Positions 1-64,000 of a stretch of DNA of 64,000 nt are shown piece after piece. Within the stretch, counting starts at the first letter, position 1; the number at the start of each line of letters is the position of its first letter. The notes under the pieces were generated by a model, which saw only the letters and a list, made by a program, of their open reading frames with translations, made no database searches and was not told where the DNA came from. The stretch is from Dehalococcoidia bacterium (GTDB lineage: Bacteria; Chloroflexota; Dehalococcoidia; Bin125), in NCBI GenBank assembly GCA_965261715.1, contig OZ253471.1, positions 624,763-688,762 of the forward strand. The letters are read 5' to 3'. The translations under genes and the position numbers were made by a program.

Positions 1-798
1 GTCGCGCCATTCCTCGTAGCCGCCGTGCCGGTAGGACGCGTTGTCGTCAAGACCGACCTTACCGTCGATGGCCATGACCGTGCCCTCGGAGGTCAGGACG
101 AACGGATTGACCTCGACCAGCGTTGCGTCCATTTCGGTGAAGACGCGATAAAGATTGGCGAACATCTCGCCGGCCGGGCGGATGGCCGAGGATGGCAGGC
201 CAAGCTGGCTCGCGAGCGAGCGTCCACGGAACGCGGGATATCCCTCGACCGGATCGACCGGCACTCGCAGGACTGCTCGTGGGTTTTTCCTGTTGACCTC
301 TTCGATCGACTGTCCGCCTTCGGCGGACGCGACGATCAGCGGTTGCCCGTTGGCCCCATCTACCTGGATCGAGAAGTAGTACTCCTTGGCGATCGAGGTC
401 TGCTGTTCAATCAACACCGCCGAGATCGGCGCGCCGTCGGGGCCGGTCTGGACGCTGACCAGACGGCTGTCCTTGTCCATCATCGGACGGAATTCTTTGA
501 GCGCTTCCTCGACGCCGCTGGCCAGTCGGACCCCGCCACGGCGGCGGCCCGCGATCTGGCCTTCGCTGCGCTCGGGTTCGCGGGCCAAGTCGTTGTACAT
601 CCGGCTCGCGCGGTCGCGCTTGACAATCCGGCCCTTGCCTCGCCCGCCGGCGTGGACCTGCGCCTTAACGACGACATTAGGGCCGTGCTCTTGCAACAGC
701 GCGCGTGCTTCGCGCTCGGTCGTGGCGGCTCCGCCGCCGGGAACAGGGACGCCGTGCGCCTTGAACAATTGCTTGGCCTGATACTCGTGGATGTTCAT
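1..798 (-). CDS. sucC: Succinate--CoA ligase (ADP-forming) beta subunit, 5' portion; C-terminus runs off the window start
   Basis: Reverse-strand translation from ATG (complement of 796-798) reads MNIHEYQAKQLF...VVVKAQVHAGGRGK..., the canonical SucC N-terminus (ATP-grasp). It is absent from the ORF track only because no stop falls in the window. The long + strand ORF 25..891 is antisense to it. Confidence 0.85.
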   Translation of the reverse strand, partial: MNIHEYQAKQLFKAHGVPVPGGGAATTEREARALLQEHGPNVVVKAQVHAGGRGKGRIVKRDRASRMYNDLAREPERSEGQIAGRRRGGVRLASGVEEALKEFRPMMDKDSRLVSVQTGPDGAPISAVLIEQQTSIAKEYYFSIQVDGANGQPLIVASAEGGQSIEEVNRKNPRAVLRVPVDPVEGYPAFRGRSLASQLGLPSSAIRPAGEMFANLYRVFTEMDATLVEVNPFVLTSEGTVMAIDGKVGLDDNASYRHGGYEEWRD

Positions 799-881
799 TG
801 TCGCCAGCCAGTTGTGCCCAGTCGGGAGAAATGTTCGATACCGTCGATACCGAACATAGCGGCGCATAGGTACTTGGGCAA

Positions 882-2501
882 TTGCATATGACACTTAGCC
901 GACGGGACTTCGTTCGGCGGTTGGGCCTGGCGAGCGGTAGCGCTTTTTTTCTGGCGCTCGTGGGCTGCGGCGAGGACGACGACAGCGGCCAACCGACGCC
1001 GACGCAACGTGCGCCCTCGGAGTCCCGTCAACAGGCTCAGCCAGCTGTTGCGGCTACGGAGGTCCAGTCACAACCTCAGCAACAGATTCAGCAGACCTCG
1101 GCAGCGGCAGCCAGGCAACAATCCGATCAACACTCGCTGCCTCCCGCTCAGCAGGCCCAACAGCAGGCGCAGCAAGTCCAACCTGTTCAACAACAGGAGC
1201 AGCAAGCGGAACAGGTCGCACAGCCGGAGCCTCCCGCCGAACGCCGGATGCTGGTCCCGGATGTGGTTGCCGAGGGGTATGAGCTAGAAGATCCGGACTT
1301 CGATCCGCTCGACGGTGCGCGCGGCGATTTCGGCGTGATCGAAGGCGCGGGATATCGCATCGAGCTGCCGGAACAATGGAATGGCGAGCTCGTGCTCTGG
1401 GCGCATGGATTCCGTGGTCTCAACGACGAAGGCACCGGCTTCAGCCGTCGCCTGACCTTCGACGAGATACCGGCCCGCGACGTGATCATCGGCCAGGGAT
1501 ACGGTTGGGCGACATCCACATACCGAGTCAATGGATACGTGCCCGGCGTCGGCGTCGATGATCTATTGCGTGTTAAGGATCGTGTCGCGGAGATCGCTCG
1601 TCCGGCCCGCCGGACCTATATCGCCGGCGGATCAATGGGCGGCGCGACGGCACAGTTGATGGCGCAGGAGTTTCCCGACGAAGTAACGGCCGCCCTGGCG
1701 ATGTGTCCGGCGATGGGCAATGTCTGGGTCGTTGACTACACCGTCGCCTGGCACGCCCTGGCCCACTGGCTGATCGGATACGCGCCTGATCAAATGGATC
1801 CGGCTGGAATGATTGCCTGGGCTCGGGCATTGGGAGAGGCCGACGACACCGGTTTGAGGCTGACGCCGAAAGGCGAGCAGTTTGCGGCGCTGATCAAGGA
1901 CTTCACCGGCGGCGATCGCTGGGGCTTCGAAGACGGACTCCGACAGCAGTGGAATATCGCCTTTGGCCTCGGAGTGACGTTCTGGCCAAACATCATCGGC
2001 GCCAGCCCGTTCGATCCCGGCAGCGTAATCGCGGTGTCTGACGACATGCCACCGGCCGATACACGTGAGCACATCTATGCCGCTGATCCATCGGCAGGGA
2101 TCGACCTTGAGCGGTTGAACGCCGAGGTGATCAGGGTGACATCAAGTCCGGAGCGCCGGATGGATCCCGGTGTCGGCGTGCCAACAGGCGAGTTGCAAGT
2201 CCCGATGCTGGCGATGAAGACCACCGGCGACCTGTTCACGCCGATTCACCTGGATCGCGACTATCAGCGGCTGGTGACCGAGTCGGGCTGGGAACAGAAC
2301 CTGGTCATCCAGACGGTGCGTCGTGGCGGCCACTGCACGTTCTCGCAGTCGGAGTCGTTGGCCGCCTTTACGAGGATCATCACCTGGCTTTCGCTCGGCT
2401 TTACACCCGCCGGCGAGGATCTTCAGGGCGACCTGTCATTAGTTGGGATGAAATTCACCGATCCCTTCGACGAGGACGACCCTCTGCGTCCGCATGGGTA
2501 G
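882..2501 (+). CDS. Secreted/lipoprotein alpha/beta-fold hydrolase with Tat-type signal and Gln-rich linker
   Basis: N-terminus SRRDFVRRLGLASGSAFFLALVGCG (twin-arginine motif plus lipobox-like Cys). A long Q/A-rich low-complexity linker follows, then GGSMGG (GxSxG nucleophile elbow). Confidence 0.65.
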   Translation: MHMTLSRRDFVRRLGLASGSAFFLALVGCGEDDDSGQPTPTQRAPSESRQQAQPAVAATEVQSQPQQQIQQTSAAAARQQSDQHSLPPAQQAQQQAQQVQPVQQQEQQAEQVAQPEPPAERRMLVPDVVAEGYELEDPDFDPLDGARGDFGVIEGAGYRIELPEQWNGELVLWAHGFRGLNDEGTGFSRRLTFDEIPARDVIIGQGYGWATSTYRVNGYVPGVGVDDLLRVKDRVAEIARPARRTYIAGGSMGGATAQLMAQEFPDEVTAALAMCPAMGNVWVVDYTVAWHALAHWLIGYAPDQMDPAGMIAWARALGEADDTGLRLTPKGEQFAALIKDFTGGDRWGFEDGLRQQWNIAFGLGVTFWPNIIGASPFDPGSVIAVSDDMPPADTREHIYAADPSAGIDLERLNAEVIRVTSSPERRMDPGVGVPTGELQVPMLAMKTTGDLFTPIHLDRDYQRLVTESGWEQNLVIQTVRRGGHCTFSQSESLAAFTRIITWLSLGFTPAGEDLQGDLSLVGMKFTDPFDEDDPLRPHG

Positions 2502-2514
2502 GGCTTGTCAAATG

Positions 2515-2930
2515 GAGCTCTGCCCCTCGGGGAGAGCTTTGCGTAAGTCCTCTTCTCCCCCCTCGCGGGGGAGATGCCGCAGGCAGAGGGGGGGCTTCCC
2601 CTCTCTCAAGGCTTATCTGGTTGCTGGCGGCGGACCCCCCTCTGTCACTCCGTGACATCTCCCCCCGCAAGGAGACCTTTGAATGAGTCCCCTTCGCCCC
2701 CCTTGCGGGGGAGATGCCGAAGGCAGAGGGCGGGCTCCCCATCTCAAGGCCTATCTGGTTGCTGGCGGCGGACCCCCCCTCTGTCACTCCGTGACATCTC
2801 CCCCCGCAAGGGGGGGAGAGGGGAATCATGAGTTTTTCAAAGGTCTCTGCAAGGGGGGAGAGGGGATTTGTGAGCTTTGCGAAGGTCTCCAGAGGGGGAG
2901 CGCTGGGATCGCTAGCACTCCGCAAAGCTT
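2515..2930. repeat. Tandem copies of a GC-rich palindromic REP/MITE-like element (family A)
   Basis: Two near-identical units plus a partial unit: ...cccttgcgggggagatgccgaaggcagaggg...ctcaaggcctatctggttgctggcggcggacccccctctgtcactccgtgacatctccccccgcaaggggggga.... The same unit recurs at 31545-31700, 32855-32950, 35878-35940, 42020-42300 and 44330-44535. Confidence 0.8.
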
Positions 2931-4193
2931 TTATCGCGCTCGGGCAAACCCTGCCGGAATCATGCCGATTACCAGGCCCGACACCCGGCGATCCTCGCTC
3001 TGCCGCATTCTGCCGACGATTTGGCGGAGCACCGTTCCCAGGAGGGTTCGGTTGAAGAGCCAGTCGTTGAGGTCGGCGTCGGTCGGGTAGTTGGCGCCCG
3101 GTTGGGCGGTGGCGGCTTCGTGGTAGAAGGCACGCAGGTCGTCGGAGGCGAACTTTAGCCTCAACGGCATTGGATGATTCCAGTCGACTTCACTGTCGGA
3201 TGGGCCGTCCGACGGCTCTGCGCCGGTGGCGAAGTCCGCGACTAGTGTCGCCAGGTCTTCGATCTGTTCGACGGCTGCCCCGCTGATCCCGATTGTGGTC
3301 CGACCGCGTCGCTTGATCTGCTCCGCGTGCCACGGCGCAAGCTGTCGAATCTCCTCGACCAACTGATCGCGCAGCGCCTCGGACTCGTTGGCGGGCTCCG
3401 GCGGCGCCAATGCGACGGCGCAGGCCCATGGGTCGTCGCCGGAGGTCGGGGCGTCGTGCGGGTAGTCGGCGATGGTCGTTTCGGTCGCGGTTTCCAGCAA
3501 ATCCAGAGCAGACTTCAGCACATCGCGCTGGAAGTCGGGCTGGTCGGGCGAGCCGAGCGGCCGTCCCAAGGGGAACGGCACCCAGAGCGAGCGCGGCGGC
3601 TTCATGCCCTCTGGGTGGGCCCGAATCAGCGAGACGCCGGTCGTCGCGACGCGGCCATCGCTGCCGCGTTCGATGTAATGGCTGAGCGCACACACGGAGC
3701 GCGTGCAGAACGGTCAAACGGGTGTCAGGAACGCGGCATCAACTCCGTCCTCGGCCAGTAGCCGGCCAATCTCCTCGCCCGTCTTCTCAAGCCGAGTCGG
3801 CTCCGGCTGCGCGCCCATGAACGAGTAGTGATAGCGGCTGACGCCGCCGATCACACCCTGTTCCGCGAGCTCGCGCAAACGCTCAAGCGGGAAGACCGTG
3901 TTGATGTCCTGCTGGAATCCCGAACGGTCGAAGTTCACGGACATGTGCGACATCCGCAGGTCGTTGAAGTCGATCTCGCCGGGAATCAGACGGTACTCCA
4001 CCGAACCCGGATTGAACGTCCGATCGTCGTGGGAGTGCAAACCGGCGGTCGTGACGATCGCGATGGTCAATTCCGCCAACGGCTTGGGCGTAATCCATGG
4101 CTGGGGCTCGATCTCTGGGAGCGGAAGACTGAGCAGATTCTTCGCCATGTCGGGGTGCATGTCTTCGGTTCGGACCATGGGGCGGCTCCGCAA
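2931..4193 (-). CDS. GrdB/PrdB-family reductase-like protein with one in-frame TGA (candidate selenocysteine; otherwise a pseudogene)
   Basis: Track ORFs 3714..4193(-) and 2931..3695(-) are in the same frame, separated only by TGA at complement(3714-3716): ...AAFLTPV-[TGA]-PFCTRSVCALSHYIERG.... This gives a U-x-x-C context. No other stop lies between them. Confidence 0.5.
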
Positions 4194-4251
4194 GTGATCT
4201 GGAATTAGTTGTCCTGCTGACCATATCGGATGCTTGGCCGCCGATGCGGTA

Positions 4252-4347
4252 CGTCCCCGTCCCCGCCACCGAGCGGGGACCTGTTCCCTCTCGCGGTGGA
4301 TGCAGGCGTGGGCCGAGCGGGTCCCCGCTCGGTGGCGGGGACGGGAG
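4252..4347. repeat. 96-bp element with perfect 25-bp terminal inverted repeats (cccgtccccgccaccgagcggggac ... gtccccgctcggtggcggggacggg)
   Basis: The arms are exact reverse complements. Each arm also contains its own 7-bp sub-palindrome (tccccgc/gcgggga). It lies in the divergent intergenic region between 4193 and 4408. Confidence 0.7.
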
Positions 4348-4407
4348 CACTACAGGTCGATGGCAAGTCGCTGATAGTCTGAGATCATTCAGCAAATCAG
4401 GAGTGGG

Positions 4408-4752
4408 TTGATGCCCGAAGACAACATTGAAATAAGCGTGCGCATGGCTGACCGCGGCGAGGTCGGCTACCGGATGGTGTCGGCGTCAATCAGCAGCCGC
4501 GAAGGATCGCTGGGCGGCGCGTCGGTCGCCTTCACGATCGTTGATGGTCCCGGAACCCTGGCCTCGGCCGGCGGTCGTGAGCGCACGGTCGACTCTGACG
4601 AGTGGGGAATCGCCGAGGTCAACTGGTACCCCGACCAGCACCCACGCTCATCGCCCGAGGCCGATATTGTGCAGACGGTTACGATCCGCGCCGTCTGCGA
4701 GACGGCGGCTGGTGTCTCAATCAACGTCGCCTCTCCGCTCTGGAAGCACTAA
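4408..4752 (+). CDS. Hypothetical protein
   Basis: 114-aa ORF preceded by aggagtgggttg RBS-like sequence. No recognisable motif. Confidence 0.35.
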   Translation: MMPEDNIEISVRMADRGEVGYRMVSASISSREGSLGGASVAFTIVDGPGTLASAGGRERTVDSDEWGIAEVNWYPDQHPRSSPEADIVQTVTIRAVCETAAGVSINVASPLWKH

Positions 4753-4862
4753 GCATCCGCTGAACAATTCCGATCCCCGCTTCCCCCCTCGCGGGGGAAG
4801 CTGCCGAAGGCTGAAGGGGGTCCCGTTTGGCCGGCGGAGCCGGTTGTTCAGAGGTTCACTCA
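4750..4862. repeat. MITE-like element family B (degenerate copy)
   Basis: Core ...ctgaacaattccgatccccgcttcccccctcgcgggggaagctgccgaaggctgaagggggtccc...gttgttcagagg.... It matches the copies at 19397-19512, 32997-33112 and 47162-47278. Confidence 0.7.
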
Positions 4863-4932
4863 GTTGGCGGATGGCGGGCGGCCCCCTCCGCGCCTACGGC
4901 GCACCTCCCCCAGAGGGGGAGGTCGGAGCACT

Positions 4933-5640
4933 ATGCAACGCGATCAGAAGCCGGCCGAGCCGGAGCTTCCCGAGTGGCTGCAGAAGATCGAGCGCTTCCC
5001 CCAGGTTGATCCGGTTGTCCTGCTGGGCTTTGCGCCGGTCGCGCTCTATCTGTTCTTCGACCGCGTCTGGGATGTCCGTCCGGCAATCGCAGCGGCGGTG
5101 ATCGCCGCGGTCGTCGTCTTCTTTGTTCAGCGCCGGCTGCGACCGCAACACAAGGTCGTGTTTCGTCTGGCCGTGTTGGGCCTCGCGGTCATCATCGCCT
5201 TTGGCATCGCCGGTCTGATCTGGGACGACGGCAAGATCTTCTGGGCTTCCGATCCGATCGAAGACTTCATCGTCGGGACGATCTTTGCGATCAGCCTGTT
5301 CATGCGTCGGCCGATCATCAGCCCGGTGATCCGTGAACTGATGCCGGAAGTCGCGGACAAGTTGCCCGGCGACCACAAGATCTGGATGAAGGTGACCGCC
5401 GTCTGGACCGTCAAGATCCTGCTGGCCGGTGTGCTACGGCTCTGGCTGCTGGACAGCGTCGACGCCAATACCTACGCCATCCTCAGATGGCCGCTCGGTT
5501 GGGCGATGAACGCAGCGCTGTTTGCCTGGAGCGCCTACGTGGTGGGCGGCGCCATTCGCGAATACGCCGTTTCGCAGCTTCGCGCCGAATCAGGCGAGGC
5601 CGGCGAAGTGGTCGCGGAGTCCGAGATCAGTGAACGCTGA
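4933..5640 (+). CDS. Integral membrane protein (several TM helices), function unknown
   Basis: From ATG at 4933 (MQRDQKPAEPELPEWL...). Hydrophobic segments VVLLGFAPVALYLFF, IAAAVIAAVVVFFV, LAVLGLAVIIAFGIAGLIW. The upstream part of the track ORF overlaps the repeat element. Confidence 0.55.
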   Translation: MQRDQKPAEPELPEWLQKIERFPQVDPVVLLGFAPVALYLFFDRVWDVRPAIAAAVIAAVVVFFVQRRLRPQHKVVFRLAVLGLAVIIAFGIAGLIWDDGKIFWASDPIEDFIVGTIFAISLFMRRPIISPVIRELMPEVADKLPGDHKIWMKVTAVWTVKILLAGVLRLWLLDSVDANTYAILRWPLGWAMNAALFAWSAYVVGGAIREYAVSQLRAESGEAGEVVAESEISER

Positions 5641-6675
5641 GCGGAACCACTCGATCACCTCGGGGTGATAGGGGATGCCGCGCTCGGAACGATCGATCTC
5701 CGCCTCATGCTCCTCGAGTCCCGCGTAAATCACGCGCTCCTCACCCGGCGCCGTCGGCGTCTCCCGTAGCGATTTCAGGTACTGGTCCATGTTGGACTTG
5801 AACTCGTCGACATCGGTGAAGGCGGCGATGTTGAAGACCGTGAAGTGGTGTCCGACGCCCTTGAATCGATGCAGCGCCGATCCGGCGCCGGCCATGATCC
5901 CGCTGAGGATGTCGATCGACATGGCCAGCGAGTAGCCCTTGTGCGAACCGATCTCCCGCGTGCCGCCGAGCGGCAGCATCAGGAACTCGTCGGGCGTTGG
6001 GCCCGATTCCATGATCGGTGTGCCGTCGGCGCTGGCGACCCAGCCGGGCAGCAGGTCCTCTCCGAGGCGCTGCGCCAGGCGAATCTTGTTGCCGGCAACC
6101 GATGACATCGAGGCGTCGAAGATGAACGGAGCCTCTTCATTGGCAGGCGCCGCGACGCTGAGCGGGTTGAGTCCAACCATCGCTTGCGCGCCATGCGTCG
6201 GCGCGACGAGCAGACCGCCGACCGTCATCGAGAGGCCGATCATGTCGTGCTCGATCGCCATCTGCGCGTGATAGGCAGCCGCGCCGAAATGCCGGCCATT
6301 GTTGCAGACGACAGTGGCGACGCCGCAGTTGCGCGCCTTCTCGATTGCGATCTCCATGGCTTGCGGTCCGAGCGTGAGTCCGAGGCCGCGGTCGCAGTCG
6401 ATCGTCGCCGCGGCCGGGGCGTCGCGCTCCAGCTTCCAGTCGGGCGTGGGATTGATATCGCCCGATTTGAAGCCGGCGACGTAGGCGCGCAGCATGTTGG
6501 AGACGCCGTGCGAGTCGATCCCGCGCAGGTCGGCGTAGAGCAGCGTGTCGGTGCTGCGCGTGGCGTCGTCCTCGGGCATGCCCATCCGGGTGAAGATCTC
6601 GTGTACGGCGCCGTGCATTGCGTCACCGGGGATGCGAACGGCGATCTCTTCGGGGACGGCGAACTGCTTCAGCAT
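5590..6675 (-). CDS. Ldh-family oxidoreductase (malate/L-lactate/sulfolactate dehydrogenase type 2 family)
   Basis: 361 aa with the Ldh_2-type layout: ...GIDSHGVSNMLRAYV...GRHFGAAAYHAQMA...HKGYSLAMSIDILSG.... Its 3' end overlaps the convergent membrane-protein gene by 51 nt. Confidence 0.75.
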   Translation of the reverse strand: MLKQFAVPEEIAVRIPGDAMHGAVHEIFTRMGMPEDDATRSTDTLLYADLRGIDSHGVSNMLRAYVAGFKSGDINPTPDWKLERDAPAAATIDCDRGLGLTLGPQAMEIAIEKARNCGVATVVCNNGRHFGAAAYHAQMAIEHDMIGLSMTVGGLLVAPTHGAQAMVGLNPLSVAAPANEEAPFIFDASMSSVAGNKIRLAQRLGEDLLPGWVASADGTPIMESGPTPDEFLMLPLGGTREIGSHKGYSLAMSIDILSGIMAGAGSALHRFKGVGHHFTVFNIAAFTDVDEFKSNMDQYLKSLRETPTAPGEERVIYAGLEEHEAEIDRSERGIPYHPEVIEWFRSAFTDLGLRDHFAGLA

Positions 6676-6928
6676 GAGGGGCTCCAGGGCTGCTTCCCGC
6701 GGGTCAAGCAGGGCGCTCGCGGGTCGAATCTGATGGTCTGTCGAGCAGGGTACCGCCAGTCTGATTCGTGGTTGTCAGCTGAACTGTGGCAAGTATGCGC
6801 TTTATCGTCCGTTGACATTTCCTTGATGTCGCGGACCGCTGATCTGCATAACGTCGGGAATGGAGACAACGGAAGGGCGGCGCAGGGCAGCTCGCCGGAC
6901 TCCAAGCAGATCAGAGGAGTGTGACGTC

Positions 6929-7183
6929 ATGAATGCGATGCCTGACTCGAATCCCTACGCGCTGGTTCAGCCGCAGCTCAAGGAGACGTACATGCGCGAA
7001 ATCGCCCGGCGTCGATGGATGAGCCAGCAGGAGCAGGAGCGCAAGCAGGCGCGCCGCCAGCGCGTCGCCAAGGTCGCCGACCGCGTCAAGCAGGTTCAGC
7101 GACTGCGACCCGGCCATGCAGTGGCCCACTCGCTGTCGCCGGTCTACAGCATGTTCAGCGAATCCTTCTTCCGCGGTCTCTAA
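6929..7183 (+). CDS. Small basic hypothetical protein
   Basis: ATG at 6929 is preceded by aggagtg. It is followed by a clear rho-independent terminator (gggcgaccctcgtggtcgccctttcgg at 7213-7240). Confidence 0.4.
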   Translation: MNAMPDSNPYALVQPQLKETYMREIARRRWMSQQEQERKQARRQRVAKVADRVKQVQRLRPGHAVAHSLSPVYSMFSESFFRGL

Positions 7184-7263
7184 GGCGGCTCACGGACCAG
7201 GAAGCAACTGTAAGGGCGACCCTCGTGGTCGCCCTTTCGGTTGCCTGCCGGACGCAACCTCCG

Positions 7264-7725
7264 CTACTCCCCTCGTGCACAGGCAAACAAGCCGTGCGGC
7301 TCATGGCCGCCGACCGCAAACAGATTGCCGTTGGGAGACCAATCAGCACGGTGCCTCGGTACAGATTCATATGAGTCGTGGTTTCGGCAGCTGGCCGCTG
7401 CAATGAGCTCACGGTCCACTTCGCCACCACGTCCGACTATCAACACCCGGAAATTGTACAGACCGTTGACCAGGAGTTCAGGGAGTACGCTCTCTCCCCT
7501 CAGTGTGATTTGAATTGAGTCACCCGTTGGATTCCAAGCTGCAGCTCGCTGCCAATGGGTCCACGGCTTGCTGCCAAAGTCAAGTTCCACTCCTCTCGCA
7601 GTCGACAGATCGAGCAGCATCGCACCGTGAATGAAGTCGATCGCGTAGACGTCCCAAACGGCCAATACGAGAGCTTGCTCTTCCTTGGACCAGTAGACAA
7701 CCAGCCTGGGTCTTTCACGGTCCAT
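7264..7725 (-). CDS. Hypothetical protein; possibly the C-terminal part of the upstream lipoprotein gene (same frame, separated by one TAG)
   Basis: Same reading frame as 7777..9483(-). A single TAG at complement(7777-7779) is the only stop between them. Confidence 0.35.
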   Translation of the reverse strand: MDRERPRLVVYWSKEEQALVLAVWDVYAIDFIHGAMLLDLSTARGVELDFGSKPWTHWQRAAAWNPTGDSIQITLRGESVLPELLVNGLYNFRVLIVGRGGEVDRELIAAASCRNHDSYESVPRHRADWSPNGNLFAVGGHEPHGLFACARGE

Positions 7726-7776
7726 GCTCGGATCGAACGGCGGCCATATCTGCGTTCCGGTTGATCGCTGACTGGA

Positions 7777-9483
7777 CTACACAACAACAGCGCGAAGGTC
7801 GTGTTGTCGGGCACTGTATAGCCAAGCTCGCCCTGTCGATTCCTCAACCACCATGGCGTGTCGCCGCAACGGTGACCACGCGATATAGATTGGCTCTTCA
7901 AGCGTGTCGCCTCCCTCTACTGACCGTATACGAGCAACGTCTTCATCCTTGCTCCCTCCAGATTCAAATGGCTCAAATCGAAGGAATTCGCCAGTGAATG
8001 TGAACACCAATGTGTGCAAATCTAGATCGCCCTTGATATCCACGCACAAGGCAGCAGTCGCAATCGTGTCGTCGCCGTGAAACTCCCACGTGCTGAAGTA
8101 GCCGTCAGCAAATGGTGGATCCACACGGCACGCTCGTCCTCGAAACTCACGACTCCAGAATGGGTCGAGTCGGATCATGTGACCTTCATCGTGGAACAGG
8201 AGCGTCGTAGGGGAACGTGGTTCCTGGCCTCTGTCGAACAAGGCGATTCGGAGCATGACTGCTTTGCTGTTTTTCGACCACTTTAGGTTCGCGTTCCACC
8301 CGCTGGATGTCATACCGAGGGATGACGCCACCTCCAATGTTCTGAAATCCTCAACAAAGGCGATGCGCTGCGTTCCGTCAAGCGGAATGATCAGCACACT
8401 ATTGTCTCGACCGCAATCAAGATCACGAGCGCACAGATCAGCGATCGCCAGATACCGACCATCCGGCGACAACTTCGCAAAGCCGGGCGGACGCGCGATG
8501 AATTCCAACTCATCCGTCTCCGGACGCCACTGCCAGATGTGGGTGTCGTTGTGAGCCAGCAGCCAACCCCAGGGCAGCCACATCCACTCGTTCGCTCTCG
8601 GTAGAATCTTCCCCTGCCCGACGCGAAAGTCATCTCCGGGGAAGATGACCGTCTCATCGCCAATCAGAATGGGCAGGTCTTGCAGCGTGACGTCGCCAGC
8701 CGGCAGGTTCACCTCGTCGATCGGCGCGCCGGTGATTGTTGACGTGTCGTCCTCAATTTTCAGCAGCCGGACTTCCGCGCCGTCTGCCGACTGCCCCATC
8801 ACCCCGTACTCCACGCCTCGCCACTCGGCGATCAGCGGAGGCGCTGGCTTTTCTAGCACCTGCCGTTGCTCGACCCTCCCGAGATCCAGCATCGTCGTGC
8901 GGATCCAGCCCTCTAAATCTCCGCCGAATCTGATCCGGTACCAACCGTCGGCGTGTTGTAGGACCGCCACTGACGCCCCGGACTCCAGCCGATCCATAAC
9001 CGGCCAGGCCAACCCCGGCCGCATCCGTACATCGGCGTCCTGCACAACAGCAGCGGGCACATCGGTCCGATCCAGGGGATGTTGCCTGGGTTCCGGCCTA
9101 GCCTCCTCAGCCTGATCGTCAGTCCGTGCGGGCGCTGCCTCGGGTGATGGCTGTTCTGAGACTTGCGCCGTCTCCTCCGCAGTCGACGCCTCCGCTGGCA
9201 GCGCATCCTCAGGCTCATCCGCGGCCGCTGGCTCTGCTTCTGACTCTGCTGCGCGGTCGACATCCCCAGGCCGCCTCGATGCCTGGGCGGCTGATTGCCC
9301 TGGAGCTTCCTGCTGCGCAACCGGTTTCGACGCCCGCTGCGTCTGCGTCTGAGGCTCGGACACCGAAACCGGCTCGTCGCCTCCACACGCGGCCACCACC
9401 ACGGCCAGAAACAACGCACAGTACAGACATAGGACTCGCATACAGATAGAAACGTACTGCGCTCCGGCAATGTTCCCAACCAC
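7777..9483 (-). CDS. Lipoprotein with acidic Pro/Ala/Glu-rich linker, bacterial SH3-like domain and beta-rich C-terminal region
   Basis: Signal peptide plus lipobox: LCLYCALFLAVVVAACGG. SH3_3-like segment: MRPGLAWPVMDRLESGASVAVLQHADGWYRIRFGGDLEGWIRT. Confidence 0.6.
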   Translation of the reverse strand: MVGNIAGAQYVSICMRVLCLYCALFLAVVVAACGGDEPVSVSEPQTQTQRASKPVAQQEAPGQSAAQASRRPGDVDRAAESEAEPAAADEPEDALPAEASTAEETAQVSEQPSPEAAPARTDDQAEEARPEPRQHPLDRTDVPAAVVQDADVRMRPGLAWPVMDRLESGASVAVLQHADGWYRIRFGGDLEGWIRTTMLDLGRVEQRQVLEKPAPPLIAEWRGVEYGVMGQSADGAEVRLLKIEDDTSTITGAPIDEVNLPAGDVTLQDLPILIGDETVIFPGDDFRVGQGKILPRANEWMWLPWGWLLAHNDTHIWQWRPETDELEFIARPPGFAKLSPDGRYLAIADLCARDLDCGRDNSVLIIPLDGTQRIAFVEDFRTLEVASSLGMTSSGWNANLKWSKNSKAVMLRIALFDRGQEPRSPTTLLFHDEGHMIRLDPFWSREFRGRACRVDPPFADGYFSTWEFHGDDTIATAALCVDIKGDLDLHTLVFTFTGEFLRFEPFESGGSKDEDVARIRSVEGGDTLEEPIYIAWSPLRRHAMVVEESTGRAWLYSARQHDLRAVVV

Positions 9484-9751
9484 GCAAACTCGCTAATATA
9501 AGAACACACGTGCCAAATAGCCAGGAAGACCCACCCATGCCCACCCCCATCTAATACAGAGCCTTCATCAACCGCCTCGCCCACCTCGCCGACGCCCGCA
9601 ACCTATCGCACATCTGTGTCGCCGCCACCGGCCTCATGCCCCGCCAACTCTCCCCGGCCAACTAATGGCGGCTTTCGCGACCAACCGGTCCGGGAGCCGC
9701 CGTCTTTGACTCCTGGGAACATCGCGACTCTGATGCCCGGATCCTGCGGTA

Positions 9752-9952
9752 TCACGCCCCGCTGAGCACGGCGCCTATCAAAGCGATCATCAATGCCCCC
9801 AGCAAGCCCATCCCCCACAACATCATTCTCTGCAGGTCTTCGATCCTGCCGTTGAGCTGTTCCCGGAGATCGTCAATTCGCCCGTTGAGCTGATCGCGGA
9901 CCATTTGCAGTTCAGAGAGTGTCGCCGGTCTCGAGTCTTCGCCAGTTGTCAT
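9752..9952 (-). CDS. Small coiled-coil protein with C-terminal transmembrane helix (XhlA-like architecture)
   Basis: MTTGEDSRPATLSELQMVRDQLNGRIDDLREQLNGRIEDLQRMMLWGMGLLGALMIALIGAVLSGA. The longer track ORF (to 10120) may be an N-terminal over-extension. Confidence 0.3.
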   Translation of the reverse strand: MTTGEDSRPATLSELQMVRDQLNGRIDDLREQLNGRIEDLQRMMLWGMGLLGALMIALIGAVLSGA

Positions 9953-10260
9953 TGCCAGCCACCTCCACCACCAAGAATCCTGGTGTCGCGCTGCATCTTC
10001 AGCATAACCGTGTTCTTCGACCGCCGGACACGCAACCACTGTCCTAACACCCGTCGCCAAGAGGTCCTCCAGTGTCTGAAGGAGATATCCGAGAATTCCG
10101 TATCTGTTCACCCGATTCATCCGGGCAAGGATTGCTTTCTCAGGAGGCTGAGAAGTCGCTGATACACTGCGGGCTGCGTGAACGAAATCACGTGGTTAAG
10201 TTATGCACGCGCGGCACGATGCCGTGCGGCCGAACAAGCAATTGTTGAGAGGGGAGCGCG

Positions 10261-10683
10261 GTGGCCGAGTACACCAAGCCCATTCCGAGTCCCGACCCGG
10301 TCTCACAGCCGTTCTGGGACGGGGCGAAAGCGGGGAAGCTGATGCTCCCCCGTTGTTCCGACTGCAACCGAGTCCACTGGTACCCGCGGGTGATCTGCCC
10401 GTTCTGCCACTCGATGAACATCGAGTGGGTCGAGGCGACCGGCAAGGGCACCATCCACACCTTCGCCGTTCAGCACAACCGAGGACTCGTTGCGCGCGGC
10501 TGGAGCGATGAGGTCCCATACGTCTCCGCCTACATCGACCTGGCCGAGGGCGACCGGATGCTGACCGTGCTCAAGGGCGTCGACCCCAACGACCCCGAAT
10601 CGATTGAGATCGGTGGCGCAGTCCAGATCGAGTTCGAAGCAGCCTCCGAGGACGTCCACATCCCCTTCTGGCGGCCTGTCTAA
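10261..10683 (+). CDS. Zn-ribbon/OB-fold protein (DUF35 family), partner of the thiolase-like protein
   Basis: Cys pairs CSDCNRV...CPFCHS (zinc ribbon) followed by an OB-fold region. GTG start with gaggggag RBS. This adjacency to an SCP-x-type thiolase gene is canonical. Confidence 0.75.
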   Translation: MAEYTKPIPSPDPVSQPFWDGAKAGKLMLPRCSDCNRVHWYPRVICPFCHSMNIEWVEATGKGTIHTFAVQHNRGLVARGWSDEVPYVSAYIDLAEGDRMLTVLKGVDPNDPESIEIGGAVQIEFEAASEDVHIPFWRPV

Positions 10684-10732
10684 GCGCCCACCAGACGCAT
10701 CACAAACGAGATAGGTAACACAGGAGCACAAT

Positions 10733-12001
10733 ATGCCTGGTGAAGCATCAAGGTCCGCCGCAATCGTCGGCGCCGCCGAAGCGAACGACATTGGCTACCC
10801 GCAGACGGCGAAGTCGTCGCTGACCCTGCACATCGAAGCGATCAAGAACGTGACCGATATGACGGGGATTCCGATCTCCGCTATCGACGGCATCTTCTCT
10901 GCCGGTTGGTCACCGCAAATTGCCGAGTATCTCGGTCTGCACCCCAAGTACATCGATACGACCGCCGTCGGCGGCTGTTCATTCGAGATGCACGTCCACC
11001 ACGCGCTGGCTGCGATTCACGCTGGAGTGATCGACGTGGCGCTTGTCACGCACGGCGAGATGGGATTCAGCCAGCGGTTTACCGGCGGCAAGGGCACGGG
11101 CCGAGCCGGCGGCGCCGGCGACCCCTGGGACCCGGGGACACAGCACACCTCGGCCTACGGCCTGGGCGGCGCGCCGACCTCGTACTCGCACGCGCTCAAC
11201 CGGCACATGGCCCGATACGGCACGACGCAGGAAGACTTCGCCGAAATCGCGGTTGTCACCCGCGAATGGGCGACGCTTAACCCGCGCGCGGTGATGTACC
11301 GCAAGGCGGGCGAGGGCGGCCTGGCGCCGCTGGAGAAGGGCGAATGGGGCGGCGGCAAGCGCGGCCACACCTTCGGTGGACCGATCACCGTCGACACGGT
11401 GATGAACTCCCGCCCGATCTCCTGGCCGATCAAGCTGCTCGATGTCTGCCTGGTCACCGACCATGGCGGCGCGGTGCTGATCACCGGCCCCGAGCTGGCC
11501 AAGACGTCCAAGACCCCTCCGGTCTGGATCGCCGGCGCGGGCGAGTCGATCTCGCACTGGAACATGCTCGAGATGGGCGACTTCACGCAGACGTCGGCCT
11601 CACGCTCGGCCGCCACGGCCTACAAGATGGCTGGCATGGGTCCCGAAGACATGGAAATGGCCATGATCTACGACTCATTCACGGTCACGGCTGGAATCAC
11701 CGCCGAGATGCTCGGTCTCGCCCCTGCGGGCGAGGGCTTCAAGCTCTGGAAGGACCGCGACGCGGCGCCGGGCGGACGCCTGCCGATCAACACCAACGGC
11801 GGCGGCTTGAGCTTCAACCACTCCGGCATGTACGGCATGCAGCTCCTGGTCGAGGCCTACCGCCAGCTCTCCGGCACCGCCGAGGATGGCGGATTCTCCG
11901 GCGACCCGGGCAAGCAGACCAGCGCGCGCAGTTGCATCGTCAACGGCACGGGCGGTTCGCTGTCCACGACCGGCACTCTGGTGCTCGTCTCCGACGACTA
12001 A
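10733..12001 (+). CDS. Thiolase-like protein (SCP-x / lipid-transfer-protein type thiolase)
   Basis: 422 aa with thiolase-fold hallmarks (…GGCSFEM…, C-terminal …NTNGGGLSFNHSGMYG…). aggag RBS 8 nt upstream of ATG. Confidence 0.75.
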   Translation: MPGEASRSAAIVGAAEANDIGYPQTAKSSLTLHIEAIKNVTDMTGIPISAIDGIFSAGWSPQIAEYLGLHPKYIDTTAVGGCSFEMHVHHALAAIHAGVIDVALVTHGEMGFSQRFTGGKGTGRAGGAGDPWDPGTQHTSAYGLGGAPTSYSHALNRHMARYGTTQEDFAEIAVVTREWATLNPRAVMYRKAGEGGLAPLEKGEWGGGKRGHTFGGPITVDTVMNSRPISWPIKLLDVCLVTDHGGAVLITGPELAKTSKTPPVWIAGAGESISHWNMLEMGDFTQTSASRSAATAYKMAGMGPEDMEMAMIYDSFTVTAGITAEMLGLAPAGEGFKLWKDRDAAPGGRLPINTNGGGLSFNHSGMYGMQLLVEAYRQLSGTAEDGGFSGDPGKQTSARSCIVNGTGGSLSTTGTLVLVSDD

Positions 12002-12107
12002 CCCAACTCACTAGTTCGCACCCAACGAGGCCGCCCCCTCAATTCAAGTGGAGGGCGGCCTCGTTCGTTTATCTTGCCGCGAATACGGCACGGTGAAAGA
12101 GTTCGCA

Positions 12108-12533
12108 ATGTCGGAAGCCAGGGACGCGGCGGTGAATGAGCACGACGATCAGTCGCGACAGGGAATCACGTTCCTCTGGGGCATGATCATGGCGGCAGGG
12201 TTTGTCGTTCTCTTCGGATTGACCCAATGGGGCGTACTCGACGATGTCCCCGTCTCAGAAGTTGGACTGTTTGCCGTCGGATCCGCCAACGCGATCGGCA
12301 TCATCGCGATCGGCGGCTGGAACGCAATCGGGATCGTTTCGATCGGCGGGGCGAACTCCATCGGGCTCGTGGCAGTCGGTGGATTCAATTCGATCGGCGT
12401 GATTTCATTTGGCGGAGTCGCAAGCTACGGCCTGATTTCGATCGGCGGCATCAATGGCTTCGGGACGCTGGTCGGAGTCCGCATTTTCCAGTGGTCACCA
12501 GTCATCGTTCGGCGCAAGCGCGAATCGGAATAG
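12108..12533 (+). CDS. Membrane protein with six tandem Gly-rich 9-10 aa repeats (IGxxAIGGxNxIG)
   Basis: AIGIIAIGGWNAIGIVSIGGANSIGLVAVGGFNSIGVISFGGVASYGLISIGGINGFG, preceded by a TM helix. The start is uncertain (ATG 12108 vs the track start 12048). Confidence 0.4.
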   Translation: MSEARDAAVNEHDDQSRQGITFLWGMIMAAGFVVLFGLTQWGVLDDVPVSEVGLFAVGSANAIGIIAIGGWNAIGIVSIGGANSIGLVAVGGFNSIGVISFGGVASYGLISIGGINGFGTLVGVRIFQWSPVIVRRKRESE

Positions 12534-12574
12534 CAAGCCCCCGTCTGCGCCATAGGCCGGCAGGCGGTGCACCG

Positions 12575-12705
12575 CCGATGTGTTAACCTGATGGAAGATT
12601 GAAGCCGGGGTGGTCCGACCGTTAACACACGGGGTTCGGGCCTGAGAACACACCCGCTGAACCTGATCCGGGTAATGCCGGCGCAGGGAGCAAGCGCAGC
12701 AGCCA
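12575..12705 (+). ncRNA. TPP (thiamine pyrophosphate) riboswitch
   Basis: Contains the conserved THI-element cores ...ggggtggtcc...cctgagaa...acccgctgaacctgatccgggtaatgccggcgcagggag..., immediately upstream of thiD. Confidence 0.85.
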
Positions 12706-12753
12706 TCAGGCCCACCCGCAAGACAGTCGACCGCCCACACGCGGGAGCATTCC

Positions 12754-13566
12754 GTGCGCGTCGTCCTTTCGATTGCGGGATCCGATTCCTCCGCCGGGGC
12801 CGGCATCCAGGCCGACCTCAAGGCTGCCTCGCAGTTCTACGGCTGTTACGCCGCGACCGTCATCACCGCTGTCACCGCGCAGAACACACTCGGGGTTCAA
12901 GACGCGTTTCAACTGCCCACCTGGATCGTTCGGGCGCAGATCGAGTCGGTGTGTTCCGATCTCAACGTCGCCGCGGTCAAGACAGGCATGTTGGGAGATT
13001 CTGAGATGATCAATGTGGTGGCCGACGAGCTGGGCGAGCGGAAGCCGCCCAAGATCGTTGTTGATCCGGTCATGATCTCCAAGACCGGCTTCCCGCTGCT
13101 GGCCGAGGACGCCGTTGAGACATTCAAGAATCGGATTGTTCCCCTGGCGACCTTGATTACGCCCAACACCCATGAAGCCGAACGGCTGACCGGGATCGCC
13201 GTGCGCACCATCGATGAGGCGAAGCAGGCAGGAATGGCGCTGCTTGACATGGGCGCAAGTGCCGCGCTCGTCAAAGGTGGTCACCTCGCAGAAGCGCCGG
13301 GCACAGACGTATTGGTCGCCCCGGAGGGCGTAGAAGTCATCGCCGGCGAATGGATCGACACCAAGCACACCCACGGCACCGGTTGCACCTATGCGTCGGC
13401 CATCGCTGCCCGCCTCGCCTACGACTGGAACCTGAGTCTTCACGAGTGCATTGAGGACGCAAAACTCTGGCTTACGGAGGCTATTCGCTATGGGCTGAAC
13501 CTCGGACACGGCGTCGGGCCGACCCAACCGTTCTGGGGCCAGGAGTGGGGACCGTGGAACGACTAG
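12754..13566 (+). CDS. thiD: Hydroxymethylpyrimidine/phosphomethylpyrimidine kinase
   Basis: MRVVLSIAGSDSSAGAGIQADLKA...VKTGML...HGTGCTYASAIAA, a ribokinase-fold ThiD signature. Confidence 0.85.
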   Translation: MRVVLSIAGSDSSAGAGIQADLKAASQFYGCYAATVITAVTAQNTLGVQDAFQLPTWIVRAQIESVCSDLNVAAVKTGMLGDSEMINVVADELGERKPPKIVVDPVMISKTGFPLLAEDAVETFKNRIVPLATLITPNTHEAERLTGIAVRTIDEAKQAGMALLDMGASAALVKGGHLAEAPGTDVLVAPEGVEVIAGEWIDTKHTHGTGCTYASAIAARLAYDWNLSLHECIEDAKLWLTEAIRYGLNLGHGVGPTQPFWGQEWGPWND

Positions 13567-14210
13567 CGAGCGCGAAGGAAATCGGCCGTCTCCACGTGAT
13601 CACCGACGAGGTGTTGCAGACGCGATTCACGCACGTCGAGTTGGCGGCAATGGCAGCCGCCGGCGGCGCGGACGTCATCCAATATCGCGAGAAGCGGCCG
13701 TTGTCGACGCGAGCCATGATCGACGTCGCCCGGCAGATGGACGAGCAAATTGTTTCACGTGAAACAATAGTTCTAGTTGATGACCGCGTCGATATCGCTG
13801 TCGCAGTCGGTGCGACCGCCGTGCATTTGGGCCGCGACGATTTGCCGCCCGACGTCGCGCGACAGATTCTTGGCGAGGCCGCGATCATCGGCGGTACTGC
13901 GAACTCGGTTGAAGACGCAGTCAGGGTGGCCGCACAACCAGTCGATTACATCGGTGTCGGCCCAGTGTTTGGCACGACTTCAAAGGGAGATCGCGCCGCC
14001 CCGATGCTTGGCCTTGAGCGATTCGCTGAAATCTGCGACGCAGTGGAGAAACCCGTGATCGGCATTGGCAGCATTACCGTCGATCGTGTCGCCGATGTCC
14101 TGTCTGCTGGCGCATACGGTGTGGCGGTGCTCTCGGCGGTGGTCTGCCAGGAGGACCCCGAGTCGTCATGCCGGGCATTCGCCACCGAGATCAGGCGGGT
14201 GCTGTCATGA
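13545..14210 (+). CDS. thiE: Thiamine-phosphate synthase
   Basis: …LHVITDEVLQ…VIQYREK…IGVGPVFGTTSK…GIGSIT… matches TMP-TenI family motifs. Confidence 0.8.
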   Translation: MGTVERLASAKEIGRLHVITDEVLQTRFTHVELAAMAAAGGADVIQYREKRPLSTRAMIDVARQMDEQIVSRETIVLVDDRVDIAVAVGATAVHLGRDDLPPDVARQILGEAAIIGGTANSVEDAVRVAAQPVDYIGVGPVFGTTSKGDRAAPMLGLERFAEICDAVEKPVIGIGSITVDRVADVLSAGAYGVAVLSAVVCQEDPESSCRAFATEIRRVLS

Positions 14211-15379
14211 CCAATGGTTCCGCCGTCAATCATCTACCAACAACCGAAGTCGCCGTCGTCGGTGGCGGCGTGATTGGTCTGTCCTGCGCGTTCGAACTGG
14301 CGCGTCGCGGCAAGTCGGTCGCCGTGATCGAGCGCGAAGAGACCGGATTCGGCGCGTCCACCGTGGCGGCTGGGATGCTGGCCCCGTCCTCAGAGATTGA
14401 GATGACGCCGGCGCCGGTGGTTGAGCTGCAGCTCGACAGCCTGAAACGCTATCCGCAGTTCATCGCCGATATTGAGGCCGCCAGCGGACTGTCCTGCGGC
14501 TACCGAGACAACGGCACGCTCTGGGTCTCGCGGCATCGCGACGACGAGCTTGAGCTCGATCACCTCTGCGCAATCCAGAACGACCGCGGCATGACCGCGA
14601 GGAGGCTCACGGGTCGGGAGCTCCGGCGCATCGAGCCGTATCTGTCGCCCCGCGCCGTGGGTGGGCTGCTCGTCGAGACCGACCACCAGGTTGACACTCG
14701 CAAACTGGTCCCCGCACTGCGCGCTGCCTGTGAAGCGGTCGGGGTCGACATCGTCGTCCAAACCGGTGTGACCACGGTTGAGGAAACACAGGGACAACTC
14801 AGTCTTGCCTTGCACACAGCGACATCGGACTCGATCCTGCAGGCCGATCAGGTACTGCTGGCCGCCGGCGTCTGGCTTGAAGACGGCCTCGTGACGCCGC
14901 TGCCGCGCATCGGGATGCGACCGATCAAGGGCGAGATCGTCCACCTCCAGGGCCAGCCACTCATCGACCATGTGCTGCGCAACAGCGACATCTACATCAT
15001 TCCCCGTGCCGGCGGCGAGTTGCTGCTCGGCGCGACCGAGGAGGAGCAGGGATTCGACATGAATCCGACCGCAGGCGGCGTGCTCGATCTGTTGCGCTAC
15101 GCCTTTGAGATTCTGCCCGGCATCTACGACCTCAACGTGACTGAACTCGATGTCGGTCTACGACCCACGTTCTCGGACCACATGCCGGTGATCGCTCCGA
15201 CCGAAACTGAAGGCATCTTCATCGCCGGTGGCCACTACCGGGGCGGCATTCTGCTCGCTGCAAGCACGGCGCATTGGATGGCCGAGATCATGGTCAACGG
15301 CCGGGTACCGCAGGAGGTCGAGGCCTTCGGACTTGAGCGATTGCTCCAACAACAACGAATGCTGGAGGTGGCCGGATGA
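14207..15379 (+). CDS. thiO: FAD-dependent glycine oxidase
   Basis: N-terminal Rossmann motif VAVVGGGVIGLSCAFELARRG. DAO-family length. ATGA start/stop overlap with thiE. Sits in a thiS/thiG context. Confidence 0.7.
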   Translation: MTNGSAVNHLPTTEVAVVGGGVIGLSCAFELARRGKSVAVIEREETGFGASTVAAGMLAPSSEIEMTPAPVVELQLDSLKRYPQFIADIEAASGLSCGYRDNGTLWVSRHRDDELELDHLCAIQNDRGMTARRLTGRELRRIEPYLSPRAVGGLLVETDHQVDTRKLVPALRAACEAVGVDIVVQTGVTTVEETQGQLSLALHTATSDSILQADQVLLAAGVWLEDGLVTPLPRIGMRPIKGEIVHLQGQPLIDHVLRNSDIYIIPRAGGELLLGATEEEQGFDMNPTAGGVLDLLRYAFEILPGIYDLNVTELDVGLRPTFSDHMPVIAPTETEGIFIAGGHYRGGILLAASTAHWMAEIMVNGRVPQEVEAFGLERLLQQQRMLEVAG

Positions 15380-16596
15380 GTCAGGAGTGGGATGTTGCCG
15401 TACTTGGTGGTGGGGTGATTGGTCTCACCTGCGCCTTCGAACTGGCGCGCAGGGGTCAAAAGGTGGTTGTCATCGAACGCGACCAGCCCGGCCAACAGGC
15501 CAGCCGCGTCGCCGCTGGACTGCTCGGCACGGCCGCGCTTCCGCTGGGCGAACAGGACGACATCTTTCCGCTCAAGCTGGACAGCCTGCGGCGATATCCG
15601 CAGTTCATCGCCAAAGTCGAGTCGATCGGCCGGATGAGCGCTGGGTTCCGGATAGACGGCACGCTCTGGGTGGCGAGAGACGCCGACGAAGATGAGCAGC
15701 TTGAACTGCTGTACAACGAGCGGACGCAACAGCACCTCAGATCGCAGCGCGTGACGGCGAGCGAGATCTTTCCGCTCGAGCCTGAGTTGGCGCCCGGGCT
15801 GGTCGGCGGTCTGCTGGTCGAGGAGGACATTCAGGTTGATCCGCGCCGACTGCTCGCGGCATTGGAGCGGGCGGTCACCAACGTTGGAGCGAAGCTCTAC
15901 ACAGATCACGAGGCGGTTGGCGGCGAGTACGACGAGTCGGCAGAAGCGTGGAGCATCCAACTACGCAGCCAACCACTCAGCCAACCACTCAGCCAACCAC
16001 TCAGCCAAGCAGGGGGCGAGGAACATGACTCGATCCGCGCCCGCAATGTGCTGATCACGGCCGGACCCTGGTGCGACCAGATCATCGACACCGCCAACGA
16101 GGCGGGCTCGCCCTTGTCGCCAACGGGCGTCGGACCGGTTAAAGGACAACTCCTGCGGTTGCGAGGGCCGCGAATCATTGACCGCGTCATCCGCACGACC
16201 AACATCGACCTCGCCCAGCGTCGCGACGGTGAGCTGATCGTCGCATCGACGAAGGAACCGGAGGCCGGCTGGGATCTGACGCCGACCGAGGAGGCCCGCG
16301 AAGAACTCCTGACCCGAGCCTCGGGCCTGATTCCGCGGCTGCGAGAACTCGACTTGGATGAGCACAGCGTGGGTCTGCGGCCGGCCGTCGAGGATCACCT
16401 GCCGATCATTGGTTCGGCCGGTCGCCCAGGATTGTGGGTCGCGACCGGACACTACCGACACGGCATCCTGCTCGCTCCGGCGACAGCCTTCTGGCTGGCT
16501 GAGGCGATGGAATCGGGACAGGTACCGGACGCAATCTCGGCGTACGGGCTTGAGCGGCTGGGAATGTCGCAGTTGAACTTGGAGGCGGCATCGTGA
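15376..16596 (+). CDS. Second FAD-dependent glycine oxidase paralog (ThiO-like) carrying a PLSQ x3 insertion
   Basis: VAVLGGGVIGLTCAFELARRG. Collinear with the upstream thiO. Contains an in-frame 12-nt x3 repeat (caaccactcagc) encoding QPLSQPLSQPLSQ at 15962-16003. ATGA overlap with thiO and GTGA overlap with thiS. Confidence 0.65.
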   Translation: MSQEWDVAVLGGGVIGLTCAFELARRGQKVVVIERDQPGQQASRVAAGLLGTAALPLGEQDDIFPLKLDSLRRYPQFIAKVESIGRMSAGFRIDGTLWVARDADEDEQLELLYNERTQQHLRSQRVTASEIFPLEPELAPGLVGGLLVEEDIQVDPRRLLAALERAVTNVGAKLYTDHEAVGGEYDESAEAWSIQLRSQPLSQPLSQPLSQAGGEEHDSIRARNVLITAGPWCDQIIDTANEAGSPLSPTGVGPVKGQLLRLRGPRIIDRVIRTTNIDLAQRRDGELIVASTKEPEAGWDLTPTEEAREELLTRASGLIPRLRELDLDEHSVGLRPAVEDHLPIIGSAGRPGLWVATGHYRHGILLAPATAFWLAEAMESGQVPDAISAYGLERLGMSQLNLEAAS

Positions 16597-16817
16597 CAGA
16601 GCCGCAATCTGCATTGGAAGTCAGCCTGAACGGCGAATCGGTCACGCTGTCCAACGAATCGCTGCCCGAGGCGCTCTGCGAGATCGGCTACGACCCCGAA
16701 CAACAGGGCATCGCCGTGGCAATCAACATGTCGGTCGTGCCGCGCAGCGAATGGTCGGAGACCAACATCTGCAACGGCGACCGGATCGACATCGTCGGGG
16801 CCAAACAGGGTGGATAG
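16593..16817 (+). CDS. thiS: Sulfur-carrier protein ThiS
   Basis: 74 aa, ends ...IVGAKQGG (C-terminal Gly-Gly). GTG start overlaps the upstream stop. Confidence 0.8.
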   Translation: MTEPQSALEVSLNGESVTLSNESLPEALCEIGYDPEQQGIAVAINMSVVPRSEWSETNICNGDRIDIVGAKQGG

Positions 16818-16832
16818 AGATAGCGAACAACC

Positions 16833-17642
16833 ATGGGCATAACCGAACACGACACCTGGATGCTGGCCGGACGTGAGATGTCCTCACGGATCATCCTCGG
16901 GACGGCGCGATACCCGTCGCAGGAGACGCTGCTGGAGGCACTCAAGGCGTCCGGAACCGAACTGGTGACGGTCGCGCTGCGCCGCGTCAATGTTGGCTCG
17001 GCCGATGGCACCGATCCGACCAATCTCTACACGTTGCTGACCGAGCGCGGCTACGCCCTGCTGCCCAACACTGCCGGCTGCTTCACCGCGGCCGACGCCA
17101 TCCTGACCGCCGAGCTGGCCCGCGAGGCGCTGGGCGTGTCGCTGATCAAGCTGGAAGTGATTGCCGACGAAGAAACGCTGCTGCCCGACACCGAAGGCCT
17201 GCTCGAGGGCGCGCAAGAACTGGTGCGTCGCGGGTTCCAGGTCCTGCCCTACACCAACGACGATCCGGTCACGGCGCGCAAGCTGGAGGATGTCGGTTGC
17301 TCGGCGGTGATGCCGCTCGGCGCGCCGATTGGCTCTGGGCTCGGGATTCGCAATCCGCACAATATTCAGTTGATTAAGGAGCGCGCCAACGTGCCGGTGA
17401 TCGTCGACGCCGGCGTCGGCACCGCGTCGGATGTGGCGATTGCGTTCGAGCTGGGCTGCGACGGTGTGCTGATGAACACGGCGGTCGCTCGCTCCCGCAA
17501 TCCGGTGCTGATGGCCCGGGCGATGAATGCCGCCGCGCGAGCCGGGCGCGACGCGTTCCTGGCCGGCCGGATGCCGCGCAAGTTCTATGCCGATGCATCC
17601 TCTCCCTCGGAGGGGATGATCTCACCGCTCGAAACATCCTGA
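16833..17642 (+). CDS. thiG: Thiazole synthase
   Basis: …LGTARYPS…[10 protein letters not shown]…LLPNTAGC…KLEV…[14 protein letters not shown]…[10 protein letters not shown]…, classic ThiG. Confidence 0.9.
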
Positions 17643-17685
17643 CAATGAAACTGATTGCAGATCGCGATTGAGAAGGAGATGGACC

Positions 17686-18321
17686 GTGTCTGATCCGACA
17701 ATGTCACAGCGTCTCTGGGAAGAAAACCGAGACCTCGCGGAGGCCTGCCTCGAACACCCATTCATCGTTGGTCTCGCCGACGGGACGCTCTCGAAATCGC
17801 GTTACGGCCTGTTCGCGCAACAGGATCACTTCTACCTCGACGCGTATGCCCGCTCTTACGCCTGGGGCGCGGTGCGCGCCTCGGATTGGGGGACGCGGCG
17901 ACAGTTTGGCCAGTTGCTCTCCGGCATCCTGACCGAGGGCACGCTGCATGAGAAGACCGCTCCTGAACTTGGCGTCTCACTGGAGGATGTACAGCCGCTG
18001 CCTGCGGCTCGCGAGTACACCGACTTCCTACTGGCGACGGCGTCGCTGGGCACCATTGGCGAGCATCTCGCGGCCATGGCGCCCTGCGCCAAGTTGTACG
18101 GATGGCTCGGATCGCGGCTCGCCGATCAACCGTACGACGACAAGTACGGCTTCTGGATCAACATGTATTCTAGTCCCGACTATCAGGAAAAAGTTGAGAT
18201 TATTCAGCGCATGCTGGATGAACATGGCGACGAATCCGGTTCGGAAGCGATCAAGTTCCGTACCGCAATGGAGCTTGAGTACAACTTCTTTGATTCCGCA
18301 TGGGTGAATGGGGACGAGTAA
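17686..18321 (+). CDS. tenA: Thiaminase II / aminopyrimidine aminohydrolase (TenA family)
   Basis: …HPFIVGLADGTLSKSRYGLFAQQDHFYL…EYNFFDSAW. GTG at 17686 sits 7 nt after a gaaggag RBS. Confidence 0.75.
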   Translation: MSDPTMSQRLWEENRDLAEACLEHPFIVGLADGTLSKSRYGLFAQQDHFYLDAYARSYAWGAVRASDWGTRRQFGQLLSGILTEGTLHEKTAPELGVSLEDVQPLPAAREYTDFLLATASLGTIGEHLAAMAPCAKLYGWLGSRLADQPYDDKYGFWINMYSSPDYQEKVEIIQRMLDEHGDESGSEAIKFRTAMELEYNFFDSAWVNGDE

Positions 18322-19400
18322 TGACGCTCTGGAAACTGTTCGGGTCACTGCTGTTGATCAGCGTCGCGGCCGTTGCCGTCGGCGCGTGCGCCGCATCGAC
18401 GGACGTGCCGCAGGCTGGTTCGATCAGAGTCGTGGAGACTCAATCCGAGCAGGAGCCCGATGTCATTCGGGTGCAGCTGGACTGGCTGCCCAACACTAAT
18501 CACACGGGCATCTACGTCGCCATGGCACAGGGCTGGTATGAAGAGGAAGGGATTGAAATTGAGATCCTTCCCTACAGCGGCGCTGCCGGCGAAATTCTGC
18601 TCGACCAGGAAGTCGCCGATGTCGCGTTCTCCTTCCCGACCTTCCTGCCGCTGTTCCGCGCGCAGGGTCTTGACATTGTCTCGATCGCCGCCGTGCTGCA
18701 GACCAATCCCACCGAGATTGCTGTGCTCGCAGATGGGCCGATTAAGCGTCCCCGCGATCTCGACGGCCAGATCTATGGCGGATTCGGGGGACCGGCCGAG
18801 CAGTCGCAGTGGGAGTGGGTTGTGCGCGCCGACGGCGGCACGGGCGACATCTCCGGCGTGATCCTTGACACGGCCGCCTACGAAGCCCTCTATGAAGGCC
18901 GCGTACAGGCAGTTGAGCCGTTTGTCACCTGGGAGGGCATTGAGGCCAAGCAACGCGGCATTGAGCTTCGTACCTGGAAGTACACCGACTTCGGTATCCC
19001 CGACTTCCCGGGCACCGTCCTGGTCGCCGCGCGAGCGCTCGTCGATAGCGATCCCGATCTGCTCACACGATTTCTCGCCGCCACGATTAAGGGCTACGAA
19101 TACGCCGTCTCGGAGCCGAACGAAGCTGCACAAATGATGATCGACATCGCCGGCGAGGATGTCTTCCCCAACCTGGAATTGGTCTTCGAGTCTGCCCGCC
19201 TACTGGCCGCGCAGTACTACGTCGACCCCGAGGGCCGCTGGGGCTCGCAGACGCTCGAGCAGTGGGAGGGCTACGCCGCATGGCTCTTCGAGCAAGGGTT
19301 GCTGCTCGACGTCGACGGCGACCCACTTGTCGATCCGCCCGATTACGCCGCGCAATTCACGAATGAGCTCTATGAAGCGGCGCGCGCGTCAATCAACTAG
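18321..19400 (+). CDS. thiY: ABC transporter substrate-binding lipoprotein, NMT1/THI5-like (HMP/FAMP-binding ThiY type)
   Basis: Signal/lipobox MTLWKLFGSLLLISVAAVAVGACAAS. NMT1-like body. Sits in a tenA-thiXYZ arrangement. Confidence 0.7.
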   Translation: MTLWKLFGSLLLISVAAVAVGACAASTDVPQAGSIRVVETQSEQEPDVIRVQLDWLPNTNHTGIYVAMAQGWYEEEGIEIEILPYSGAAGEILLDQEVADVAFSFPTFLPLFRAQGLDIVSIAAVLQTNPTEIAVLADGPIKRPRDLDGQIYGGFGGPAEQSQWEWVVRADGGTGDISGVILDTAAYEALYEGRVQAVEPFVTWEGIEAKQRGIELRTWKYTDFGIPDFPGTVLVAARALVDSDPDLLTRFLAATIKGYEYAVSEPNEAAQMMIDIAGEDVFPNLELVFESARLLAAQYYVDPEGRWGSQTLEQWEGYAAWLFEQGLLLDVDGDPLVDPPDYAAQFTNELYEAARASIN

Positions 19401-19512
19401 GAATCCTCTGAACAACTGGTGTCGCAGGCTGAGCGAGGACCCCCCTTCAGCCTGCGGCAGCTTTCCCCGCAGAGGGGGGAAGCGGAGATCGGAGTTGTTC
19501 AGAGGATTCCTA
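19397..19512. repeat. MITE-like element family B (116 bp, 19-bp terminal inverted repeats ctaggaatcctctgaacaa)
   Basis: ctaggaatcctctgaacaactggtgtcgcaggctgagcg...cccccttcagcc...cggcagc...ggggaagcggagatcggagttgttcagaggattcctag. Inserted between thiY and the ABC ATPase gene. Confidence 0.8.
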
Positions 19513-19540
19513 GCGAAAACTTTTAGCGATAGCGTGCGTC

Positions 19541-20308
19541 GTGCTCGAAGTTAAGTCGGTCGACAAGGCATACGGGCGAGGCGCCCACGCGATTGTTGCG
19601 CTCAGCGATGTCTCGTTGACTGTTGCCGACGGTGAGTTTGCCGCCCTGGTTGGACCTTCGGGCTGTGGCAAGACGACGTTGCTCAATCTCATTGCCGGAC
19701 TCGACGATGTCGATGCCGGCAGCATCCTCGTTGACGGGGAACCGTTGACGCCGGTGGAGCGATTGCATCACTTCGGGTACATGCCACAACAGGACATGCT
19801 CTTCCCCTGGCGCACGGTGCTCGAGAACGTGTCGCTTGGCCTGGAGGTGCAAGGCGTCGGACGCTCCGAGGCCAGAGCTCGCGCTGCCGAGATGTTTCCC
19901 CAGTTCGGACTGGGAGGCTTCGAGCATCGGCGACCGCATGAGCTGTCGGGCGGGATGAGGCAGCGGGCGAGCTTCCTGCGCACCTACCTGCTCGGACGGC
20001 CGTTTCTGCTGCTGGACGAACCATTCGGTGCGCTCGATGCGATCACCCGTGGACAGCTTCAGGCGTGGCTCGCGGAGACCTGGAATCGGATCGGCGGCTC
20101 GGCTCTGCTGGTGACGCATGATCCGCATGAGGCGGTCGCGTTGTCAGATCGCGTGTTCGTAATGTCGTCGCGGCCGGGCCGGATTACCAATGTGCTGGAG
20201 GTCGATCTGCCTCGACCGCGGACGACCCACGCTGCCGAGACTGAGGCTGCGCACCGGTTGATCGATGTGTTGCGTCACGAAACTGAGCCGGAAGAGGCGC
20301 TCGCGTGA
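19541..20308 (+). CDS. thiZ: ABC transporter ATP-binding protein (NitT/TauT family, ThiZ type)
   Basis: Walker A GPSGCGKTT. Signature LSGGMRQR. Walker B LLLDEPFGALD. Confidence 0.8.
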   Translation: MLEVKSVDKAYGRGAHAIVALSDVSLTVADGEFAALVGPSGCGKTTLLNLIAGLDDVDAGSILVDGEPLTPVERLHHFGYMPQQDMLFPWRTVLENVSLGLEVQGVGRSEARARAAEMFPQFGLGGFEHRRPHELSGGMRQRASFLRTYLLGRPFLLLDEPFGALDAITRGQLQAWLAETWNRIGGSALLVTHDPHEAVALSDRVFVMSSRPGRITNVLEVDLPRPRTTHAAETEAAHRLIDVLRHETEPEEALA

Positions 20309-21111
20309 ACGGTAGACCGCCAGGTCGTGTGAGCGGTAGACCGCTCGGTCGAGAGCTGGCAGTCAGCGTCGGCGCGCCGCTCGGCCTTATGCTGTTCGTC
20401 CTGGCGGGATGGCAGTCGTACGTCTGGCTCACCGATATCCGACCGCAGATCTTGCCCGGTCCGATTCGAATCGTACGTGAGAGTGTCGAGTCCGCTGCTT
20501 CGATTAGCGAACATGCGCTGGTCACGATGTCGGAGGTCGGCGCGGGGTTTGCGATCAGCATCGTGTGCGCCTTGACGTTGGGTCTGTTGCTGGACATATC
20601 GACGCCGCTTCGACGCGCGGTCTATCCGCTGATCGTCGCTTCACAGACGGTGCCGATTCCGGTCGTGGCGCCGCTGATGATCGTCTGGTTTGGCTTCGGT
20701 GTGCTGCCCAAGATCATCGTGATTGGCCTGTTTACGTTTGTGCCCATTGTGTTGGGCTTCGCTGCCGGACTTGCCTCGACCGAGCGTCCGACGATAGATC
20801 TGATGCGCACATTCGGTAGCTCGCGCTGGCAGATGTATCGCTACGTCAAGATCCCGGCCGCGTTGCCCGACCTCTTCACCGGCCTGCGGATCGCTGCTAT
20901 CTATGCGGTGCTCGGCGCAATCTTTGGCGAGCTCGCCGGCGCGACCGACGGTCTCGGCATCTTCCTTGAGCAATCGCGGCTCTCGTTTCGGACCGACCTC
21001 GTGTTTGGCGCGATCTTCGTTGTCGCAATACTCAGCTACCTGCTATTCCTCGCTGTGGTCCTGATTGAACGCCGGGCAATCCCCTGGCACTTCCAGAGGC
21101 GTGAATCATGA
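20305..21111 (+). CDS. thiX: ABC transporter permease (ThiX type)
   Basis: Multi-TM protein with the EAA-like loop region, overlapping the ATPase stop. Confidence 0.7.
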   Translation: MNGRPPGRVSGRPLGRELAVSVGAPLGLMLFVLAGWQSYVWLTDIRPQILPGPIRIVRESVESAASISEHALVTMSEVGAGFAISIVCALTLGLLLDISTPLRRAVYPLIVASQTVPIPVVAPLMIVWFGFGVLPKIIVIGLFTFVPIVLGFAAGLASTERPTIDLMRTFGSSRWQMYRYVKIPAALPDLFTGLRIAAIYAVLGAIFGELAGATDGLGIFLEQSRLSFRTDLVFGAIFVVAILSYLLFLAVVLIERRAIPWHFQRRES

Positions 21112-21710
21112 TTCTGCACCGGTTGATGCTGATCGCAGATCGACAGGGGACCAACGGTCGGCCATTGGCGGATGTGATCGTCCGTGCAGCCAATGGTGTC
21201 GGTGGCCGATTGATGGTGCAGATCCGGGACCGGGAGCTGCGGGACTTCGAAATGATCTCACTGATTCGCGCTGTCCAGCGCCGAGTACCGCCTCAAACCG
21301 TGCTGATGGTCAACAATCGTCCCGACATCGCGCGGGCGATCGAGATTGGCCTGCACCTTCCCGCCGCAGCCGAGACGCCGCGTGGTCAGTACCAACTGCT
21401 GGGACGTTCAGTGCATGATGAACACGAGGCGGACATCGCGTTGGGCGACGAGGTCGACTATGCCATCGTGGGCACCATCTTCGAGACGACGTCGCATCCT
21501 GGCCGAGCGGGCGCGGGGCTTGCCCAGCTCTCGGACATCCGGGAGCTGATGGGCAATATCGCCTGCTACGCGATTGGCGGGATCACAACCGAGAACGCCT
21601 CGTCCACGATCGAGGCGGGCGCCTGGGGTGTCGCGGTGCGCAGCGCCATCCTCTCGGCCGATGATCCGGCCGAGGCTGCATATCGGCTGCACAGTAGCCT
21701 GCCGAAATGA
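21108..21710 (+). CDS. Second thiamine-phosphate synthase paralog (TMP-TenI family)
   Basis: …LIADRQ…LMVQIRDREL…YAIVGTIFETTSHPG…YAIGGIT…. ATGA overlap with the permease gene. Confidence 0.65.
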   Translation: MILHRLMLIADRQGTNGRPLADVIVRAANGVGGRLMVQIRDRELRDFEMISLIRAVQRRVPPQTVLMVNNRPDIARAIEIGLHLPAAAETPRGQYQLLGRSVHDEHEADIALGDEVDYAIVGTIFETTSHPGRAGAGLAQLSDIRELMGNIACYAIGGITTENASSTIEAGAWGVAVRSAILSADDPAEAAYRLHSSLPK

Positions 21711-24670
21711 CCACGAACAGCCCGCTCAGGAATGTGATTGAAGGCCGCAGCCCGTCGAGTTTCTCGTCGGTGCGTCGCGCTCGGGCGATGCTCAACAACG
21801 GACCAAACGCGCTGACCGCGCTTGCCGACGATCTGTCGGGAGCGGTTTTGGATGCCTCTGACGTCCTGATCGACCGTCCCTCCCGTCTGCTTTACGCCAC
21901 GGATGCATCGCTCTACGAGATGGAGCCGGTCGCGGTCGTGTTCCCGCGCACGCCGGCCGATGCCGCGGCGGCGGTCGGTGTTGCACGCTCCCACGGGGTG
22001 CCCGTGTTGCCGCGTGGCGGTGGGACGAGCCTGGCGGGACAGGGCGTCAATCACGCCGTCGTGCTGGACTTCACGCGATACATGAACTCGGTTCTGGAAA
22101 TTGATGCTGACCGACGGGTAGCTCGGGTGCAGCCGGGTCTGGTCTTGTCGGAGCTGAACAAGGCCGCGCGACGCTACGGGCTGCACTACCCAATCGATCC
22201 GTCGACCGCGAATCGCGCCACGATTGGCGGCGGGATTGGCAACAACTCCTGCGGCACACACAGTGGGTTGTATGGCAAGACGATTGATGTGGTGGACTCG
22301 GTCGACGTCGTGCTCTCCGACGGCGCAGAGCTGCGATTCGACCAGGTCGATGAGCGGCGGCTGCGAGCCTTGATCGATTCCGGCGGACGCGAAGGGCGTC
22401 TCTACCGAGACCTGCGCGACCTGGCCGAGCGCGAGCGAGCGGAAATCGGCGAGCGCTTCCCCGACATCCCGCGACGAGTCTCGGGCTACAACCTCGACAC
22501 CCTGCTCAATCCTGGCGAGGTCAATCTGTCCAAGATGGTTGTGGGATCGGAGGGCACGCTCGCGGTGGTCACGGAGGCGACCGTCCAGCTTGCTCAGCTA
22601 CCGAAGCGGCGCGGGATTCTCGTGGCGCACTTCCGCACGTTGATCGAAGCGGCGGAAGCGACGGTGACGGCGAACGCTCACAAGCCGGCGGCGATCGAAC
22701 TCGTTGATGAGATCATCATCGAGCGCTGCCGATCCAGCGTCGGTTACGCGCCGCTGGCTGAGTTTGTAGTCGGCGAGCCGGGCGCGATCCTGCTGATCGA
22801 GTGCTTTGCGGATACCGACGACGACCTGCGCGATCAGCTGCGAAGCATTGAAGCCGACCTCGAATCGCGGGGGATGGGCTATGCCTCGGTGATTGAGACC
22901 GATCTCTCCGCGCAGGCGAAGATGTGGCAGATGCGACAGGCCGGGCTCGGACTGCTGATGTCGATGCACGGCGATCCCAAACCGGGCGCGTTTGTCGAAG
23001 ACACCGCAGTACCGCCCGAGCGACTGCCGCAATTCGTCGCACGATTCGACGCAGCCGTTCGAGCGCGCGGTCTGAGAGCCGGCTACTACGGACATGCGGC
23101 CGCCGGCTGCCTGCACATCCGGCCGGTGGTGAATGTCAAAGACCAGTACGGCCTGGAGCAGACCGAGGCGTTAGCCGCGGAGATTGCCGACCTCGTGGTC
23201 GAGTTCGGCGGTTCACTCTCGGGCGAGCACGGCGACGGGATCGTGCGCGGCGCGTTCATGGAGAAGATGTTCGGCCCGCAGCTGGTCGACGCCTTCCGCG
23301 AAGCGAAGCAGATCTTCGACCCCGACGGTCTGTTCAATCCGGGCAAGATTATCGACACCCCGCCGTTCCGCGACAATCTGCGCCTGAGTCCGGAGACGGT
23401 CAATGCTGAGCCATCCGGCTGGCTTGATTTCTCGTCCGAGGGCGGTCTCGCGCGGGCGGTGGAGATGTGCAACGGACAGGGCGCGTGTCGCAAGTTCGAC
23501 GGCGGGATGTGTCCCTCGTTCCAGGTGACCCAGGACGAAGAGCACTCGACGCGCGGTCGGGCCAACCTGCTACGTCAGATCCTGAACGGCGCGATGCCGC
23601 TGGAGGAGTTGTCGGGCGACCGGTTGCACGATGCACTCGATCTCTGCGTCGAGTGCAAGGCATGCAAGGCCGAGTGTCCGTCGGGAGTCGACCTGGCCAA
23701 GATCAAGTACGAAGTGCTGGCGCATCGCCATCAGACACACGGCGTGCCGCTGCGAGATCGAGCGTTTGCCAACATCGCCACGCTGCTTCGGCTGGGCTCG
23801 CTGGCGCCGGGGTTTGCCAACTTCATCGGTTCGACCCCGATTGCCGGGAAGCTCCTGGGACGGCTCGACGTGCATCCAGAGCGTCCGGTTCCGAGGCTGG
23901 CGACGCAGACGTTTGCTCGCTGGTTTGGGCGACGAAGGTCGCCGGCCGCCACGCGCGGCGACGTCGTCCTCTATGACGACACGTTCACTAACTTCGTCCA
24001 TCCGGAGGTCGGAATTGCGGCGACGCGGATCATCGAGGCGCTGGGCTATCGGGTGATCAGGGTCGAGAATCGCGCATGTTGCGGTCGACCGTCAATCTCC
24101 AAGGGACTGCTCGACGAGGCACGGAGCCTGGCTGAACGCAATGTCGCGGCCTTGTCGTCCTTCGCAGCCTCAGGGACGCCGATCGTCGGCACGGAGCCGT
24201 CATGTCTGCTGACGCTGCGGGACGAGTATCCGTTACTGCTTCGCAGCGAGTCAGCCTCGGCCGTGGCGTCGCAGGCGCTGCTCTTTGACGAGTGGCTGAC
24301 TCGAGAATTGAGAGCAGACGGGGCGCCGGAGATCTTCTCCGGGGACCACGGGCCGCTCATGCTGCATACGCATTGCCACCAGAAGGCCCTGGCCGGATTT
24401 ATGCAAACACTCGATGTCCTCGGTCGCGCCGGCTACGAACCGCAGGCGATTGATAGTGGGTGCTGCGGGATGGCCGGGTCGTTTGGATTTGAATCGGAGC
24501 ACTACGACATGTCGCGCAGCATGGGAGCGCTGCGGCTGTTCCCGGCGCTGGAGGCGGCAGCAGGAACGCCGGTGGCGATCACGGGCGTCTCGTGTCGGCA
24601 GCAGATCGGTCACTTTACCGACCGCGAACCGCGACACATGGTCGAGTATCTGGCGGATGCACTGAAGTAA
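21707..24670 (+). CDS. FAD-linked oxidase fused to a (Fe-S)-binding CCG-domain module (GlcD-GlcF / D-lactate or D-2-hydroxyacid dehydrogenase-like fusion)
   Basis: 987 aa. FAD_binding_4 region (…VLPRGGGTSLAGQ…). Ferredoxin-like Cys clusters CNGQGACRKFDGGMCPS and CVECKACKAECPSGVD. C-terminal CCG Cys-rich repeats (…CCGRPS… , …GCCGMAGSFGFE…). Confidence 0.75.
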   Translation: MTTNSPLRNVIEGRSPSSFSSVRRARAMLNNGPNALTALADDLSGAVLDASDVLIDRPSRLLYATDASLYEMEPVAVVFPRTPADAAAAVGVARSHGVPVLPRGGGTSLAGQGVNHAVVLDFTRYMNSVLEIDADRRVARVQPGLVLSELNKAARRYGLHYPIDPSTANRATIGGGIGNNSCGTHSGLYGKTIDVVDSVDVVLSDGAELRFDQVDERRLRALIDSGGREGRLYRDLRDLAERERAEIGERFPDIPRRVSGYNLDTLLNPGEVNLSKMVVGSEGTLAVVTEATVQLAQLPKRRGILVAHFRTLIEAAEATVTANAHKPAAIELVDEIIIERCRSSVGYAPLAEFVVGEPGAILLIECFADTDDDLRDQLRSIEADLESRGMGYASVIETDLSAQAKMWQMRQAGLGLLMSMHGDPKPGAFVEDTAVPPERLPQFVARFDAAVRARGLRAGYYGHAAAGCLHIRPVVNVKDQYGLEQTEALAAEIADLVVEFGGSLSGEHGDGIVRGAFMEKMFGPQLVDAFREAKQIFDPDGLFNPGKIIDTPPFRDNLRLSPETVNAEPSGWLDFSSEGGLARAVEMCNGQGACRKFDGGMCPSFQVTQDEEHSTRGRANLLRQILNGAMPLEELSGDRLHDALDLCVECKACKAECPSGVDLAKIKYEVLAHRHQTHGVPLRDRAFANIATLLRLGSLAPGFANFIGSTPIAGKLLGRLDVHPERPVPRLATQTFARWFGRRRSPAATRGDVVLYDDTFTNFVHPEVGIAATRIIEALGYRVIRVENRACCGRPSISKGLLDEARSLAERNVAALSSFAASGTPIVGTEPSCLLTLRDEYPLLLRSESASAVASQALLFDEWLTRELRADGAPEIFSGDHGPLMLHTHCHQKALAGFMQTLDVLGRAGYEPQAIDSGCCGMAGSFGFESEHYDMSRSMGALRLFPALEAAAGTPVAITGVSCRQQIGHFTDREPRHMVEYLADALK

Positions 24671-24691
24671 GAGAAGCGGGTGGGAGAGGCT

Positions 24692-24769
24692 TGGTGCCGA
24701 GGGGCAGAGTCGAACTGCCGACACCACGATTTTCAGTCGTGTGCTCTACCAACTGAGCTACCTCGGCGC
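24692..24769 (-). tRNA. tRNA-Phe (GAA)
   Basis: Reverse complement gcgccgaggtagctcagttggtagagcacacgactgaaaatcgtggtgtcggcagttcgactctgcccctcggcacca. Cloverleaf with anticodon GAA and encoded CCA. Confidence 0.85.
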
Positions 24770-24819
24770 GATAGCTGGATCAGCATACACTCCAACGGAC
24801 ATTCTCCGGTCGCCTGCTG

Positions 24820-25515
24820 CTAGTCATGCGACATTAATTCGACCGTCGGCATGACAGCTTCGCGGACCTGCTCGAACACCTGCTCAATCGTGCCGCGAGC
24901 GTCAACGATGACCCATCCGTAGCGATCGGCCATCACCGACATCTCCTGCAATTGCTTGCGCTGGTGTTGCATGAATCCGTCGTAGATGCTGCGGTCGTGG
25001 AGATAGTCGCCTCCGGATTCCCAGAAGTCGAAGCCGCGTTCGAGCACCCGCAGGACGAGGTCTTCGGCATCGATGTCGAGGTAGATGACCTGGTCCGGTA
25101 TCAGCGCGAAGCCGTAGATCTGCTCCAGCCATTCGCGCGATGTGCCGCGGACGATTGCCCTCGCCATCAGCGAGAAGATGTATCGGTCGGCCAGGACGAC
25201 CATGCCGGCCTGCAGCGCGGGCAACATGATCCGTTCGAAGCGGTCCCAGAAGTCGGTCGCGTAGAACAGGTTGAGGGTGATCGGGTCGAGCGTGTGTCCT
25301 TGTTTCGCCTCGTCGATCCCGGGTCCAACCAGCGGCGAACGGCGCAGGCCGCTATCGACCACTCCCCAGCCCTGAGCTTCGAGATAGTCCTTCAGGATCG
25401 AGATGATTGTCGTGCGTCCGACGCCGTCGGTACCCTCGATCACAATCAAACGTCCCGGCAACCAGTCCTGATCGATGCCGGGAGGATGCTCGCCGTAGAA
25501 CTTGACGGCGGTCAC
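24820..25515 (-). CDS. Thymidylate kinase-like P-loop kinase (paralog 2)
   Basis: P-loop IVIEGTDGVGRTT. dTMP-kinase fold length. Overlaps the upstream paralog by 4 nt. Confidence 0.65.
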   Translation of the reverse strand: MTAVKFYGEHPPGIDQDWLPGRLIVIEGTDGVGRTTIISILKDYLEAQGWGVVDSGLRRSPLVGPGIDEAKQGHTLDPITLNLFYATDFWDRFERIMLPALQAGMVVLADRYIFSLMARAIVRGTSREWLEQIYGFALIPDQVIYLDIDAEDLVLRVLERGFDFWESGGDYLHDRSIYDGFMQHQRKQLQEMSVMADRYGWVIVDARGTIEQVFEQVREAVMPTVELMSHD

Positions 25516-26252
25516 AGGCCACCTCCGGCGGCGAGGGCCGCGAAGCCGGTTTGGATGTGAGGCGGCACGTCGGAGATCTCGCGTCGCGGCATACCTTCGA
25601 GCAGCGGTTCAACGAGTTCACGGACCAGGACCTGCTGGCTGACGAGCGATTGTGAGGCATCGATACGGGTGATGTCGAACTCGTCGCAGAGGTCGTTGTA
25701 CTCTTCCAGGATTCGTCCCTGGAAGAGACGGAAGGACTCCTGCGGGTCATCCGACAGGCCCAGGTCCATACCGGCTTCGTAGAACTTGATCTCGGCTCTC
25801 GCGGCTGCGATTCGGCGGATGGACTCGTCCAACGAGACGTGGAAATAGAGTGCGAGATTCGGAGGCGGAGCGAATGAATACAAGTCGCGCACCCATGTGC
25901 GGTTGACACCTCGCGCAGCGTCACGTGCGAATGCGGTGTAGACGTAGCGGTCGGCCAGGACGATGACGCCGGCTTGCAACGCGGGCAGGATCTGTCCGTG
26001 CGTGCGGCTGGCGAAGTCGGCGGCGTGGACGAGGCTGAACGACATCGGTGTCAGGAGTTGCCGACGCTTGCCGCGCTTGGTCGTATCGCGCACGATTGGC
26101 GACGAGTTCCACTCGGTGAAGACGGTGACGTAGCCCTCGCTGCGCAGCCATTTGTGGAGTAGGTCAAGCTGTGTGCTCTTGCCGGAACCGTCGATGCCTT
26201 CAACGACGATCAGTCGGCCGGGCAACTCGGAGAAGTCTGCAGAGGTGGCCAC
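25512..26252 (-). CDS. Thymidylate kinase-like P-loop kinase (paralog 1)
   Basis: P-loop IVVEGIDGSGKSTQLDLL is a classic Tmk N-terminus. LID-like region DRY. Confidence 0.7.
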   Translation of the reverse strand: MATSADFSELPGRLIVVEGIDGSGKSTQLDLLHKWLRSEGYVTVFTEWNSSPIVRDTTKRGKRRQLLTPMSFSLVHAADFASRTHGQILPALQAGVIVLADRYVYTAFARDAARGVNRTWVRDLYSFAPPPNLALYFHVSLDESIRRIAAARAEIKFYEAGMDLGLSDDPQESFRLFQGRILEEYNDLCDEFDITRIDASQSLVSQQVLVRELVEPLLEGMPRREISDVPPHIQTGFAALAAGGGL

Positions 26253-26496
26253 CGTCGTTTCCCTTCGCGGCGCTTGGATATGCGATCAGTTCGCAGATTT
26301 GCAGGATAAGCGTAGACAATCCTGTTCAGGTTAATGAAACGAAACCATCACCGGCCAAGTATGACATGAGCGCCCGCCTCTGTTTCAGCCGGACGCAGCG
26401 GGCGGCGATAGGAGACAAGTGGCCGGCCTCGCTGTTCGTCAATCGATTGACGAACAACGAGGCCGGCGGTTGGAAGCCCTGTGAAGCCGCGGCAGG

Positions 26497-28836
26497 TTAC
26501 CGGATCACGGTCGCAGAGGCGTCTGCAAGGCATCCTACCTGCAGCGGAACGACCGGTCCGATCGATTCGACCAGTTGCACGCTCTTGCCACTACCGAACT
26601 TGTCGGCATAGGTGACGGTGATGCGCAGGAACTTGTTCGCATCGGCGGCGAGCGGTGAGTAGCTGGAGTCGTACGAGGCGATCTCGCCGATCGTGCTCCA
26701 GTTTTCCTCTCCGTTGTCCGAAATCTCCCAGAGCCAGGTGACATCTGTTTTGCCCCCATCTGGATCGCTCAACAGCGCATGGAGCACGGGAGTGCAGAGT
26801 GGCGTCGGTTTCCAGATGTTTACCCGTCCTGGTTCGTCGATGTCGGTGACGTGGATCGTGAGATCCAAGTGCGCATCGGATTCTCCGTCGTTGGCCGTCA
26901 GCCGCACGGAGTAGGTGTTCCGGTATTCAAAGCTGAGATGCCCAGTGGTTCGAAGCTGGCCGCTCGCTGAGTCAATGGCGAAGGTTGAGGCGTCCTCGCC
27001 GCTCAGGGAGTAGGTCAGCTCCTGGCCTTCAGGATCGGTGGCGACGACGGGGTCACCCACCAAGGCGCCTTCGGACGGACTCTCATCCACGGTGCGTGCC
27101 GCGCTATCGCCTTCGTTGAACGTCGGTGGCTTGTTGCGGGCGTCCACGCATTGAACGGCAACTGCCGCTACGGCGTCGTGGTCGAGGATGGCGGCATTTC
27201 CGGCGGCATCCTCGATCGTGCCGTCTGAGAGGCTGAGTTTGTTCTGTCCGATGGCGAAGCCGTCAGGGTCATGGTCTCCTTCGACCACCGTGTAGACGAA
27301 GGTCAAGGATTGCGAACCCAGGGATTCGTCTTCTGCGGAACCGCGCTGTTCCGCGCTGGCGCGCAGCGTGGCCACACGAGGCGAGCCGTCGAAGTCCAGT
27401 TCCAGCTGCGCCGAGCCGCTGACAATCACGTTCTCGTCGAACTCAACCTCAACGGTGATCTCGTCGCCGTCGACATAGTCGCGACCGGATGGTTCGGATG
27501 TCACGCTCAGGGAGCTGATCTTCGGCGCGACCAGGTCGGTCGAGCCAACCACCAGGTGTCCATCAAGGTCATGGATGGCGCGGTAGCCACGGCTGCTGTG
27601 CTGTCCGGTCGCCTGCGAGCGGATACTGCCATTGCCGAAGTACCCGGAACCTTTGCCACCGGCCGAAACGCTGAATCCGTCCTCGTCGAAGTCGGTGCGC
27701 TTGACTGTGTAGCTGAAGACCAACGTGTCGGCGCCCGAGCCACGGTTGTAACGAGCGCCGCGCCAGTTGTTGTCGCTGTCACCGACGTGAATGCTCACGC
27801 CTTTGTCGCCGTCAACCACCATGGCTTCTTCGTACGTGAGCTGCACTTCAAGAGATTCCCCGGCGTGGTAGGACTCGCCATCATCGGGAGCTGAGATGAC
27901 CGACACGTCGGTGATCTTCACGACGTGTTTCCAATCGACCTTGTGATCGGAAGCGTTCTTGATGCCCGAGTAGACTCCGTGGGCTTCGACGTTTGTACCA
28001 GCAGCCAGGATTGAGCCGCTGCCGCCGAAGCCGCGCTCATTACTGTCGCGTTGGGCTCGTCCAGGCGAGAGGGTGATGCCGTTGTCGTCGAAGTCTTCCC
28101 ACAGCACCTTGCGACTGAAGGTCAGGGTGTCCGTTCCCGAACCGCTTTGGTACCAGGCCCCGTACCAACGAGAACCGATCCACATGCCAAGGTGTGCACG
28201 GCCCTGGACCGTCACCGGTGTGTTGAAGACGGCCTCGATTTCGATCTCCTCATTCAGCCCGTAGGTGTCGCCCACTGCCGGAGAGGAGGCGATCCGAAGC
28301 GATGTGACGTGTGGGTCGTCGTCGTTGATCGTGACGACGCAGGTCTCGATCAGTTCTGCATTTGCGTCGTTGCCGAGCGCATATCCGACGGTGAACGTCT
28401 CATCGCCCTCCGCCAGGTCGTCCTGGGAGGTCGCGATCGAGCCCGCCATGCGATGCTCGCCCGTCTCAGGATCGGTTGACCACTCGAAGTTCGATTCGAA
28501 TGATGAGAAGTCTGATGCAGCCGCGGTTCCAGCGATGACGCGCCAGGACGCGCCCAGGGACTCCACATCAGTTGCGTCGTCCGCTCGCACCAGGAAGACC
28601 TCAAGCGATTCGCCCTCCAGGACATCGGTCATCGGACATTCGAGCAACACTCCTGTTGCGTTTGCGTTTGCGTTTGCCGAGGCCATGCTCATGGATTGCA
28701 GGGCGACAAACCCGGCGAGGGTGATGAGCAGGAGTGGCAGATAGGGAAATCTGAGTCGTCCACTCAGGTGTTGGGACGGTGCGACGCGACGCCATGCGGC
28801 GTCTGGTTTGCGAATGCGCTTGCGAATCGGCTTCAT
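26497..28836 (-). CDS. Secreted large protein with cadherin-like/Ig-like beta-sandwich repeats
   Basis: Signal peptide followed by ASANANANATG. Cadherin-like repeat (…PPTFNEGDSAARTVDESPSEGALVGDPVVATDPEGQELTYSLSGEDASTFAIDSASGQLRT…). Confidence 0.6.
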   Translation of the reverse strand: MKPIRKRIRKPDAAWRRVAPSQHLSGRLRFPYLPLLLITLAGFVALQSMSMASANANANATGVLLECPMTDVLEGESLEVFLVRADDATDVESLGASWRVIAGTAAASDFSSFESNFEWSTDPETGEHRMAGSIATSQDDLAEGDETFTVGYALGNDANAELIETCVVTINDDDPHVTSLRIASSPAVGDTYGLNEEIEIEAVFNTPVTVQGRAHLGMWIGSRWYGAWYQSGSGTDTLTFSRKVLWEDFDDNGITLSPGRAQRDSNERGFGGSGSILAAGTNVEAHGVYSGIKNASDHKVDWKHVVKITDVSVISAPDDGESYHAGESLEVQLTYEEAMVVDGDKGVSIHVGDSDNNWRGARYNRGSGADTLVFSYTVKRTDFDEDGFSVSAGGKGSGYFGNGSIRSQATGQHSSRGYRAIHDLDGHLVVGSTDLVAPKISSLSVTSEPSGRDYVDGDEITVEVEFDENVIVSGSAQLELDFDGSPRVATLRASAEQRGSAEDESLGSQSLTFVYTVVEGDHDPDGFAIGQNKLSLSDGTIEDAAGNAAILDHDAVAAVAVQCVDARNKPPTFNEGDSAARTVDESPSEGALVGDPVVATDPEGQELTYSLSGEDASTFAIDSASGQLRTTGHLSFEYRNTYSVRLTANDGESDAHLDLTIHVTDIDEPGRVNIWKPTPLCTPVLHALLSDPDGGKTDVTWLWEISDNGEENWSTIGEIASYDSSYSPLAADANKFLRITVTYADKFGSGKSVQLVESIGPVVPLQVGCLADASATVIR

Positions 28837-29246
28837 CGCCGTTCCTCTCGATCGCTAGGTACTAGTTCTGTTCGGAGTGATTGGTCGACCTGACTCCGAT
28901 TTCAACGTATGTCCGGCATTTGTTAGCAGGTGGAGCGAGTTAGCAGCTAGCACGCTCGCGAGCGGGCGAGCGATGAACGAATCGACACGAATTCTGTGGC
29001 TGGCGCACGTTGTCGCGCCGCGTGTATCGGACTCTTCAATCCAAACGCGCGATGAGCGGACGTTTCAACGTTGCTGCGGACAGTCATTGACCGGTTTGCG
29101 CTGCAAACGCCGATCCAACGAGGCCCGTCCGGGTTTGGCTACCTTGCGAGACACGCAGGATTTCCCCTGAGCCCAGATGGGTCTCCGCTCCGGGGTCTCC
29201 GCATTCGAATTTCGCCGCGCACTCAACGACCCTGAAGGAAACGATC

Positions 29247-30167
29247 ATGGCATTCGGATTTGGGACGGGCCGCAAACGTCTGGTTGCGGAACTCAACGCG
29301 GCCTCGGAAGTCGTCGAGACTGCGATGGGGCCGGTCGAGTTCGCGATCCACGGCAATGCTCCGTACGTTGTAATTTTTCACGGCACGCCGCAAGGCCACA
29401 ATGCAAGTTTCATCGGCGAGCCCTTGGAGGCTGCGGGTTTCGGCACGATTACTCCATCAAGGCCCGGCTATCTGAGAACTCCGATTGAATCGGGACGCAC
29501 CTTCGAGGAGCAGGCGGACGCAGTAGCGGCGCTATTGGATGTCCTTTCGATCAATCAGGTCGCCGCGTACGCCATCTCAGGCGGCGGACCGAGCGGTATC
29601 CAGTTCGCCGCGCGGCATCCTGATCGGGCGCGCGCGTTGATTCTCGAGGTCGCCATTTCACAAGCGTTCGTTCCTGAGGTTTCAGATCTGACCGTTGCGC
29701 TGTCCATGAACCCATTCGTTCAATGGATCTCGGGCCTCATCATGCAGCGGTTCCCTCGCGTCGGCCTGGGTCAGTTCCTCAAGTTGGAGAGCACGCTGGA
29801 GGCGGCGGATCGGAAGAGGGTGATCGACGACATCATGGCAGCCCCGGAGAAACTGGCGCTCCTGGACAAGCTGATCGTCGACTCGCCGCCGATGAACCTA
29901 TTGCGCGCCGGATTTCACAACGATATGAAACAGTTCGGTTCCATCGAACAGCTGCCACTCGATCAAGTTCGTTGCCCGACACTGGTCACCCACGGCACGC
30001 ATGACGGTGATGTGCCCTTCGCCCACGCCGAGAATTCGGCCCGAGGGATTCCGAACGCGGAACTGTTCAAGGTAGAGAAGGGCTGGCATCTGCTGGGCCT
30101 CAGCGACGGAGACAACGCATACCTCCAGGCGGAAATCGACTTCTTGCAGAAGCATCTGGCTGACTGA
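29247..30167 (+). CDS. Alpha/beta-fold hydrolase
   Basis: …VVIFHGTPQGH…AYAISGGGPSG… (nucleophile elbow) …HGTHDGDVP… (catalytic His region). Confidence 0.65.
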   Translation: MAFGFGTGRKRLVAELNAASEVVETAMGPVEFAIHGNAPYVVIFHGTPQGHNASFIGEPLEAAGFGTITPSRPGYLRTPIESGRTFEEQADAVAALLDVLSINQVAAYAISGGGPSGIQFAARHPDRARALILEVAISQAFVPEVSDLTVALSMNPFVQWISGLIMQRFPRVGLGQFLKLESTLEAADRKRVIDDIMAAPEKLALLDKLIVDSPPMNLLRAGFHNDMKQFGSIEQLPLDQVRCPTLVTHGTHDGDVPFAHAENSARGIPNAELFKVEKGWHLLGLSDGDNAYLQAEIDFLQKHLAD

Positions 30168-30577
30168 GGGCCGTGTCTTCATGTCTGACCGGACTTGCGG
30201 TCAGTTGCCTAGTCCCATGGCAGACGTTTGAGCCGTTTCTGGCTCGCTGAGGGTGTCTCGGGAGTACAACGATCGTCATTCCCGGGCACCGACGCGGGAA
30301 TGACGCCGAGTGCCTCACCGACGCTTGAAGCTGAGGAACCGCGCGCGTTGCAATCGGTCAGCCGGCTCCTGGCTGTCGTGCCAAGCGCAGCGAGATACCC
30401 GCGGCGGAGCGCGGGTATGACGGAGATGGAGGTCAAGCGCCTTGCGAGAAACCCTCTGAAGGGGCAACAGTGGCCTCTCCATGCTCATCACATCGCCGCC
30501 TGGACGTCCCTCTAGACTGTCGTCGTTTGCAGGCGGCCTGCCTCGGCCCGCTCGCACTCATCACGACAGGAATTGAG

Positions 30578-31474
30578 ATGGATATCGCCGCACTGGGCAA
30601 GTCTCCCAACGCCGACCCGTTGGTGCAGACGATTATGGAACACGATCTGGCTCGCCACATTGTTGAGCTCGACGCTTATGGATTTACGGTCATCCCACCA
30701 GAGAAGATGGACACTTCGCCCGGCTTCGCAGATCGTTTGCGCGACGCGATCCTGAACACCTACCAACGCCGTCACGATGTCGAGATCGACGACTGGCGCA
30801 CGGCCGAGCTGCCCGCTCCCAACGAGCGCGCATGGCAACTGATCGATGAAGACGACGCGATCACTGAAGCCGTGCTCAATCCGGTCGCGCTGACGATGGC
30901 CCGCTGGCACTGTGGACAGAGCGCCGTTCTCGGTGGGACTTCCTCGATCATCAAGCCACCGCACGAGAAGAGCTACCTCGGCATCCACAACGACACCCAC
31001 GGCGTGCCGCCGCCCCAGGCGGCTTACACACACCTGGTCAACACGAGCTGGATCCTCACCGACTACGACTCGCGCGAGGACGGACCGACCGTGTTTGTAC
31101 CGGGCTCGCATCGCTGGGGCCGCGCGCCCGCGCCGCACGAGACGAACTTCTGGGAAGAAGGCGCATTGCTCGACCCGGTCTCGATCCAGGCCAAGGCGGG
31201 CTCGCTTGCCGTCTGGGGCGGCAACACCTGGCACGGCGCGATGAATCGCATGAGCGTCGGCCTCCGGGTCACCCTGGTCCTGGTCTGGATGCGGCCGTAT
31301 ATGAAGATGATCAATCAGTGGGACGACGGCGCTGTCTCGCCGGAGCGGCTCGAGCGCTACCCCGAGCTGCACAAGATCCTCGGCTACGACCACCCGTATC
31401 CATCCCGCGAGTCGATCCGTAACGCCAAGTACGTCGGTGAGATGATGGCCGTCGGCCAGGATCAGTTTGCGTAG
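30578..31474 (+). CDS. Phytanoyl-CoA dioxygenase (PhyH)-family Fe(II)/2-oxoglutarate oxygenase
   Basis: HNDTHG (HxD) ... WHGAMNR (distal His/Arg), typical of PhyH-family proteins. ATG at 30578; the longer track ORF is likely over-extended. Confidence 0.65.
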   Translation: MDIAALGKSPNADPLVQTIMEHDLARHIVELDAYGFTVIPPEKMDTSPGFADRLRDAILNTYQRRHDVEIDDWRTAELPAPNERAWQLIDEDDAITEAVLNPVALTMARWHCGQSAVLGGTSSIIKPPHEKSYLGIHNDTHGVPPPQAAYTHLVNTSWILTDYDSREDGPTVFVPGSHRWGRAPAPHETNFWEEGALLDPVSIQAKAGSLAVWGGNTWHGAMNRMSVGLRVTLVLVWMRPYMKMINQWDDGAVSPERLERYPELHKILGYDHPYPSRESIRNAKYVGEMMAVGQDQFA

Positions 31475-31700
31475 CCGAGACCTGCGCTCATGCCGAGGTC
31501 AACGTTGCAGGTGTCCAAGCTACGGATGACGCAGTCCGCTTGCAGGCCGATGGGAGGCGGAACCCCTCTGCCTTCGGCAGCTTCCCCTGCAGAGGAGACC
31601 TTTGATTAAGTCCCCTTCGCCCCCCTTGCGGGGGAGATGCCGAAGGCAGAGGGGGGCTCCCCGTCTCAAGGCCTATCTGGTCGCTGGCGGCGGACCCCCC

Positions 31701-32854
<1,154 letters not shown>

Positions 32855-32862
<8 letters not shown>

Positions 32863-33112
32863 TGTCACTCCGTGACATCTCCCCCCGCAAGGGGGGGAGA
32901 TGGGAATCATGAGTTTTTCAAAGGTCTCGCAGAGGGGGGGAGCGAGAGAGTTGATACATGCTTCGAATGGGATCGTCGCGTCAATGTGAACAGGCCCCAG
33001 GAATCCTCTGAACGACTGGTGTCGCAGGCTGAGCGGCGACCCCCCATCAGCCTTCGGCAGCTTGCCCCGCAGAGGGGAAAGCGGGGATCGGAGTTGTTCA
33101 GAGCATTCCTAG
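32855..33112. repeat. Composite of MITE-like repeats: family A (partial) + family C half + family B (32997-33112)
   Basis: Matches the corresponding units at 2515-2930, 47418-47585 and 19397-19512. Confidence 0.75.
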
Positions 33113-33167
33113 TTCGCCTCAACCAGCTACGAATCAGATTCGTAGCTCAGGGCAGGTTGGGCGAAGT

Positions 33168-33243
<76 letters not shown>

Positions 33244-33290
33244 ACGCTGAAGCCGAACGGGTTTAGCGTACAACCGCGTTGGCTTGCGTT

Positions 33291-33851
33291 TCAATCAACG
33301 GGTTCATCATCGGGATTCAGGCCCTCGGGCAGGTCGACGGTCATGGTTCCAGCCGTGATATCGATCGCAGTCACCACATCACGCAGCGCGGGGATGAGGA
33401 TGTCACGACGCTCGCCGCGGTCCACGATGTAGACGTCGTTCGCGCCGGTCTGAAGTACCTCGCGAACGGTTCCCAACTGCTCACCGGTCAAAGTGATGAC
33501 GCTGAGACCTTCGATTTCGTCGATGTACCAGAATGGTTCGCTGGTCTGCGGTCGTTCGTCCTCGGGGATCTCGATCAGTTCGCCTCGCAGTGCTTCCGCC
33601 GACTCCCGATCACCGACGCCTTCGATGTAGAGATAGACCCGACTGCTCTGCCAGTTGCTGCTCATGATGCGACGCACTTGCTCGGCGATGAAGACGCGGG
33701 CGCCGGGATCGAAGCGTTCCGGGAAGTCAGTCAGCGGACGTGCCTTGACTTCGCCCTTGAGCCCGCGCGGACGCTCAACCACGCCGATGGCGCGGAACCC
33801 GTCGCGCGGCATGCGGTCCTGTGGAGCGTTGCGTCCGAGGCGAAGCGCCAT
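33291..33851 (-). CDS. rimM: Ribosome maturation factor RimM
   Basis: Two-domain RimM (…[25 protein letters not shown]… , PRC barrel …[18 protein letters not shown]…). Sits in an ffh-rpsP-KH-rimM arrangement. Confidence 0.85.
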
Positions 33852-33859
33852 TGGTCCGG

Positions 33860-34090
33860 TTAGCGAATGTCGAGCGACGTGTCCACGGCGCGGGCGTGTC
33901 CAGCGACGGAGAGCAAGGTGCGCATCGCCATGGCGAGACGTCCCTCGCGGCCGATGATGCGGCCCATGTCATCCTCGTGGACGTTTAGCTGAATGGCGAC
34001 GTGGTCGCCGTTGTCTACGCGCTCAACGCGTACGGCGTCCGGATCGTCAACCATCCACTTGGCGACGTACTCAATGAAGTGTTCCATCAA
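33860..34090 (-). CDS. KH-domain RNA-binding protein (YlqC family)
   Basis: 76 aa with a GRIIGREGR KH motif, between rpsP and rimM. Confidence 0.8.
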   Translation of the reverse strand: MMEHFIEYVAKWMVDDPDAVRVERVDNGDHVAIQLNVHEDDMGRIIGREGRLAMAMRTLLSVAGHARAVDTSLDIR

Positions 34091-34130
34091 TAATCCATCT
34101 ATGCGAGATCTATGCGAATCGGTTGCGAAA

Positions 34131-34445
34131 CTACTCTGCCGCCGCCGCTGCGGCGGCCGCTTTCTTGGCGTCGGCTCGCTTGCTCCGCGGCTTGGGTTTC
34201 CACGGTTCGATCAGGCCTTCCTTGGCCAGGAAATGGTGTACGGTCTGTGTCGGCTGGGCGCCGTGGGAAAGCCAATGCTTGGCGCGTTCTGCGTCGATTT
34301 CGAAGGTCGCCGGGTCGGTCAGCGGGTCGTAGAAGCCCAGATTCTCGACGAATCGTCCGTCGCGCGGCTTGCGCGAATCCTGGACGACCACTCGGTAGAA
34401 GGCCCGTCCCTTGCGCCCGTGCCGGGCCAGTCGAATTTTCAGCAT
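34131..34445 (-). CDS. rpsP: 30S ribosomal protein S16
   Basis: MLKIRLARHGRKGRAFYRVVVQDSRKPRDGRFVENLGFYDP... with an Ala-rich C-terminal tail. Confidence 0.9.
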   Translation of the reverse strand: MLKIRLARHGRKGRAFYRVVVQDSRKPRDGRFVENLGFYDPLTDPATFEIDAERAKHWLSHGAQPTQTVHHFLAKEGLIEPWKPKPRSKRADAKKAAAAAAAAE

Positions 34446-34520
34446 GTGTTCAGCTCTGTCTGATCTTCCTGGGTCCGTATCGATCCAGCGTAGCGGGGAC
34501 TGTCGATTCGTGCTGTCACA

Positions 34521-35870
34521 CTAGCGACGGCCGGCCGGGGCTCGGACGCCGCCCATTCCTGGCATCTTGCCCAACGCGAGGTCCTTCATGATGCCTTTGG
34601 CCGTCTTGAATTGATTCAGGAGTTGATTCACTTCCTGGGGAGATGTTCCGCTGCCCTTGGCGATTCGGCGTCGGCGGGAACCGTTGATGATGTCAGGTTT
34701 GTGCCGTTCCTCGGGCGTCATCGACAACACGATTGCCTCAAACTGATTGAAGAAATCGTCGTCGATCTCGTCGACCTGGATCTTGTCCTTGATCGAGCTG
34801 AGACCGGGGATCATGTTCACGATCTGCGAGATTGGCCCCATCTGACGGACTTTGCTGATCTGCTCGATGAAGTCGTTCAGATCGAATTCGCCGTCCTGCA
34901 GCCGCCGACGCCAGACCTTCGCGTCCTGGTCGCCGAACTCTTGCTCGGCGCGTTCGACCAGGGTGGACATGTCGCCGCGACCGAGGATGCGCCCGGCGAG
35001 GCGGTCGGGGTGGAACTGTTCGAGCGCATCGGGCCGCTCGCCGATGCCGAGGAACTTGATCGGTGCGCCGGTGACGGCGCGAATCGAGAGTGCTGCGCCA
35101 CCGCGGGCGTCGCCGTCCATTTTGGACAGGACGACGCCGGTGATGCCAACCGCTTCGTCGAAGGCGGCAGCCGCATTGACGGCGTCCTGACCCGACATCG
35201 CATCGGCGACGAGCAGCACTTCGGTTGGTTTGAATCGGTCTCGCAGCTCGGTGATCTCGGACATCATGTCTTTGTCGATGTGCAGCCGGCCGGCGGTATC
35301 GACGATGACCGTTCCCGCGCCAATCTGGGATGCGCGTTCAAGCCCCTGCTTGACAATCTTGACTGGTTTCTCATCTGCGCCGAGCTCGAACACTTCGATG
35401 TCCAACTGCCGGCCCAGCGCCTGGAGCTGATCGATCGCTGCTGGGCGATAGACATCTGCGGCGATCAAGAGTGGACGATCGCCGGCCTTCTTTGCTCGGA
35501 GGGCGAGTTTGGCCGATGTCGTCGTTTTGCCGGAGCCTTGCAGTCCGACCATGAGAATGATGGTCGGACCTTGTGAGGCTCTCTGGAGGCTGGGCGACTC
35601 CGTGCCGAGCAATGAGATCAGTTCGTCGCTGATGATCTCAACGACGCGATTGAGCGGAGTCGGCGAGCGCATCACCTCTTCGGTGTTGGCTCGGGCCCGC
35701 ACCGCTTTGATGTAGTCGCGGGCGACCTTGTAGTTGACGTCGGCCTCGAGTAAGGCGAGGCGGACTTCGCGGAGGGCCGACTCAAGGTCTTTCTCAGAGA
35801 TAGCGCCGCGCCTGCCGAGCGTCGCAAAGACGCCTTGCAGTTTGCCGCTCAGTGCATCGAACATCGCCAT
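34521..35870 (-). CDS. ffh: Signal recognition particle protein Ffh
   Basis: …GLQGSGKTTT…DTAGR… GTPase motifs. C-terminal Met-rich M domain ending …MPGMGG…. Confidence 0.9.
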   Translation of the reverse strand: MAMFDALSGKLQGVFATLGRRGAISEKDLESALREVRLALLEADVNYKVARDYIKAVRARANTEEVMRSPTPLNRVVEIISDELISLLGTESPSLQRASQGPTIILMVGLQGSGKTTTSAKLALRAKKAGDRPLLIAADVYRPAAIDQLQALGRQLDIEVFELGADEKPVKIVKQGLERASQIGAGTVIVDTAGRLHIDKDMMSEITELRDRFKPTEVLLVADAMSGQDAVNAAAAFDEAVGITGVVLSKMDGDARGGAALSIRAVTGAPIKFLGIGERPDALEQFHPDRLAGRILGRGDMSTLVERAEQEFGDQDAKVWRRRLQDGEFDLNDFIEQISKVRQMGPISQIVNMIPGLSSIKDKIQVDEIDDDFFNQFEAIVLSMTPEERHKPDIINGSRRRRIAKGSGTSPQEVNQLLNQFKTAKGIMKDLALGKMPGMGGVRAPAGRR

Positions 35871-35955
35871 CGGGTTCGGTTCCCCCCTCCGTCACTTCGT
35901 GACACCTCCCCCCGCGAAGCGGGGGGAGGGGGAAATCTATTGGCGTTAACCCTAG

Positions 35956-36981
35956 CTAGGACAGCCCGGCCTTTGCCATCCGCACACAGAGGTCGCCGAC
36001 GCGGACGCTGTAACCCCACTCGTTGTCGTACCAACTGACGACCTTGACCTGCGTGCCCTCAAGCACCATGGTCGAAAGCGCATCGATGATCGAGGACGAT
36101 GGGGAGCCCTTGAAGTCGCTGCTGACCAGCGGTTCGGTCTCGTATTCGAGGATGCCGTGCAGCGGCGACTCGAGGTCGTTGGCGGCCTTCTCGAAGGCGG
36201 CGTTGATCTCTTCGGCGTCGGTGGCGCGCTCGGCGTCAATCACGAGATCGACGACGGAAACGGTGCTAGTCGGGACGCGGTAGGCCATGCCGTTGAGCTT
36301 GCCGTTGAGGTGTGGCAGCACGAGGCCAACGGCCTTGGCGGCGCCGGTCGTGGTCGGAATGATGTTCATCCCAGCAGCGCGGGCACGGCGCAGGTCGCTG
36401 TGGACGGTGTCGAGGATGGCCTGGTCGTTGGTGTAGGCGTGGATCGTCGACATGATCCCGCTCTTGATCCCGACGGTGTCATCGAGCACCTTGGCCATCG
36501 GCGCCAGACAGTTGGTCGTGCAGGAGGCGTTGGAGACCACGTGGTGCAGGGCTGGGTCGTAGGCGTCGTCGTTCACGCCGAGGACCATCGTCAGGTCCTC
36601 GTTCTTGGCGGGCGCGGAGATGACGACCTTGGACGGACCATGGTTGAGGTGACCGCGCGCTCTGGTTGCGTCGGTAAAGATGCCGGTGCTCTCGACGACG
36701 ATCTCGACGCCGTGGTCGCCCCAGGGAATCTGGCCGGGGTCGCGCTCGGAGATGACGGCGATGCGGTGGCCGTCGATGACCAGGTCGCCGTCGACGACAT
36801 CGACGTCGCCCGGGTAGCGGCCGTAGTTGGTGTCGTACTTGAACAGGTGTGCGTTGGTTTCGGAATCTGTCAGGTCGTTGATCGCGACGACTTCGAGATC
36901 ATCGCCGTGAAAGTCGAGCATGCCCTTGAGCACCTGTCGACCGATCCGACCGAAGCCGTTGATGCCAATTTTCGTCGTCAC
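35956..36981 (-). CDS. gap: Type I glyceraldehyde-3-phosphate dehydrogenase
   Basis: [18 protein letters not shown]...[12 protein letters not shown]... Confidence 0.9.
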
Positions 36982-37166
36982 GAAAGTCTCCTGAGTGATT
37001 GTGCGGTTGTGACTCGTTCACTTGCAGGATCGCAGAGGGATGCGGTGCACTCAACCTCAATGGATGCAGAACGGTGGAGATTCTCTAATCAGAACGAACA
37101 TGCGAACGTGGCGCTATGTTTCTCCTGCGCGTCTGGTCGAAGCGGAACAACAGCGAGAAGTCCATG

Positions 37167-37886
37167 GCCTTGAACTCCGGCACACGAGTGCTCTTTCTCG
37201 ACGATTCGGGGAAGCCGTCAGTCAAAGACAATACAAAAGCCGTTGTGATCGGGGGCTTTGCGATCCGGTCTGAGAACGTCCCGGAATTCAGTCAGAGGAT
37301 TGCGGAAGCAAAGATTCGCCACTTTCCCCACCTTGGCGCTCCTGGCAAATGGGAAGTGAAAGCGTCGCAAATGGTTAGACCGAATCAAATGCGGCGCCGC
37401 AACAACCGAGAATTCGTCGGCGAGACCATTCGAATCCTTAATCATTTCGAATGCACTGCCTATTCGGTCAGCATCGACAAACGAGAAATGCATCACCCCA
37501 TGGCACTCGAAGTCACGATGCCTTTTCAAGTTCGAGTGCTTGCCGAACACTTCGCTGCGGAGTGCTCACATCACAGCGAAACCGGACTGATTATTTCGGA
37601 TTGGTCGTCAAATCGTCTCGACGCACTCACGAGTCGGACCATCGCCAGTTTCGTCTCTTCACGGCAGCTCCCCCTGCATCCCAGCATCTATTTCACCGAT
37701 TCTCTCAGTTCTCATGCGATTCAAGTTGCCGACTTGGTCGCCGGAACGAGACGCCGAGCCATCGAAGGCGACGCAGGTCTACGACAAATCGACGAGGTGC
37801 TTCGATCAATTTGCACGGTGGCTGGAAGCGATGGGGTCTTCACGTTCGCGGGCCGACCGTTTAGCAATCAGATCGCGTTGATCTGA
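37167..37886 (+). CDS. DUF3800-family protein on a lower-GC islet
   Basis: N-terminal VLFLDDSG and C-terminal IQVADLVAG correspond to the two conserved DUF3800 motifs. Local GC is visibly lower than the flanking genes. Followed by a bidirectional terminator hairpin (gaggccccggatcgcacggggcctc + T-tract, about 37991-38022). Confidence 0.6.
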   Translation, partial: ALNSGTRVLFLDDSGKPSVKDNTKAVVIGGFAIRSENVPEFSQRIAEAKIRHFPHLGAPGKWEVKASQMVRPNQMRRRNNREFVGETIRILNHFECTAYSVSIDKREMHHPMALEVTMPFQVRVLAEHFAAECSHHSETGLIISDWSSNRLDALTSRTIASFVSSRQLPLHPSIYFTDSLSSHAIQVADLVAGTRRRAIEGDAGLRQIDEVLRSICTVAGSDGVFTFAGRPFSNQIALI

Positions 37887-38065
37887 GCAGATGGGGCCGC
37901 ACTTTCCCGGAGCTACGATATAATGTCGCCAGCTGGACGGTTCAGTTAGTAGGCGAGAGCCGAATGTAGCTGTACACCGCCGGTGACGAGGCCCCGGATC
38001 GCACGGGGCCTCATTCTTTGTCCCGAGAATTCGATCCTCTAGCTCTCCGCTTTTCGAGCACTCGT

Positions 38066-38962
38066 TTACAGCAGCAGACGCTTGGGCGCTCCCGATGGTT
38101 GGCGACGGTAGTTGTCGATCAGGAGTCTCTGGCGTCCGGCGTCGATGATCCACGTCGCCTTGCAGCGCCTGGCGTCTTCCAGCAGCGTCTGAGTCTGGCG
38201 ATGCAGGCGCTGGTATTCCTGCCGGTCTTCGGACTCGACGCCGAAGAGGCCGCTGCCGACGGCGAATCGGCACTGGCGATCCTGGATCACCATCTGCCAG
38301 CCGATCAACAGCTGCGTCCAGCCGAGGTGGAACGCTTCGTCAGACCAGTTGACGAGGAACCGCTTGTCGTGCGAGCCATCGGCACTGAGCAGCGCCGACG
38401 CGCCGAAGTGCGGTCGCGACAACTCGGAGACGGCGCGATAGGCGTCGGCTGTTTCCGGCGCCATTGCGATCTGTTGGCCGGCCATGTACTGGCCCATGCC
38501 GATTTCAGTGGCGTGGTGCTCCTGGTTGTTCGACCAGGCGTCGCGTAACCAGTCTTCGAACTCGATTTGCTCATCGCCGACCACGGCCTGTTCTGCGCCG
38601 AGCCACTCCATCATGGCCCGCATCAGCGCCACGGCAGCCGAATAGGATGCGCGGGCCGTCAGCGCTCGAGCCTCGATCCCGCCGCTGTAGACGCGCGACC
38701 AGAACATGAGCGCCGAGGCATAACGTCGGTTGCGGAATGAGGAACCATAAGACTGTTCGACGATCTTGCGCTGCAGTTTGAAGGCGTCGCTGAGCCAGCG
38801 AAGATCGAGCGGGAGCGCGAAGGATGTCTCGCGAAATGCGTCGCGTCGCACCTGTGGTTCGTCGTCACGCGGCTTGGCCAGTGCGGCGGTCTCGGATGGG
38901 AACGTAATCGGCGATATCCGCTGTCTGGGCGGACTCGGAGGATCGGAGGCGTCGGCGGTCAT
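38066..38962 (-). CDS. Hypothetical protein (second gene of a two-gene operon)
   Basis: 298-aa ORF. Start overlaps the upstream gene's stop (ATGA). No motif recognised. Confidence 0.45.
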   Translation of the reverse strand: MTADASDPPSPPRQRISPITFPSETAALAKPRDDEPQVRRDAFRETSFALPLDLRWLSDAFKLQRKIVEQSYGSSFRNRRYASALMFWSRVYSGGIEARALTARASYSAAVALMRAMMEWLGAEQAVVGDEQIEFEDWLRDAWSNNQEHHATEIGMGQYMAGQQIAMAPETADAYRAVSELSRPHFGASALLSADGSHDKRFLVNWSDEAFHLGWTQLLIGWQMVIQDRQCRFAVGSGLFGVESEDRQEYQRLHRQTQTLLEDARRCKATWIIDAGRQRLLIDNYRRQPSGAPKRLLL

Positions 38963-39522
38963 GGCGTCGAGGTTCGTGTGTCTCTGGAAGCGAGCAGCGC
39001 TTCCAGCCAGAGCAGGAGACGTTCACTCTGGGCTTCGATGAACGGGCGGTCCGGATGCCAGTCCCACAGTTCTCGCACGACCTCGAGCGTTGACCAGGTG
39101 CTGCCGTCGCCGCCATTGACGATTTGCACGATCCGCGTGGCGACGTGGTTTGCATTCCAGATCAGTGGTCGTTCGTAGTCGAGCATTCTGGTGGTCTGGG
39201 TCAGTGCTCTGATCCATCGCTCAACGGTGTCGAAGGCGACGCGGCGGTCCATGAGCTGGGCGCGCAGGGCGAGCACCTCAGGTAGATCAACGATGCGTGC
39301 CGGCGGGCGGTCGGGAGGCGGCACTGGCTCGGGTCCGTCGTCTTCGGGGAATTGTTCGAGCGCTTCTGTCCAGTGGTTCGCCGGGATTCGGCGTAGCTCG
39401 TTGTAGACCATGGCGCCGCCGGAGCCGGCGTCCCACCAGGCACGAAGCCGCTCATGTCGCGGCTGTGTCTGAGGTTGGACGAGTTCGGTGCTTTCGGAAT
39501 CGGGAGGAGTAGAGGAGGGCAC
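38959..39522 (-). CDS. Hypothetical protein (first gene of a two-gene operon)
   Basis: 187-aa ORF, divergent from xerC/D. No motif recognised. Confidence 0.45.
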   Translation of the reverse strand: MPSSTPPDSESTELVQPQTQPRHERLRAWWDAGSGGAMVYNELRRIPANHWTEALEQFPEDDGPEPVPPPDRPPARIVDLPEVLALRAQLMDRRVAFDTVERWIRALTQTTRMLDYERPLIWNANHVATRIVQIVNGGDGSTWSTLEVVRELWDWHPDRPFIEAQSERLLLWLEALLASRDTRTSTP

Positions 39523-39741
39523 GGACCTAGGTTATCTCAGGGGTTATCGCAGGGAGTTCTGTCGGCTGATAACGGCGGATTCTGTTGCCTGAACGTTACG
39601 TGGAATAACTGATAACTGGTATTACCGATCACCCACGCGGAGTTTCCGAGTCGCTTGGTAAAGCGGATCAAGCGCCGATGCCTGTTATCGGCGCCGCTAC
39701 TACTACCACGATGGCGAGCATGAAGGAGGCGACGCGGCAAT

Positions 39742-40665
39742 ATGGAACACGAAATCCAACAGTTTCTGACCTACATGGCGGCGGAGCGGGGAGCATCGGC
39801 GAACACGATTTCCGCCTACCGCAACGACCTCGCGCAGCTGCGCGCCTACTTCATCGAGCAACAACCGAGGCAAGGCGAAGGCGCCGGGACCGCCACGCCG
39901 ATCGAGGAGATCGACGCGGAGCAGCTCCAGGAGTACATCGTGCACCTGCGCGAACAGCAGTATGCTCCTGCGACGGTGGCGCGGAAGGTTGCCGCAACCA
40001 AGAGCCTGTTCAGCTATCTCCACGGCGAGGGCCTAATTGTTGTCAATCCGGCCGAGCAGCTGTCCTCGCCCCGTGTGGGTCGCAGCTTGCCGCGGACACT
40101 GACGATCCAGGAGGTCGATGCGCTGCTCGAGCAGCCAGGCCGCTGGGACACGCCCGAAGCGGGCCGCGACCAGGCCATGCTGGAGATGCTCTACGCGACG
40201 GGCATGCGGGTGTCGGAGTTCGTCTCCCTTGACCTGTCGTCGATTGAGCTGCAAGGGCAGCGCGCATCGGTGCGCTGTGTGGGTAAGGGACGCCGCGAGC
40301 GATTGATCCCAATCCATTCCGCCGCTGTCGCAGCACTACACCACTACCTGCAGGAGGCTCGACCCAAACTGGCTCGTGGCCGTCGAGAGGTAGCGCTGTT
40401 CATCAATCGACGTGGCGAGCGGCTGACTCGGCAGGGGGTCTGGCTGATCATCAAGAACTACTCACATGAAGCCGGCATCTCAGGTGTCACGCCGCACACG
40501 TTGCGTCACAGCTTCGCGACACACCTGCTACGCGGCTCAGCGCCGTTGCGCAACGTGCAGGAGCTGATGGGTCACGCCAACATCTCGACGACCCAGCTGT
40601 ACACCCAGTTGACCGACGAACACTTGCGGGACGTTTACGATCGGGCTCATCCCCGCGCCAGTTAG
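39742..40665 (+). CDS. Tyrosine recombinase XerC/XerD
   Basis: N-terminal SAM-like core-binding domain (…FLTYMAAERGASANTISAYRNDL…). Catalytic motifs R…HTLRHSFATHLL…LGHANISTTQLYT. Confidence 0.85.
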   Translation: MEHEIQQFLTYMAAERGASANTISAYRNDLAQLRAYFIEQQPRQGEGAGTATPIEEIDAEQLQEYIVHLREQQYAPATVARKVAATKSLFSYLHGEGLIVVNPAEQLSSPRVGRSLPRTLTIQEVDALLEQPGRWDTPEAGRDQAMLEMLYATGMRVSEFVSLDLSSIELQGQRASVRCVGKGRRERLIPIHSAAVAALHHYLQEARPKLARGRREVALFINRRGERLTRQGVWLIIKNYSHEAGISGVTPHTLRHSFATHLLRGSAPLRNVQELMGHANISTTQLYTQLTDEHLRDVYDRAHPRAS

Positions 40666-40693
40666 CTGGCCTAGCCGGCGCGTCCGAGTCTGA

Positions 40694-42004
<1,311 letters not shown>

Positions 42005-42019
42005 TTCGCTGTCTGCTGA

Positions 42020-42300
42020 GCAAGGGGACCGCCCTTCAGCCTTCGGCAGCTTCCCCTGCGGAGGAGACCTTTGAATAAGTCCCCTTCGCCCCCCGTGCGG
42101 GGGAGATGCCGAAGGCAGAGGGGGGGCTCCCCAGCTCAAGGCCTATCTGGTCGCTGGCGGCGGACCCCCCTCTGTCACTCCGTGACATCTCCCCCCGCAA
42201 GGGGGGGGGAGATGGGATACGTGAGTATTTCAAAGGTCTCGCGGAGGGGGGGAGCGGGGGAACAGAGAGGCTTGATGAACCTCTATCGCTCCCGCCAATG
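42020..42300. repeat. Family-A REP/MITE-like repeat cluster
   Basis: ...cccttcgccccccgtgcgggggagatgccgaaggcagaggggg...ctggtcgctggcggcggacccccctctgtcactccgtgacatctccccccgcaagggggg... Confidence 0.8.
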
Positions 42301-42324
42301 GGGGAGAATTTGGATTATGGACTT

Positions 42325-44286
42325 CTATAGTTCCAACTTGAGCTGTTCCGCCAGGCGTTGAGTCATGCCAGGTGTTGATGCGATGTCGGTGACGTCCGCG
42401 TCGCGTAGTGCTTGCAACGATCCGAACTTGCGCAGCAGGGCTTTCTTTCGCCTGGGGCCGATTCCTTTGATTCGGTCGAGGGTGCTTTGCGATGTCTGGC
42501 GGGCTCTCAGGCGGCGGTGATATGAGATGGCGAAGCGGTGGGCTTCGTCGCGGATTCGCTGGACGAGGTAGAGGCCTTGCGACCGTCGATCAAGCCTGAC
42601 CGGGTCGGCTGAATCGACCTGGAATAGCAGCTCTTCGCGCTTGGCCAGGCCAGCGAGCGGGATGTCGTCGACGGCGAGATTGCGCATCACGTCGTGTGCC
42701 GCTGAGACCTGGCCGCGTCCGCCGTCGACGATCACGAGGTCAGGAATCGCGCCCCAGCCTTCGGACTCTGATTGCCCGTCGCGTTCCTCGTCTTCCGTCG
42801 GAGCGGAGGCGGGTTCATCGGGGACATCGAATCCTTTGGCCCGCTCGGCGCGCCGATATTCTCCTAGTCTTTTGAAGCGTCGTTGGATCACCTCGGCCAT
42901 GGATGCGAAGTCGTTGGGACCGTCGGTCGTGTCGACGGTTTTGATCCTGAAGCGCCGATATTCGCTCGTTGCCGGTCGACCGTCGAGGAAGACGACCATG
43001 GAGGCGACGACGTTGGAGCCCTGCGTGTTGGAGATGTCATAACACTCGATCCGGCGCGGTGGCGCCGGCAGGCTGAGCGCTTCTTCCAACTCCGTCAGCG
43101 CCGCGTCGGTGCGGCCGCGATCGGCCATCCAGCGGACGCGAGACATGGCCAGCGTTTCCGACGCGTTCTCGGTGGCCATCGCGACCAGGCGTCGCTTGTC
43201 GCCTCGCTGTGGGTGTCGCACCTCGACCCGCGTGCCGCGCTTCTCTGTCAACCACGATTGCAGCAGATCCAGATCTTCGATTTCGTCGGGAATCAGCACC
43301 AGTTTCGGAGGTTGCAACGCACCTTCATAGTGTTGGCGCAGGAATGATGAGATGACCGCGGCGGTCGATTCGTCCTTGACGCCGGCCACATTGAAGTGGT
43401 CGGAGCCGGCCATCTTCTGACCGCGAATGAAGAGCACCTGGACGACCGCCTCGTCGCCGTCGACCGCGAGGCCGAAGACGTCGATTTCGGCGGCCGACGT
43501 GTCGGCGGTGAGTTGCGTCTCAGTGACTCGCTCGACCGCGGTGATCTGGTCGCGAAGCTGCGCGGCGCGTTCGAAGTTCAACTCCTCGGCCGCGTCGGTC
43601 ATTGATGTTTTGAGCTGCGTGACGACCTTCTCGCTCTTGCCGTCGAGGAAGAGCATGGTCTGGTCGATCACTTCCTTGTACTCGTCGGGAGTGCAGAAGG
43701 ATGTGCACGGCGCGATGCAGCGGCGGATGTAGTACTCGAGGCAGGGCCGGGGATCGGAGCCGGTGATCTCCTTGTCGCAGGAGCGCCAGGGGAAGAGCTT
43801 CTTGACCAGATCGAGGGTTGTCCGCACCGACTTGGCGGAGGCGTAGGGACCGAAGTAGCGCCCGCCGTCCTTGGCGACGCGGCGCGTGATCGTCACTCGA
43901 GGCCAGGGCGCATCGACGTCGATTTTCAGGTAGGGATAGTGCTTGTCGTCCTTGAGCCGGACGTTGAAGAAGGGCTGATGTCGCTTGACGAGGGTCGCTT
44001 CGAGGTGCAGTGCGTCCTGCTCGGTGTGAGTGGTGACATATTCGAGCTGTGCGATCTTGGAGGCGAGCACCCGGGTCTTGCCCTCGAGCGAGCGCGGCGA
44101 GCCGAAGTAGTTGCGCACGCGGGACTTGAGATTGGCCGCTTTGCCGATGTAAATGACGCGGTCGTTGGCGTCGCGGAAGGTGTAGACGCCGGGTTTCGCC
44201 GGTAGCGCGGAGACCTGCGCCTGGAGTTGGGCGCGCGCTTGTTCGGGCGAGGTGGGCGAGGTCTGGTCGGGTGCGTCGGTGGTCAC
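42325..44286 (-). CDS. uvrC: Excinuclease ABC subunit C
   Basis: N-terminal GIY-YIG region (…GVYTFRDANDRVIYIGKAANLKSRVRNYF…). UvrBC and RNase H-like/HhH C-terminal regions. 653 aa. Confidence 0.9.
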   Translation of the reverse strand: MTTDAPDQTSPTSPEQARAQLQAQVSALPAKPGVYTFRDANDRVIYIGKAANLKSRVRNYFGSPRSLEGKTRVLASKIAQLEYVTTHTEQDALHLEATLVKRHQPFFNVRLKDDKHYPYLKIDVDAPWPRVTITRRVAKDGGRYFGPYASAKSVRTTLDLVKKLFPWRSCDKEITGSDPRPCLEYYIRRCIAPCTSFCTPDEYKEVIDQTMLFLDGKSEKVVTQLKTSMTDAAEELNFERAAQLRDQITAVERVTETQLTADTSAAEIDVFGLAVDGDEAVVQVLFIRGQKMAGSDHFNVAGVKDESTAAVISSFLRQHYEGALQPPKLVLIPDEIEDLDLLQSWLTEKRGTRVEVRHPQRGDKRRLVAMATENASETLAMSRVRWMADRGRTDAALTELEEALSLPAPPRRIECYDISNTQGSNVVASMVVFLDGRPATSEYRRFRIKTVDTTDGPNDFASMAEVIQRRFKRLGEYRRAERAKGFDVPDEPASAPTEDEERDGQSESEGWGAIPDLVIVDGGRGQVSAAHDVMRNLAVDDIPLAGLAKREELLFQVDSADPVRLDRRSQGLYLVQRIRDEAHRFAISYHRRLRARQTSQSTLDRIKGIGPRRKKALLRKFGSLQALRDADVTDIASTPGMTQRLAEQLKLEL

Positions 44287-44329
44287 GGAATCAAGGGTAT
44301 CGAAGCTGCTTCACAAGCAGGGTTGATTC

Positions 44330-44535
44330 AGGGTTCCCCCAAAGGAGACCTGCGCGTAAATCCCCTTCTCCCCCCCCTTGAGAGACCGATGCGTAACTCC
44401 CCTTCTTCCCCCTTGCGGGGGAGATGCCGAAGGCAGAGGGGGGCTCCCTATCGCAATGGGTATCTGGTCGCTGCGCCCCCCCCCTCTGTCACTCCGTGAC
44501 ATCTCCCCCCGCAAGGGGGGGAGAGGGGACCTGTG
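44330..44535. repeat. Family-A REP/MITE-like repeat cluster
   Basis: Same unit as at 2515-2930 and 42020-42300. Confidence 0.8.
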
Positions 44536-44567
44536 AGTTACGCAACTGTTTGCGAAGGAACGAGAAG

Positions 44568-44644
44568 TGGCGCGCCCGGCAGGACTCGAACCTGCGACCT
44601 CTGCCTCCGCAGGGCAGCGCTCTAATCCGCTGAGCTACGGGCGC
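44568..44644 (-). tRNA. tRNA-Arg (anticodon GCG as read)
   Basis: Reverse complement gcgcccgtagctcagcggattagagcgctgccctgcggaggcagaggtcgcaggttcgagtcctgccgggcgcgcca; anticodon loop cuGCGga. Confidence 0.7.
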
Positions 44645-44685
44645 AATGCAACGGCGGGTTGGAAGTGGCTGGAGACTTCGAGTGC

Positions 44686-44772
44686 TGGTGCCGACGAAGG
44701 GATTCGAACCCCCACGGGCTTAAGCCCACTACGCCCTGAACGTAGCGCGTCTACCAATTTCGCCACGTCGGC
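44686..44772 (-). tRNA. tRNA-Leu (CAG)
   Basis: Reverse complement gccgacgtggcgaaattggtagacgcgctacgttcagggcgtagtgggcttaagcccgtgggggttcgaatcccttcgtcggcacca. Long variable arm, anticodon CAG. Confidence 0.8.
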
Positions 44773-44862
44773 AGCGATCCGGAGTCTGCTTCGACTCCCT
44801 CCAGTCTCCTTGTTGTTGCCAACCCTTTCAAGCGTATCCCGAAATCTGATAACGGCGAATGC

Positions 44863-44939
44863 TGGTGGGCGATGCAGGACTTGAACCTGCGGCCTCTCGG
44901 ATGTGAACCGAACGCTCTAGCCAGCTGAGCTAATCGCCC
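44863..44939 (-). tRNA. tRNA-Val (CAC)
   Basis: Reverse complement gggcgattagctcagctggctagagcgttcggttcacatccgagaggccgcaggttcaagtcctgcatcgcccacca. Confidence 0.8.
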
Positions 44940-44991
44940 GTATCTGAAGGACGCACCCCAAGGTGCTGGTAGCAGACGCACCCCAAGGTGC

Positions 44992-45067
44992 TGGTAGCAG
45001 CGGCAGGACTCGAACCTGCGACACGGGGCTTATGAGTCCCCTGCTCTGCCTACTGAGCTACGCTGCC
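44992..45067 (-). tRNA. tRNA-Met (CAT), elongator type
   Basis: Reverse complement ggcagcgtagctcagtaggcagagcaggggactcataagccccgtgtcgcaggttcgagtcctgccgctgctacca. The 3' terminal 23-25 nt are tandemly duplicated immediately downstream (44950-45000). Confidence 0.75.
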
Positions 45068-45184
45068 ACTTCCAATCAGGCTAACGCACGCTATCGCGGT
45101 TGGGCGACGTCGTCAAAGCGCTCGGACCCGGCCTCCGTGCTCAATCGCATACTCTGACTCAGAGCGAGATGCACAGCTTCACAC

Positions 45185-45802
45185 TTGATGCGGACGGCGG
45201 CGGCAATGGCTCTTGAGTGGCGCCCCAACGACCCACATTCCTCGCTGGCGGGGCAGATCCTGGTCGCCTCACGACACCTCGCCGACCCCAATTTCTTCCG
45301 CACCGTCGTCCTGATTCTGGAACACCGCGAAGGCGTGTTGGGGGTCGTGCTGAATCGGCCCACGGTGATCACGATTGCCGATGTCGTGCCCGCCTGGCAG
45401 GACTTGATTGCCCAACCGCCGGTTGTGTTTCACGGCGGACCGGTCGAGCGCACCGCAGCGATCGGTCTCGCGCGTCCCGATGGGCCGGTCGATCCGGAGC
45501 AATCCGCCTTCGCTCTGACCATCGACTTTCCGGGGCGCGAGGTAGGAATCGTCAACCTCAGTGCAGAGCCGGGTGAGCTGGTCGGCGTGGTTCGTGATTT
45601 GCGGATTTACTCGGGATACGCTGGATGGAGTCCGGGGCAACTTGAAAGCGAGATTCAGGCTGGCGGCTGGTTAGTTCTCGATCATGAGGCGTTCGATCCG
45701 CTGACCAGTGATCCAGCCACGCTTTGGAACCAGGCTTCGAGTGCGGCCGCCAGCGGACAGGGAGTCAGGGCCATCGACGGGCCGTGGGTGCAAAACAACT
45801 AG
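45185..45802 (+). CDS. YqgE/AlgH-family protein (UPF0301/DUF179)
   Basis: …LAGQILVASRHLADPNFFRTVVLILEHREGVLGVVLNRP… is the characteristic DUF179 N-terminus. Confidence 0.7.
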   Translation: MMRTAAAMALEWRPNDPHSSLAGQILVASRHLADPNFFRTVVLILEHREGVLGVVLNRPTVITIADVVPAWQDLIAQPPVVFHGGPVERTAAIGLARPDGPVDPEQSAFALTIDFPGREVGIVNLSAEPGELVGVVRDLRIYSGYAGWSPGQLESEIQAGGWLVLDHEAFDPLTSDPATLWNQASSAAASGQGVRAIDGPWVQNN

Positions 45803-45856
45803 CTGGTTTCCGTTCCCGGTCGCACGGGGAGCGAGGGATGTGGGGAGGAACGCGCG

Positions 45857-47035
45857 ATGGCCGACGGCATCCTGAGCAAGCTGCGCGAGAAGCAGCAGTC
45901 TTACATCCTGTTCACCTTCTTTCGGAAGCCGTACTCGATCCGAGACGCCGTCAATCGCGTAATGGTCGCTGCGGCGATCATTGCCGCAATCGTGCTGCCC
46001 ATCTTCCTGGGCAGAGGCAGCGGGGACGCCACGGAAGGCGCCGGCTCGGGATTCACTGCTCAGTTGGCCGAGCTCGAAGAGGCGCGCGCGGAGCGTGACG
46101 AATCGGGCGGCTCAGACGAGCTCGACGCGAGGATCGAGCTACTGGAGGAACAGACCCGGCTTGGTTACCTGGAACGAGACGGCGACGCCTCGGACCGGGG
46201 CGCGCTTGCGCCGGACTTCCGATTGTTGGACCTTGAGGGTGAACCGCTTCGCTTGTCGGACATCGACGGGCCGATCGTGCTCAACTTCTGGGCCAGTTGG
46301 TGTGAACCCTGCGTCGAGGAGATGCCCGACTTTGAGATCATCAACCATGAGCTAGCGGGCCGGGTGACGTTCATCGGTGTCAACGACGGCGAAAGTCTCG
46401 AAACCGCACGGGAGTTCGCCTACAACGTGACCGGCGTCAACTACGTCGTCCTGCTCGACCCGACCAAGTCGATGACCGACGGACCGTATCCGCTGGTCGG
46501 CAGGCCGACGACGTTCTTCATTGGCGCCGACGGCCTGATCAAGGAGCTGCGGGTTGGCATCGTCGACATCGACACGCTGCGCGATTTGGTCGGCGATTTG
46601 GTCGGCGAGGAAGTCGGCGCCGGTTCCGAGCAGGCCATGCCCGAGGAATACGGCGAGGCGGCGCTCAACATCATCGACTCCGCCCGAGCGAACTTCGCGA
46701 CGGCCGGGGAACTGATCCAGCGCTGGCGCGACAATCCAGACGTGCTGAGCGACCCCGGCTGGCAACGCAACATGGAGGCGCAGACGCGAGTCTGGTCGGA
46801 TTTGACCGAACAGTTCTCAGGCCTCACACCTCCTGAACAGTGGTCGGATCTGCACCAGAAGGTGTCGGATTCGCTCGCTCAGATCGCGAATGCGGCCGGT
46901 CCGTTGGTGCGCGACGCGATTGAAGCAGCCAGTGCCGACGGCATGAATACGGCCGTCACCCTCTTCGACAGCTTCCGCGCGCAGTTCGATACCGCCGCCG
47001 ATAACCTGTCGGGCGTGATCGAAACGCAGCAATGA
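45857..47035 (+). CDS. Membrane-anchored TlpA/ResA-like thiol-disulfide oxidoreductase with extended C-terminal domain
   Basis: N-terminal TM helix. Thioredoxin-fold with WASWCEPC (CxxC) motif. Confidence 0.7.
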   Translation: MADGILSKLREKQQSYILFTFFRKPYSIRDAVNRVMVAAAIIAAIVLPIFLGRGSGDATEGAGSGFTAQLAELEEARAERDESGGSDELDARIELLEEQTRLGYLERDGDASDRGALAPDFRLLDLEGEPLRLSDIDGPIVLNFWASWCEPCVEEMPDFEIINHELAGRVTFIGVNDGESLETAREFAYNVTGVNYVVLLDPTKSMTDGPYPLVGRPTTFFIGADGLIKELRVGIVDIDTLRDLVGDLVGEEVGAGSEQAMPEEYGEAALNIIDSARANFATAGELIQRWRDNPDVLSDPGWQRNMEAQTRVWSDLTEQFSGLTPPEQWSDLHQKVSDSLAQIANAAGPLVRDAIEAASADGMNTAVTLFDSFRAQFDTAADNLSGVIETQQ

Positions 47036-47057
47036 TGATTGGGATGATTGGGATCAG

Positions 47058-47134
47058 GGGCGATTAGCTCAGGTGGCTAGAGCGTCCGGTTTACACCCGG
47101 GAGGTCGGAGGTTCGAGTCCTCCATCGCCCACCA
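47058..47134 (+). tRNA. tRNA-Val (TAC)
   Basis: gggcgattagctcaggtggctagagcgtccggtttacacccgggaggtcggaggttcgagtcctccatcgcccacca. Confidence 0.85.
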
Positions 47135-47161
47135 CTTCTCGATGAAGGTCTGCGCCTGCCA

Positions 47162-47278
47162 CTAGGAATGCTCTGAACAACTCCGATCCCCGCTTCCCCC
47201 CTCTGCGGGGGAAGCTGCCGAAGGCTGAAGGGGGGTCCCTGCTCTGCCTGCGACACCAGTTGTTCAGAGGATTCCTAG
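47162..47278. repeat. MITE-like element family B (inverted orientation copy)
   Basis: ctaggaatgctctgaacaactccgatccccgcttcccccctctgcgggggaagctgccgaaggctgaagggg...cagttgttcagaggattcctag. Confidence 0.8.
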
Positions 47279-47417
47279 CAGGGTGCTGATAAACGCCTTG
47301 TTTCGCTCGGACATTGCCTGTGTCGCTCGATCGGGCGATTGGTTCTTATCTGGTTGAGCGATGAGCGTGGGTTGTCGAATTCCCACTAATGCACCGCTAC
47401 GGACTTTTCAGCAGCAT

Positions 47418-47585
47418 GCTAGGGCCTGTTCACATTGGTGATGAAGACATAGAAGTGACACATCCCGGCTGGACCATGGGAGGCGGGACCCCCTCAGCCT
47501 TCGGCAGCTCCCCCTGCAAGGGGGAGCGGGAGAGTTGATAGGCGCTTCGATTGGGATCGCGCTGTCAATGTGAACAGGCCCTAGT
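47418..47585. repeat. MITE-like element family C (about 168 bp) with terminal inverted repeats gggcctgttcacattg, carrying a family-A-like core
   Basis: agggcctgttcacattggtg...cagccttcggcagctccccctgcaaggggg...agagttgataggcgcttcgattgggatcgcgctgtcaatgtgaacaggccctag. A half copy lies at 32945-33000. Confidence 0.75.
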
Positions 47586-47610
47586 CTGAGCGTCACGGAG
47601 GCCCACGATC

Positions 47611-48270
47611 ATGAAACAACTCGAACCTGACCTGTGGCAGACTTCTCGACGGGTGATTGACGACACCGTAGGAACCCACGCGTACCTGCTGATCCGTCCG
47701 ACCGGGAACCTGCTGCTCTATGGCATTGGCGAGGGGCAGGACGACGACCTCGACGCCATGGAGGCGCTGGGCGGCGTCGCGGTCCAAGTGCTCAGCCACC
47801 GAGATGAGTCCAGCCCCGCGTTGAACGACGTCCGTGAGCGGTTTGGCTCGCGGTTGGCTTGCAGTGAGCTCGAGATATCGGCGATCAGCGCTGACGCCGA
47901 ACCAGACCTGATTGTCGGACCGGATTGTGACGTTCCGGCGCTCGATGGTCTTGAAATTCTTGAGACGCCCGGGCACACCGACGGCAGCATCAGCTTCCGC
48001 TACCAGTCGCCGCACGGCAAGAGCTATCTCTTCACCGGCGACACCATCCTTCCCAGTCAGGGCAAGTGGGTGACGTTTGTCGTCGACCAATACGGCGGTA
48101 CGTTCGAGTCGATGGAACAGAGCCTGCTCAAGATGCGGGACCTTGATCCGGACGTTGTGGTCCCGAGCGCGTTCGTCGGCGATGTCGCGGAAGTCGAGAT
48201 GTCGGATGGTGAGTGGGCGTCGATCATCGATCATCGGGTTGAGCGCCTGCGTGAGATCGCTCCGGCCTGA
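47611..48270 (+). CDS. MBL-fold metallo-hydrolase
   Basis: 219 aa with beta-lactamase-fold motifs (…HRDES…ETPGHTDGSISF…). Confidence 0.6.
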   Translation: MKQLEPDLWQTSRRVIDDTVGTHAYLLIRPTGNLLLYGIGEGQDDDLDAMEALGGVAVQVLSHRDESSPALNDVRERFGSRLACSELEISAISADAEPDLIVGPDCDVPALDGLEILETPGHTDGSISFRYQSPHGKSYLFTGDTILPSQGKWVTFVVDQYGGTFESMEQSLLKMRDLDPDVVVPSAFVGDVAEVEMSDGEWASIIDHRVERLREIAPA

Positions 48271-48394
48271 TCTCGCGCCCTGCATCGCTGATTGACCTCT
48301 AGTAGCCTCTAGGCAAGTGCGTCTGTAGAGCTGCCCGCAGCGGCGATGCGCCGTGTTGTGGCGCCTCGTCCGAGGACATCTATTGGAGAAGGCG

Positions 48395-50065
48395 ATGACC
48401 TCACCATTGCAGGATTGGCTGGATGGGCCGTACGCCAAGGCGACGGGCCGTTTTCCCGAGCGTCGGGAAGCGTTCCATCGCTCATCGGGCGACCCGCTGG
48501 ACCCGATCTACGTCAACGGCGACTCCGACCCGCTGCCGGGCGAGTATCCATACACGCGAGGCATCCAGCCGACGATGTATCGCGGTCGGCTCTGGACGAT
48601 GCGGCAATATGCGGGCCAAGAGGACGCTGAGGCGTCAAACCATCGCTATCGATTCTTGCTTGATCAGGGCCAGACCGGACTATCGGTCGCATTTGACCTG
48701 CCAACGCAGATCGGCTACGACTCCGATGCGTCGATGGCGGAGGGCGAAGTGGGCAAGGTGGGCGTGGCGATCGATTCGATCGACGACATGCGCACGCTAT
48801 TCGACCAGATTCCGCTCGACCGCGTGACCACGTCGATGACGATCAACTCGACTGCCAACATCCTGCTTTCGCTCTACGCAGCAGTGGCCGAGGAACAGGG
48901 AGTGGGCCGCGACAAGATCGGCGGCACCGTCCAGAATGACATCCTCAAGGAGTACATCGCGCGCGGGACGTATATCTATCCGCCCAAGCCGTCAATGCGA
49001 TTGATCACCGACAGCTTTGAATACTGCACACGCGAGGTGCCGCGCTGGAACACGATCTCGATCTCCGGCTATCACATGCGCGAGGCCGGCTGCACCGCGG
49101 CTCAGGAGATCGGCTTCACGCTGGCCAATGCGATTGCCTACGTCGAAGCGGCGTTGGAACAGGGCATGGCGTTCGACAGCTTCGGCCCGCGACTCTCCTT
49201 CTTTTTTGCATGTCACAGCAACTTTCTTGAGGAGATTGGCAAGTTCCGCGCGGCGCGGCGTCTGTGGGCGAGTATCGCTCGCCAACGGTTCGGCTCTCAG
49301 AACGAGCGCGCGCAGATGCTGCGCTTCCACACGCAGACGGGCGGCGTGACGCTGACCGCGCAGCAGCCCGACAACAATGTCGTCCGCACCACGCTCCAGG
49401 CGCTGGCTGCGGTGCTTGGCGGGACGCAATCGCTGCACACGAACTCGCTTGATGAGGCGCTGGGCTTGCCGTCGGAGCACGCGGTCGAGATTGCGCTGCG
49501 CACGCAGCAGGTGATTGGCTACGAGGCGGGTGTCGCCGATGTGATCGATCCGCTCGGCGGCTCGTACTACATCGAACAGATCACCGACGAGCTCGAGGCC
49601 GAGGCGCGAAACTACATTGACCAGATCGACGCCCTCGGCGGCGCCGTCTCGGCGATTGAGCAGGGCTATCAGCAGGCTGAGATCCTCGAGGCTGCGTCCA
49701 GCTTCCAGCGCGAAGTCGAAACCGAGACCGATTCAGGCCGCGCGGGCGACAAGACGGCTGGCAAGCGTGGACGCGTGATCGTCGGTGTCAACCGGTTCGA
49801 GACGGATGAGGATTCGGACGTTGAGATCGTCCGTGTTGACCCGACGGTCCGCGAACGGCAGATTGAGAAGCTCGAGCGACTGCGTGACGGTCGTGATGCT
49901 TCTGCGGTGTCGGCCGCCCTCGATGCGATTCAGCAGGCTGCGGACACAGACGAGAACCTGGTGCCGCTGATGATGGACGCGGTCAAGCAGGCGGCGACGC
50001 TGGGCGAAATCTCCGATGCTCTACGCAAGGTCTGGGGCGAGTACCGCGAACGGATCGTCGTGTAG
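48395..50065 (+). CDS. Methylmalonyl-CoA mutase-family large (catalytic, TIM-barrel) subunit, no fused B12 domain
   Basis: …[22 protein letters not shown]…[11 protein letters not shown]… acyl-CoA mutase N-terminal domain. ATG 48395 follows a ggagaagg RBS. Confidence 0.85.
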
Positions 50066-50085
50066 ACCAGGAAAGTTCAGGCGAC

Positions 50086-50622
50086 GTGCCATTCGGAAGA
50101 AAAGCAGTTGGGTGCGGGGCAGATGGCGGCTCAGGGGGCCGCTCCGACCGGGCGTGGTCGGACGCGAAGCGTCTGCGCTACTGGTGGCAGGCCGAGCGCG
50201 ACTTGCTGCTGAAGGCCCTCGCAGCCATTCCCGATGACGCCGTCGACCTCGAGATCGAGGAAGACGGCTGGTCGCCCAAAGGCATCGCAGCCCATCGGTT
50301 GTTCTGGGAGGCGGAGGAGCGCGCCGCGATTGAGGAACACCTCGGTGACGTGTTCCCGTCGCTGCTCGATTTTCCCACGGGCCGGATCGACTCGACCAAT
50401 GCGGCAGCGGTGGCGTCGCTGGGCGACAGGCGTTTGAGCGCCCTGATTCGAGCGTTGCATGACCTTCGCGAGCGAACCGCGACGCTCGTTGAGCGTGTAC
50501 CCGACACGGATCTCAACACCCAGGGCAACCCGGCCCGGATTCTGCTTGGAGTCGCGCTGGAACATGACCGTGAACATCGCCGGCAGCTCGAATCCCGATT
50601 CGGCGCGCCGGCTGAGGATTGA
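50086..50622 (+). CDS. DinB/YfiT-like four-helix-bundle protein (DinB_2-like)
   Basis: The C-terminal …ALEHDREHRRQL… region and helical character suggest the DinB_2 family. Start uncertain. Confidence 0.4.
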   Translation: MPFGRKAVGCGADGGSGGRSDRAWSDAKRLRYWWQAERDLLLKALAAIPDDAVDLEIEEDGWSPKGIAAHRLFWEAEERAAIEEHLGDVFPSLLDFPTGRIDSTNAAAVASLGDRRLSALIRALHDLRERTATLVERVPDTDLNTQGNPARILLGVALEHDREHRRQLESRFGAPAED

Positions 50623-50637
50623 ACCCACAGGAGCGAC

Positions 50638-51453
50638 ATGGCACTGACACGGATTCACCACATCGGCATCGCCGTACACGACGCGGACAAGACGGCTGAG
50701 GTCTGGCGCGATACGTTCGGTCTTGAGACCGCACTCGACACCGAGCTCGAATCGCAAGGCGTCCGCGGGGTGATTTTCCCGCTCGACAACTGCGAAATCG
50801 AACTGCTCCAGCCAACGCGTGACGACACCGGCATCTCCAAATACCTGGAGGCCAACGGCGAGGGTTTTCACCACATCTGCTTCGAGTCGACGGATGTTGG
50901 CTCGGACCTGATCGCTGCCAAAGCGAGCGGGATGGAGATGATCGATGAGGAGCCACGGCAGGGATTGACCGGAATGATTGGGTTCATCCATCCGAAGTCA
51001 AATCACGGCGTGTTGATCGAGTACGCGCAGCCTCCCGATGACGCTGCGCAGCATTCGGGCCCGGCATCGGGACCGGGTCCACACGCGCTGCACCATATGA
51101 CGGTGGCAGTCAGCGACGTGGCGCCGGTGCAGGACAAGTGGACCGAACGCTATGGATTGGCTCCGGGACGACACCTGGAATCAGAGGCCCTGGGGCTGGA
51201 GGCGCAGTTCCTGGGCATTGGACCGACAGACATCGAGCTGGTGCGTCCATTGCCGGGCAGCGGCGGTCCGTTGCCGCGCAAGCTCGATCAATCGGGCGAG
51301 GGCATGTTCATGCTCGCGCTGACCGTGCGTGACGCTGCGGCATCGGTCGACTATCTGCGCGGCGAAGGCTGGACCGTGACCGACGCCAACGCCGGCGCGT
51401 TTATTTCTCCCAAACACACGTATGGAACTCGGCTGCGGCTGTCCGAGGCTTAA
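50638..51453 (+). CDS. Methylmalonyl-CoA epimerase-like VOC protein (tandem glyoxalase-fold domains)
   Basis: …IHHIGIAVHDADKT…GEGFHHICFESTD… and a second VOC module (…HHMTVAVSD…), in a mutase gene context. Confidence 0.7.
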   Translation: MALTRIHHIGIAVHDADKTAEVWRDTFGLETALDTELESQGVRGVIFPLDNCEIELLQPTRDDTGISKYLEANGEGFHHICFESTDVGSDLIAAKASGMEMIDEEPRQGLTGMIGFIHPKSNHGVLIEYAQPPDDAAQHSGPASGPGPHALHHMTVAVSDVAPVQDKWTERYGLAPGRHLESEALGLEAQFLGIGPTDIELVRPLPGSGGPLPRKLDQSGEGMFMLALTVRDAAASVDYLRGEGWTVTDANAGAFISPKHTYGTRLRLSEA

Positions 51454-51522
51454 GCTGGTGGTTGCTTACTCGCTCCGTCCAAGCAGACGAAGTAGAGATG
51501 GCGCAGATCGGAAGTTGAGACC

Positions 51523-51954
51523 ATGAGCGACACCACCACCATGACAGACCAGATTCGCGTGTTGGTCGCGAAGCCGGGCCTCGACGGCCACGACCGTGGA
51601 GCGAAAATCGTTGCCCGGGCCCTGCGCGACTCGGGCATGGAAGTGATCTACACCGGAATCCGGCAGACCCCCGACATGATCGCCGAAGCAGCGTTGCAGG
51701 AAGATGTGCATGTGGTGGCTCTGTCTGTGCTCTCCGGCGCCCACCTCGAGTTGTTCCCGCGCATCCTTGACGCCTGTCGGCAGCGGGGTATTACACCTGA
51801 GAACACGCTGTTCCTCGGCGGAGGCATTATTCCCGACGAGGACGCCGAAGTATTGCAGAACGCAGGCTTTTCCGCCGTCTTTGGACCGGGCGCGCACACC
51901 GGCGACATCGCCGAGTACGTCCGCGCCCACGTGCCTGGGCTTGACCGGTCGTGA
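51523..51954 (+). CDS. Cobalamin (B12)-binding subunit of methylmalonyl-CoA mutase family
   Basis: …VLVAKPGLDGHDRGAKIV… is the canonical DxHxxG B12-binding motif. Confidence 0.85.
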   Translation: MSDTTTMTDQIRVLVAKPGLDGHDRGAKIVARALRDSGMEVIYTGIRQTPDMIAEAALQEDVHVVALSVLSGAHLELFPRILDACRQRGITPENTLFLGGGIIPDEDAEVLQNAGFSAVFGPGAHTGDIAEYVRAHVPGLDRS

Positions 51955-52922
51955 CGACCAAGACGTCAGCCCCGTCACAGCTCAGCGGCAGGCTTGCCGA
52001 GCTTGAGCAGCGGTTGCTATCGGGAGACCGGCGCGCGCTTGCCCGGGTCCTCAGTTGGGTCGAAAGCGGCGACCAGCGCGGTCGCGACATGTTGCGGGCG
52101 CTGTATCCACGAAGCGGTCGCGCGCGCACCATCGGTCTGACCGGATCGCCGGGCGCAGGCAAGAGCACGGTGACGAACGAACTCGCGAAAGTCTTCCGCG
52201 CCCGAGGGCAAACGGTCGGCATCGTCGCGATTGATCCTTCCTCGCCGTACACGATGGGCGCCATCCTCGGCGACCGTGTGCGGATGTCGGAGCTGTATTC
52301 CGATCCCGATGTCTTCATCCGCTCGCTGGCCTCGCGTGGCGCGCTGGGCGGACTGTCGGTCGCGACGCAGGACATCGTTCACGTGCTCGATGCGTACGGC
52401 AAGGATGTGATCCTGATCGAGACCGTCGGCGCAGGACAGGACGAGGTCGATATCGCCGGCGCGGCGCAGACCACCATCCTGGTCAACACGCCGAACATGG
52501 GCGACGAGGTGCAGACGCTCAAGGCCGGCATCATGGAGATTGCTGATGTCCTGGCGGTCAACAAGTCCGACCTGCCCGGCGCGAACCGCATGGTATCGGC
52601 GCTGAAGGCCCTGCTCTCGCTCAATCCCGATCACGGCTGGGATCCACCGATAGTGCCGATCATTGCAACCCAGGGCGAGGGGATCGAGAAGCTCGCCGAA
52701 GCCTGCGACGCCCATTTTGGAGAGCTGGAATCGTCGGGCAAGATGCAGACGGCCGAACTTGATCGCGCGCGACAACAGATCACATCGCTCGCCCGCGCCC
52801 GCATCCTGCGTCGGCTGCACACCGAGGCCGGCGAGGAACGCCTCGTCAAGTTGGCCACTGATGTGGCCTCCCGTATCTCGGATCCGCATACGGCCGCAGC
52901 GGAATGGCTCGCAGAAGCATGA
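51951..52922 (+). CDS. meaB: Methylmalonyl-CoA mutase-associated GTPase MeaB (ArgK)
   Basis: P-loop GLTGSPGAGKST. G4 …NKSDL…. Overlaps the B12 subunit stop. Confidence 0.85.
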   Translation: MTTKTSAPSQLSGRLAELEQRLLSGDRRALARVLSWVESGDQRGRDMLRALYPRSGRARTIGLTGSPGAGKSTVTNELAKVFRARGQTVGIVAIDPSSPYTMGAILGDRVRMSELYSDPDVFIRSLASRGALGGLSVATQDIVHVLDAYGKDVILIETVGAGQDEVDIAGAAQTTILVNTPNMGDEVQTLKAGIMEIADVLAVNKSDLPGANRMVSALKALLSLNPDHGWDPPIVPIIATQGEGIEKLAEACDAHFGELESSGKMQTAELDRARQQITSLARARILRRLHTEAGEERLVKLATDVASRISDPHTAAAEWLAEA

Positions 52923-53608
52923 GCCAATCCGACGCGGTTCAGCGGCTGCAGATTCGGTTCGCCGCCGAGGGTCCACTCAAATACGTGTCGCACCTGGATC
53001 TCATGCGTGTCTGGGAGCGAGTCTGCAAGCGCGCGGGCCTGCCGTTGGCGACGTCGCACGGATTCTCGCCGCGACCCAAGATTGCGCTCGCCGCCCCGCT
53101 GGCCGTCGGAGCGACATCCGAGGCTGAGATCCTGGATGTCCTCCTGACCGAACGTGTGGACCTGGAATCGACCATGCACAGTCTCTCAGCCGAGCTGACG
53201 CCCGGACTGAGAGTCCTTGAGATTCGCGAAGGCCTGCTGAAGCAGTCGTCGCTGCAATCGATGCTGCGGGCCGCCTGTTATGAGGTGAAGATTTCGGACC
53301 CTCGCTCCGCGCAGGATTGGCAACATGCGGTTGACGAACTCCTCGCACGAGACGAGATTCCCTGGAGTCACCAGCGCGGCAAGGAGACCAAGTCTTACGA
53401 CCTGAGACCGCTCATTCTCGAGATTGAGGTTCGCGGCGTCTTGGACGGCGTGGCAGCGCTGTGGATGCGGCTGCGCAACGACGAGCGTGGCGCCGGACGA
53501 CCCGAGCAGGTCTCCATCGCACTCGGCGCGTCGGAGGAGCCAACGAAAATTCACCGCACCTCGATTGAATTGGACGCTGAGCAGAGTGCTGAAGTCGTGA
53601 CGGCATGA
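52919..53608 (+). CDS. DUF2344 / TIGR03936-family protein
   Basis: …RFAAEGPLKYVSHLDLMRVWERVCKRAGLP…SHGFSPRPKIALAAPL… matches the conserved DUF2344 N-terminus. ATGA overlap with meaB. Confidence 0.6.
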   Translation: MSQSDAVQRLQIRFAAEGPLKYVSHLDLMRVWERVCKRAGLPLATSHGFSPRPKIALAAPLAVGATSEAEILDVLLTERVDLESTMHSLSAELTPGLRVLEIREGLLKQSSLQSMLRAACYEVKISDPRSAQDWQHAVDELLARDEIPWSHQRGKETKSYDLRPLILEIEVRGVLDGVAALWMRLRNDERGAGRPEQVSIALGASEEPTKIHRTSIELDAEQSAEVVTA

Positions 53609-54219
53609 ATCGCATTATTGTTCTGCGACACGTCGAATCGGAAGCGAACAAATCGGGCGTCGGTCTCGGTCGGACTGATTCTCCCCCGACCGAACTTGGA
53701 CTCCGGCAGTTGCAAGCAACCGTCGATGCGTTGCGGACCGAGTCGATCGCGCGCGTCGTCACCAGCCCGCTCTCTCGAGCGCGGAGACTGGCCGAGGCGA
53801 TTGCCGCGTCGCACAACGTCGTAGCGACGCCGTTAGACGGACTGCTCGAACTGGATGTGGGTGAGCTTGAGGGCGTCGAGTGGCCGATCGTGCAAGAACG
53901 GTTCGGCGAGTTTCTCAACAACTGGCGCGGCAACGACTCTGTCAGTCAACCGATGCCAGGCGGCGAGTCGTTGTTGGACGTGTTGGAGCGCGCTCGTCCC
54001 GTCTTCGACGAGCTGGTCGTCGACCCGTCGGAGGGAACCGGACTGATTGTCACGCACAACTTTGTGGTCAAGATGCTGGTTGTGTATGCGCTGGCGATGC
54101 CGAATTATGCTTGGCGACGGATCGACACCGGTCTGGCCGGGATCACGACATTTCGAATCGCCGACGGCGTGCCGGCTGTCGACCGATTAAACGATCGACA
54201 TCACCTCAACGGTCTCTGA
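53605..54219 (+). CDS. Histidine phosphatase-family protein (phosphoglycerate-mutase-like)
   Basis: N-terminal …IIVLRHVESEANK… (RHG catalytic motif) and …SPLSRA…. Confidence 0.7.
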   Translation: MNRIIVLRHVESEANKSGVGLGRTDSPPTELGLRQLQATVDALRTESIARVVTSPLSRARRLAEAIAASHNVVATPLDGLLELDVGELEGVEWPIVQERFGEFLNNWRGNDSVSQPMPGGESLLDVLERARPVFDELVVDPSEGTGLIVTHNFVVKMLVVYALAMPNYAWRRIDTGLAGITTFRIADGVPAVDRLNDRHHLNGL

Positions 54220-54271
54220 CGCCTCTTCGGCGGGTGTAGAGTGCCATCGGCGGCGGCGTTGATCGCAAATC

Positions 54272-54709
54272 ATGGCTGAGACAATGGTCGACCGATCGGT
54301 CGAACTGGTGACGGAGCCCGCTGAGGCTTTGTCGCCGATGCCCAGGCGTTCTCCAACGCCGGCTCCGTTGCCGTGGTTGATTCGTCGCGTCGCCTTCATC
54401 TCTTCGTTGCTGTTGGTTGGATTCGTCGTCTTCAGCGGCGTCGAAGGGCTGTTGCAAGCCAATAGCCTTGATAGTCGAATCATCGAAACGCGAGCCGAGA
54501 TCGCGGAGCTCCAACGAGACTCCGAGCAACTCGCGGCATTGGTCGCCTGGCTGGACTCTGATGCCTACATCGAACGCATCGCGCGCGAGGACCTGGGCAT
54601 GGTTCGTCCCGGTGAAGAGGCGTTCGGCGTCCACGCGCCGAGACGAGGACAGCTCGAGATCACCCGCTCGCCGTGGTGGGCGAACCTACTACCGGAAGGC
54701 GCTGAATAG
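54272..54709 (+). CDS. ftsB: Septum formation initiator family protein (FtsB/DivIC-like)
   Basis: TM helix then coiled coil …RAEIAELQRDSEQLAALVAWLDSDAYIERIAREDLGMVRPGEE…. Confidence 0.75.
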   Translation: MAETMVDRSVELVTEPAEALSPMPRRSPTPAPLPWLIRRVAFISSLLLVGFVVFSGVEGLLQANSLDSRIIETRAEIAELQRDSEQLAALVAWLDSDAYIERIAREDLGMVRPGEEAFGVHAPRRGQLEITRSPWWANLLPEGAE

Positions 54710-54730
54710 CCCAACCATCCGGAGTATCCG

Positions 54731-55774
54731 GTGCGCCCGGAGCATGTTGTGACCTTGCCGACCGACCGCCGCATCCGCGAAATCGGCCGGAGGGTGGCTC
54801 GCCAACTGGTCGAGAGCGTCGGATCGGGCGCTGGTCGCCAGCTCGTCGTTGCCGTATCGGGTGGCGCCGACTCATCTGCCCTGCTCCTCCTGCTGACCGA
54901 CACGCAATCTCGACATGGATGGCGAGTTCGCGCTGCGCACGTTGACCATCTGATTCAGACCGGATCGGTCCGCGCCGAGTTCTGCACCTCCGCCGGCGAG
55001 CTGGCCAACACAGCCGGCGTGCCGTTCGACATCATCGAGGCCGACGCCTCGTCGGAAGCCGCCTCGTCCTCAGATAGCCTGGAAGCTGCCGCGCGGCGCG
55101 TCCGGTATCGAGCGTTGAACGACCTGGCGCTCGCGTTCGGGGCGCCAGCGGTCGCCACTGCTCACACGCAGAACGATCAGGCCGAGACAGTCTTGTTGCA
55201 CATCCTGCGTGGATCGGGACTCGATGGGCTGAGTGCGATGCCTCCGGTGCGTCCGTTGAGCGACGAAGTGGCGTTGGTGCGACCGATGCTCGATGTGACC
55301 CGGGCCGAGACCGAGTTCGTCTGTCTGGCGTACGGCTGGACACCCGCGCACGATCCATCCAACGACGACCTGATTCACACGCGAAACCGTGTGCGACGGT
55401 CGCTCTTGCCGTTGATGCAGGCAATCAATCCGAATGTCTCCGAGCGATTGGCGGACCTGGCCCGGTCCGTTGGGTCCGATCGAGAGCTGCTTGATCTGGT
55501 TGGGCGACAGGCGCTGGAGCAGATTCTTGACGAGGACGGCGGGCTGCCTCGACGCGTGTTTCTCTCGCTGCCCGGTCAGTTGCAGGTCAGAGTGATCCGG
55601 TCGTTCACCCAGGCCCAGGGGGTGACGCTGTCGTCCGAGCGGACGGCGTCGGCGCTGCAGGTGATTCACAACGGGCATGGCCTGGTCGAGCTGCCAGAGG
55701 GCGTCTGTCTGCGCGTGGCGGGCGGTGTGGTGACGATCGAGGGAAGTAGTCCACCGGACATTACGGGCGGTTGA
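54731..55774 (+). CDS. tilS: tRNA(Ile)-lysidine synthetase
   Basis: PP-loop VAVSGGADSSALLLL; 347 aa. Confidence 0.85.
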   Translation: MRPEHVVTLPTDRRIREIGRRVARQLVESVGSGAGRQLVVAVSGGADSSALLLLLTDTQSRHGWRVRAAHVDHLIQTGSVRAEFCTSAGELANTAGVPFDIIEADASSEAASSSDSLEAAARRVRYRALNDLALAFGAPAVATAHTQNDQAETVLLHILRGSGLDGLSAMPPVRPLSDEVALVRPMLDVTRAETEFVCLAYGWTPAHDPSNDDLIHTRNRVRRSLLPLMQAINPNVSERLADLARSVGSDRELLDLVGRQALEQILDEDGGLPRRVFLSLPGQLQVRVIRSFTQAQGVTLSSERTASALQVIHNGHGLVELPEGVCLRVAGGVVTIEGSSPPDITGG

Positions 55775-55808
55775 CTTCTTGGATCGTGGCGGGCTAAGAT
55801 TGTCTTCT
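55773..55808 (+). promoter_or_regulatory. Candidate sigma70-type promoter upstream of 16S rRNA (TTGACT-18-TAAGAT)
   Basis: ttgacttcttggatcgtggcgggctaagat, about 230 nt upstream of the mature 16S 5' end. Confidence 0.4.
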
Positions 55809-56031
55809 GCGCAAATGAAGAACGCACCGCTCGGCAAGAAGCCTGATGAGCGTTTCGCAGATGCCAGCCTTAACAATTGGAGAGCGGAAGTCCAGTGTGC
55901 TTGGGGAGCCCCCCCAAGTCCGGACACAAAAATCGTTGCGATTCCTTTGGGAGTGGCAGCGGTCGCGATGTCCGAACAATCTCTACTTTTGCAGCCGGCA
56001 TGACCGGCTGAACCAATGGAGAGTTTGATCC

Positions 56032-57512
<1,481 letters not shown>

Positions 57513-57762
57513 TAGGGAGAATGCCGATCGACCCCGCCTCGGTGGGAATCGGTCGAGCTCCCAGGTCGATCCGCCAGCCTCTATCACCAGTGCTTGCATT
57601 GCTGAGCGAGGCGCCCTGAGGCCGACGCCCCTAACACGGGCGGACGCCAACGAGTCAACGGCGTGATTATGGTTTCACAAGCGCACTGACTTTCGCTCTC
57701 CAACGGTTAAGGCCGACCCCCGGGCCGCGATTCCGACCGAATCGCGGACCCGAGGCCATCCC

Positions 57763-57839
57763 GGGCCATTAGCTCAGCAGGTTAGAGCGCAGTCCTGATA
57801 AGACTGAGGTCCCTGGTTCGAGTCCAGGATGGCCCACCA
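57763..57839 (+). tRNA. tRNA-Ile (GAT)
   Basis: gggccattagctcagcaggttagagcgcagtcctgataagactgaggtccctggttcgagtccaggatggcccacca. Confidence 0.9.
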
Positions 57840-57954
57840 ACCAGAAGACTCCCGTCCAATGAACAGGCGGGAGTTTTTCGCGTCCAGCGGCCTGCAGGGT
57901 CACATTTCGAGTCCGGCGATGCAAAGCCTCGCCAGGCGCTAAAGTAACGATCCC

Positions 57955-58030
57955 GGGGCCGTAGCTCAGCCGGGAGAGCGCCGCCCTTGCACGGCGGAGG
58001 TCAGGGGTTCGATTCCCCTCGGCTCCACCA
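57955..58030 (+). tRNA. tRNA-Ala (TGC), intact copy
   Basis: ggggccgtagctcagccgggagagcgccgcccttgcacggcggaggtcaggggttcgattcccctcggctccacca. G3:U70 and encoded CCA. Confidence 0.9.
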
Positions 58031-58069
58031 CTCCCAGATCCTTGGATTCCACGAGATGGAAGCGGCACG

Positions 58070-58474
58070 ATGAGTGACGACGCGCCCGCTGATCAGCCAG
58101 ACCAGCGCCCCGGCCGGATCGGCTGGCAGGACCTGACCGTCGACAATGCGGAGGTCGTGCGCGACTTCTACAGCGAGGTCGTTGGTTGGAAGACGATGCC
58201 GCTCGACATGGGCGGCTACGACGACTACGTGCTGCTCAGCCCCGACGGCCAGGCCGGCGACGGCCAGGCCGGAATCGCGGGAGGCTGCCACGCCCGAGGA
58301 GTCAACGCCAATCTCCCGCCACAATGGCTGATCTACGTCAACGTCGAAGACCTCGACGCCAGCTTGAAGTCCCTGGGAGGCAGCATCGTGGATGGGCCCA
58401 GGGAGATGGGTGAGGGTCGGTTTTGTGTCATCAGAGATCCGGCAGGCGCGGTCTGTGGATTGATTGAGCAGTAG
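58070..58474 (+). CDS. VOC-family (glyoxalase/bleomycin-resistance fold) protein
   Basis: …IGWQDLTVDNAEVVRDFYSEVVGWK…GRFCVIRDPAGAVCGLIEQ is a typical single-module VOC protein. Starts 40 nt after tRNA-Ala. Confidence 0.6.
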   Translation: MSDDAPADQPDQRPGRIGWQDLTVDNAEVVRDFYSEVVGWKTMPLDMGGYDDYVLLSPDGQAGDGQAGIAGGCHARGVNANLPPQWLIYVNVEDLDASLKSLGGSIVDGPREMGEGRFCVIRDPAGAVCGLIEQ

Positions 58475-58562
58475 CTCAGTCGGCTTAGGTTCTCCATGTT
58501 CACAGGCGCGGGACGATGGCGGCCTGCGGTCGGAGCGGGCTATATTGGTCTCGCGATACCGG

Positions 58563-58994
58563 TTCATGGAGATTGAAGTGGGTGAGATCATCGTCGAGAT
58601 TGAGCTGGAAAATGCCGAGGACCGATCGGACGCGCGCCGCGGACGGATCGACGAGGCGTCGGTGCGGCGGGAAAAGGTGCAGGCAGTCGCGGACACCGGC
58701 GCGGTGATGCTGGCGCTGCCCGAGGATGTAGTGGAGGGACTCGGACTGCCAACGGTCCGGACGCTGACGAGCACATTCGCCGACGGTCGACGCGGTCAAT
58801 TGCCGATCGCCGGGCCGCTAACGATCCAGATCGGAGACCGACAAATGCTGACGGAGTGCATCGTCGTGCCCGAGGGCGCCGAGGCGCTGGTCGGGCAGGT
58901 CGTGATGGAGACCCTGGACTTGATTCCCGACCCCATGAATCAGACGCTAGGCCCAAGGCCGAAGTCGCCAGATCGTTCGTTGCTGCGGGTGTAG
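58563..58994 (+). CDS. Retropepsin-like (clan AA) aspartic protease
   Basis: Catalytic motif ADTGAVMLALPEDVVEGLGL (D-T-G-A). The true start is likely ATG 58563 (MEIEVGEIIVE...) rather than the overlapping 58464. Confidence 0.55.
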   Translation, partial: FMEIEVGEIIVEIELENAEDRSDARRGRIDEASVRREKVQAVADTGAVMLALPEDVVEGLGLPTVRTLTSTFADGRRGQLPIAGPLTIQIGDRQMLTECIVVPEGAEALVGQVVMETLDLIPDPMNQTLGPRPKSPDRSLLRV

Positions 58995-59098
58995 GGATTA
59001 TCGGCTGCATCGTTTCGCGCAGGCTTTTGCAATAGGGTCCAGTGAGGTGGAGATTCGGACGCGCGTCGGATCGGATCGGGCGCTACGCTGGGGATGCA

Positions 59099-59174
59099 CG
59101 GGCCGTAGCTCAGCTGGGAGAGCGCCGCTCTTGCACGGCGGAGGTCAGGGGTTCGATTCCCCTCGACTCCACTA
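59099..59174 (+). pseudogene. Second, degenerate tRNA-Ala(TGC) copy (tRNA-like remnant / att-like duplicate)
   Basis: cgggccgtagctcagctgggagagcgccgctcttgcacggcggaggtcaggggttcgattcccctcgactccacta. Has C1 instead of G1, a C5-A68 mismatch, and ends CTA instead of CCA. Otherwise about 93% identical to the copy at 57955. Confidence 0.6.
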
Positions 59175-59207
59175 CTTGGACATAAGTATTGTGTGCGGGA
59201 TAGACGA

Positions 59208-60971
59208 ATGCAAATCAAGGAACTCCACGTTCAACGTTTCCGGGGGTTCTCGGAAATCAAGATCCGACCTCGCGGGAACGTCGTTTTGATGGGAGAACCC
59301 GGCGCTGGACGCACTGACCTTTTCGAAGCGTTGAGCAGACTTCTGAACTTCTATCAAGGTCGCAATCGCGAGATCAGTGAGTTGGACTTCCACTTGGGAG
59401 ACTGCAGCGAACCAATCAGAATATCGGTCACGCTAGGTGATCTTGACATCGACCTCGAACAGGATTTCTTCGACCACTTGGAACTATGGGACGAAACTGA
59501 TCGTTGCTTGATCGATGAAGCCCAGAATGGTCAATTGGACGACCGAGCCGATTGTTCATGGGCATTCAGAATAACGTACGAGGCTCGCTGGCTGCAGGAC
59601 GAAGCAATGCCAGAGGACCGGGTGTTCTTTCCGAAAGACTCCGATCCTGAGTCCGGAATATTTGCCCGTGTCCGGCGCAATGACCTTGAGGCTCTTGGCT
59701 TTGGTCTGCTCCGCCCGGGGAGCACAGGGATGCTCGAATTGGGCCCACGTAGTGACTTTCGCAAACTGGTTGATGTCGCAAATGGTGACGATTTCGGGGC
59801 AGCTATGAGAAAATATGTCAACGAGGTCGGCATAGCGGCGGAGAACTTCAGTCACTCTGACCAGGTGCAAGCGGCAGTCGCAAGAATTGTTGCGCTAACG
59901 GGTGAGCTTCAAGGAATCCCGAACATTGATCCGAGCACTTTCATCCAATTTGCCCCTGATGACGGTTCTGAAAGCGGCTTACTGCGCTCTCTCGGAGCTG
60001 CAGTGGACTTTGACGATGGAGTCGGACAGCTACCAGCCTGGCGGCACGGATCATCTACCAGATCGCTTCTGAAGGTCGCTGAAGTGGTCGCTGCGGCCAA
60101 AAGCCCCAAACCAGTCTTGGTCATTGATGACCTCGGAGACGGAATGGATGCACCGTCTGCAGCGCATCTAGCTGCTGCGCTGTGCGAAACAGCCAGCCAA
60201 GTGTGGGTAACCACGCGGATACCCGCGGTTGCAGAAGTATTCCAACCTCAGGAAGTGCTGCGCCTCGGAAAAGGGAAGGCCGGGAAGAGAACGCTGCACA
60301 GCGGAACACACGCAATTAAGCCCGAGGAAGCTGCGATGTACAAGCACTGGCATCGAAACCTGTTGCCAGCTTTGACCTATCGAAGCGTCATAATAGTTGA
60401 AGGGCCTCACGACTTCGTCGCCTTGCACACACTTGCTCTCCGGCTGCATGAAGAACGTGGTACCGCCCTTCCTGCGACACACAAAATAGCAATTGTCAGC
60501 GCAGGCGCAAGTGGTGACGGCGGATACGCAACAGTGATGAAGTTGGCTCGGCAAGCCAAATCAATGGGTCTATTTGCGGTTGGCGCAGTTGACGGCGACT
60601 CCGATCCGGCTTCCCTGAAATACATCGAGACAAACTTAGAAATGGCTGACTCTGTAGTGCGGCTTCCTCGTCGGTTCGCAATCGAAAAGGCTCTCGTTCA
60701 CGACATTCCGGATAGCGTCCTCATGAGCGTTGTTCAGGATCTTGAGAACGCAGTAAACATGGAGAACACCAACGTGCAGCCTTCGGATGGCGGAGATATA
60801 CACAAGAAGGCAATGGCCCTTCTGAAGAAGGAATCACTGCACGGGCCCTTCATCGACCTACTCCCAGCAGAACACCTGCCCCCTCTCGCCTGCCGATACT
60901 TAGGGACCTTAGTTGGCGCCGCTAGAGGCGACTCAGCAGGATTGATTCAACTTTGCAAATCAACGACCTAA
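59208..60971 (+). CDS. gajA: OLD-family ATP-dependent endonuclease (ABC-type ATPase + C-terminal TOPRIM), Gabija GajA-like
   Basis: N-terminal MQIKELHVQRFRGFSEIKIRPRGNVVLMGEPGAGRTDLFEAL (P-loop, with Arg in the usual Lys position). Walker B-like VLVIDDLGDG. C-terminal TOPRIM: IIVEGPHDF (Glu) and AVDGDSD (DxD). GC about 50% vs the window's roughly 65% background. ATG 59193 is an alternative start. Confidence 0.75.
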   Translation: MQIKELHVQRFRGFSEIKIRPRGNVVLMGEPGAGRTDLFEALSRLLNFYQGRNREISELDFHLGDCSEPIRISVTLGDLDIDLEQDFFDHLELWDETDRCLIDEAQNGQLDDRADCSWAFRITYEARWLQDEAMPEDRVFFPKDSDPESGIFARVRRNDLEALGFGLLRPGSTGMLELGPRSDFRKLVDVANGDDFGAAMRKYVNEVGIAAENFSHSDQVQAAVARIVALTGELQGIPNIDPSTFIQFAPDDGSESGLLRSLGAAVDFDDGVGQLPAWRHGSSTRSLLKVAEVVAAAKSPKPVLVIDDLGDGMDAPSAAHLAAALCETASQVWVTTRIPAVAEVFQPQEVLRLGKGKAGKRTLHSGTHAIKPEEAAMYKHWHRNLLPALTYRSVIIVEGPHDFVALHTLALRLHEERGTALPATHKIAIVSAGASGDGGYATVMKLARQAKSMGLFAVGAVDGDSDPASLKYIETNLEMADSVVRLPRRFAIEKALVHDIPDSVLMSVVQDLENAVNMENTNVQPSDGGDIHKKAMALLKKESLHGPFIDLLPAEHLPPLACRYLGTLVGAARGDSAGLIQLCKSTT

Positions 60972-62593
60972 AGCCATCGCAACAAGAAGTCATCAACGCA
61001 CTGCTGGGCGATGCCTCGAGGGTGCTCGTTGCTGGCGGTCCTGGAACTGGAAAAACCACGACGGCGCTGTGGGCAGCTCGCTCCTTTTTAGAGGCCGACC
61101 ACGACAACATCCCCAATCGCGTTCTGTTCTTAACATTCTCACGATCGGCGGTCGATCAGATCCAGAAGCGCTGTCCGGCAGCACTCGCGGGGTATGAAGA
61201 TAGGGTCGAAGTATCGACATTCCACGCCATCGCGTACCGCCTTATCCGTACATTTGGCCGATATGGTGGCCTTGGCAGGGAACTGCCAGCGATCCAATCA
61301 AGGGCATCGGAAAAGCTGTTTCAGCGAGACCGAAGTGCATACAGTTACGACGATTTGCTCCCGACTGCAACAGCACTCTTGGAAGGCAGCGAATTGGTCC
61401 GGCGTATTGTGTCAAATCGCTGGGGGCTGTTAATATGTGATGAGGTGCAAGACACGTCCTCGGAGCAGTGGCAATTCTTGCAGCTGCTATCGTCGAATGA
61501 GCTTCTATTGTTGGGTGACCTCGGGCAGATGATATACGGTTGGCTTCCAGGTGTATCGGTAGATACGTTCCACGATATGAAAGAACAGGTTGATGTTACT
61601 TTACATCTCGCGGCATCTTCTTTTCGAGATCCCTCCGGTGCGATTCCAGGATTGGCCGATGCAGTCAGAACGCGGCAATTCGATCACGGGGCAGTGCACA
61701 ATGCTCTGGAAGAGCAGCGTTTGATCGTCGTGCCAGATACGGGTAACGATATGGTGCCGGGAAATCTGATCAAGTTGGTAGAGAGTGCAAGGGCACCGAG
61801 ACATGAAGATGTCGGTATCTTTGCCGCGGACAACGAGACGGTCGCCCAGATAGGGGTTCACCTGCACGATGCTGACATCGATCATGTTCTGGTAGGAATT
61901 CCTGAGGCTCACGGTGAGGCTTTGGCGGCAATGGTTGCACAAATCTCCTTTGCGGTGGGGTTGATTGGTCAAGAAACTCTTCGGCACGCAATGGCGTTGT
62001 TTGTCACGGCCTGCGCAAGAGGATCTAGTGTTCCAGTGTTGGCACATAAGCTTGTCGGGAGAATGCCCTTGACGCAGACAGAGGAGTTAGCACTGTGGAG
62101 GCAGGAAAGATCGCTCGCGGCTGCCGGGATGGGTACGGTTGGAGGAGTGGCTCAGGCCGCGAGCGAATGTTGGAGCGGATTGCCTATCGGGTCCGCGGTG
62201 CGACCTTGGCAGCGCGCGGTCCGGCATTTCATGCGCTTGATGGGGCGGGATCGGGCTCTGTCCGCGTCCGGCGACATTGTATCGGTCTTGAAGCAGGTCG
62301 TCGAGGTTGGAAGAGCCGAGTCTCTAGTGGATTTGAATTATTTTGAGCGCGGTCGCGTGATGCTGATGACCTTGCATCAGACCAAGGGTCGGGAAGTCGA
62401 TACGGTGATTCTCGTGTTTCGCTCGGAAGATTACTTCGGCCGAGAAGGAGAACCATTCGAAGATTCTTCGCGGCTTCTCAACGTGGCGATTTCGCGAGCT
62501 CGCAAACGCGTCATAGTCGTGGTCCCATCTGATCCTCATCCGCTCATAGCACCGTTCCAGACTCTAGCTCAGGGAGGTAGCTTCAAGTTGTGA
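60953..62593 (+). CDS. gajB: UvrD/PcrA-like SF1 helicase, Gabija GajB-like
   Basis: Motif I VLVAGGPGTGKTTTAL. Motif II LLICDEVQD. Motif III LLLLGDLGQMIY. Motif VI VMLMTLHQTKGREVDTVILVF. Overlaps gajA by 19 nt (operon). Confidence 0.75.
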   Translation: MQINDLKPSQQEVINALLGDASRVLVAGGPGTGKTTTALWAARSFLEADHDNIPNRVLFLTFSRSAVDQIQKRCPAALAGYEDRVEVSTFHAIAYRLIRTFGRYGGLGRELPAIQSRASEKLFQRDRSAYSYDDLLPTATALLEGSELVRRIVSNRWGLLICDEVQDTSSEQWQFLQLLSSNELLLLGDLGQMIYGWLPGVSVDTFHDMKEQVDVTLHLAASSFRDPSGAIPGLADAVRTRQFDHGAVHNALEEQRLIVVPDTGNDMVPGNLIKLVESARAPRHEDVGIFAADNETVAQIGVHLHDADIDHVLVGIPEAHGEALAAMVAQISFAVGLIGQETLRHAMALFVTACARGSSVPVLAHKLVGRMPLTQTEELALWRQERSLAAAGMGTVGGVAQAASECWSGLPIGSAVRPWQRAVRHFMRLMGRDRALSASGDIVSVLKQVVEVGRAESLVDLNYFERGRVMLMTLHQTKGREVDTVILVFRSEDYFGREGEPFEDSSRLLNVAISRARKRVIVVVPSDPHPLIAPFQTLAQGGSFKL

Positions 62594-62730
62594 AGGGAGT
62601 GACGAGTGCAGGCCTCCTCTTTGGAGACCGTTTGCGGGTAGAGGCCGCATGTTGAGAAGTGTTCCCATCTGCTTTGTTGTTGCCTGGTTTATCGATTGCG
62701 GCTGTCAGCGCCGTGCTAAGATTTCTGGGA

Positions 62731-62847
62731 GCTGGTGATTGGAGCGCGGTGGCCCCACCCGTTCCCATCCCGAACACGGAAGTGAAACGCCGCAGCGCTG
62801 ACGATACTGGGGGGGCAACCCCCTGCGGAAAATAGGCCATCGCCAGC
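62731..62847 (+). rRNA. rrf: 5S ribosomal RNA
   Basis: gctggtgattggagcgcggtggccccacccgttcccatcccgaacacggaagtgaaacgccgcagcgctgacgatactggggggcaaccccctgcggaaaataggccatcgccagc. Helix I closes between the two ends. Confidence 0.9.
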
Positions 62848-62865
62848 TCGCTCTTTTCCTGCTCC

Positions 62866-62900
62866 CGCCCGACCTCGTGTCGGGCGGTTTTCGTTTCACC
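62866..62900 (+). terminator. Rho-independent terminator after 5S rRNA
   Basis: cccgcccgacctcgtgtcgggcgg followed by ttttcgtttc. Confidence 0.7.
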
Positions 62901-62977
62901 CAGCGACGCCGATTCGTCCACTGCCTCTGGAGGATGTCTCGCAAGTCCCCCTGCCGCTGCCGGGTTTCCAGGCTGAA

Positions 62978-63053
62978 CCCCGAGCGGGTCCCGGCTCGGA
63001 GGCCGGGACTGTGTGACGCGAACGGGTCCCGGCTCGGAGGCCGGGATTGGGAG
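62978..63053. repeat. Tandem pair of a 23-bp hairpin unit (gggtcccggctcggaggccggga) in the rpsA leader region
   Basis: The unit occurs twice, 15 bp apart. Each contains the inverted repeat tcccggc/gccggga. Confidence 0.6.
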
Positions 63054-63280
63054 TGATGAGACATTGCCCCTGTGGTACGATTTGGCAAACCCCAGAAAGG
63101 AGACGGGCAGGATTTCAGCGTCCGCGACGCTCACCATCCTGGGCGTGAGGCGCACCACTGAATCCTGCCCTACTCACCAAACCGTTGACGACACCTAGCA
63201 CTGACATCGCGTCCACCACCGCCACGGCCGAAGTTCCCCAGGAACCGCTAGCGCCCGTGGCGGCCAAAGAACCCACCACC

Positions 63281-64000
63281 ATGGACGAGCTCCTGGCCGA
63301 ACCCGGTCGGGAGCCGCTGAACCCCAGACGTGGCGACATCGTTGAAGGCATCGTCGTGCACTGGACCGGTACGGCCCTGATCGTTGATGTCGGCGCCAAG
63401 TCCGAGGGCATCGTCCACTTCGAGGAGATGCGCTCGCTGACCGACCAGGAGCGTGAGGCGCTCAAGACCGGCGATCCCGTCCACGTTTTTGTCACGGACT
63501 CCGAGTCGGAAGGCGGCTCGCTTGAGTTGTCCATTGACCGCGCCCGCGGCGAGCAGGGTTGGCATGAGCTGCAGCGCCGCTTCGACGAGAACGATGTCTT
63601 CGACGGCCGCGTGACCGGCTCGAACAAGGGTGGTCTGCTGGTCAACGTCGAGGGCGTCAACGCCTTTGTCCCGCTCTCGCAGATTGTCGAAATCACCGGT
63701 GACCGCGATCAGGCGATCGCACAGTTGGCTGAGTACGAAGGTCGCACGCTGCGGTTCAAGGTCATTGAGATCAACCGCCGCCGCAACCGCGTCATCCTTT
63801 CTGAGCGCGCCGCCGTCCAGGAATGGCGCGCCGAGCAGAAGGACCGCCTGCTGGAAGAGCTCCAGGAAGGCGAAATCCGCGCTGGCCGGGTCACGAGCAT
63901 CCGTTCATTCGGTGTGTTCGTCGACCTCGGAGGCGCTGATGGCCTGGCGCATCTCTCCGAGCTGAGCTGGGAACGCGATGTCGACCCCGAGGCGATGTTT
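63281..64000 (+). CDS. rpsA: 30S ribosomal protein S1, 5' portion (runs off window end)
   Basis: …RGDIVEGIVVHWTGTALIVDVGAKSEGIVHFEEM…VFDGRVTGSNKGGLLVNVEGVNAFVPLSQI…GRVTSIRSFGVFVDLGGADGLAHLSEL… are successive S1 domains. No stop before the window end, hence absent from the ORF track. GTG 63257 is an alternative start. Confidence 0.8.
   Translation, partial: MDELLAEPGREPLNPRRGDIVEGIVVHWTGTALIVDVGAKSEGIVHFEEMRSLTDQEREALKTGDPVHVFVTDSESEGGSLELSIDRARGEQGWHELQRRFDENDVFDGRVTGSNKGGLLVNVEGVNAFVPLSQIVEITGDRDQAIAQLAEYEGRTLRFKVIEINRRRNRVILSERAAVQEWRAEQKDRLLEELQEGEIRAGRVTSIRSFGVFVDLGGADGLAHLSELSWERDVDPEAMF

Follow-up and report, generated by a model that had tools for sequence, protein, structure and literature searches.

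A long-form PrdB-like gene of a Dehalococcoidia bacterium with a conserved in-frame UGA that is probably read as selenocysteine

On the minus strand of the 64-kb stretch of Dehalococcoidia DNA analyzed here (the whole stretch is called the window below), two open reading frames (ORFs) with homology to proline and glycine reductase proteins share a frame and are parted by one TGA, which raises the question of whether this codon ends a gene, breaks one, or is translated as selenocysteine (Sec). Direct translation confirmed the coordinates and frame that a preliminary description of the locus had given for this ORF pair: in both sequence and translation, the TGA at 3716..3714 (minus strand) is the sole break between ORFs 3714..4193 and 2931..3695. 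The read-through product runs ...DGVDAAFLTPV-UGA-PFCTRSVCALSHY..., and the U-x-x-C context that had been pointed out is plainly seen in it as LTPV-U-PFC-TRS. From the comparative evidence set out below, we conclude that positions 2931-4178 most probably form one gene, encoding a 415-residue PrdB-like selenoprotein in which UGA 3716-3714 is decoded as Sec155 (probability of about 0.92). The gene would be laid out as follows.

2931..4178, minus strand: predicted complete selenoprotein gene, from ATG 4178-4176 through the in-frame UGA to TAA 2933-2931; 415 residues
3714..3716, minus strand: UGA codon of residue 155, probably read as selenocysteine (conservation, Cys homologues, and prdB alignment)
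3705..3707, minus strand: UGC codon of Cys158, the putative U-x-x-C partner (invariant alignment column)
4186..4189, minus strand: GGAG, a possible Shine-Dalgarno-like motif 7 nt upstream of ATG 4178, as read from the sequence

The mechanical start of the upstream ORF is TTG 4193. ATG 4178-4176 is the likely start codon instead, since it follows the GGAG motif at a distance of 7 nt and since homologues begin with MVR or MVK. A scan for promoters and terminators found none. In public gene calls the locus appears as two "hypothetical proteins" of 154 to 159 aa and roughly 250 aa. The window has a G+C content of 62% and contains dozens of other same-frame ORF pairs joined by TGA; these remaining pairs were rejected as spurious high-G+C ORFs, and a redox context was found in none of them. 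Because TGA-joined pairs are so frequent in the window, the pattern by itself is no proof of recoding, and it is the comparative evidence that counts. Unique to the present pair among those of the window were homology on both sides of the TGA, the U-x-x-C motif, and a TGA kept in 56 of 56 relatives.

These relatives were collected by a tblastn scan for related loci, with one genome taken per species. Matches covered residues 1 to 415 across the TGA in 36 Dehalococcoidia genomes (80 to 98% protein identity), and 20 further loci came from Betaproteobacteria/Burkholderiales (about 40% identity). The aligned codon was TGA in every one of the 56 related loci, in the context PV-U-P-x-C-T, and the partner Cys158 was kept in 55 of them, the exception being a single locus with Tyr at this position (L045). 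One contig (L058) carries three tandem paralogues, all three with the in-frame TGA. In nine full-length homologues, the aligned residue is Cys (P0066, P0067, P0068, P0069, P0072, P0095, P0104, P0108, and P0120). These Cys forms belong to other lineages, use the codon UGC or UGU, and are single polypeptides; the second Cys and the Arg two residues on are invariant in them as well.

The same column was reached from the side of authentic proline reductase. In a direct alignment, the Sec TGA of the RefSeq-annotated prdB genes of Terrisporobacter petrolearius and Peptoclostridium acidaminophilum fell in exactly the column of the window's TGA, with the aligned motifs LTAG-U-GTC-HRS in authentic PrdB and LTPV-U-PFC-TRS in the window protein. 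The nine Cys homologues and authentic prdB therefore agree that the TGA stands at the Sec/Cys position of its homologues, as would be expected of the candidate Sec codon that the preliminary description had proposed. An exhaustive profile search returned 3,709 relatives, 486 of them at E ≤ 1e-30. Among the best 150 cluster representatives at 50% identity, ~125 were fragments of 230 to 260 aa that start right after the Sec position, and only about 20 were full length. Given that ~125 of these 150 are cut at the Sec position, Sec forms appear to predominate in the family and to be split systematically by gene callers.

Codon substitutions were also compared on the two sides of the TGA. The dN/dS ratio was 0.03 to 0.10 upstream and 0.04 to 0.15 downstream (dS about 0.8 to 1.2); judged from these comparisons, both halves are under strong purifying selection. 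In every related locus, the frame remained open for 260 codons past the TGA. Among ordinary stop codons in the window TGA is the commonest (26 of 53 genes), suggesting that the genetic code is not reassigned.

If the UGA is decoded as Sec in the bacterial manner, the mRNA should carry a selenocysteine insertion (SECIS) element close to it. Two overlapping features of this kind were delimited.

3686..3702, minus strand: predicted SECIS-type minihelix at +15..+31 from the U of the UGA (GCGCUCCGUGUGUGCGC), with G22-U23 in the apical loop (covariation, RNAalifold, and fdhF geometry)
3660..3716, minus strand: UGA and codons 156-173, with suppressed synonymous variation, the probable footprint of an RNA element within the coding sequence

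Across 37 Dehalococcoidia genes, synonymous codon diversity was 0.14 in codons 156-173 versus 0.39 for the gene as a whole, which gives this segment rank 2 among 381 sliding windows. The window and an 87%-identical orthologue (L001) were 100% identical over a 60-nt segment that opens just ahead of the UGA and ends at +57, versus 94% for the overall/flanking sequence. We compared three candidate structures on an alignment of 57 sequences. The +15..+31 structure has 7 bp and a loop G22-U23-N24 at +22..+24, with 84% of cells paired. Compensatory changes were found at pairs 16:30 (C-G in Dehalococcoidia and U-A in Betaproteobacteria), 19:27 (G-C, U-A, G-U, and U-U, with A-U in one of the L058 paralogues), and 21:25. 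This level of covariation was reached by 0 of 500 shuffles, although covariation within a coding sequence is confounded by amino acid conservation. G22-U23 was invariant, and the hairpin is of the type by which a bacterial SECIS is recognized, that is, a stem-loop directly 3' of the UGA with its apical loop 16 to 37 nt downstream and a G-U in the loop. With RNAalifold, the Dehalococcoidia sequences and all sequences pooled both yielded the core of the hairpin (pairs 15-18 with 26-29). Of the two betaproteobacterial groups, the larger gave all 7 bp of the stem, and the smaller gave a related stem in which U16 is bulged.

The other two structures fared less well. The register +11..+27 (CACGCGCUCCGUGUGUG), which is the minimum free energy (MFE) fold of the window's own 45 nt, pairs equally well (87% of cells in the 57 sequences) but shows no compensatory change in these sequences, and +15..+31 was therefore preferred. 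A long 23-bp hairpin at +9..+56 (the MFE fold of 57 nt) was 77% paired and was not conserved in Betaproteobacteria, and its four compensatory pairs were no better than slid controls. It may nevertheless add a lower stem in Dehalococcoidia, since the synonymous constraint extends to +57. At about -5 kcal/mol, the window's own minihelix at +15..+31 is weak; position 19:27 is a U-U mismatch in it, and the window's own 57 nt folded no better than shuffles (z = -0.63). No Rfam family matched the hairpin region. Thus, a hairpin is present directly 3' of the UGA, as had been suggested, but the covariation backs the register +15..+31, which lies 4 nt downstream of the +11..+27 put forward originally.

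We also searched for the machinery that Sec insertion requires. Neither tRNA-Sec nor selA, selB, or selD was detected in the 64-kb window or in the fetched loci (ARAGORN; tblastn with E. coli SelA, SelB, and SelD). One of the related loci (L006) belongs to "Chloroflexi bacterium bin125" from the sponge Aplysina aerophoba, for which SelA=1, SelB=1, and SelD=1 are listed in Table S4 of Slaby et al. 2017 (PMC5649159). According to the same study, most sponge-symbiont bins contain SelA and SelB together, and both are enriched in sponge symbionts. The window protein shares 93% identity with its bin125 counterpart, and the nucleotide sequences of the two loci are about 85% identical. This nucleotide identity indicates that bin125 is a related species with a different genome, and the Sec machinery is documented only there.

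With this evidence in hand, other readings of the TGA can be weighed. A GrdB/PrdB-like gene with a nonsense mutation at codon 155, the pseudogene alternative raised in the preliminary description, would be in keeping with public calls that split the gene into two "hypothetical proteins" and with the lack of visible Sec machinery in the window. The same TGA, however, stands in the genomes of 36 Dehalococcoidia and 20 Betaproteobacteria species, and thus in two phyla, as well as in the three paralogues; dN/dS is 0.03 to 0.15 on both sides and stays at 0.04 to 0.15 downstream of the TGA at near-saturated dS; and each locus retains the 260 in-frame codons past it. We regard the pseudogene as excluded by these data to within a probability that is close to nil. 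It is also very improbable that the UGA is a true stop between two genes for a split two-subunit protein, the C-terminal part of which would restart at GTG 3695 or a similar codon. An ORF with this GTG start does exist (2931..3695), and gene callers report the C-terminal ORF in >100 clusters, but the putative restart codon varies, with fragment calls that begin anywhere between profile positions 121 and 162. Moreover, the stretch P-F-C-T-R-S-V between the TGA and the GTG, which includes the invariant Cys158 and Arg160, would on this model be conserved yet untranslated. That the Cys-form homologues are single polypeptides and that the position of the UGA coincides with the Sec of PrdB likewise argue against two genes.

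An amino acid other than Sec might instead be inserted at the UGA, either by near-cognate read-through with Trp or Cys or by SelB-mediated insertion of Cys when selenium is scarce. The family's Cys forms evidently work, which would fit such recoding. Against it stand a covarying SECIS-type hairpin of fdhF-like geometry at SelB-binding distance and a related metagenome-assembled genome (MAG) that encodes SelA, SelB, and SelD; in addition, general read-through or reassignment is unlikely when TGA is the commonest normal stop in the window. We give this reading as little credence as that of two genes. The preferred reading remains a single gene with Sec155.

The protein that would result is divided into two parts.

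3480..4112, minus strand: predicted PrdB/GrdB-like domain, residues 23-233, with a Rossmann-like alpha/beta fold in the homologue model (PF07355, TIGR04483, PrdB alignment, and AF2)
2934..3479, minus strand: predicted C-terminal, mostly helical domain, residues 234-415, with the invariant Cys253 (codon 3422-3420); missing from PrdB

For family scoring, Cys was substituted for Sec in the window protein. The Pfam GRDB family (PF07355) matched residues 23-152 (profile positions 214-345 of 347) at 44 bits, above the cutoff of 22, and the match stopped two residues short of the UGA. The NCBIfam PrdB family (TIGR04483) covered residues 23-233 (E = 2e-33) at 115.7 bits, below the curated equivalog cutoff of 300, and TIGR01918 scored 58.1 bits, below the curated cutoff of 65.45. 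Residues 234-415 matched none of the families searched. An AlphaFold (AF2) model of the Cys homologue P0072 (pLDDT 85.8; pTM 0.86) served as a stand-in for the window protein. The model consists of an alpha/beta domain, in which the C/U-x-x-C motif lies between a beta-strand and the N terminus of a helix, and a helical C-terminal domain; no solved structure was similar by sequence or fold. Positions C155, C158, R160, C253, E276, G297, D347, and E354 were invariant in the protein alignment (A3).

We infer that Sec is inserted in this organism and that the protein works by a redox mechanism. SelB carrying Sec-tRNA(Sec) would bind the SECIS hairpin within the coding sequence just past the UGA, in the standard bacterial way; the core of this element would be the 17-nt minihelix at +15..+31 with the G-U in its loop, inside a constrained zone that reaches to about +57. 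Once inserted, Sec155 would form a U-x-x-C redox pair with Cys158 at the start of the alpha-helix that follows a beta-strand. By analogy with PrdB and GrdB, the selenol may attack a bound substrate or the disulfide of a partner and then form an Se-S bond with Cys158, after which a cellular thiol reductant could restore the Sec155-Cys158 pair. The window protein would act without the PrdA, GrdA, or GrdE partners of the clostridial complexes.

The surrounding genes were examined for such partners. In the window, the neighbors are an alpha/beta hydrolase, a DUF3159/IspA membrane protein, and an Ldh_2 dehydrogenase, and across the Dehalococcoidia loci an Ldh_2 dehydrogenase, a DUF3159 membrane protein, and an alpha/beta hydrolase occur in conserved synteny. 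Elsewhere, sulfatases, alpha/beta hydrolases, GST, and acyl-CoA enzymes recur, and TauD-family dioxygenases are directly adjacent only in one or two Cys-form clades. No prdA, prdC, or other prd gene was found nearby in the window and about 70 loci (±3 to 10 kb inspected), and no grdA, grdC, grdD, grdE, or trxA/trxB was among the neighbors in the window and related loci (±3 to 10 kb). A conserved partner gene was considered and rejected, as the neighborhoods vary by lineage. We also discarded the Ldh_2 neighbor as a link to the prdB locus of P. acidaminophilum, the two sharing a family-level likeness only (33% identity). With respect to copy number, at least one more member of the family (P0081) is encoded in the window's own genome, on the same 3,612,147-bp contig. 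Together with the window gene and the three tandem Sec copies in L058, this second copy shows the family to be multiplied in sponge-associated Dehalococcoidia.

For annotation, these results mean that the gene should be recorded as one 415-aa selenoprotein, and that split calls in >100 related protein clusters hide a large, mostly Sec-containing family. The sponge-associated Dehalococcoidia lineage very probably decodes Sec, and the locus provides concrete selenoprotein genes to match the enrichment of SelA and SelB reported for sponge symbionts. It is conceivable, if somewhat less than an even bet, that the long-form "PrdB-like" proteins constitute a separate family of stand-alone selenoenzymes with a reaction of their own rather than subunits of proline or glycine reductase. 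If so, the enrichment of SelA and SelB in sponge symbionts would be explained in part by retention of the genes of this family, and the TauD-type dioxygenase, sulfatase, alpha/beta hydrolase, and acyl-CoA neighbors would suggest that the protein takes a reductive part in degrading sulfated or esterified organic matter. PrdB-like selenoproteins are already known from ocean metagenomes, and the window gene adds a member; neither the knowledge of Sec decoding nor that of the existence of PrdB-like selenoproteins is changed by the finding. Its value lies in a corrected annotation and in a pointer to an abundant selenoenzyme family of marine metagenomes that is expanded in sponge symbionts.

Among characterized systems, PrdB of the clostridial D-proline reductase (TIGR04483) is collinear with residues 23-233, carries Sec at the same column, shares the motif U-x-x-C-x-R-S, and also has a SECIS hairpin within the coding sequence directly after the UGA. 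Unlike the window protein, which adds a C-terminal domain of ~180 aa, PrdB ends at about 240 aa, and its SHGGYDN motif is replaced by SHMSVNFDRSGF in the window protein. The prdB gene of Terrisporobacter adjoins prdA, whereas the window family has no prdA nearby, and the hosts differ as well (amino acid-fermenting clostridia for PrdB and marine or freshwater MAG lineages for the window family). With GrdB, GrdF, and GrdH of the glycine, sarcosine, and betaine reductases, the window protein has in common a GRDB domain that scores above the Pfam threshold. The U-x-x-C redox motif is ascribed to the GrdB family in a review (PMC13188914), and reviews place both PrdB and GrdB among the UxxC selenoproteins. 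However, only the C-terminal third of GrdB was matched, with TIGR01918 below its cutoff; the GrdB motif is UxxCxxC, in contrast to UxxCxxxxC in the window protein; and grdA, grdC, grdD, grdE, and trxB are not adjacent to the window gene. The earlier assignment to a "reductase B-type" protein therefore holds for the PrdB/GrdB domain and the Sec site but not for the class as curated, since the PrdB and GrdB thresholds were failed and the partner genes are missing. Given these subthreshold scores, the ~180 extra residues with Cys253, and the lack of partner genes nearby, the window protein, as far as sequence and gene context define it, is not a subunit of D-proline or glycine reductase in the defined sense.

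The RNA element was compared with that of E. coli fdhF, which we fetched and folded. In both, 11 nt separate the UGA from a minihelix of 17 nt at +15..+31, the apical loop of which contains a G-U (G23-U24 in fdhF and G22-U23 in the window family), and one betaproteobacterial subgroup of the window family likewise has a bulged U in the 5' arm. The two elements differ in that there is no sequence similarity and in that the loop is GGUC in fdhF but 3 to 5 nt (GUN or CGUGU) in the window family; unlike fdhF, the window's copy also has the U-U mismatch, and its constrained zone reaches to about +57.

A further parallel comes from metagenomes. Two metagenome studies (PMC1088965 and PMC2398784) count "Proline reductase PrdB (pfam07355, UxxC)" among their most abundant selenoprotein families, with 42 Sec versus 1 Cys forms in the Sargasso Sea (Zhang, Fomenko & Gladyshev 2005, PMC1088965) and 235 Sec versus 110 Cys forms in GOS (Zhang & Gladyshev 2008, PMC2398784). 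These proteins resemble the window family in their Pfam domain, in the UxxC motif, and in Sec forms that outnumber Cys forms, whereas Dehalococcoidia sponge symbionts, the C-terminal domain, and the expansion into tandem paralogues are not reported in those papers. A marine Cys homologue of the window subfamily (P0079) is labeled PrdB by JGI. This label, along with the shared domain, motif, habitat, and Sec:Cys ratio, suggests that the metagenomic "PrdB" corresponds to the long-form subfamily to which the window protein belongs.

The rRNA locus at positions 56013-62848 of the window is without a 23S gene. It is laid out as follows, the second tRNA-Ala being ~95% identical to the first:

56013-57511, 16S, the first gene in the locus
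between 16S and the first tRNA-Ala, tRNA-Ile
57955-58030, first tRNA-Ala
between the two tRNA-Ala genes, coding sequence (~1 kb)
59099-59172, second tRNA-Ala(tgc)
within 59208-62590, + strand, GajA (587 aa; PADLOC E = 1.8e-33)
within 59208-62590, + strand, GajB, a UvrD-like helicase (546 aa; E = 6.6e-52)
62731-62848, 5S, the last gene in the locus

No Rfam match to LSU rRNA was obtained in the window at either threshold, and neither of two universally conserved 23S motifs sought across the whole window was present. The place expected for 23S is occupied by the Gabija-type defence pair (59208-62590, + strand), which starts directly after the second tRNA-Ala. Because the G+C content of this region is ~54%, compared to 62% for the window, its base composition suggests an inserted island.

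Other RNA features of the window include the following, the first with thiamine-related genes downstream:

12596-12706, + strand, TPP riboswitch (60 bits; gathering score of 54.3)
44568-45067, - strand, four tRNA genes clustered within 500 bp (Arg-gcg, Leu-cag, Val-cac and Met-cat)

Repeats lie on both sides of the selenoprotein gene. The intergenic region between this gene and the convergent alpha/beta-hydrolase gene (2523-2905) contains tandem repeats of ~140 bp that are 83 to 100% identical. Several palindromes of the CCCCCCTTGCGGGGG type, rich in G and C and resembling REP or MITE elements, occur there as well. Between the start of the selenoprotein gene and a divergent 114-aa ORF is a 31-nt inverted repeat (4256-4345; 94% complementary, with a spacer of 28 nt).

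The genome that includes the window carries at least one extra copy of the PrdB-like gene (P0081, on the same contig). On a related Chloroflexota contig (L058, 5497-10444), three PrdB-like paralogues are arranged in tandem with a PIN-domain gene interspersed among them; the in-frame TGA and a GUC-loop hairpin were observed in all three. Among loci L060-L063, L052, L053, L068, and L069, two clades of homologues with Cys in place of Sec155 are directly adjoined by a TauD-family dioxygenase gene, which lies on the upstream side in one of them and on the downstream side in the other; in several lineages, sulfatase genes recur at distances of a few kilobases. A functional link between the PrdB-like family and these TauD and sulfatase neighbours is possible.

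Every Dehalococcoidia locus has an Ldh_2-family dehydrogenase gene (5593-6675, - strand, in the window) in synteny with its PrdB-like gene. In the P. acidaminophilum locus (L072), an "Ldh family oxidoreductase" (9292-10392) is encoded 2.7 kb from the stand-alone prdB. Subfamily assignment of these proteins was attempted and returned no specific subfamily. The window dehydrogenase and the P. acidaminophilum oxidoreductase are only 33% identical.

Follow-up and report, generated by a model that had tools for sequence, protein, structure and literature searches.

The question raised by this locus is how a Gabija-like gene pair comes to lie where a ribosomal RNA operon would normally carry its 23S gene, and whether it is expressed there as part of that operon. 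The window, by which we mean the whole 64-kb stretch of DNA analysed, belongs to a Dehalococcoidia genome (Chloroflexota) of the sponge-associated type. An earlier note, made from the sequence alone, had placed the pair between a 16S–tRNA block and a 5S rRNA gene, and had proposed that such a position either puts the genes under a very strong promoter, or disrupts the operon, or betrays a mis-assembly. The position itself held up in Rfam and ARAGORN searches and in ORF calls, but none of the three proposed consequences fared well. The explanation that we regard as likely is that the rRNA locus is a fragmented one, that its gaps serve as a hotspot for defence genes, and that one slot holds an acquired, divergent Gabija system.

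All genes of the locus lie on the plus strand, in the order 16S, tRNA-Ile, tRNA-Ala, glyoxalase-like gene, retropepsin-like gene, degenerate tRNA-Ala, gajA, gajB and 5S. The 16S gene (56013..57511) is full length (Rfam RF00177, 1536.6 bits, model positions 1-1533). A consensus scan placed a candidate promoter-like site 5' of it (TTGACT-18-TAAGAT, 55771..55800, +), and a 26-nt inverted repeat, I1 (88% complementary), with arms at 55867-55892 and 57688-57713, would form a processing stem around the gene (55867..57713, +), for which general knowledge of rRNA operons suggests an RNase III-type role. The two spacer tRNAs follow: tRNA-Ile(GAT) at 57763..57839 (ARAGORN and Rfam) and an intact tRNA-Ala(TGC) at 57955..58030, with the G3:U70 pair and an encoded CCA (Rfam, 70 bits; ARAGORN). 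At the far end lie a full-length 5S gene (62731..62848; Rfam RF00001, 88.1 bits, model positions 1-120), 100% identical to that of the relative L003, and an intrinsic terminator (62865..62887, +) consisting of a 9-bp GC-rich stem and TTTTCGTTTC (folding energy −18.8 kcal/mol, z −4.0). Between these RNA genes are four co-oriented protein ORFs (58070-58474, 58546/58578-58994, 59208-60971 and 60953-62593) and, as the earlier note had also observed, no 23S gene, in which the locus differs from a canonical rRNA operon. A permissive Rfam scan of 57400-63300 found no 23S fragment, and blastn with the 23S of a relative as query found no match anywhere in the 64-kb window, which extends 56 kb upstream and 6.5 kb downstream of 16S.

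The first two protein genes appear to be resident cargo. The glyoxalase/VOC-like gene (58070..58474, +; Pfam Glyoxalase, 1.7e-4) has a native-like GC3 of 0.80 and homologues (69-86% amino-acid identity by tblastn) in the same slot of 16 loci; in many relatives it starts about 40 nt 3' of a tRNA gene. The retropepsin-like gene (58546..58994, +; gag-asp_proteas, Pfam PF13975, 7.6e-7), called from 58546 with an alternative ATG at 58578, has homologues in about nine loci, where tandem paralogues are common. Behind it lies a second tRNA-Ala(TGC) copy (59099..59172, +; Rfam, 56 bits), which marks the left edge of a low-GC cassette. This copy is about 95-96% identical to the first across the tRNA, and 87% identical across a 98-nt repeat that includes upstream flank. 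Read directly, its sequence has acceptor-stem mismatches at C1-C72 and C5-A68 and a 3' tail of CTA instead of CCA, and it is probably a pseudogene. Paralogous tRNA-Ala copies lie 3' of the protease paralogue in the relatives L003 and L043, which argues that the degenerate copy predates gajAB.

Comparison with related genomes suggests how the 23S gene came to be missing. Outgroups have the canonical order 16S–Ile–Ala–23S–5S–rpsA; basal relatives have a compact 16S–Ile–Ala–5S array in which only 32-64 nt separate tRNA-Ala from 5S; in closer relatives the gaps between the RNA genes hold 1-6 kb of variable cargo. The 23S gene was absent from all six clade loci scanned with Rfam, and blastn located it among clade loci only in L008 and L034, where 23S, not 16S, lies upstream of 5S. 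Its retention there implies a history of fragmentation more complex than a single loss. A full 23S gene is found in a separate, stand-alone 23S–tRNAMet locus (L087), with no 16S or 5S gene within the 21.3 kb around it; the TrkH protein encoded at L087 is identical in sequence to one indexed on a 3,612,147-bp contig, and GajA is also listed on a contig of 3,612,147 bp. These layouts indicate that the 23S-less arrangement is ancestral to the whole clade, and its occurrence in compact form without cargo speaks against the Gabija genes as disruptors of the operon. In the history that we propose, an ancestral 16S–tRNAIle–tRNAAla–23S–(tRNA)–5S operon beside rpsA would have fragmented, with 23S moving to its own distant locus and 16S–tRNAIle, tRNAAla and 5S being left beside rpsA.

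Unlinked rRNA genes, defined by a 16S–23S distance above 1500 bp, occur in phylogenetically clustered Bacteria and Archaea, including Dehalococcoidia (Brewer et al., bioRxiv 10.1101/705046). The present locus shares with them the separation of 16S from 23S, but differs in that 5S stays with the 16S–tRNA block beside rpsA while 23S–tRNAMet stands alone, in that canonical, compact, cargo-bearing and 23S-retaining variants coexist within one clade, and in that the operon remnants appear to have gained promoters and a terminator of their own. As the term '5S rRNA' is absent from the text of Brewer et al. (bioRxiv 10.1101/705046), we take 5S linkage to lie outside that preprint.

The cassette that follows the degenerate tRNA has a foreign look. 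Positions 59173-62710 have a GC content of 54.5%, the lowest of any 3.5-kb stretch in the window (median 62.8%), and GC3 is 55-57% in gajA and gajB compared with 75-80% in tilS and the glyoxalase- and protease-like genes. The pair is missing from 80 related loci, including those of relatives with 99.6% identical 16S, and the nearest homologue is only 52% identical. The two genes thus look horizontally acquired, in agreement with what the earlier note had surmised from base composition.

Profile searches assigned both products to the families first proposed for them, OLD/TOPRIM and UvrD. gajA (59208..60971, +), predicted to encode an ABC-type ATPase fused to a TOPRIM nuclease, matched the PADLOC GajA model (1.8e-33), and gajB (60953..62593, +), predicted to encode an SF1 UvrD-like helicase, matched PADLOC GajB (6.6e-52) as well as Pfam UvrD-helicase (2.4e-28) and UvrD_C (4.7e-8). 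GajB aligns to its homologues from residue 1 and shares with them the SF1 motifs that had been claimed for it (GGPGTGKTTT, CDEVQDTS, LLLGDxxQ, HQTKGRE and VAISRAR); it has the Gx4GK-TT and DExQD boxes that membership of Gabija requires. For GajA, a single-sequence search of the PDB gave no match, but the best PDB match of its family profile was GajA of B. cereus (2.4e-7). An AlphaFold model (pLDDT 76.6, pTM 0.72) shows an ABC ATPase head with an inserted dimerisation region and a C-terminal TOPRIM domain, and its top Foldseek matches in the PDB were the GajA structures 8u7i, 8x5i and 8sm3, with E-values from 9e-19 to 1.5e-17; the class 2 OLD protein 6p74 came next. TM-scores were only about 0.5, which may reflect the multi-domain architecture and low-confidence segments, and identity in the structural alignments was 10-16%.

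The active-site residues of GajA give a mixed picture. Its TOPRIM domain has E398, D402, D462xD464 and E493; of these, E398 (in VEGPxD), D462xD464 and E493 are invariant among 17 family members, as are G433 and G438-G439, and the EGP motif lies opposite LLIEGPSE of B. cereus GajA in the profile alignment. The B. cereus protein has an invariant TOPRIM site of E379, G409 and D432xD434 (PMC10781630), and the site predicted here matches its E, G and DxD residues in full. Of the two hallmarks previously ascribed to GajA, the TOPRIM E...DxD signature therefore stands, whereas the P-loop is non-canonical: Walker A reads GEPGAGR[T/S] in the family and GEPGAGRT here, with Arg35 aligned to the lysine of B. 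cereus GMNDIGKT, and so departs from GxxxxGK[ST]. The arginine is nearly invariant in the subfamily alignment (at least 90% of the 17 sequences), and nucleotide handling may consequently differ from that of canonical Gabija.

The Gabija system of B. cereus VD045, a class 2 OLD nuclease and a UvrD-like helicase, is likewise encoded by two adjacent, co-oriented genes (PMC10781630). The present pair shares with it the N-terminal ABC-type ATPase and C-terminal TOPRIM domain of GajA and the SF1 motifs of GajB, and differs in its low structural identity and its Walker A arginine. Its two genes overlap by 19 nt, with a TTG start for gajB, because a five-residue C-terminal extension of GajA replaced the 4-nt overlap of homologous pairs. 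In the three neighbourhoods inspected (on four contigs), every homologue with 50-52% identity to GajA has a UvrD-like partner gene, and mobile-element and defence genes such as resolvases, transposases and GmrSD abound nearby. These data support the assignment of the two genes as a divergent Gabija-type pair of OLD-family ATPase–TOPRIM protein and UvrD-like SF1 helicase. Gabija is further defined by phage protection, nucleotide-regulated DNA cleavage and a GajA4–GajB4 complex; judged from their homology to characterised members, the two products would form a nucleotide-sensing DNA nuclease/helicase complex active against phage.

Defence genes are not peculiar to this genome at this position. 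Sixteen of the 32 cargo-bearing loci hold defence systems recognised by PADLOC, of 12 types, as a raw count within these loci. The same slots in relatives contain Septu, type II R-M, OLD, AbiU, SIR2, PD-Lambda-5, PDC-S20, CBASS, a type I MTase with PDC-S19, and TmtA-like and Mokosh-like systems. In three genomes that share at least 99.6% 16S identity, the cargo immediately 5' of 5S is different each time. Where different lineages have cargo in common, it bears no sign of recent exchange. Mobility genes are few. No integrase, excisionase, transposase or recombinase lies between 58031 and 62730 (ORFs, Pfam, PADLOC), and the matches listed for 93 further ORFs of related loci include one resolvase and, in 25 of 44 matched families, no integrase family. 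With flanks conserved and cargo variable and often defensive, the comparison indicates that the gaps of the former rRNA operon are a recurrent, lineage-wide landing site for defence systems. Under the explanation we favour, the gaps act as an accessory-gene hotspot whose often anti-phage cargo differs between close genomes, and the slot immediately 5' of the 5S promoter here holds a 3.5-kb, low-GC, horizontally acquired two-gene Gabija cassette. Defence hotspots and islands between conserved core genes have been described for the pangenomes of E. coli and Pseudomonas aeruginosa. They have in common with this locus conserved flanks and variable, often low-GC, often defensive cargo mostly without mobility genes; the difference is that the flanks are here tRNA-Ile, tRNA-Ala and 5S, with the 5S promoter as the right boundary. 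Both Gabija and unlinked rRNA genes are known; a remnant of an rRNA locus serving as a defence hotspot is new, and a full-text literature search returned no paper describing one.

Several signals bear on how the remnants are transcribed. Directly 3' of tRNA-Ile is a terminator-like hairpin with a U-run (57844..57879, +; −18.9 kcal/mol, z −3.8), which equals the 5S terminator in strength; its stem ACTCCCG/CGGGAGT and T-run are kept in L003, L043, L007 and L020 and missing in the compact basal relatives. It probably terminates the 16S–tRNA-Ile transcription unit. A −10-like box, TAAAGT (57940..57945, +), lies 9 nt 5' of tRNA-Ala and is a putative promoter for it: within the cargo-bearing clade, 28 of 29 tRNA-Ala genes have TAnnnT at this spacing, against a background of 1.5% per 17-nt window, and the box is missing where tRNA-Ala directly follows tRNA-Ile. 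The degenerate copy retains a similar box, TACGCT (59084..59089, +), 9-10 nt upstream; it fits the clade consensus GCGnTAnGCT and is a candidate gajAB promoter. Ahead of 5S, ending 8 nt 5' of the gene, is an extended −10 box, TGCTAAGAT (62714..62722, +), a putative dedicated promoter; TGnTAnnnT stands at this position in all 41 cargo-clade loci as well as in the window (background 0.24%) and in none of six compact basal loci. Homology to relatives resumes at 62711-62729, the right edge of the variable slot. Taken together, the hairpin and boxes suggest that 16S–tRNAIle, tRNAAla and 5S are separate transcription units; the remnants of the operon would thus have become three such units, with Gabija probably outside any rRNA co-transcript.

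Two readings would make the arrangement something other than an acquisition into a divided locus. The contig could be chimeric over rRNA repeats, a 16S–tRNA end having been joined to an unrelated Gabija–5S segment: metagenome assemblies classically break and join at rRNA genes, the contig itself derives from a MAG, and the shift in GC starts exactly at the tRNA-like repeat. An independent 21-kb contig (ENA assembly), however, whose name suggests a long-read assembler, is 99.993% identical across 14.8 kb, with a single indel at 51134, outside the region, and complete identity from 16S to rpsA. Moreover, dozens of Dehalococcoidia relatives, many represented by complete chromosomes, have 23S-less layouts with the same types of junction, and both flanks (tilS–16S and 5S–rpsA–clpB) are syntenic with those of the nearest relatives, L003 and L043, cargo alone differing. 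Mis-assembly is therefore very unlikely, close to negligible. Alternatively, gajAB could be co-transcribed with the rRNA genes in one operon from the strong 16S promoter, Gabija mRNA arising by read-through and processing. The genes from 16S to 5S do share one strand, a consensus scan picked up no terminator from tRNA-Ala onwards until that of 5S, and folding showed none evident between gajB and 5S, where the region is not significantly structured, so that read-through from upstream units may occur. Against a single operon stand the hairpin after tRNA-Ile, kept in cargo-bearing relatives, and the boxes at fixed distance before tRNA-Ala and 5S, confined to the cargo-bearing clade. The cargo of several relatives (L044, L048 and L032) is oriented the other way, which means that 5S expression cannot rely on sense read-through of cargo genes. 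We consider co-transcription quite unlikely, and the supposed placement of gajAB under a strong rRNA promoter probably does not apply.

The remaining readings accept the locus and concern what the pair is or how it arrived. That it is a class 2 OLD/UvrD-like module for DNA repair or housekeeping would fit its remote similarity to characterised GajA and its Walker A arginine, yet Gabija proteins are the top matches in both profile and fold searches, the pair is of foreign composition and absent from close relatives, its homologues sit among mobile elements and defence genes, and other defence systems occupy the same slot in relatives; we hold this to be distinctly improbable. A less improbable account, though still an unlikely one, is that the cassette is the remnant of an integrative island that targeted tRNA-Ala, inserting at and duplicating its 3' end before losing its integrase and leaving gajAB behind. 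The start of the cassette coincides precisely with the 3' end of one tRNA-Ala copy, cargo is flanked by tandem tRNA-Ala copies in L003, L043 and L044, and recombinase/integrase genes lie beside tRNA-Glu at L087. Mobility genes are nevertheless lacking in the slot of the window and scarce among the matches listed for related loci, what is repeated at the near border is an entire tRNA together with the promoter box ahead of it and not the short att sequence of a tRNA 3' end, and the 5S border has no tRNA-derived repeat longer than 14 nt, the reporting threshold.

Within the favoured scheme of a divided locus, the cassette would, speculatively, use the −10 box kept before the degenerate tRNA-Ala, a tRNA copy that precedes gajA by 35 nt; the intact tRNA-Ala is trailed by the resident glyoxalase gene in a like manner. 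Mixed operons of tRNA and protein genes exist, for example thrU–tyrU–glyT–thrT–tufB of E. coli. The likeness is that a co-oriented protein gene follows a tRNA or tRNA-like gene by 35-40 nt without an intervening promoter, and it covers both the step from tRNA-Ala to the glyoxalase gene, seen in many loci, and that from the degenerate tRNA-Ala to gajA here. Unlike in E. coli, co-transcription is here putative and the tRNA before gajA is degenerate, so that its sole role would be that of promoter or 5' leader.

The gene order proposed in the earlier note, in which 16S rRNA, tRNA-Ile and tRNA-Ala are followed by four ORFs, a second, degenerate tRNA-Ala and 5S rRNA with no intervening 23S gene, was upheld, the RNA genes by Rfam and ARAGORN and the absence of 23S by Rfam and blastn. 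On the + strand, a full-length 16S rRNA (56013-57511; 1536 bits in Rfam) precedes tRNA-Ile(GAT) (57763-57839) and an intact tRNA-Ala(TGC), copy 1 (57955-58030). The second tRNA-Ala(TGC)-like sequence lies at 59099-59172, this and the two preceding tRNAs being found by both Rfam and ARAGORN, and a full-length + strand 5S rRNA (62731-62848; 88 bits) is followed on its 3' side by its terminator, a GC-rich hairpin with a T-run at 62865-62887 located by a terminator scan and folding. The four ORFs between the RNA genes are all co-oriented. Read from the sequence, the degenerate tRNA-Ala has acceptor-stem mismatches C1-C72 and C5-A68 but retains G3:U70; its tail is CTA, that of copy 1 being CCA. A permissive Rfam scan detected no 23S fragment at 57400-63300, and blastn with a relative's 23S as query gave no match anywhere in the window. 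We therefore rejected a recent in-place deletion of 23S that left stubs.

The two large ORFs, gajA (59208-60971) and gajB (60953-62593), lie between the degenerate tRNA-Ala and 5S and form a divergent yet recognisable Gabija cassette (class 2 OLD protein plus helicase) that appears intact. The GajB-like protein (546 aa) matched PADLOC GajB (6.6e-52) and Pfam UvrD-helicase (2.4e-28), and the helicase signatures ascribed to it are present: GGPGTGKTTT (Walker A), CDEVQDTS (the DExQD box), LLLGDxxQ, HQTKGRE and VAISRAR. The GajA-like protein (587 aa) matched PADLOC GajA models (best 1.8e-33) and, in Pfam, gave only weak matches, to OLD-like TOPRIM and AAA families. Since a search of the PDB with the single sequence found no solved structure, a family profile and structure prediction were needed to place it. 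The profile of 17 family members found B. cereus GajA best (2.4e-7), with a class 2 OLD nuclease behind, and aligned the family's VEGPxD opposite the GajA sequence LLIEGPSE, which holds catalytic E379. For an AlphaFold model (pLDDT 76.6, pTM 0.72), the best Foldseek matches in the PDB were to the GajA structures 8u7i, 8x5i and 8sm3 (E about 1e-18), followed by TsOLD and retron Eco8 OLD proteins. The Gabija identity first proposed from motifs was thus borne out by PADLOC for both proteins, and by profile and Foldseek for GajA.

The active-site signatures of the GajA-like protein stood only in part. The TOPRIM E...DxD is sound: E398, D402, D462xD464 and E493 are invariant across the 17 aligned family members and match the Glu, Gly and DxD that make up the TOPRIM site of B. 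cereus GajA (PMC10781630). The P-loop, however, departs from the canonical form. Whereas GajA and other ABC ATPases have Lys in Walker A, this subfamily typically has GEPGAGR[ST] (residues 29-36), with Arg35 in at least 90% of the 17 sequences (alignment A1), a substitution that may alter ATP binding or hydrolysis relative to characterised GajA. Gabija itself is well known; the window pair is a new, divergent member with a Walker A Arg, and the Arg-for-Lys subfamily bears on nucleotide sensing by GajA. The reported 19-nt overlap of the two genes also held. The TTG start of gajB at 60953 is supported by homologues aligning from residue 1, and the overlap is explained by five extra C-terminal GajA residues relative to homologues, in which the overlap is 4 nt.

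The cassette is foreign to the window's genome. The segment from the end of the degenerate tRNA-Ala to just 5' of 5S (59173-62710) has 54.5% GC and is the lowest-GC 3.5-kb stretch in the 64-kb window (median 62.8%), GC3 is 55-57% in gajA and gajB against 75-80% in tilS and the two small ORFs, and tblastn against 80 related loci found no match to GajA or GajB in the relatives' slots, all of which sustains the horizontal acquisition suggested earlier. The closest GajA homologue is only 52% identical. A UvrD-like gene comes after the GajA homologue in each of the three neighbourhoods examined (four contigs), and these neighbourhoods have 56-59% GC, many resolvases and transposases, and a GmrSD gene.

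A mis-assembly across rRNA repeats, which the earlier note had raised as a concern, is contradicted by two kinds of evidence. A second contig, 21 kb long and from an ENA assembly, encodes exactly the same GajA and GajB proteins. Along 14.8 kb it matches the window at 99.993% identity and differs in a single G-run indel at 51134, well outside the Gabija region; the arrangement tilS-16S-Gabija-5S-rpsA-clpB has therefore been assembled twice. More decisively, the same junctions recur in other genomes. The 80 loci (handles beginning with L, with coordinates counted within the locus) were fetched from species-representative genomes by anchoring on the neighbouring S1 (rpsA) protein, and window features were mapped onto all of them. 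Except for one, all are MAGs of Dehalococcoidia or Chloroflexota; many are complete chromosomes, and several carry sponge-MAG names.

These loci form a graded series. In outgroups with 16S 82-84% identical to that of the window, the roughly 10 loci that span the whole operon are canonical, 16S-tRNAIle-tRNAAla-23S-5S-rpsA; one of the outgroups, L063, has a full 23S and one more tRNA 5' of 5S by Rfam. A basal clade (L040, L041, L046, L047, L049, L050 and L052; 16S 89-93%) has a compact 16S-tRNAIle-tRNAAla-5S arrangement without 23S, tRNA-Ala and 5S being 32-64 nt apart. In six other loci (L020, L029, L036, L038, L039 and L042) the gap between tRNA-Ile and tRNA-Ala holds 3.7-6.3 kb of genes, and in the closest relatives by 16S (L003 and L043, 99.6%; L007, 97.5%) the gap between tRNA-Ala and 5S is 1.3-3.8 kb, as in the window. 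Many other genomes have tRNA-Ala, cargo and 5S without a 16S gene within 10 kb. Finally, L008 and L034 keep 23S-tRNAMet, some genes and tRNA-Glu 5' of 5S-rpsA in place of 16S-Ile-Ala, which implies rearrangements with breakpoints adjoining tRNA genes and led us to reject a history with a single loss of 23S. Both assemblies have short-read-style contig names (L008:1-9712, L034:1649-7311). The layouts indicate that the canonical operon beside rpsA is ancestral and was then fragmented within the clade, in more than one way. Loss of 23S from the rpsA locus thus long preceded the arrival of Gabija, and the suggestion that the cassette disrupted an rRNA operon fails, the 23S-less layout of the compact relatives being older than the insertion.

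The missing 23S gene was traced through L008, where a TrkH gene adjoins 23S-tRNAMet. A homologue of this TrkH is indexed on the contig taken to be the window's chromosome, and the locus L087 carries exactly the same protein. There the order is DUF169, a HigB-like toxin gene, 23S, tRNA-Met, TrkA, TrkH, aminotransferase and tRNA-Glu. The 23S is full length (12603-15603, - strand; 2622 bits), and neither 16S nor 5S is found in the 21.3-kb locus around it (1-21302); L087 is a stand-alone 23S locus. Beside its tRNA-Glu are a large serine recombinase, HTH genes and a tyrosine integrase, which look like an integrated element. A stand-alone 23S is consistent with an earlier report that 16S and 23S genes are unlinked in Dehalococcoidia (10.1101/705046). 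The term '5S rRNA' never occurs in the text of that preprint, and we take 5S linkage to be outside its scope; in the window lineage, set against those unlinked rRNA genes, 5S remains on the 16S side.

The right boundary of the cargo lies where the window and its relatives become homologous again, 2-20 nt 5' of 5S. An extended -10 motif, TGnTAnnnT (TGCTAAGAT; 62714-62722), ends 8 nt before the mature 5S 5' end. This motif precedes 5S in 41/41 cargo-clade loci and in the window (background 0.24% per 22-nt window), and in none of six compact basal loci, where tRNA-Ala directly precedes 5S. Similarly, 28 of 29 cargo-clade loci have a TAnnnT box (consensus GCGnTAnGCT) some 9-16 nt 5' of tRNA-Ala (background 1.5%); where tRNA-Ala abuts tRNA-Ile, the box is absent. 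Directly 3' of tRNA-Ile is a hairpin with a U-run (-18.9 kcal/mol, z -3.8), equal in stability to the 5S terminator; the consensus terminator scan missed it because of a bulge in the stem, and it was recovered by folding. Its stem is kept in L003, L043, L007 and L020 and missing from the compact relatives. Judging from this conservation, the former operon would now comprise three putative units, [P-16S-tRNAIle-T], [P-tRNAAla...] and [P-5S-T]. The predicted tRNA-Ile terminator and separate -10 boxes for tRNA-Ala and 5S would also argue against the idea that Gabija is driven by the rRNA promoter. The degenerate tRNA-Ala keeps the consensus box as TACGCT (59084-59089) and lies 35 nt 5' of gajA, much as the intact tRNA-Ala lies 39 nt 5' of the glyoxalase gene, a spacing with counterparts in many relatives. 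On these grounds we propose that gajAB may be expressed from the tRNA-type promoter kept by the degenerate copy, an assignment in which our confidence falls a little short of even. Folding revealed no evident terminator between gajB and 5S, so read-through into 5S is possible.

The two small ORFs encode a glyoxalase/VOC-like and a retropepsin-like (gag-asp_proteas) protein, neither of which matched a PADLOC family. They are resident cargo of native composition, the glyoxalase-like gene occurring in 16 loci and the protease-like gene in about 9. The recurrent module (window 57955-58994 and 16 related loci) consists of a tRNA, usually tRNA-Ala and in L008 tRNA-Glu, followed about 40 nt on by the glyoxalase-like gene, often with 1-3 tandem retropepsin-like genes (three in L032). 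A possible third tRNA fragment at 58468-58483 (repeat D4) was treated as chance; the segment comprises the conserved 3' end of the glyoxalase gene, its stop codon and the sequence just beyond, and recurs in L003.

ORFs were extracted from the Ile-Ala and Ala-5S gaps of 31 related loci, and those that were large or low in GC were scanned. The slot is a defence hotspot: with the window included, recognised defence systems representing 12 types are present in 16 of 32 cargo-bearing loci. Besides Gabija these are Septu PtuA/PtuB (L029; 4.7e-40/6.5e-26), a type II methylase alongside a partner gene (L009 and L010, 2.2e-50 to 6.7e-53; L022, assigned by homology), an OLD-family ATPase-TOPRIM (L015; 1.2e-15), AbiU/AIPR (L023; 7.7e-174), a SIR2-like protein (L025; 5.1e-9), PD-Lambda-5 A and B flanked by two tRNA-Ala copies (L044; 3.6e-117/5.9e-113), PDC-S20, a KAP NTPase (L048; 8.8e-110), a CBASS cyclase with a Cap15-type 2TM effector (L032; 8e-97/6.3e-36), type I HsdM with PDC-S19 (L016; 4.4e-274/6.8e-135), a protein of 1475 aa that combines a TmtA-like N-terminal region with a C-terminal helicase (L036, L039 and L042; 2.4e-54) and a Mokosh MkoA-like nuclease-helicase (L038; 2.4e-39). 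That defence genes are enriched here is argued from these locus counts rather than from comparison with a genome-wide rate. Metabolic cargo also occurs, including a sulfatase, binding proteins and, in L020, a B12 transporter preceded by a cobalamin riboswitch. In the tRNA-Ile/tRNA-Ala gap of that locus (L020:5000-8610), genes for a periplasmic-binding protein and for an ABC ATPase come after the riboswitch (97 bits), so the hotspot also admits regulated metabolic genes.

Other slots hold cargo of less certain nature. In the slot that gajAB occupies, directly 5' of 5S, L003 has three co-oriented ORFs of 141, 397 and 92 aa (7607-9501; GC 51-60%). The two that were scanned, of 141 and 397 aa, had no Pfam or PADLOC match, and the low-GC set is a candidate uncharacterised defence system. 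The corresponding slot of L043 (7727-9493) is a stretch of about 1.7 kb with no long ORF and a GC content near 51%, which may represent a decayed insert or non-coding element. Homologous slot proteins of about 390 aa in L008 (8126-9274) and L004 (5513-6700) had no PADLOC match; that of L008 had weak Pfam matches to AAA_assoc_C (3.5e-5) and the CAP12/Pycsar TIR domain (7.7e-4), and the pair may be a further defence candidate.

Cargo turns over quickly. L003, L043 and the window have 16S at least 99.6% and 5S 99-100% identical, yet their low-GC inserts directly 5' of 5S are three unrelated sequences. As to how the cassette arrived, it is bounded on the left by the 3' end of a copy of tRNA-Ala, a position reminiscent of tRNA-targeted integration. 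In its simple version, however, this explanation is at odds with a slot that has no integrase, with a repeat that is a full-length tRNA plus promoter box rather than a short att repeat, and with a degenerate tRNA copy that is paralogous to those after the protease paralogue in L003 and L043. The window slot has no mobility genes; 93 further ORFs from related loci gave one resolvase match, and of the 44 families matched, the 25 listed included no integrase. Against L003, window 58578-59176 is 74% identical to 5943-6547 and window 57949-58992 is 89% identical to 6464-7493. The simplest history would be a tandem array of tRNA-Ala-led modules, resolved differently in each lineage, with gajAB gained afterwards in the last slot. 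Four cargo families common to several lineages (five pairwise comparisons) have lower nucleotide identity than rpsA, and hence give no sign of recent transfer between lineages; exchange of cargo by homologous recombination through the conserved RNA flanks is speculative.

A broader interpretation, which we regard as rather doubtful, is that an rRNA-operon relic in this Dehalococcoidia lineage has become a dedicated platform for the expression and exchange of defence genes. On such a platform 16S, tRNA-Ile, tRNA-Ala and 5S would act as stable anchors around slots with cargo turnover, copies of tRNA-Ala with its promoter, including the degenerate one at 59099-59172, would be retained as promoter/5'-leader modules for cargo such as gajAB, and a minimal promoter for each RNA gene would insulate ribosome synthesis from cargo turnover. 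Defence hotspots between conserved genes are already known. A full-text literature search found no description of one in an rRNA operon, and an rRNA relic serving as the hotspot, with tRNA-Ile, tRNA-Ala and 5S as flanks, the cargo edge at the 5S promoter and 5S kept on the 16S side, therefore appears to be new. A defence operon lying within an rRNA operon, odd at first sight, becomes a testable evolutionary pattern. The states seen in one clade run from the unbroken operon through a compact 16S-tRNA-5S, whose 23S lies elsewhere, to RNA genes with putative promoters of their own amid variable cargo, with concrete promoter and terminator candidates for testing. The series also bears on rRNA stoichiometry after operon breakage, a question arising from work on unlinked rRNA genes. 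The RNA-gene flanks make this unusual hotspot easy to locate, and in uncultured sponge-type Dehalococcoidia the slot could be a source of new defence systems, for example the unannotated low-GC genes that L003 has there.

Elsewhere in the window, an ordinary TPP riboswitch (12596-12706, + strand; 60 bits) has no bearing on the Gabija finding. Just 3' of the 5S terminator, short GC-rich palindromic repeats (GGTCCCGGCTCGGAGGCCGGGA) stand in tandem at 62981-63011 and 63019-63049; with a variant pair near 4.3 kb (4260-4341) and further copies in L043, they resemble REP elements.

Follow-up and report, generated by a model that had tools for sequence, protein, structure and literature searches.

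In the stretch of DNA analyzed here (64,000 nt from a Dehalococcoidia metagenome-assembled genome (MAG), hereafter the window), the second of two tRNA-Ala(TGC) copies is best explained as a decaying, redundant duplicate of the resident tRNA-Ala unit, which consists of a -10-like hexamer, a 9-nt leader, and the whole tRNA. This copy lies within a cargo interval that shows no sign of mobile elements and takes the place of 23S in the fragmented rRNA locus of a Dehalococcoidia clade. We give this reading a probability of about 65%.

The rRNA locus and its variable interval

The rRNA operon of the window runs 16S, tRNA-Ile, tRNA-Ala, and 5S, without 23S (Table 1). No LSU/23S match was returned across the whole window by Rfam, even at E ≤ 1. 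With 56 kb of 23S-free sequence ahead of the 16S gene and 6.5 kb behind it, 16S and 23S are more than 1500 bp apart, the distance that defines unlinked genes. Separation of 16S and 23S has been described as a class-level trait of Dehalococcoidia (Brewer et al., bioRxiv 10.1101/705046). Similarly, 23S is absent from this operon in L002, L006, L031, L035, and L045, and only two distant relatives, L061 and L062, have it in place between tRNA-Ala and 5S. Collectively, these comparisons show that 23S has been lost from this operon across the whole clade.

Table 1. Features of the rRNA locus and its interval, in window positions.
Feature	Position	Strand	Basis
16S rRNA gene, first part of the fragmented rRNA locus	56013..57511	+	Rfam RF00177, 1536.6 bits
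tRNA-Ile(GAT)	57763..57839	+	ARAGORN; Rfam 70.5 bits
Hairpin then U5 directly 3' of tRNA-Ile, terminator- or processing-stem-like	57844..57878	+	Fold energy -22.8 kcal/mol
-10-like hexamer TAAAGT, 9 nt 5' of tRNA-Ala copy 1	57940..57945	+	Cross-genome motif conservation
tRNA-Ala(TGC) copy 1, intact, G3:U70, encoded CCA	57955..58030	+	ARAGORN; Rfam RF00005, 69.8 bits
VOC/glyoxalase-fold protein, single domain, 134 aa	58070..58474	+	PF00903, 22.4 bits (cutoff 20.6)
PR, retropepsin-like clan AA aspartic protease, 138 aa, chimeric gene	58578..58994	+	PF13975, 30.2 bits (cutoff 28.2)
Spacer f, PR to copy 2, with -10-like TACGCT at 59084-59089, 9 nt 5' of tRNA	58995..59098	+	Homology
tRNA-Ala(TGC) copy 2, degenerate duplicate, probable pseudogene	59099..59174	+	ARAGORN (59099-59172); Rfam RF00005, 56.2 bits
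GajA, OLD-family ATPase + TOPRIM nuclease	59208..60971	+	PADLOC GajA, E = 1.8e-33
GajB, UvrD-like SF1 helicase	60953..62593	+	PADLOC GajB, E = 6.6e-52; PF00580, E = 2.4e-28
Extended -10-like element TGCTAAGAT, 9 nt 5' of 5S	62713..62721	+	Motif at conserved distance
5S rRNA gene, conserved right-hand anchor of the variable interval	62731..62848	+	Rfam RF00001, 88.1 bits
Intrinsic-terminator-like hairpin (9 bp, 8 G-C) + T-run, 3' of 5S	62865..62897	+	Terminator scan

Among 42 related genomes, the interval from tRNA-Ala to 5S ranges from 23 to 5649 nt, and homology ends no more than ~4 nt past the CCA and ~20–35 nt ahead of the 5S gene. The edges of the interval fall a few nt from the tRNA-Ala 3' end and from the 5S promoter-like element. 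The interval is "empty" (23–96 nt) in 22 of these genomes and differently filled in others, in keeping with an earlier interpretation, made from the sequence of the window alone, that genes are gained here. That sequence-only reading took the empty state to be tRNA-Ala followed directly by 23S; the 22 empty loci lead from tRNA-Ala to 5S instead. The cargo of the filled intervals includes Gabija, Cap15/CBASS-like, Septu-like, AAA_21+HNH, PD-Lambda-5, R-M, MTase, and AIPR genes, as well as PIN, SIR2, KAP, OLD-TOPRIM, DUF4062, TmtA-like, and MkoA-like genes, and comprises at least 12 different defense-type gene sets (a plain tally, not an enrichment statistic). Conserved cargo ORFs c8, c11, c13, c19, c36, and c54 matched no Pfam family, and the first five matched no PADLOC model either.

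No integrase, recombinase, or transposase was detected in the four ORFs of the window interval or in the cargo ORFs scanned from ~25 related loci, where ORFs were called with a home-made codon model trained on the window, which a small or degenerate recombinase could escape. Because GajB and other foreign genes of low GC tend to be missed by this model, gaps were re-scanned. Collectively, the interval is a fast-changing, mostly anti-phage gene slot in place of the former 23S.

The two tRNA-Ala copies

ARAGORN and Rfam agree on two tRNA-Ala(TGC) copies with a degenerate distal one, as initially proposed, and both scores exceed the RF00005 gathering threshold of 29 bits. Copy 1 has the same sequence as the alleles of L002 and L045. 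Five differences separate copy 2 from it within the tRNA: G1>C, a D-loop C>T, C31>T (giving U31-G39), G68>A, and C75>T. BLAST aligns the copies at 94.8% identity over 77 nt (E = 5e-30), a similarity that chance does not explain; the figure of ~93% given previously holds if position 1 is counted. The loss of G1, the C5-A68 mismatch, and the CTA end of copy 2 were borne out by cmscan, which reports C1·C72 and C5·A68 as non-canonical pairs, and by alignment; its transcript would end in CUA, and CCA is encoded in 9/9 other tRNAs of the window. Both copies keep G3:U70 and A73, and the anticodon loop and T-arm of copy 2 are intact. Moreover, the homology between the copies reaches ~20–25 nt upstream (GGCGCTA...GAT) and 3 nt downstream of the tRNA; the duplication of the tRNA had been recognized before, and its upstream extension had been missed.

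Based on comparison with the clade, the positions G1, G68, and C75 that changed in copy 2 are invariant in ~55 intact tRNA-Ala copies, all of which end in CCA. The pseudo-tRNA at the corresponding position of L002 scores only 30.8 bits, the counterpart in L042 has also decayed much further than copy 2, and tRNA-Ala remnants in more advanced decay occur in L023 and L007. MFE folding recovered no cloverleaf for either copy, intact copy 1 included, and therefore the copies were assessed by covariance scores and clade comparison. A metagenome scan with a copy 2-specific 27-mer returned 51 loci, every one an unrelated tRNA from another taxon. These features suggest that copy 2 is probably a pseudogene; with a score well above the Rfam threshold and G3:U70 kept, it may have residual function.

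The VOC and PR genes

Profile searches established that both ORFs between the tRNA copies are real genes, a VOC protein and a retropepsin-like protease (PR), and their GC content is host-like (62–66%). The best PDB match of VOC is Mycobacterium tuberculosis Rv0577 (3oxh, E = 1e-19). VOC orthologues lie directly 3' of an intact tRNA-Ala in 17 genomes, with a median dN/dS of 0.155; VOC is thus a conserved tRNA-Ala neighbor under purifying selection. This position, the host-like GC, and the purifying selection contradict the proposal that VOC and PR are cargo carried in between the repeats.

Translation of PR probably begins at the GTG at 58578, which gives 138 aa as in homologues. The DTG motif occupies residues 39–41, with D39 and T40 invariant and G41 nearly so in a 37-sequence alignment; 285 homologues were found, and the dN/dS of PR is 0.25. 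The AlphaFold model (pLDDT 90.7) matches HIV-1 protease with a TM-score of 0.70 and a probability of 1.00. By its predicted retropepsin fold and DTG motif, PR falls within clan AA. A phmmer search of PR against PDB sequences gave nothing, and retropepsins were recovered only by the structure-based search. In addition, PR scores below the cutoff of NCBIfam TIGR03698 (clan_AA_DTGF; 46.3 vs 57.35 bits).

The PR gene is chimeric with respect to two paralogues in L002, PR and PR'. Nucleotides 1–270 are 94% identical to L002 PR and 65% to L002 PR', whereas nucleotides 271–417 are 87% and 88% identical, respectively, and third-codon-position identity to PR' rises from 41% to 82% past nt 270. The PR family is multi-copy and Chloroflexi-restricted, forms tandem arrays, and duplicates, recombines, and decays at the locus. 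PR also occurs without VOC in L028, in L031 (three tandem copies), in L043, and at dispersed sites with unrelated neighbors; at the dispersed sites L082–L093, no tRNA remnants follow the PR paralogues. The two genes are adjacent in only 4 of the 17 VOC loci, and tblastn detected no decayed PR genes in the 400–600-nt gaps after VOC. Neither protein matched a PADLOC model. VOC and PR, the cargo pairing singled out by the sequence-only reading, are not an obligate pair.

The Gabija genes

Gabija does lie directly distal to copy 2, as had been noted: gajA starts 36 nt past it, and gajA and gajB overlap by 19 nt on the same strand. The TOPRIM residues E398 and D462-G463-D464 of GajA are invariant within its subfamily, and its match to PF20469 (OLD-like TOPRIM) is weak (18.2 bits; cutoff 23.2). 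The Walker A motif of GajA usually contains Lys; here it reads GxxGxGR[S/T], with Arg replacing Lys. The Gabija genes have a GC content of 51–57% against 62–66% for the host, and they are absent from all 80 related loci. A search for the donor among 5.8 billion proteins found none, the nearest non-identical GajA having 52–53% identity. Gabija is a recent, lineage-specific, foreign low-GC acquisition.

Promoter- and terminator-like elements

Several short elements of the locus resemble promoters or terminators. The hairpin after tRNA-Ile, a putative terminator, is more stable than all of 200 shuffles (0/200; z = -4.09), and its GGGAGTTTTTCGCG recurs in L006 and L008. Upstream of tRNA-Ala, a TAnnnT hexamer (TAGGCT, TACGCT, TAAAGT, TAGAAT, TAAGAT) is found at the same distance where the tRNA-Ala of the subclade is apart from tRNA-Ile, and it is missing in genomes where tRNA-Ala directly follows tRNA-Ile. 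This pattern suggests that TAAAGT serves as the tRNA-Ala promoter, and intact copy 1 probably drives VOC and PR. The spacer f has a homologue in L002 and L042, where it separates PR' from the pseudo-tRNA, and copy 2 together with 21 nt of upstream sequence shares 90.5% identity with the genuine tRNA-Ala and leader of L022. Furthermore, most cargo-bearing loci have a gTGcTAcgaT-type motif at equal distance ahead of 5S, and L050–L056 have the related cCTACAATg, while 23S-bearing relatives have TTGCC-17-gATAcT in its place; we infer that 5S has an independent promoter. The assignments of the tRNA-Ala, 5S, and post-tRNA-Ile elements are based on cross-genome motif conservation, and none of the three was reported by a generic sigma-70/terminator scan.

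Age of the duplication and a possible mechanism

Copy 2 and its upstream flank also occur in L002 and L042, the two closest relatives, but there VOC follows them; the duplication must therefore have preceded both the present arrangement and Gabija. The tAla1-VOC-PR segment of the window is collinear with psi-tAla-VOC-PR of L002 at 89% identity (psi, pseudo-copy), and its PR-f-tAla2 segment is collinear with PR'-f-psi of L002 and L042. The spacer f is only ~75% identical between the window and L002, and the pseudo-copies of the two could be old tandem-array paralogues instead of strict orthologues. The order of events is not uniquely reconstructible, as an L002-like arrangement can be turned into a window-like one only in two or more steps.

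The repeated unit, in the window and in L043, comprises a 21–25-nt 5' leader with a -10-like hexamer and the entire tRNA. In L043, two identical intact tRNA-Ala copies, again repeated with the leader, flank PR, a Dam-like MTase, and PD-Lambda-5. The first tRNA-Ala of L042 bears a T-loop allele typical of another subclade, yet its 16S is 100% identical; this foreign allele and the chimeric PR hint at elevated recombination at the flanks of the interval. The repeat unit, with its promoter-like hexamer and whole tRNA, and the chimeric PR point to homologous recombination between repeated modules instead of site-specific integration. Duplications and rearrangements would arise by RecA-type recombination between tRNA-Ala units, the conserved 3' tract of PR paralogues, and 5S/rpsA, through a double crossover with relatives' DNA or a Campbell-type or unequal crossover. 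The presence of a second tRNA-Ala would leave the distal copy free to decay. Because copy 2 keeps its -10-like TACGCT and gajA begins 36 nt away, it might still provide a promoter and 5' leader for Gabija.

A bolder form of this mechanism, which we regard as speculative and unlikely, treats the tRNA-Ala unit as a reusable docking and expression module in an integrase-free, integron-like array of rRNA-operon parts. RecA-dependent, Campbell-type recombination at tRNA-Ala would bring in new cassettes, and the 5S gene or the conserved 3' tract of PR paralogues could serve as homology arms instead. An additional promoter-bearing tRNA copy would remain after each capture and would transcribe the downstream cassette, and RNase P/Z would cut the tRNA-mRNA co-transcript. 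The snapshots of such a process would be tAla-VOC-PR / psi-tAla-Gabija / 5S in the window, tAla-PR' / psi-tAla-VOC-PR-x / 5S in L002 and L042, and tAla-PR-MTase-PD-Lambda-5 / tAla / 5S in L043.

Alternative explanations

The sequence-only reading likened the locus to an integration footprint. In this view, a mobile element with VOC and PR, or with Gabija, entered tRNA-Ala through a site-specific recombinase, the tRNA was regenerated, and a degenerate, attR-like copy was left. tRNA genes are well-known integration targets (PMC5635113), and tRNA direct repeats do bracket 1.07 kb here, with foreign low-GC Gabija just distal. However, no integrase appears in the window interval or in the scanned ORFs of relatives, and the repeat spans the whole tRNA and its 5' leader, not the 3' part only. 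The bracketed genes have host GC, with VOC next to tRNA-Ala in 17 genomes, and the pseudo-copy is older than Gabija and placed elsewhere in L002 and L042. Moreover, an exact 35-mer of tRNA-Ala matched no viral contig in IMG/VR. With no recombinase found in the scanned ORFs, no att-like repeat, and no foreign DNA between the repeats, the classical footprint is largely refuted already, and we consider it very unlikely. An assembly artefact is more improbable still and borders on the negligible: the source is a MAG, and misassembly is a classic problem of rRNA operons and repeats, where a chimeric contig could join rRNA-operon fragments through tRNA-Ala repeats, but a separate 21-kb ENA metagenome contig (L001) is 100% identical over the region. 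The 23S-less 16S/tRNA/5S locus also adjoins rpsA in chromosome-level and short-read MAGs from many studies, and the module of PR, f, and pseudo-tRNA recurs in L002 and L042.

Two other possibilities concern function. Copy 2 might be a working second tRNA-Ala, either an isodecoder or a selected tRNA-like regulatory or processing element. It is called as tRNA-Ala by ARAGORN, outscores the tRNA-Leu of the window (56.2 vs 51.6 bits), and retains G3:U70, A73, the anticodon loop, the T-arm, and the upstream TACGCT. Against this, the acceptor mismatches and CCA loss affect positions invariant in the ~55 intact copies, and the far more decayed counterparts in L002 and L042 (30.8 bits in L002) and the remnants in L023 and L007 favor decay; we find a functional copy distinctly unlikely. 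The chance that VOC and PR form a dedicated two-gene system, such as a defense or toxin module to which the tRNA copies are incidental, is slight. PR follows VOC in the same orientation after ~100 nt, the pair is also present in L002 and L042 and more loosely in L016, both genes are under purifying selection, and the locus is rich in defense genes. In contrast, 13 of the 17 VOC loci have no adjacent PR, PR stands without VOC in L028, L031, L043, and the dispersed sites, PADLOC gives no match, and VOC resembles the housekeeping-type Rv0577. The evidence as a whole favors a decaying duplicate in an interval that took the place of 23S.

Implications and comparison with known systems

A duplicated tRNA beside foreign genes is easily taken for the scar of a prophage or island, and the relatives point otherwise here. 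The vacated 23S interval, between two extremely conserved RNA genes with apparent promoters of their own, seems to have become a recombinase-free defense hotspot. If homologous recombination on these ultra-conserved anchors is the route, defense cassettes could pass between fairly divergent lineages, which would help to understand how uncultured Chloroflexota of marine and sponge type defend themselves. In addition, the locus offers a compact search ground for new defense genes. In annotation, copy 2 should be marked as a pseudogene, and VOC and PR should not be treated as a system.

The Gabija genes agree with the known system in their adjacent GajA (ATPase and TOPRIM) and GajB (UvrD-like helicase), with strong PADLOC matches, and differ in that their subfamily is divergent, at most 52–53% identical to anything else. 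Characterized bacterial retropepsin-like proteases have a signal peptide or membrane anchor. Single-domain bacterial proteases of this kind include TIGR03698/TIGR02281, Rickettsia APRc (PMC4140852), and Pseudomonas aeruginosa enzymes (PMC11957051). PR resembles these proteases in its DTG motif, ~138 aa length, and predicted retropepsin half-barrel, but it lies under the NCBIfam cutoffs and belongs to a multi-copy, Chloroflexi-restricted family with tandem arrays.

As in other unlinked rRNA genes (Brewer et al., bioRxiv 10.1101/705046), 16S and 23S are apart here. In contrast, 5S stays with 16S, tRNA-Ile, and tRNA-Ala, 23S alone is gone, and 5S has a promoter-like element. This arrangement, with 5S retained and 23S departed, is absent from Brewer et al., where 5S rRNA is never mentioned, and from the titles and abstracts searched. 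Prophages and islands targeted to tRNA genes by an integrase (attL/attR) share with the locus foreign DNA beside a tRNA gene and a direct repeat of tRNA sequence; here, however, no integrase was found, the repeat is diverged and covers the full tRNA with its leader, and the bracketed genes are native.

The closest parallels are hotspots of horizontal gene transfer and "core defence hotspots", which have conserved flanks and no mobile elements (Oliveira et al. 2017, PMC5635113; Johnson et al. 2023, PMC10250203). The tRNA-Ala-to-5S interval likewise has fixed, conserved boundaries, contents that differ fully among close relatives and are mostly anti-phage, and no integrase among the scanned ORFs; homologous recombination may act at its flanks or close to them. 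It differs in that RNA genes of a broken rRNA operon, tRNA-Ala and 5S, flank it in place of protein-coding core genes, and in that the slot is a former 23S site that gathers promoter-bearing tRNA copies and PR paralogues.

Organization of the rRNA locus

No 23S rRNA gene was detected by Rfam anywhere in the 64-kb window, even at permissive thresholds. A separate 21-kb ENA metagenome contig is 100% identical to the window across the region. Ordinary features unrelated to the tRNA-Ala duplication include a TPP riboswitch (60 bits, 12596-12706) and a minus-strand cluster of four tRNAs (Arg, Leu, Val, Met; 44568-45067).

Features of the window's rRNA locus (ARAGORN and Rfam in agreement; every feature on the plus strand) and cargo of related loci (about 25 filled loci annotated with Pfam and PADLOC)
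Locus	Feature	Position	Strand	Bits
Window	16S rRNA	56013-57511	+	
Window	tRNA-Ile(GAT)	57763-57839	+	
Window	tRNA-Ala(TGC) copy 1	57955-58030	+	69.8
Window	VOC-fold ORF	58070-58474	+	
Window	Retropepsin-like ORF (PR)	58578-58994	+	
Window	tRNA-Ala(TGC) copy 2	59099-59174	+	56.2
Window	gajA (Gabija cargo)	59208-60971	+	
Window	gajB (Gabija cargo)	60953-62593	+	
Window	5S rRNA	62731-62848	+	88.1
L031	Cap15 receptor-domain effector beside 292-aa ORF (CBASS-like)	7823-9308		
L028	AAA_21 ATPase + HNH (Septu-like)	4619-6659		
L028	940-aa MTase-containing protein (c12)			
L032	940-aa c12 protein, as in L028 (by clustering)			
L043	PD-Lambda-5_A + Dam-like MTase	6683-8968		
L008, L009, L021	N6/N4 MTase modules			
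L022	AIPR + PIN toxin	4307-8031		
L024	SIR2	7514-8941		
L047	KAP NTPase	7875-9359		
L014	OLD-TOPRIM ATPase	5310-7577		
L016	DUF4062 protein			
L035, L038, L041	TmtA-like giant helicase (c6, ~1490 aa)			
L037	MkoA-like helicase-nuclease	5744-9253		
L003, L005, L023, L024	PaREP1-type small proteins			

Relatives were gathered with the downstream rpsA (S1) gene as anchor, giving 80 loci from species-representative genomes, and were compared by mapping window segments onto all 80 and running Rfam on a sample of them. All but one (79/80) are Dehalococcoidia or Chloroflexota MAGs, many at chromosome level; the exception is a 3.4-kb contig titled Acidobacteria. The distant relatives (L061-L080, S1 about 60% identical) have the canonical order 16S, tRNA-Ile, tRNA-Ala, 23S, 5S, rpsA, with 23S confirmed by Rfam in L061 and L062 (about 2,780 bits). 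An extra tRNA gene lies between 23S and 5S in these two (L061:7913-7984, L062:9341-9412). A large inner clade of at least 42 related genomes (within L002-L059) has no 23S at the rRNA locus, which reads 16S, tRNA-Ile, tRNA-Ala, (cargo), 5S. Among the 42 genomes holding both tRNA-Ala and 5S, the gap between them is only 23-96 nt in 22, 184 and 958 nt in two and more than 1 kb in 18. Six genomes have cargo between tRNA-Ile and tRNA-Ala instead, except that one of the six, L019, has it at both places. In some relatives (e.g., L003, L018, and L027) the operon is even more fragmented, as 16S too is absent from the 4-9 kb upstream. The sequence-only reading had expected the empty locus to be tRNA-Ala followed by 23S; the short gaps show that the empty state is tRNA-Ala followed directly by 5S. 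Across the relatives, the interval ranges from empty to 5,649 nt.

The tRNA-Ala-to-5S interval as a defence hotspot

Transport or metabolic genes also occur among the cargo at a few loci, and no integrase or transposase was found by Pfam and PADLOC among the cargo ORFs scanned from the ~25 filled loci. The conserved cargo ORFs c8, c11, c13, c19, c36, and c54 have no Pfam match, and the five of them scanned with PADLOC as well (c8, c11, c13, c19, and c36) lack a match there too. Homology between genomes ends within about 4 nt past the tRNA-Ala CCA and about 20-35 nt ahead of 5S. Collectively, the interval is a rich defence hotspot, and the scanned ORFs yielded no recombinase.

Gabija, whose gajA starts 36 nt downstream of copy 2, has a GC content of 51-57% versus 62-66% for VOC, PR, and the host, and was not found in any of the 80 related loci; its acquisition here is recent. 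The GajA Walker A motif (residues 29-36) is GEPGAGRT, with Arg at the position where Lys is expected. This Arg is nearly invariant in the GajA subfamily (12/13 aligned), and TOPRIM E398 and DGD462-464 are invariant; such proteins may be nucleotide-sensing rather than hydrolysing variants.

VOC and PR are resident genes

The glyoxalase-fold VOC and the clan AA protease PR had been taken for a cassette delivered between the tRNA copies. However, their GC content is host-like, and in 17 loci a VOC orthologue, always co-oriented, immediately follows tRNA-Ala; both genes are resident and were not delivered as cargo. VOC has a median dN/dS of 0.155, and its nearest solved structure is M. tuberculosis Rv0577. 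The window VOC carries a 15-nt tandem duplication at 58244-58273 (gacggccaggccggc / gacggccaggccgga), which encodes DGQAG twice, and lacks 3 residues present in all 16 orthologues; the reading frame stays intact.

At least 285 proteins, each about 138 aa long, make up the PR family; members with a named source come from Chloroflexi/Chloroflexota MAGs, and several genomes have more than one paralogue. The predicted PR model (pLDDT 90.7) superposes on HIV-1 protease (TM 0.70, probability 1.00). In a 37-sequence alignment the catalytic D and T show no variation and G almost none; dN/dS is 0.25. At the tRNA-Ala-to-5S locus the family turns over quickly, with a three-copy tandem array in L031 (6434-7751), a frameshifted copy in L042 (7308-7720), and C-terminal fragments in L024 (7381-7479) and L028 (4252-4401). 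PR adjoins VOC downstream in only 4 of the 17 VOC loci, it occurs without VOC in L028, L031, L043, and dispersed sites with unrelated neighbours, and neither protein matches any PADLOC model; therefore, we do not regard the pair as a system. One dispersed paralogue, beside an MTase-HNH gene, precedes a 649-aa AAA_15/AAA_21 ATPase by 111 nt (L082:3001-5478; also L083-L085). This echoes the PR-then-OLD-type-ATPase order of the window; that site has no tRNA remnant.

Decay and age of the second tRNA-Ala

Copy 2 proved degenerate, as the sequence-only reading described. In the alignment it differs from copy 1 at five positions within the tRNA. These leave C1·C72 and C5·A68 mispaired, create a U31-G39 wobble, alter the D-loop, and turn CCA into CUA; G3:U70 and A73 are retained. 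The clade's intact tRNA-Ala genes number about 55 and fall into 23 distinct 76-nt alleles; without exception they carry G1 and G68 and encode CCA, and the nine other tRNAs of the window all encode CCA as well. Copy 2 is altered at exactly the clade-invariant positions, a signature of relaxed constraint. Beyond what was described earlier, the two copies are also similar in the roughly 20-25 nt that precede the tRNA (GGCGCTA...GAT).

The closest relatives, L002 and L042, have 16S genes 100% identical to that of the window and carry a second, more decayed tRNA-Ala (psi-tAla; 30.8 bits in L002) at another place. Their order is copy 1, a second PR paralogue (PR'), spacer f, psi-tAla, VOC, PR, other cargo, 5S; that of the window is copy 1, VOC, PR, spacer f, copy 2, Gabija, 5S. 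The window's copy 1-VOC-PR is collinear with psi-tAla-VOC-PR of L002 (89% identity), and its PR-f-copy 2 with PR'-f-psi-tAla of both relatives. These blocks indicate that a pseudo-copy and its upstream flank predate both the divergence of the three genomes and the arrival of Gabija. Moreover, tRNA-Ala has been duplicated around cargo more than once. In L043, two 100% identical intact copies (6011-6086 and 9435-9510), which also share a similar leader of about 25 nt, flank PR, the Dam-like MTase, and PD-Lambda-5_A, an independent and apparently recent duplication of the same kind. One decayed copy is present in L023, and in L007 a marginal 3'-half match (E = 0.32) lies just upstream of VOC.

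Proposed homologous recombination and probable separate transcription units

The tRNA duplication had been interpreted as an integration footprint. That reading is only partly supported: genes are indeed gained at this site, Gabija recently, but the tRNA copy is older, VOC and PR are resident, and the scanned ORFs include no recombinase. In both the window and L043, what is repeated is a tRNA-Ala gene unit rather than an att core; it starts about 21-25 nt ahead of the tRNA and extends to its 3' end. Together with its leader, copy 2 shares 90.5% identity with the genuine tRNA-Ala and leader of L022. Nucleotides 1-270 of the window PR are 94% identical to L002 PR and 65% to PR' (third positions, 41%), whereas nucleotides 271-417 are 87% and 88% identical, respectively (third positions to PR', 82%). 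PR is thus a mosaic, the switch at nt 270/271 marking a recombination junction; the PR end, spacer f, and copy 2 all belong to the PR'-linked block. The intact tRNA-Ala of L042 has a T-loop allele typical of another subclade despite its 16S being identical to the window's, suggesting that alleles move at this left anchor. These observations fit homologous recombination between repeated modules, with 5S/rpsA, tRNA-Ala units, and the 3' tracts of PR in that role. An economical scenario would be a double crossover with a donor PR-f-tAla-Gabija-5S, pairing on the left through the PR 3' tract and on the right through 5S/rpsA; Campbell-type or unequal crossovers at tRNA-Ala are alternatives, and we make no choice among them.

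The leader within the repeat holds a TAnnnT hexamer (TAGGCT, TACGCT, TAAAGT, TAGAAT) exactly 9 nt before the mature tRNA-Ala 5' end. Its conservation is restricted to genomes in which tRNA-Ile and tRNA-Ala are separated, and it persists in copy 2 as TACGCT. Comparison of the 60 nt upstream of 5S in L002-L081 showed that most cargo-bearing loci share gTGcTAcgaT, a motif of the extended -10 type, 9 nt ahead of the gene (window 62713-62721); L050-L056 have a related cCTACAATg, and the 23S-bearing relatives have TTGCC-17-gATAcT. This conservation points to a dedicated 5S promoter in this group. With a strong predicted terminator after 5S and a very stable hairpin plus U5 after tRNA-Ile (z = -4.1), the locus appears to form four independent units: 16S and tRNA-Ile; copy 1, VOC, and PR; the pseudo-tRNA and gajAB; and 5S. 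Cargo, which is on the minus strand in some relatives, would then leave 5S expression uninterrupted, and such separation would explain how the arrangement is tolerated. The pseudo-tRNA may survive partly because its putative promoter serves Gabija. Collectively, copy 2 is best read as an older, decaying, promoter-bearing duplicate from homology-driven rearrangement.

Comparison with known systems

The more interesting result is the wider context, in which the tRNA-Ala-to-5S interval of an rRNA locus lacking 23S has turned into a defence hotspot. Unlinked 16S and 23S genes are an already reported trait of the class Dehalococcoidia (bioRxiv 10.1101/705046); we found no description of a 5S kept beside 16S and tRNAs in that preprint, where 5S rRNA is unmentioned, or in the titles and abstracts searched. 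It is an established idea that hotspots can turn over without mobile elements, their conserved flanks serving for double homologous recombination (PMC5635113). The present locus is a variant of these two known kinds, unlinked rRNA genes and hotspots free of mobile elements, and a close analogue is the "core defence hotspots" described in P. aeruginosa (PMC10250203).
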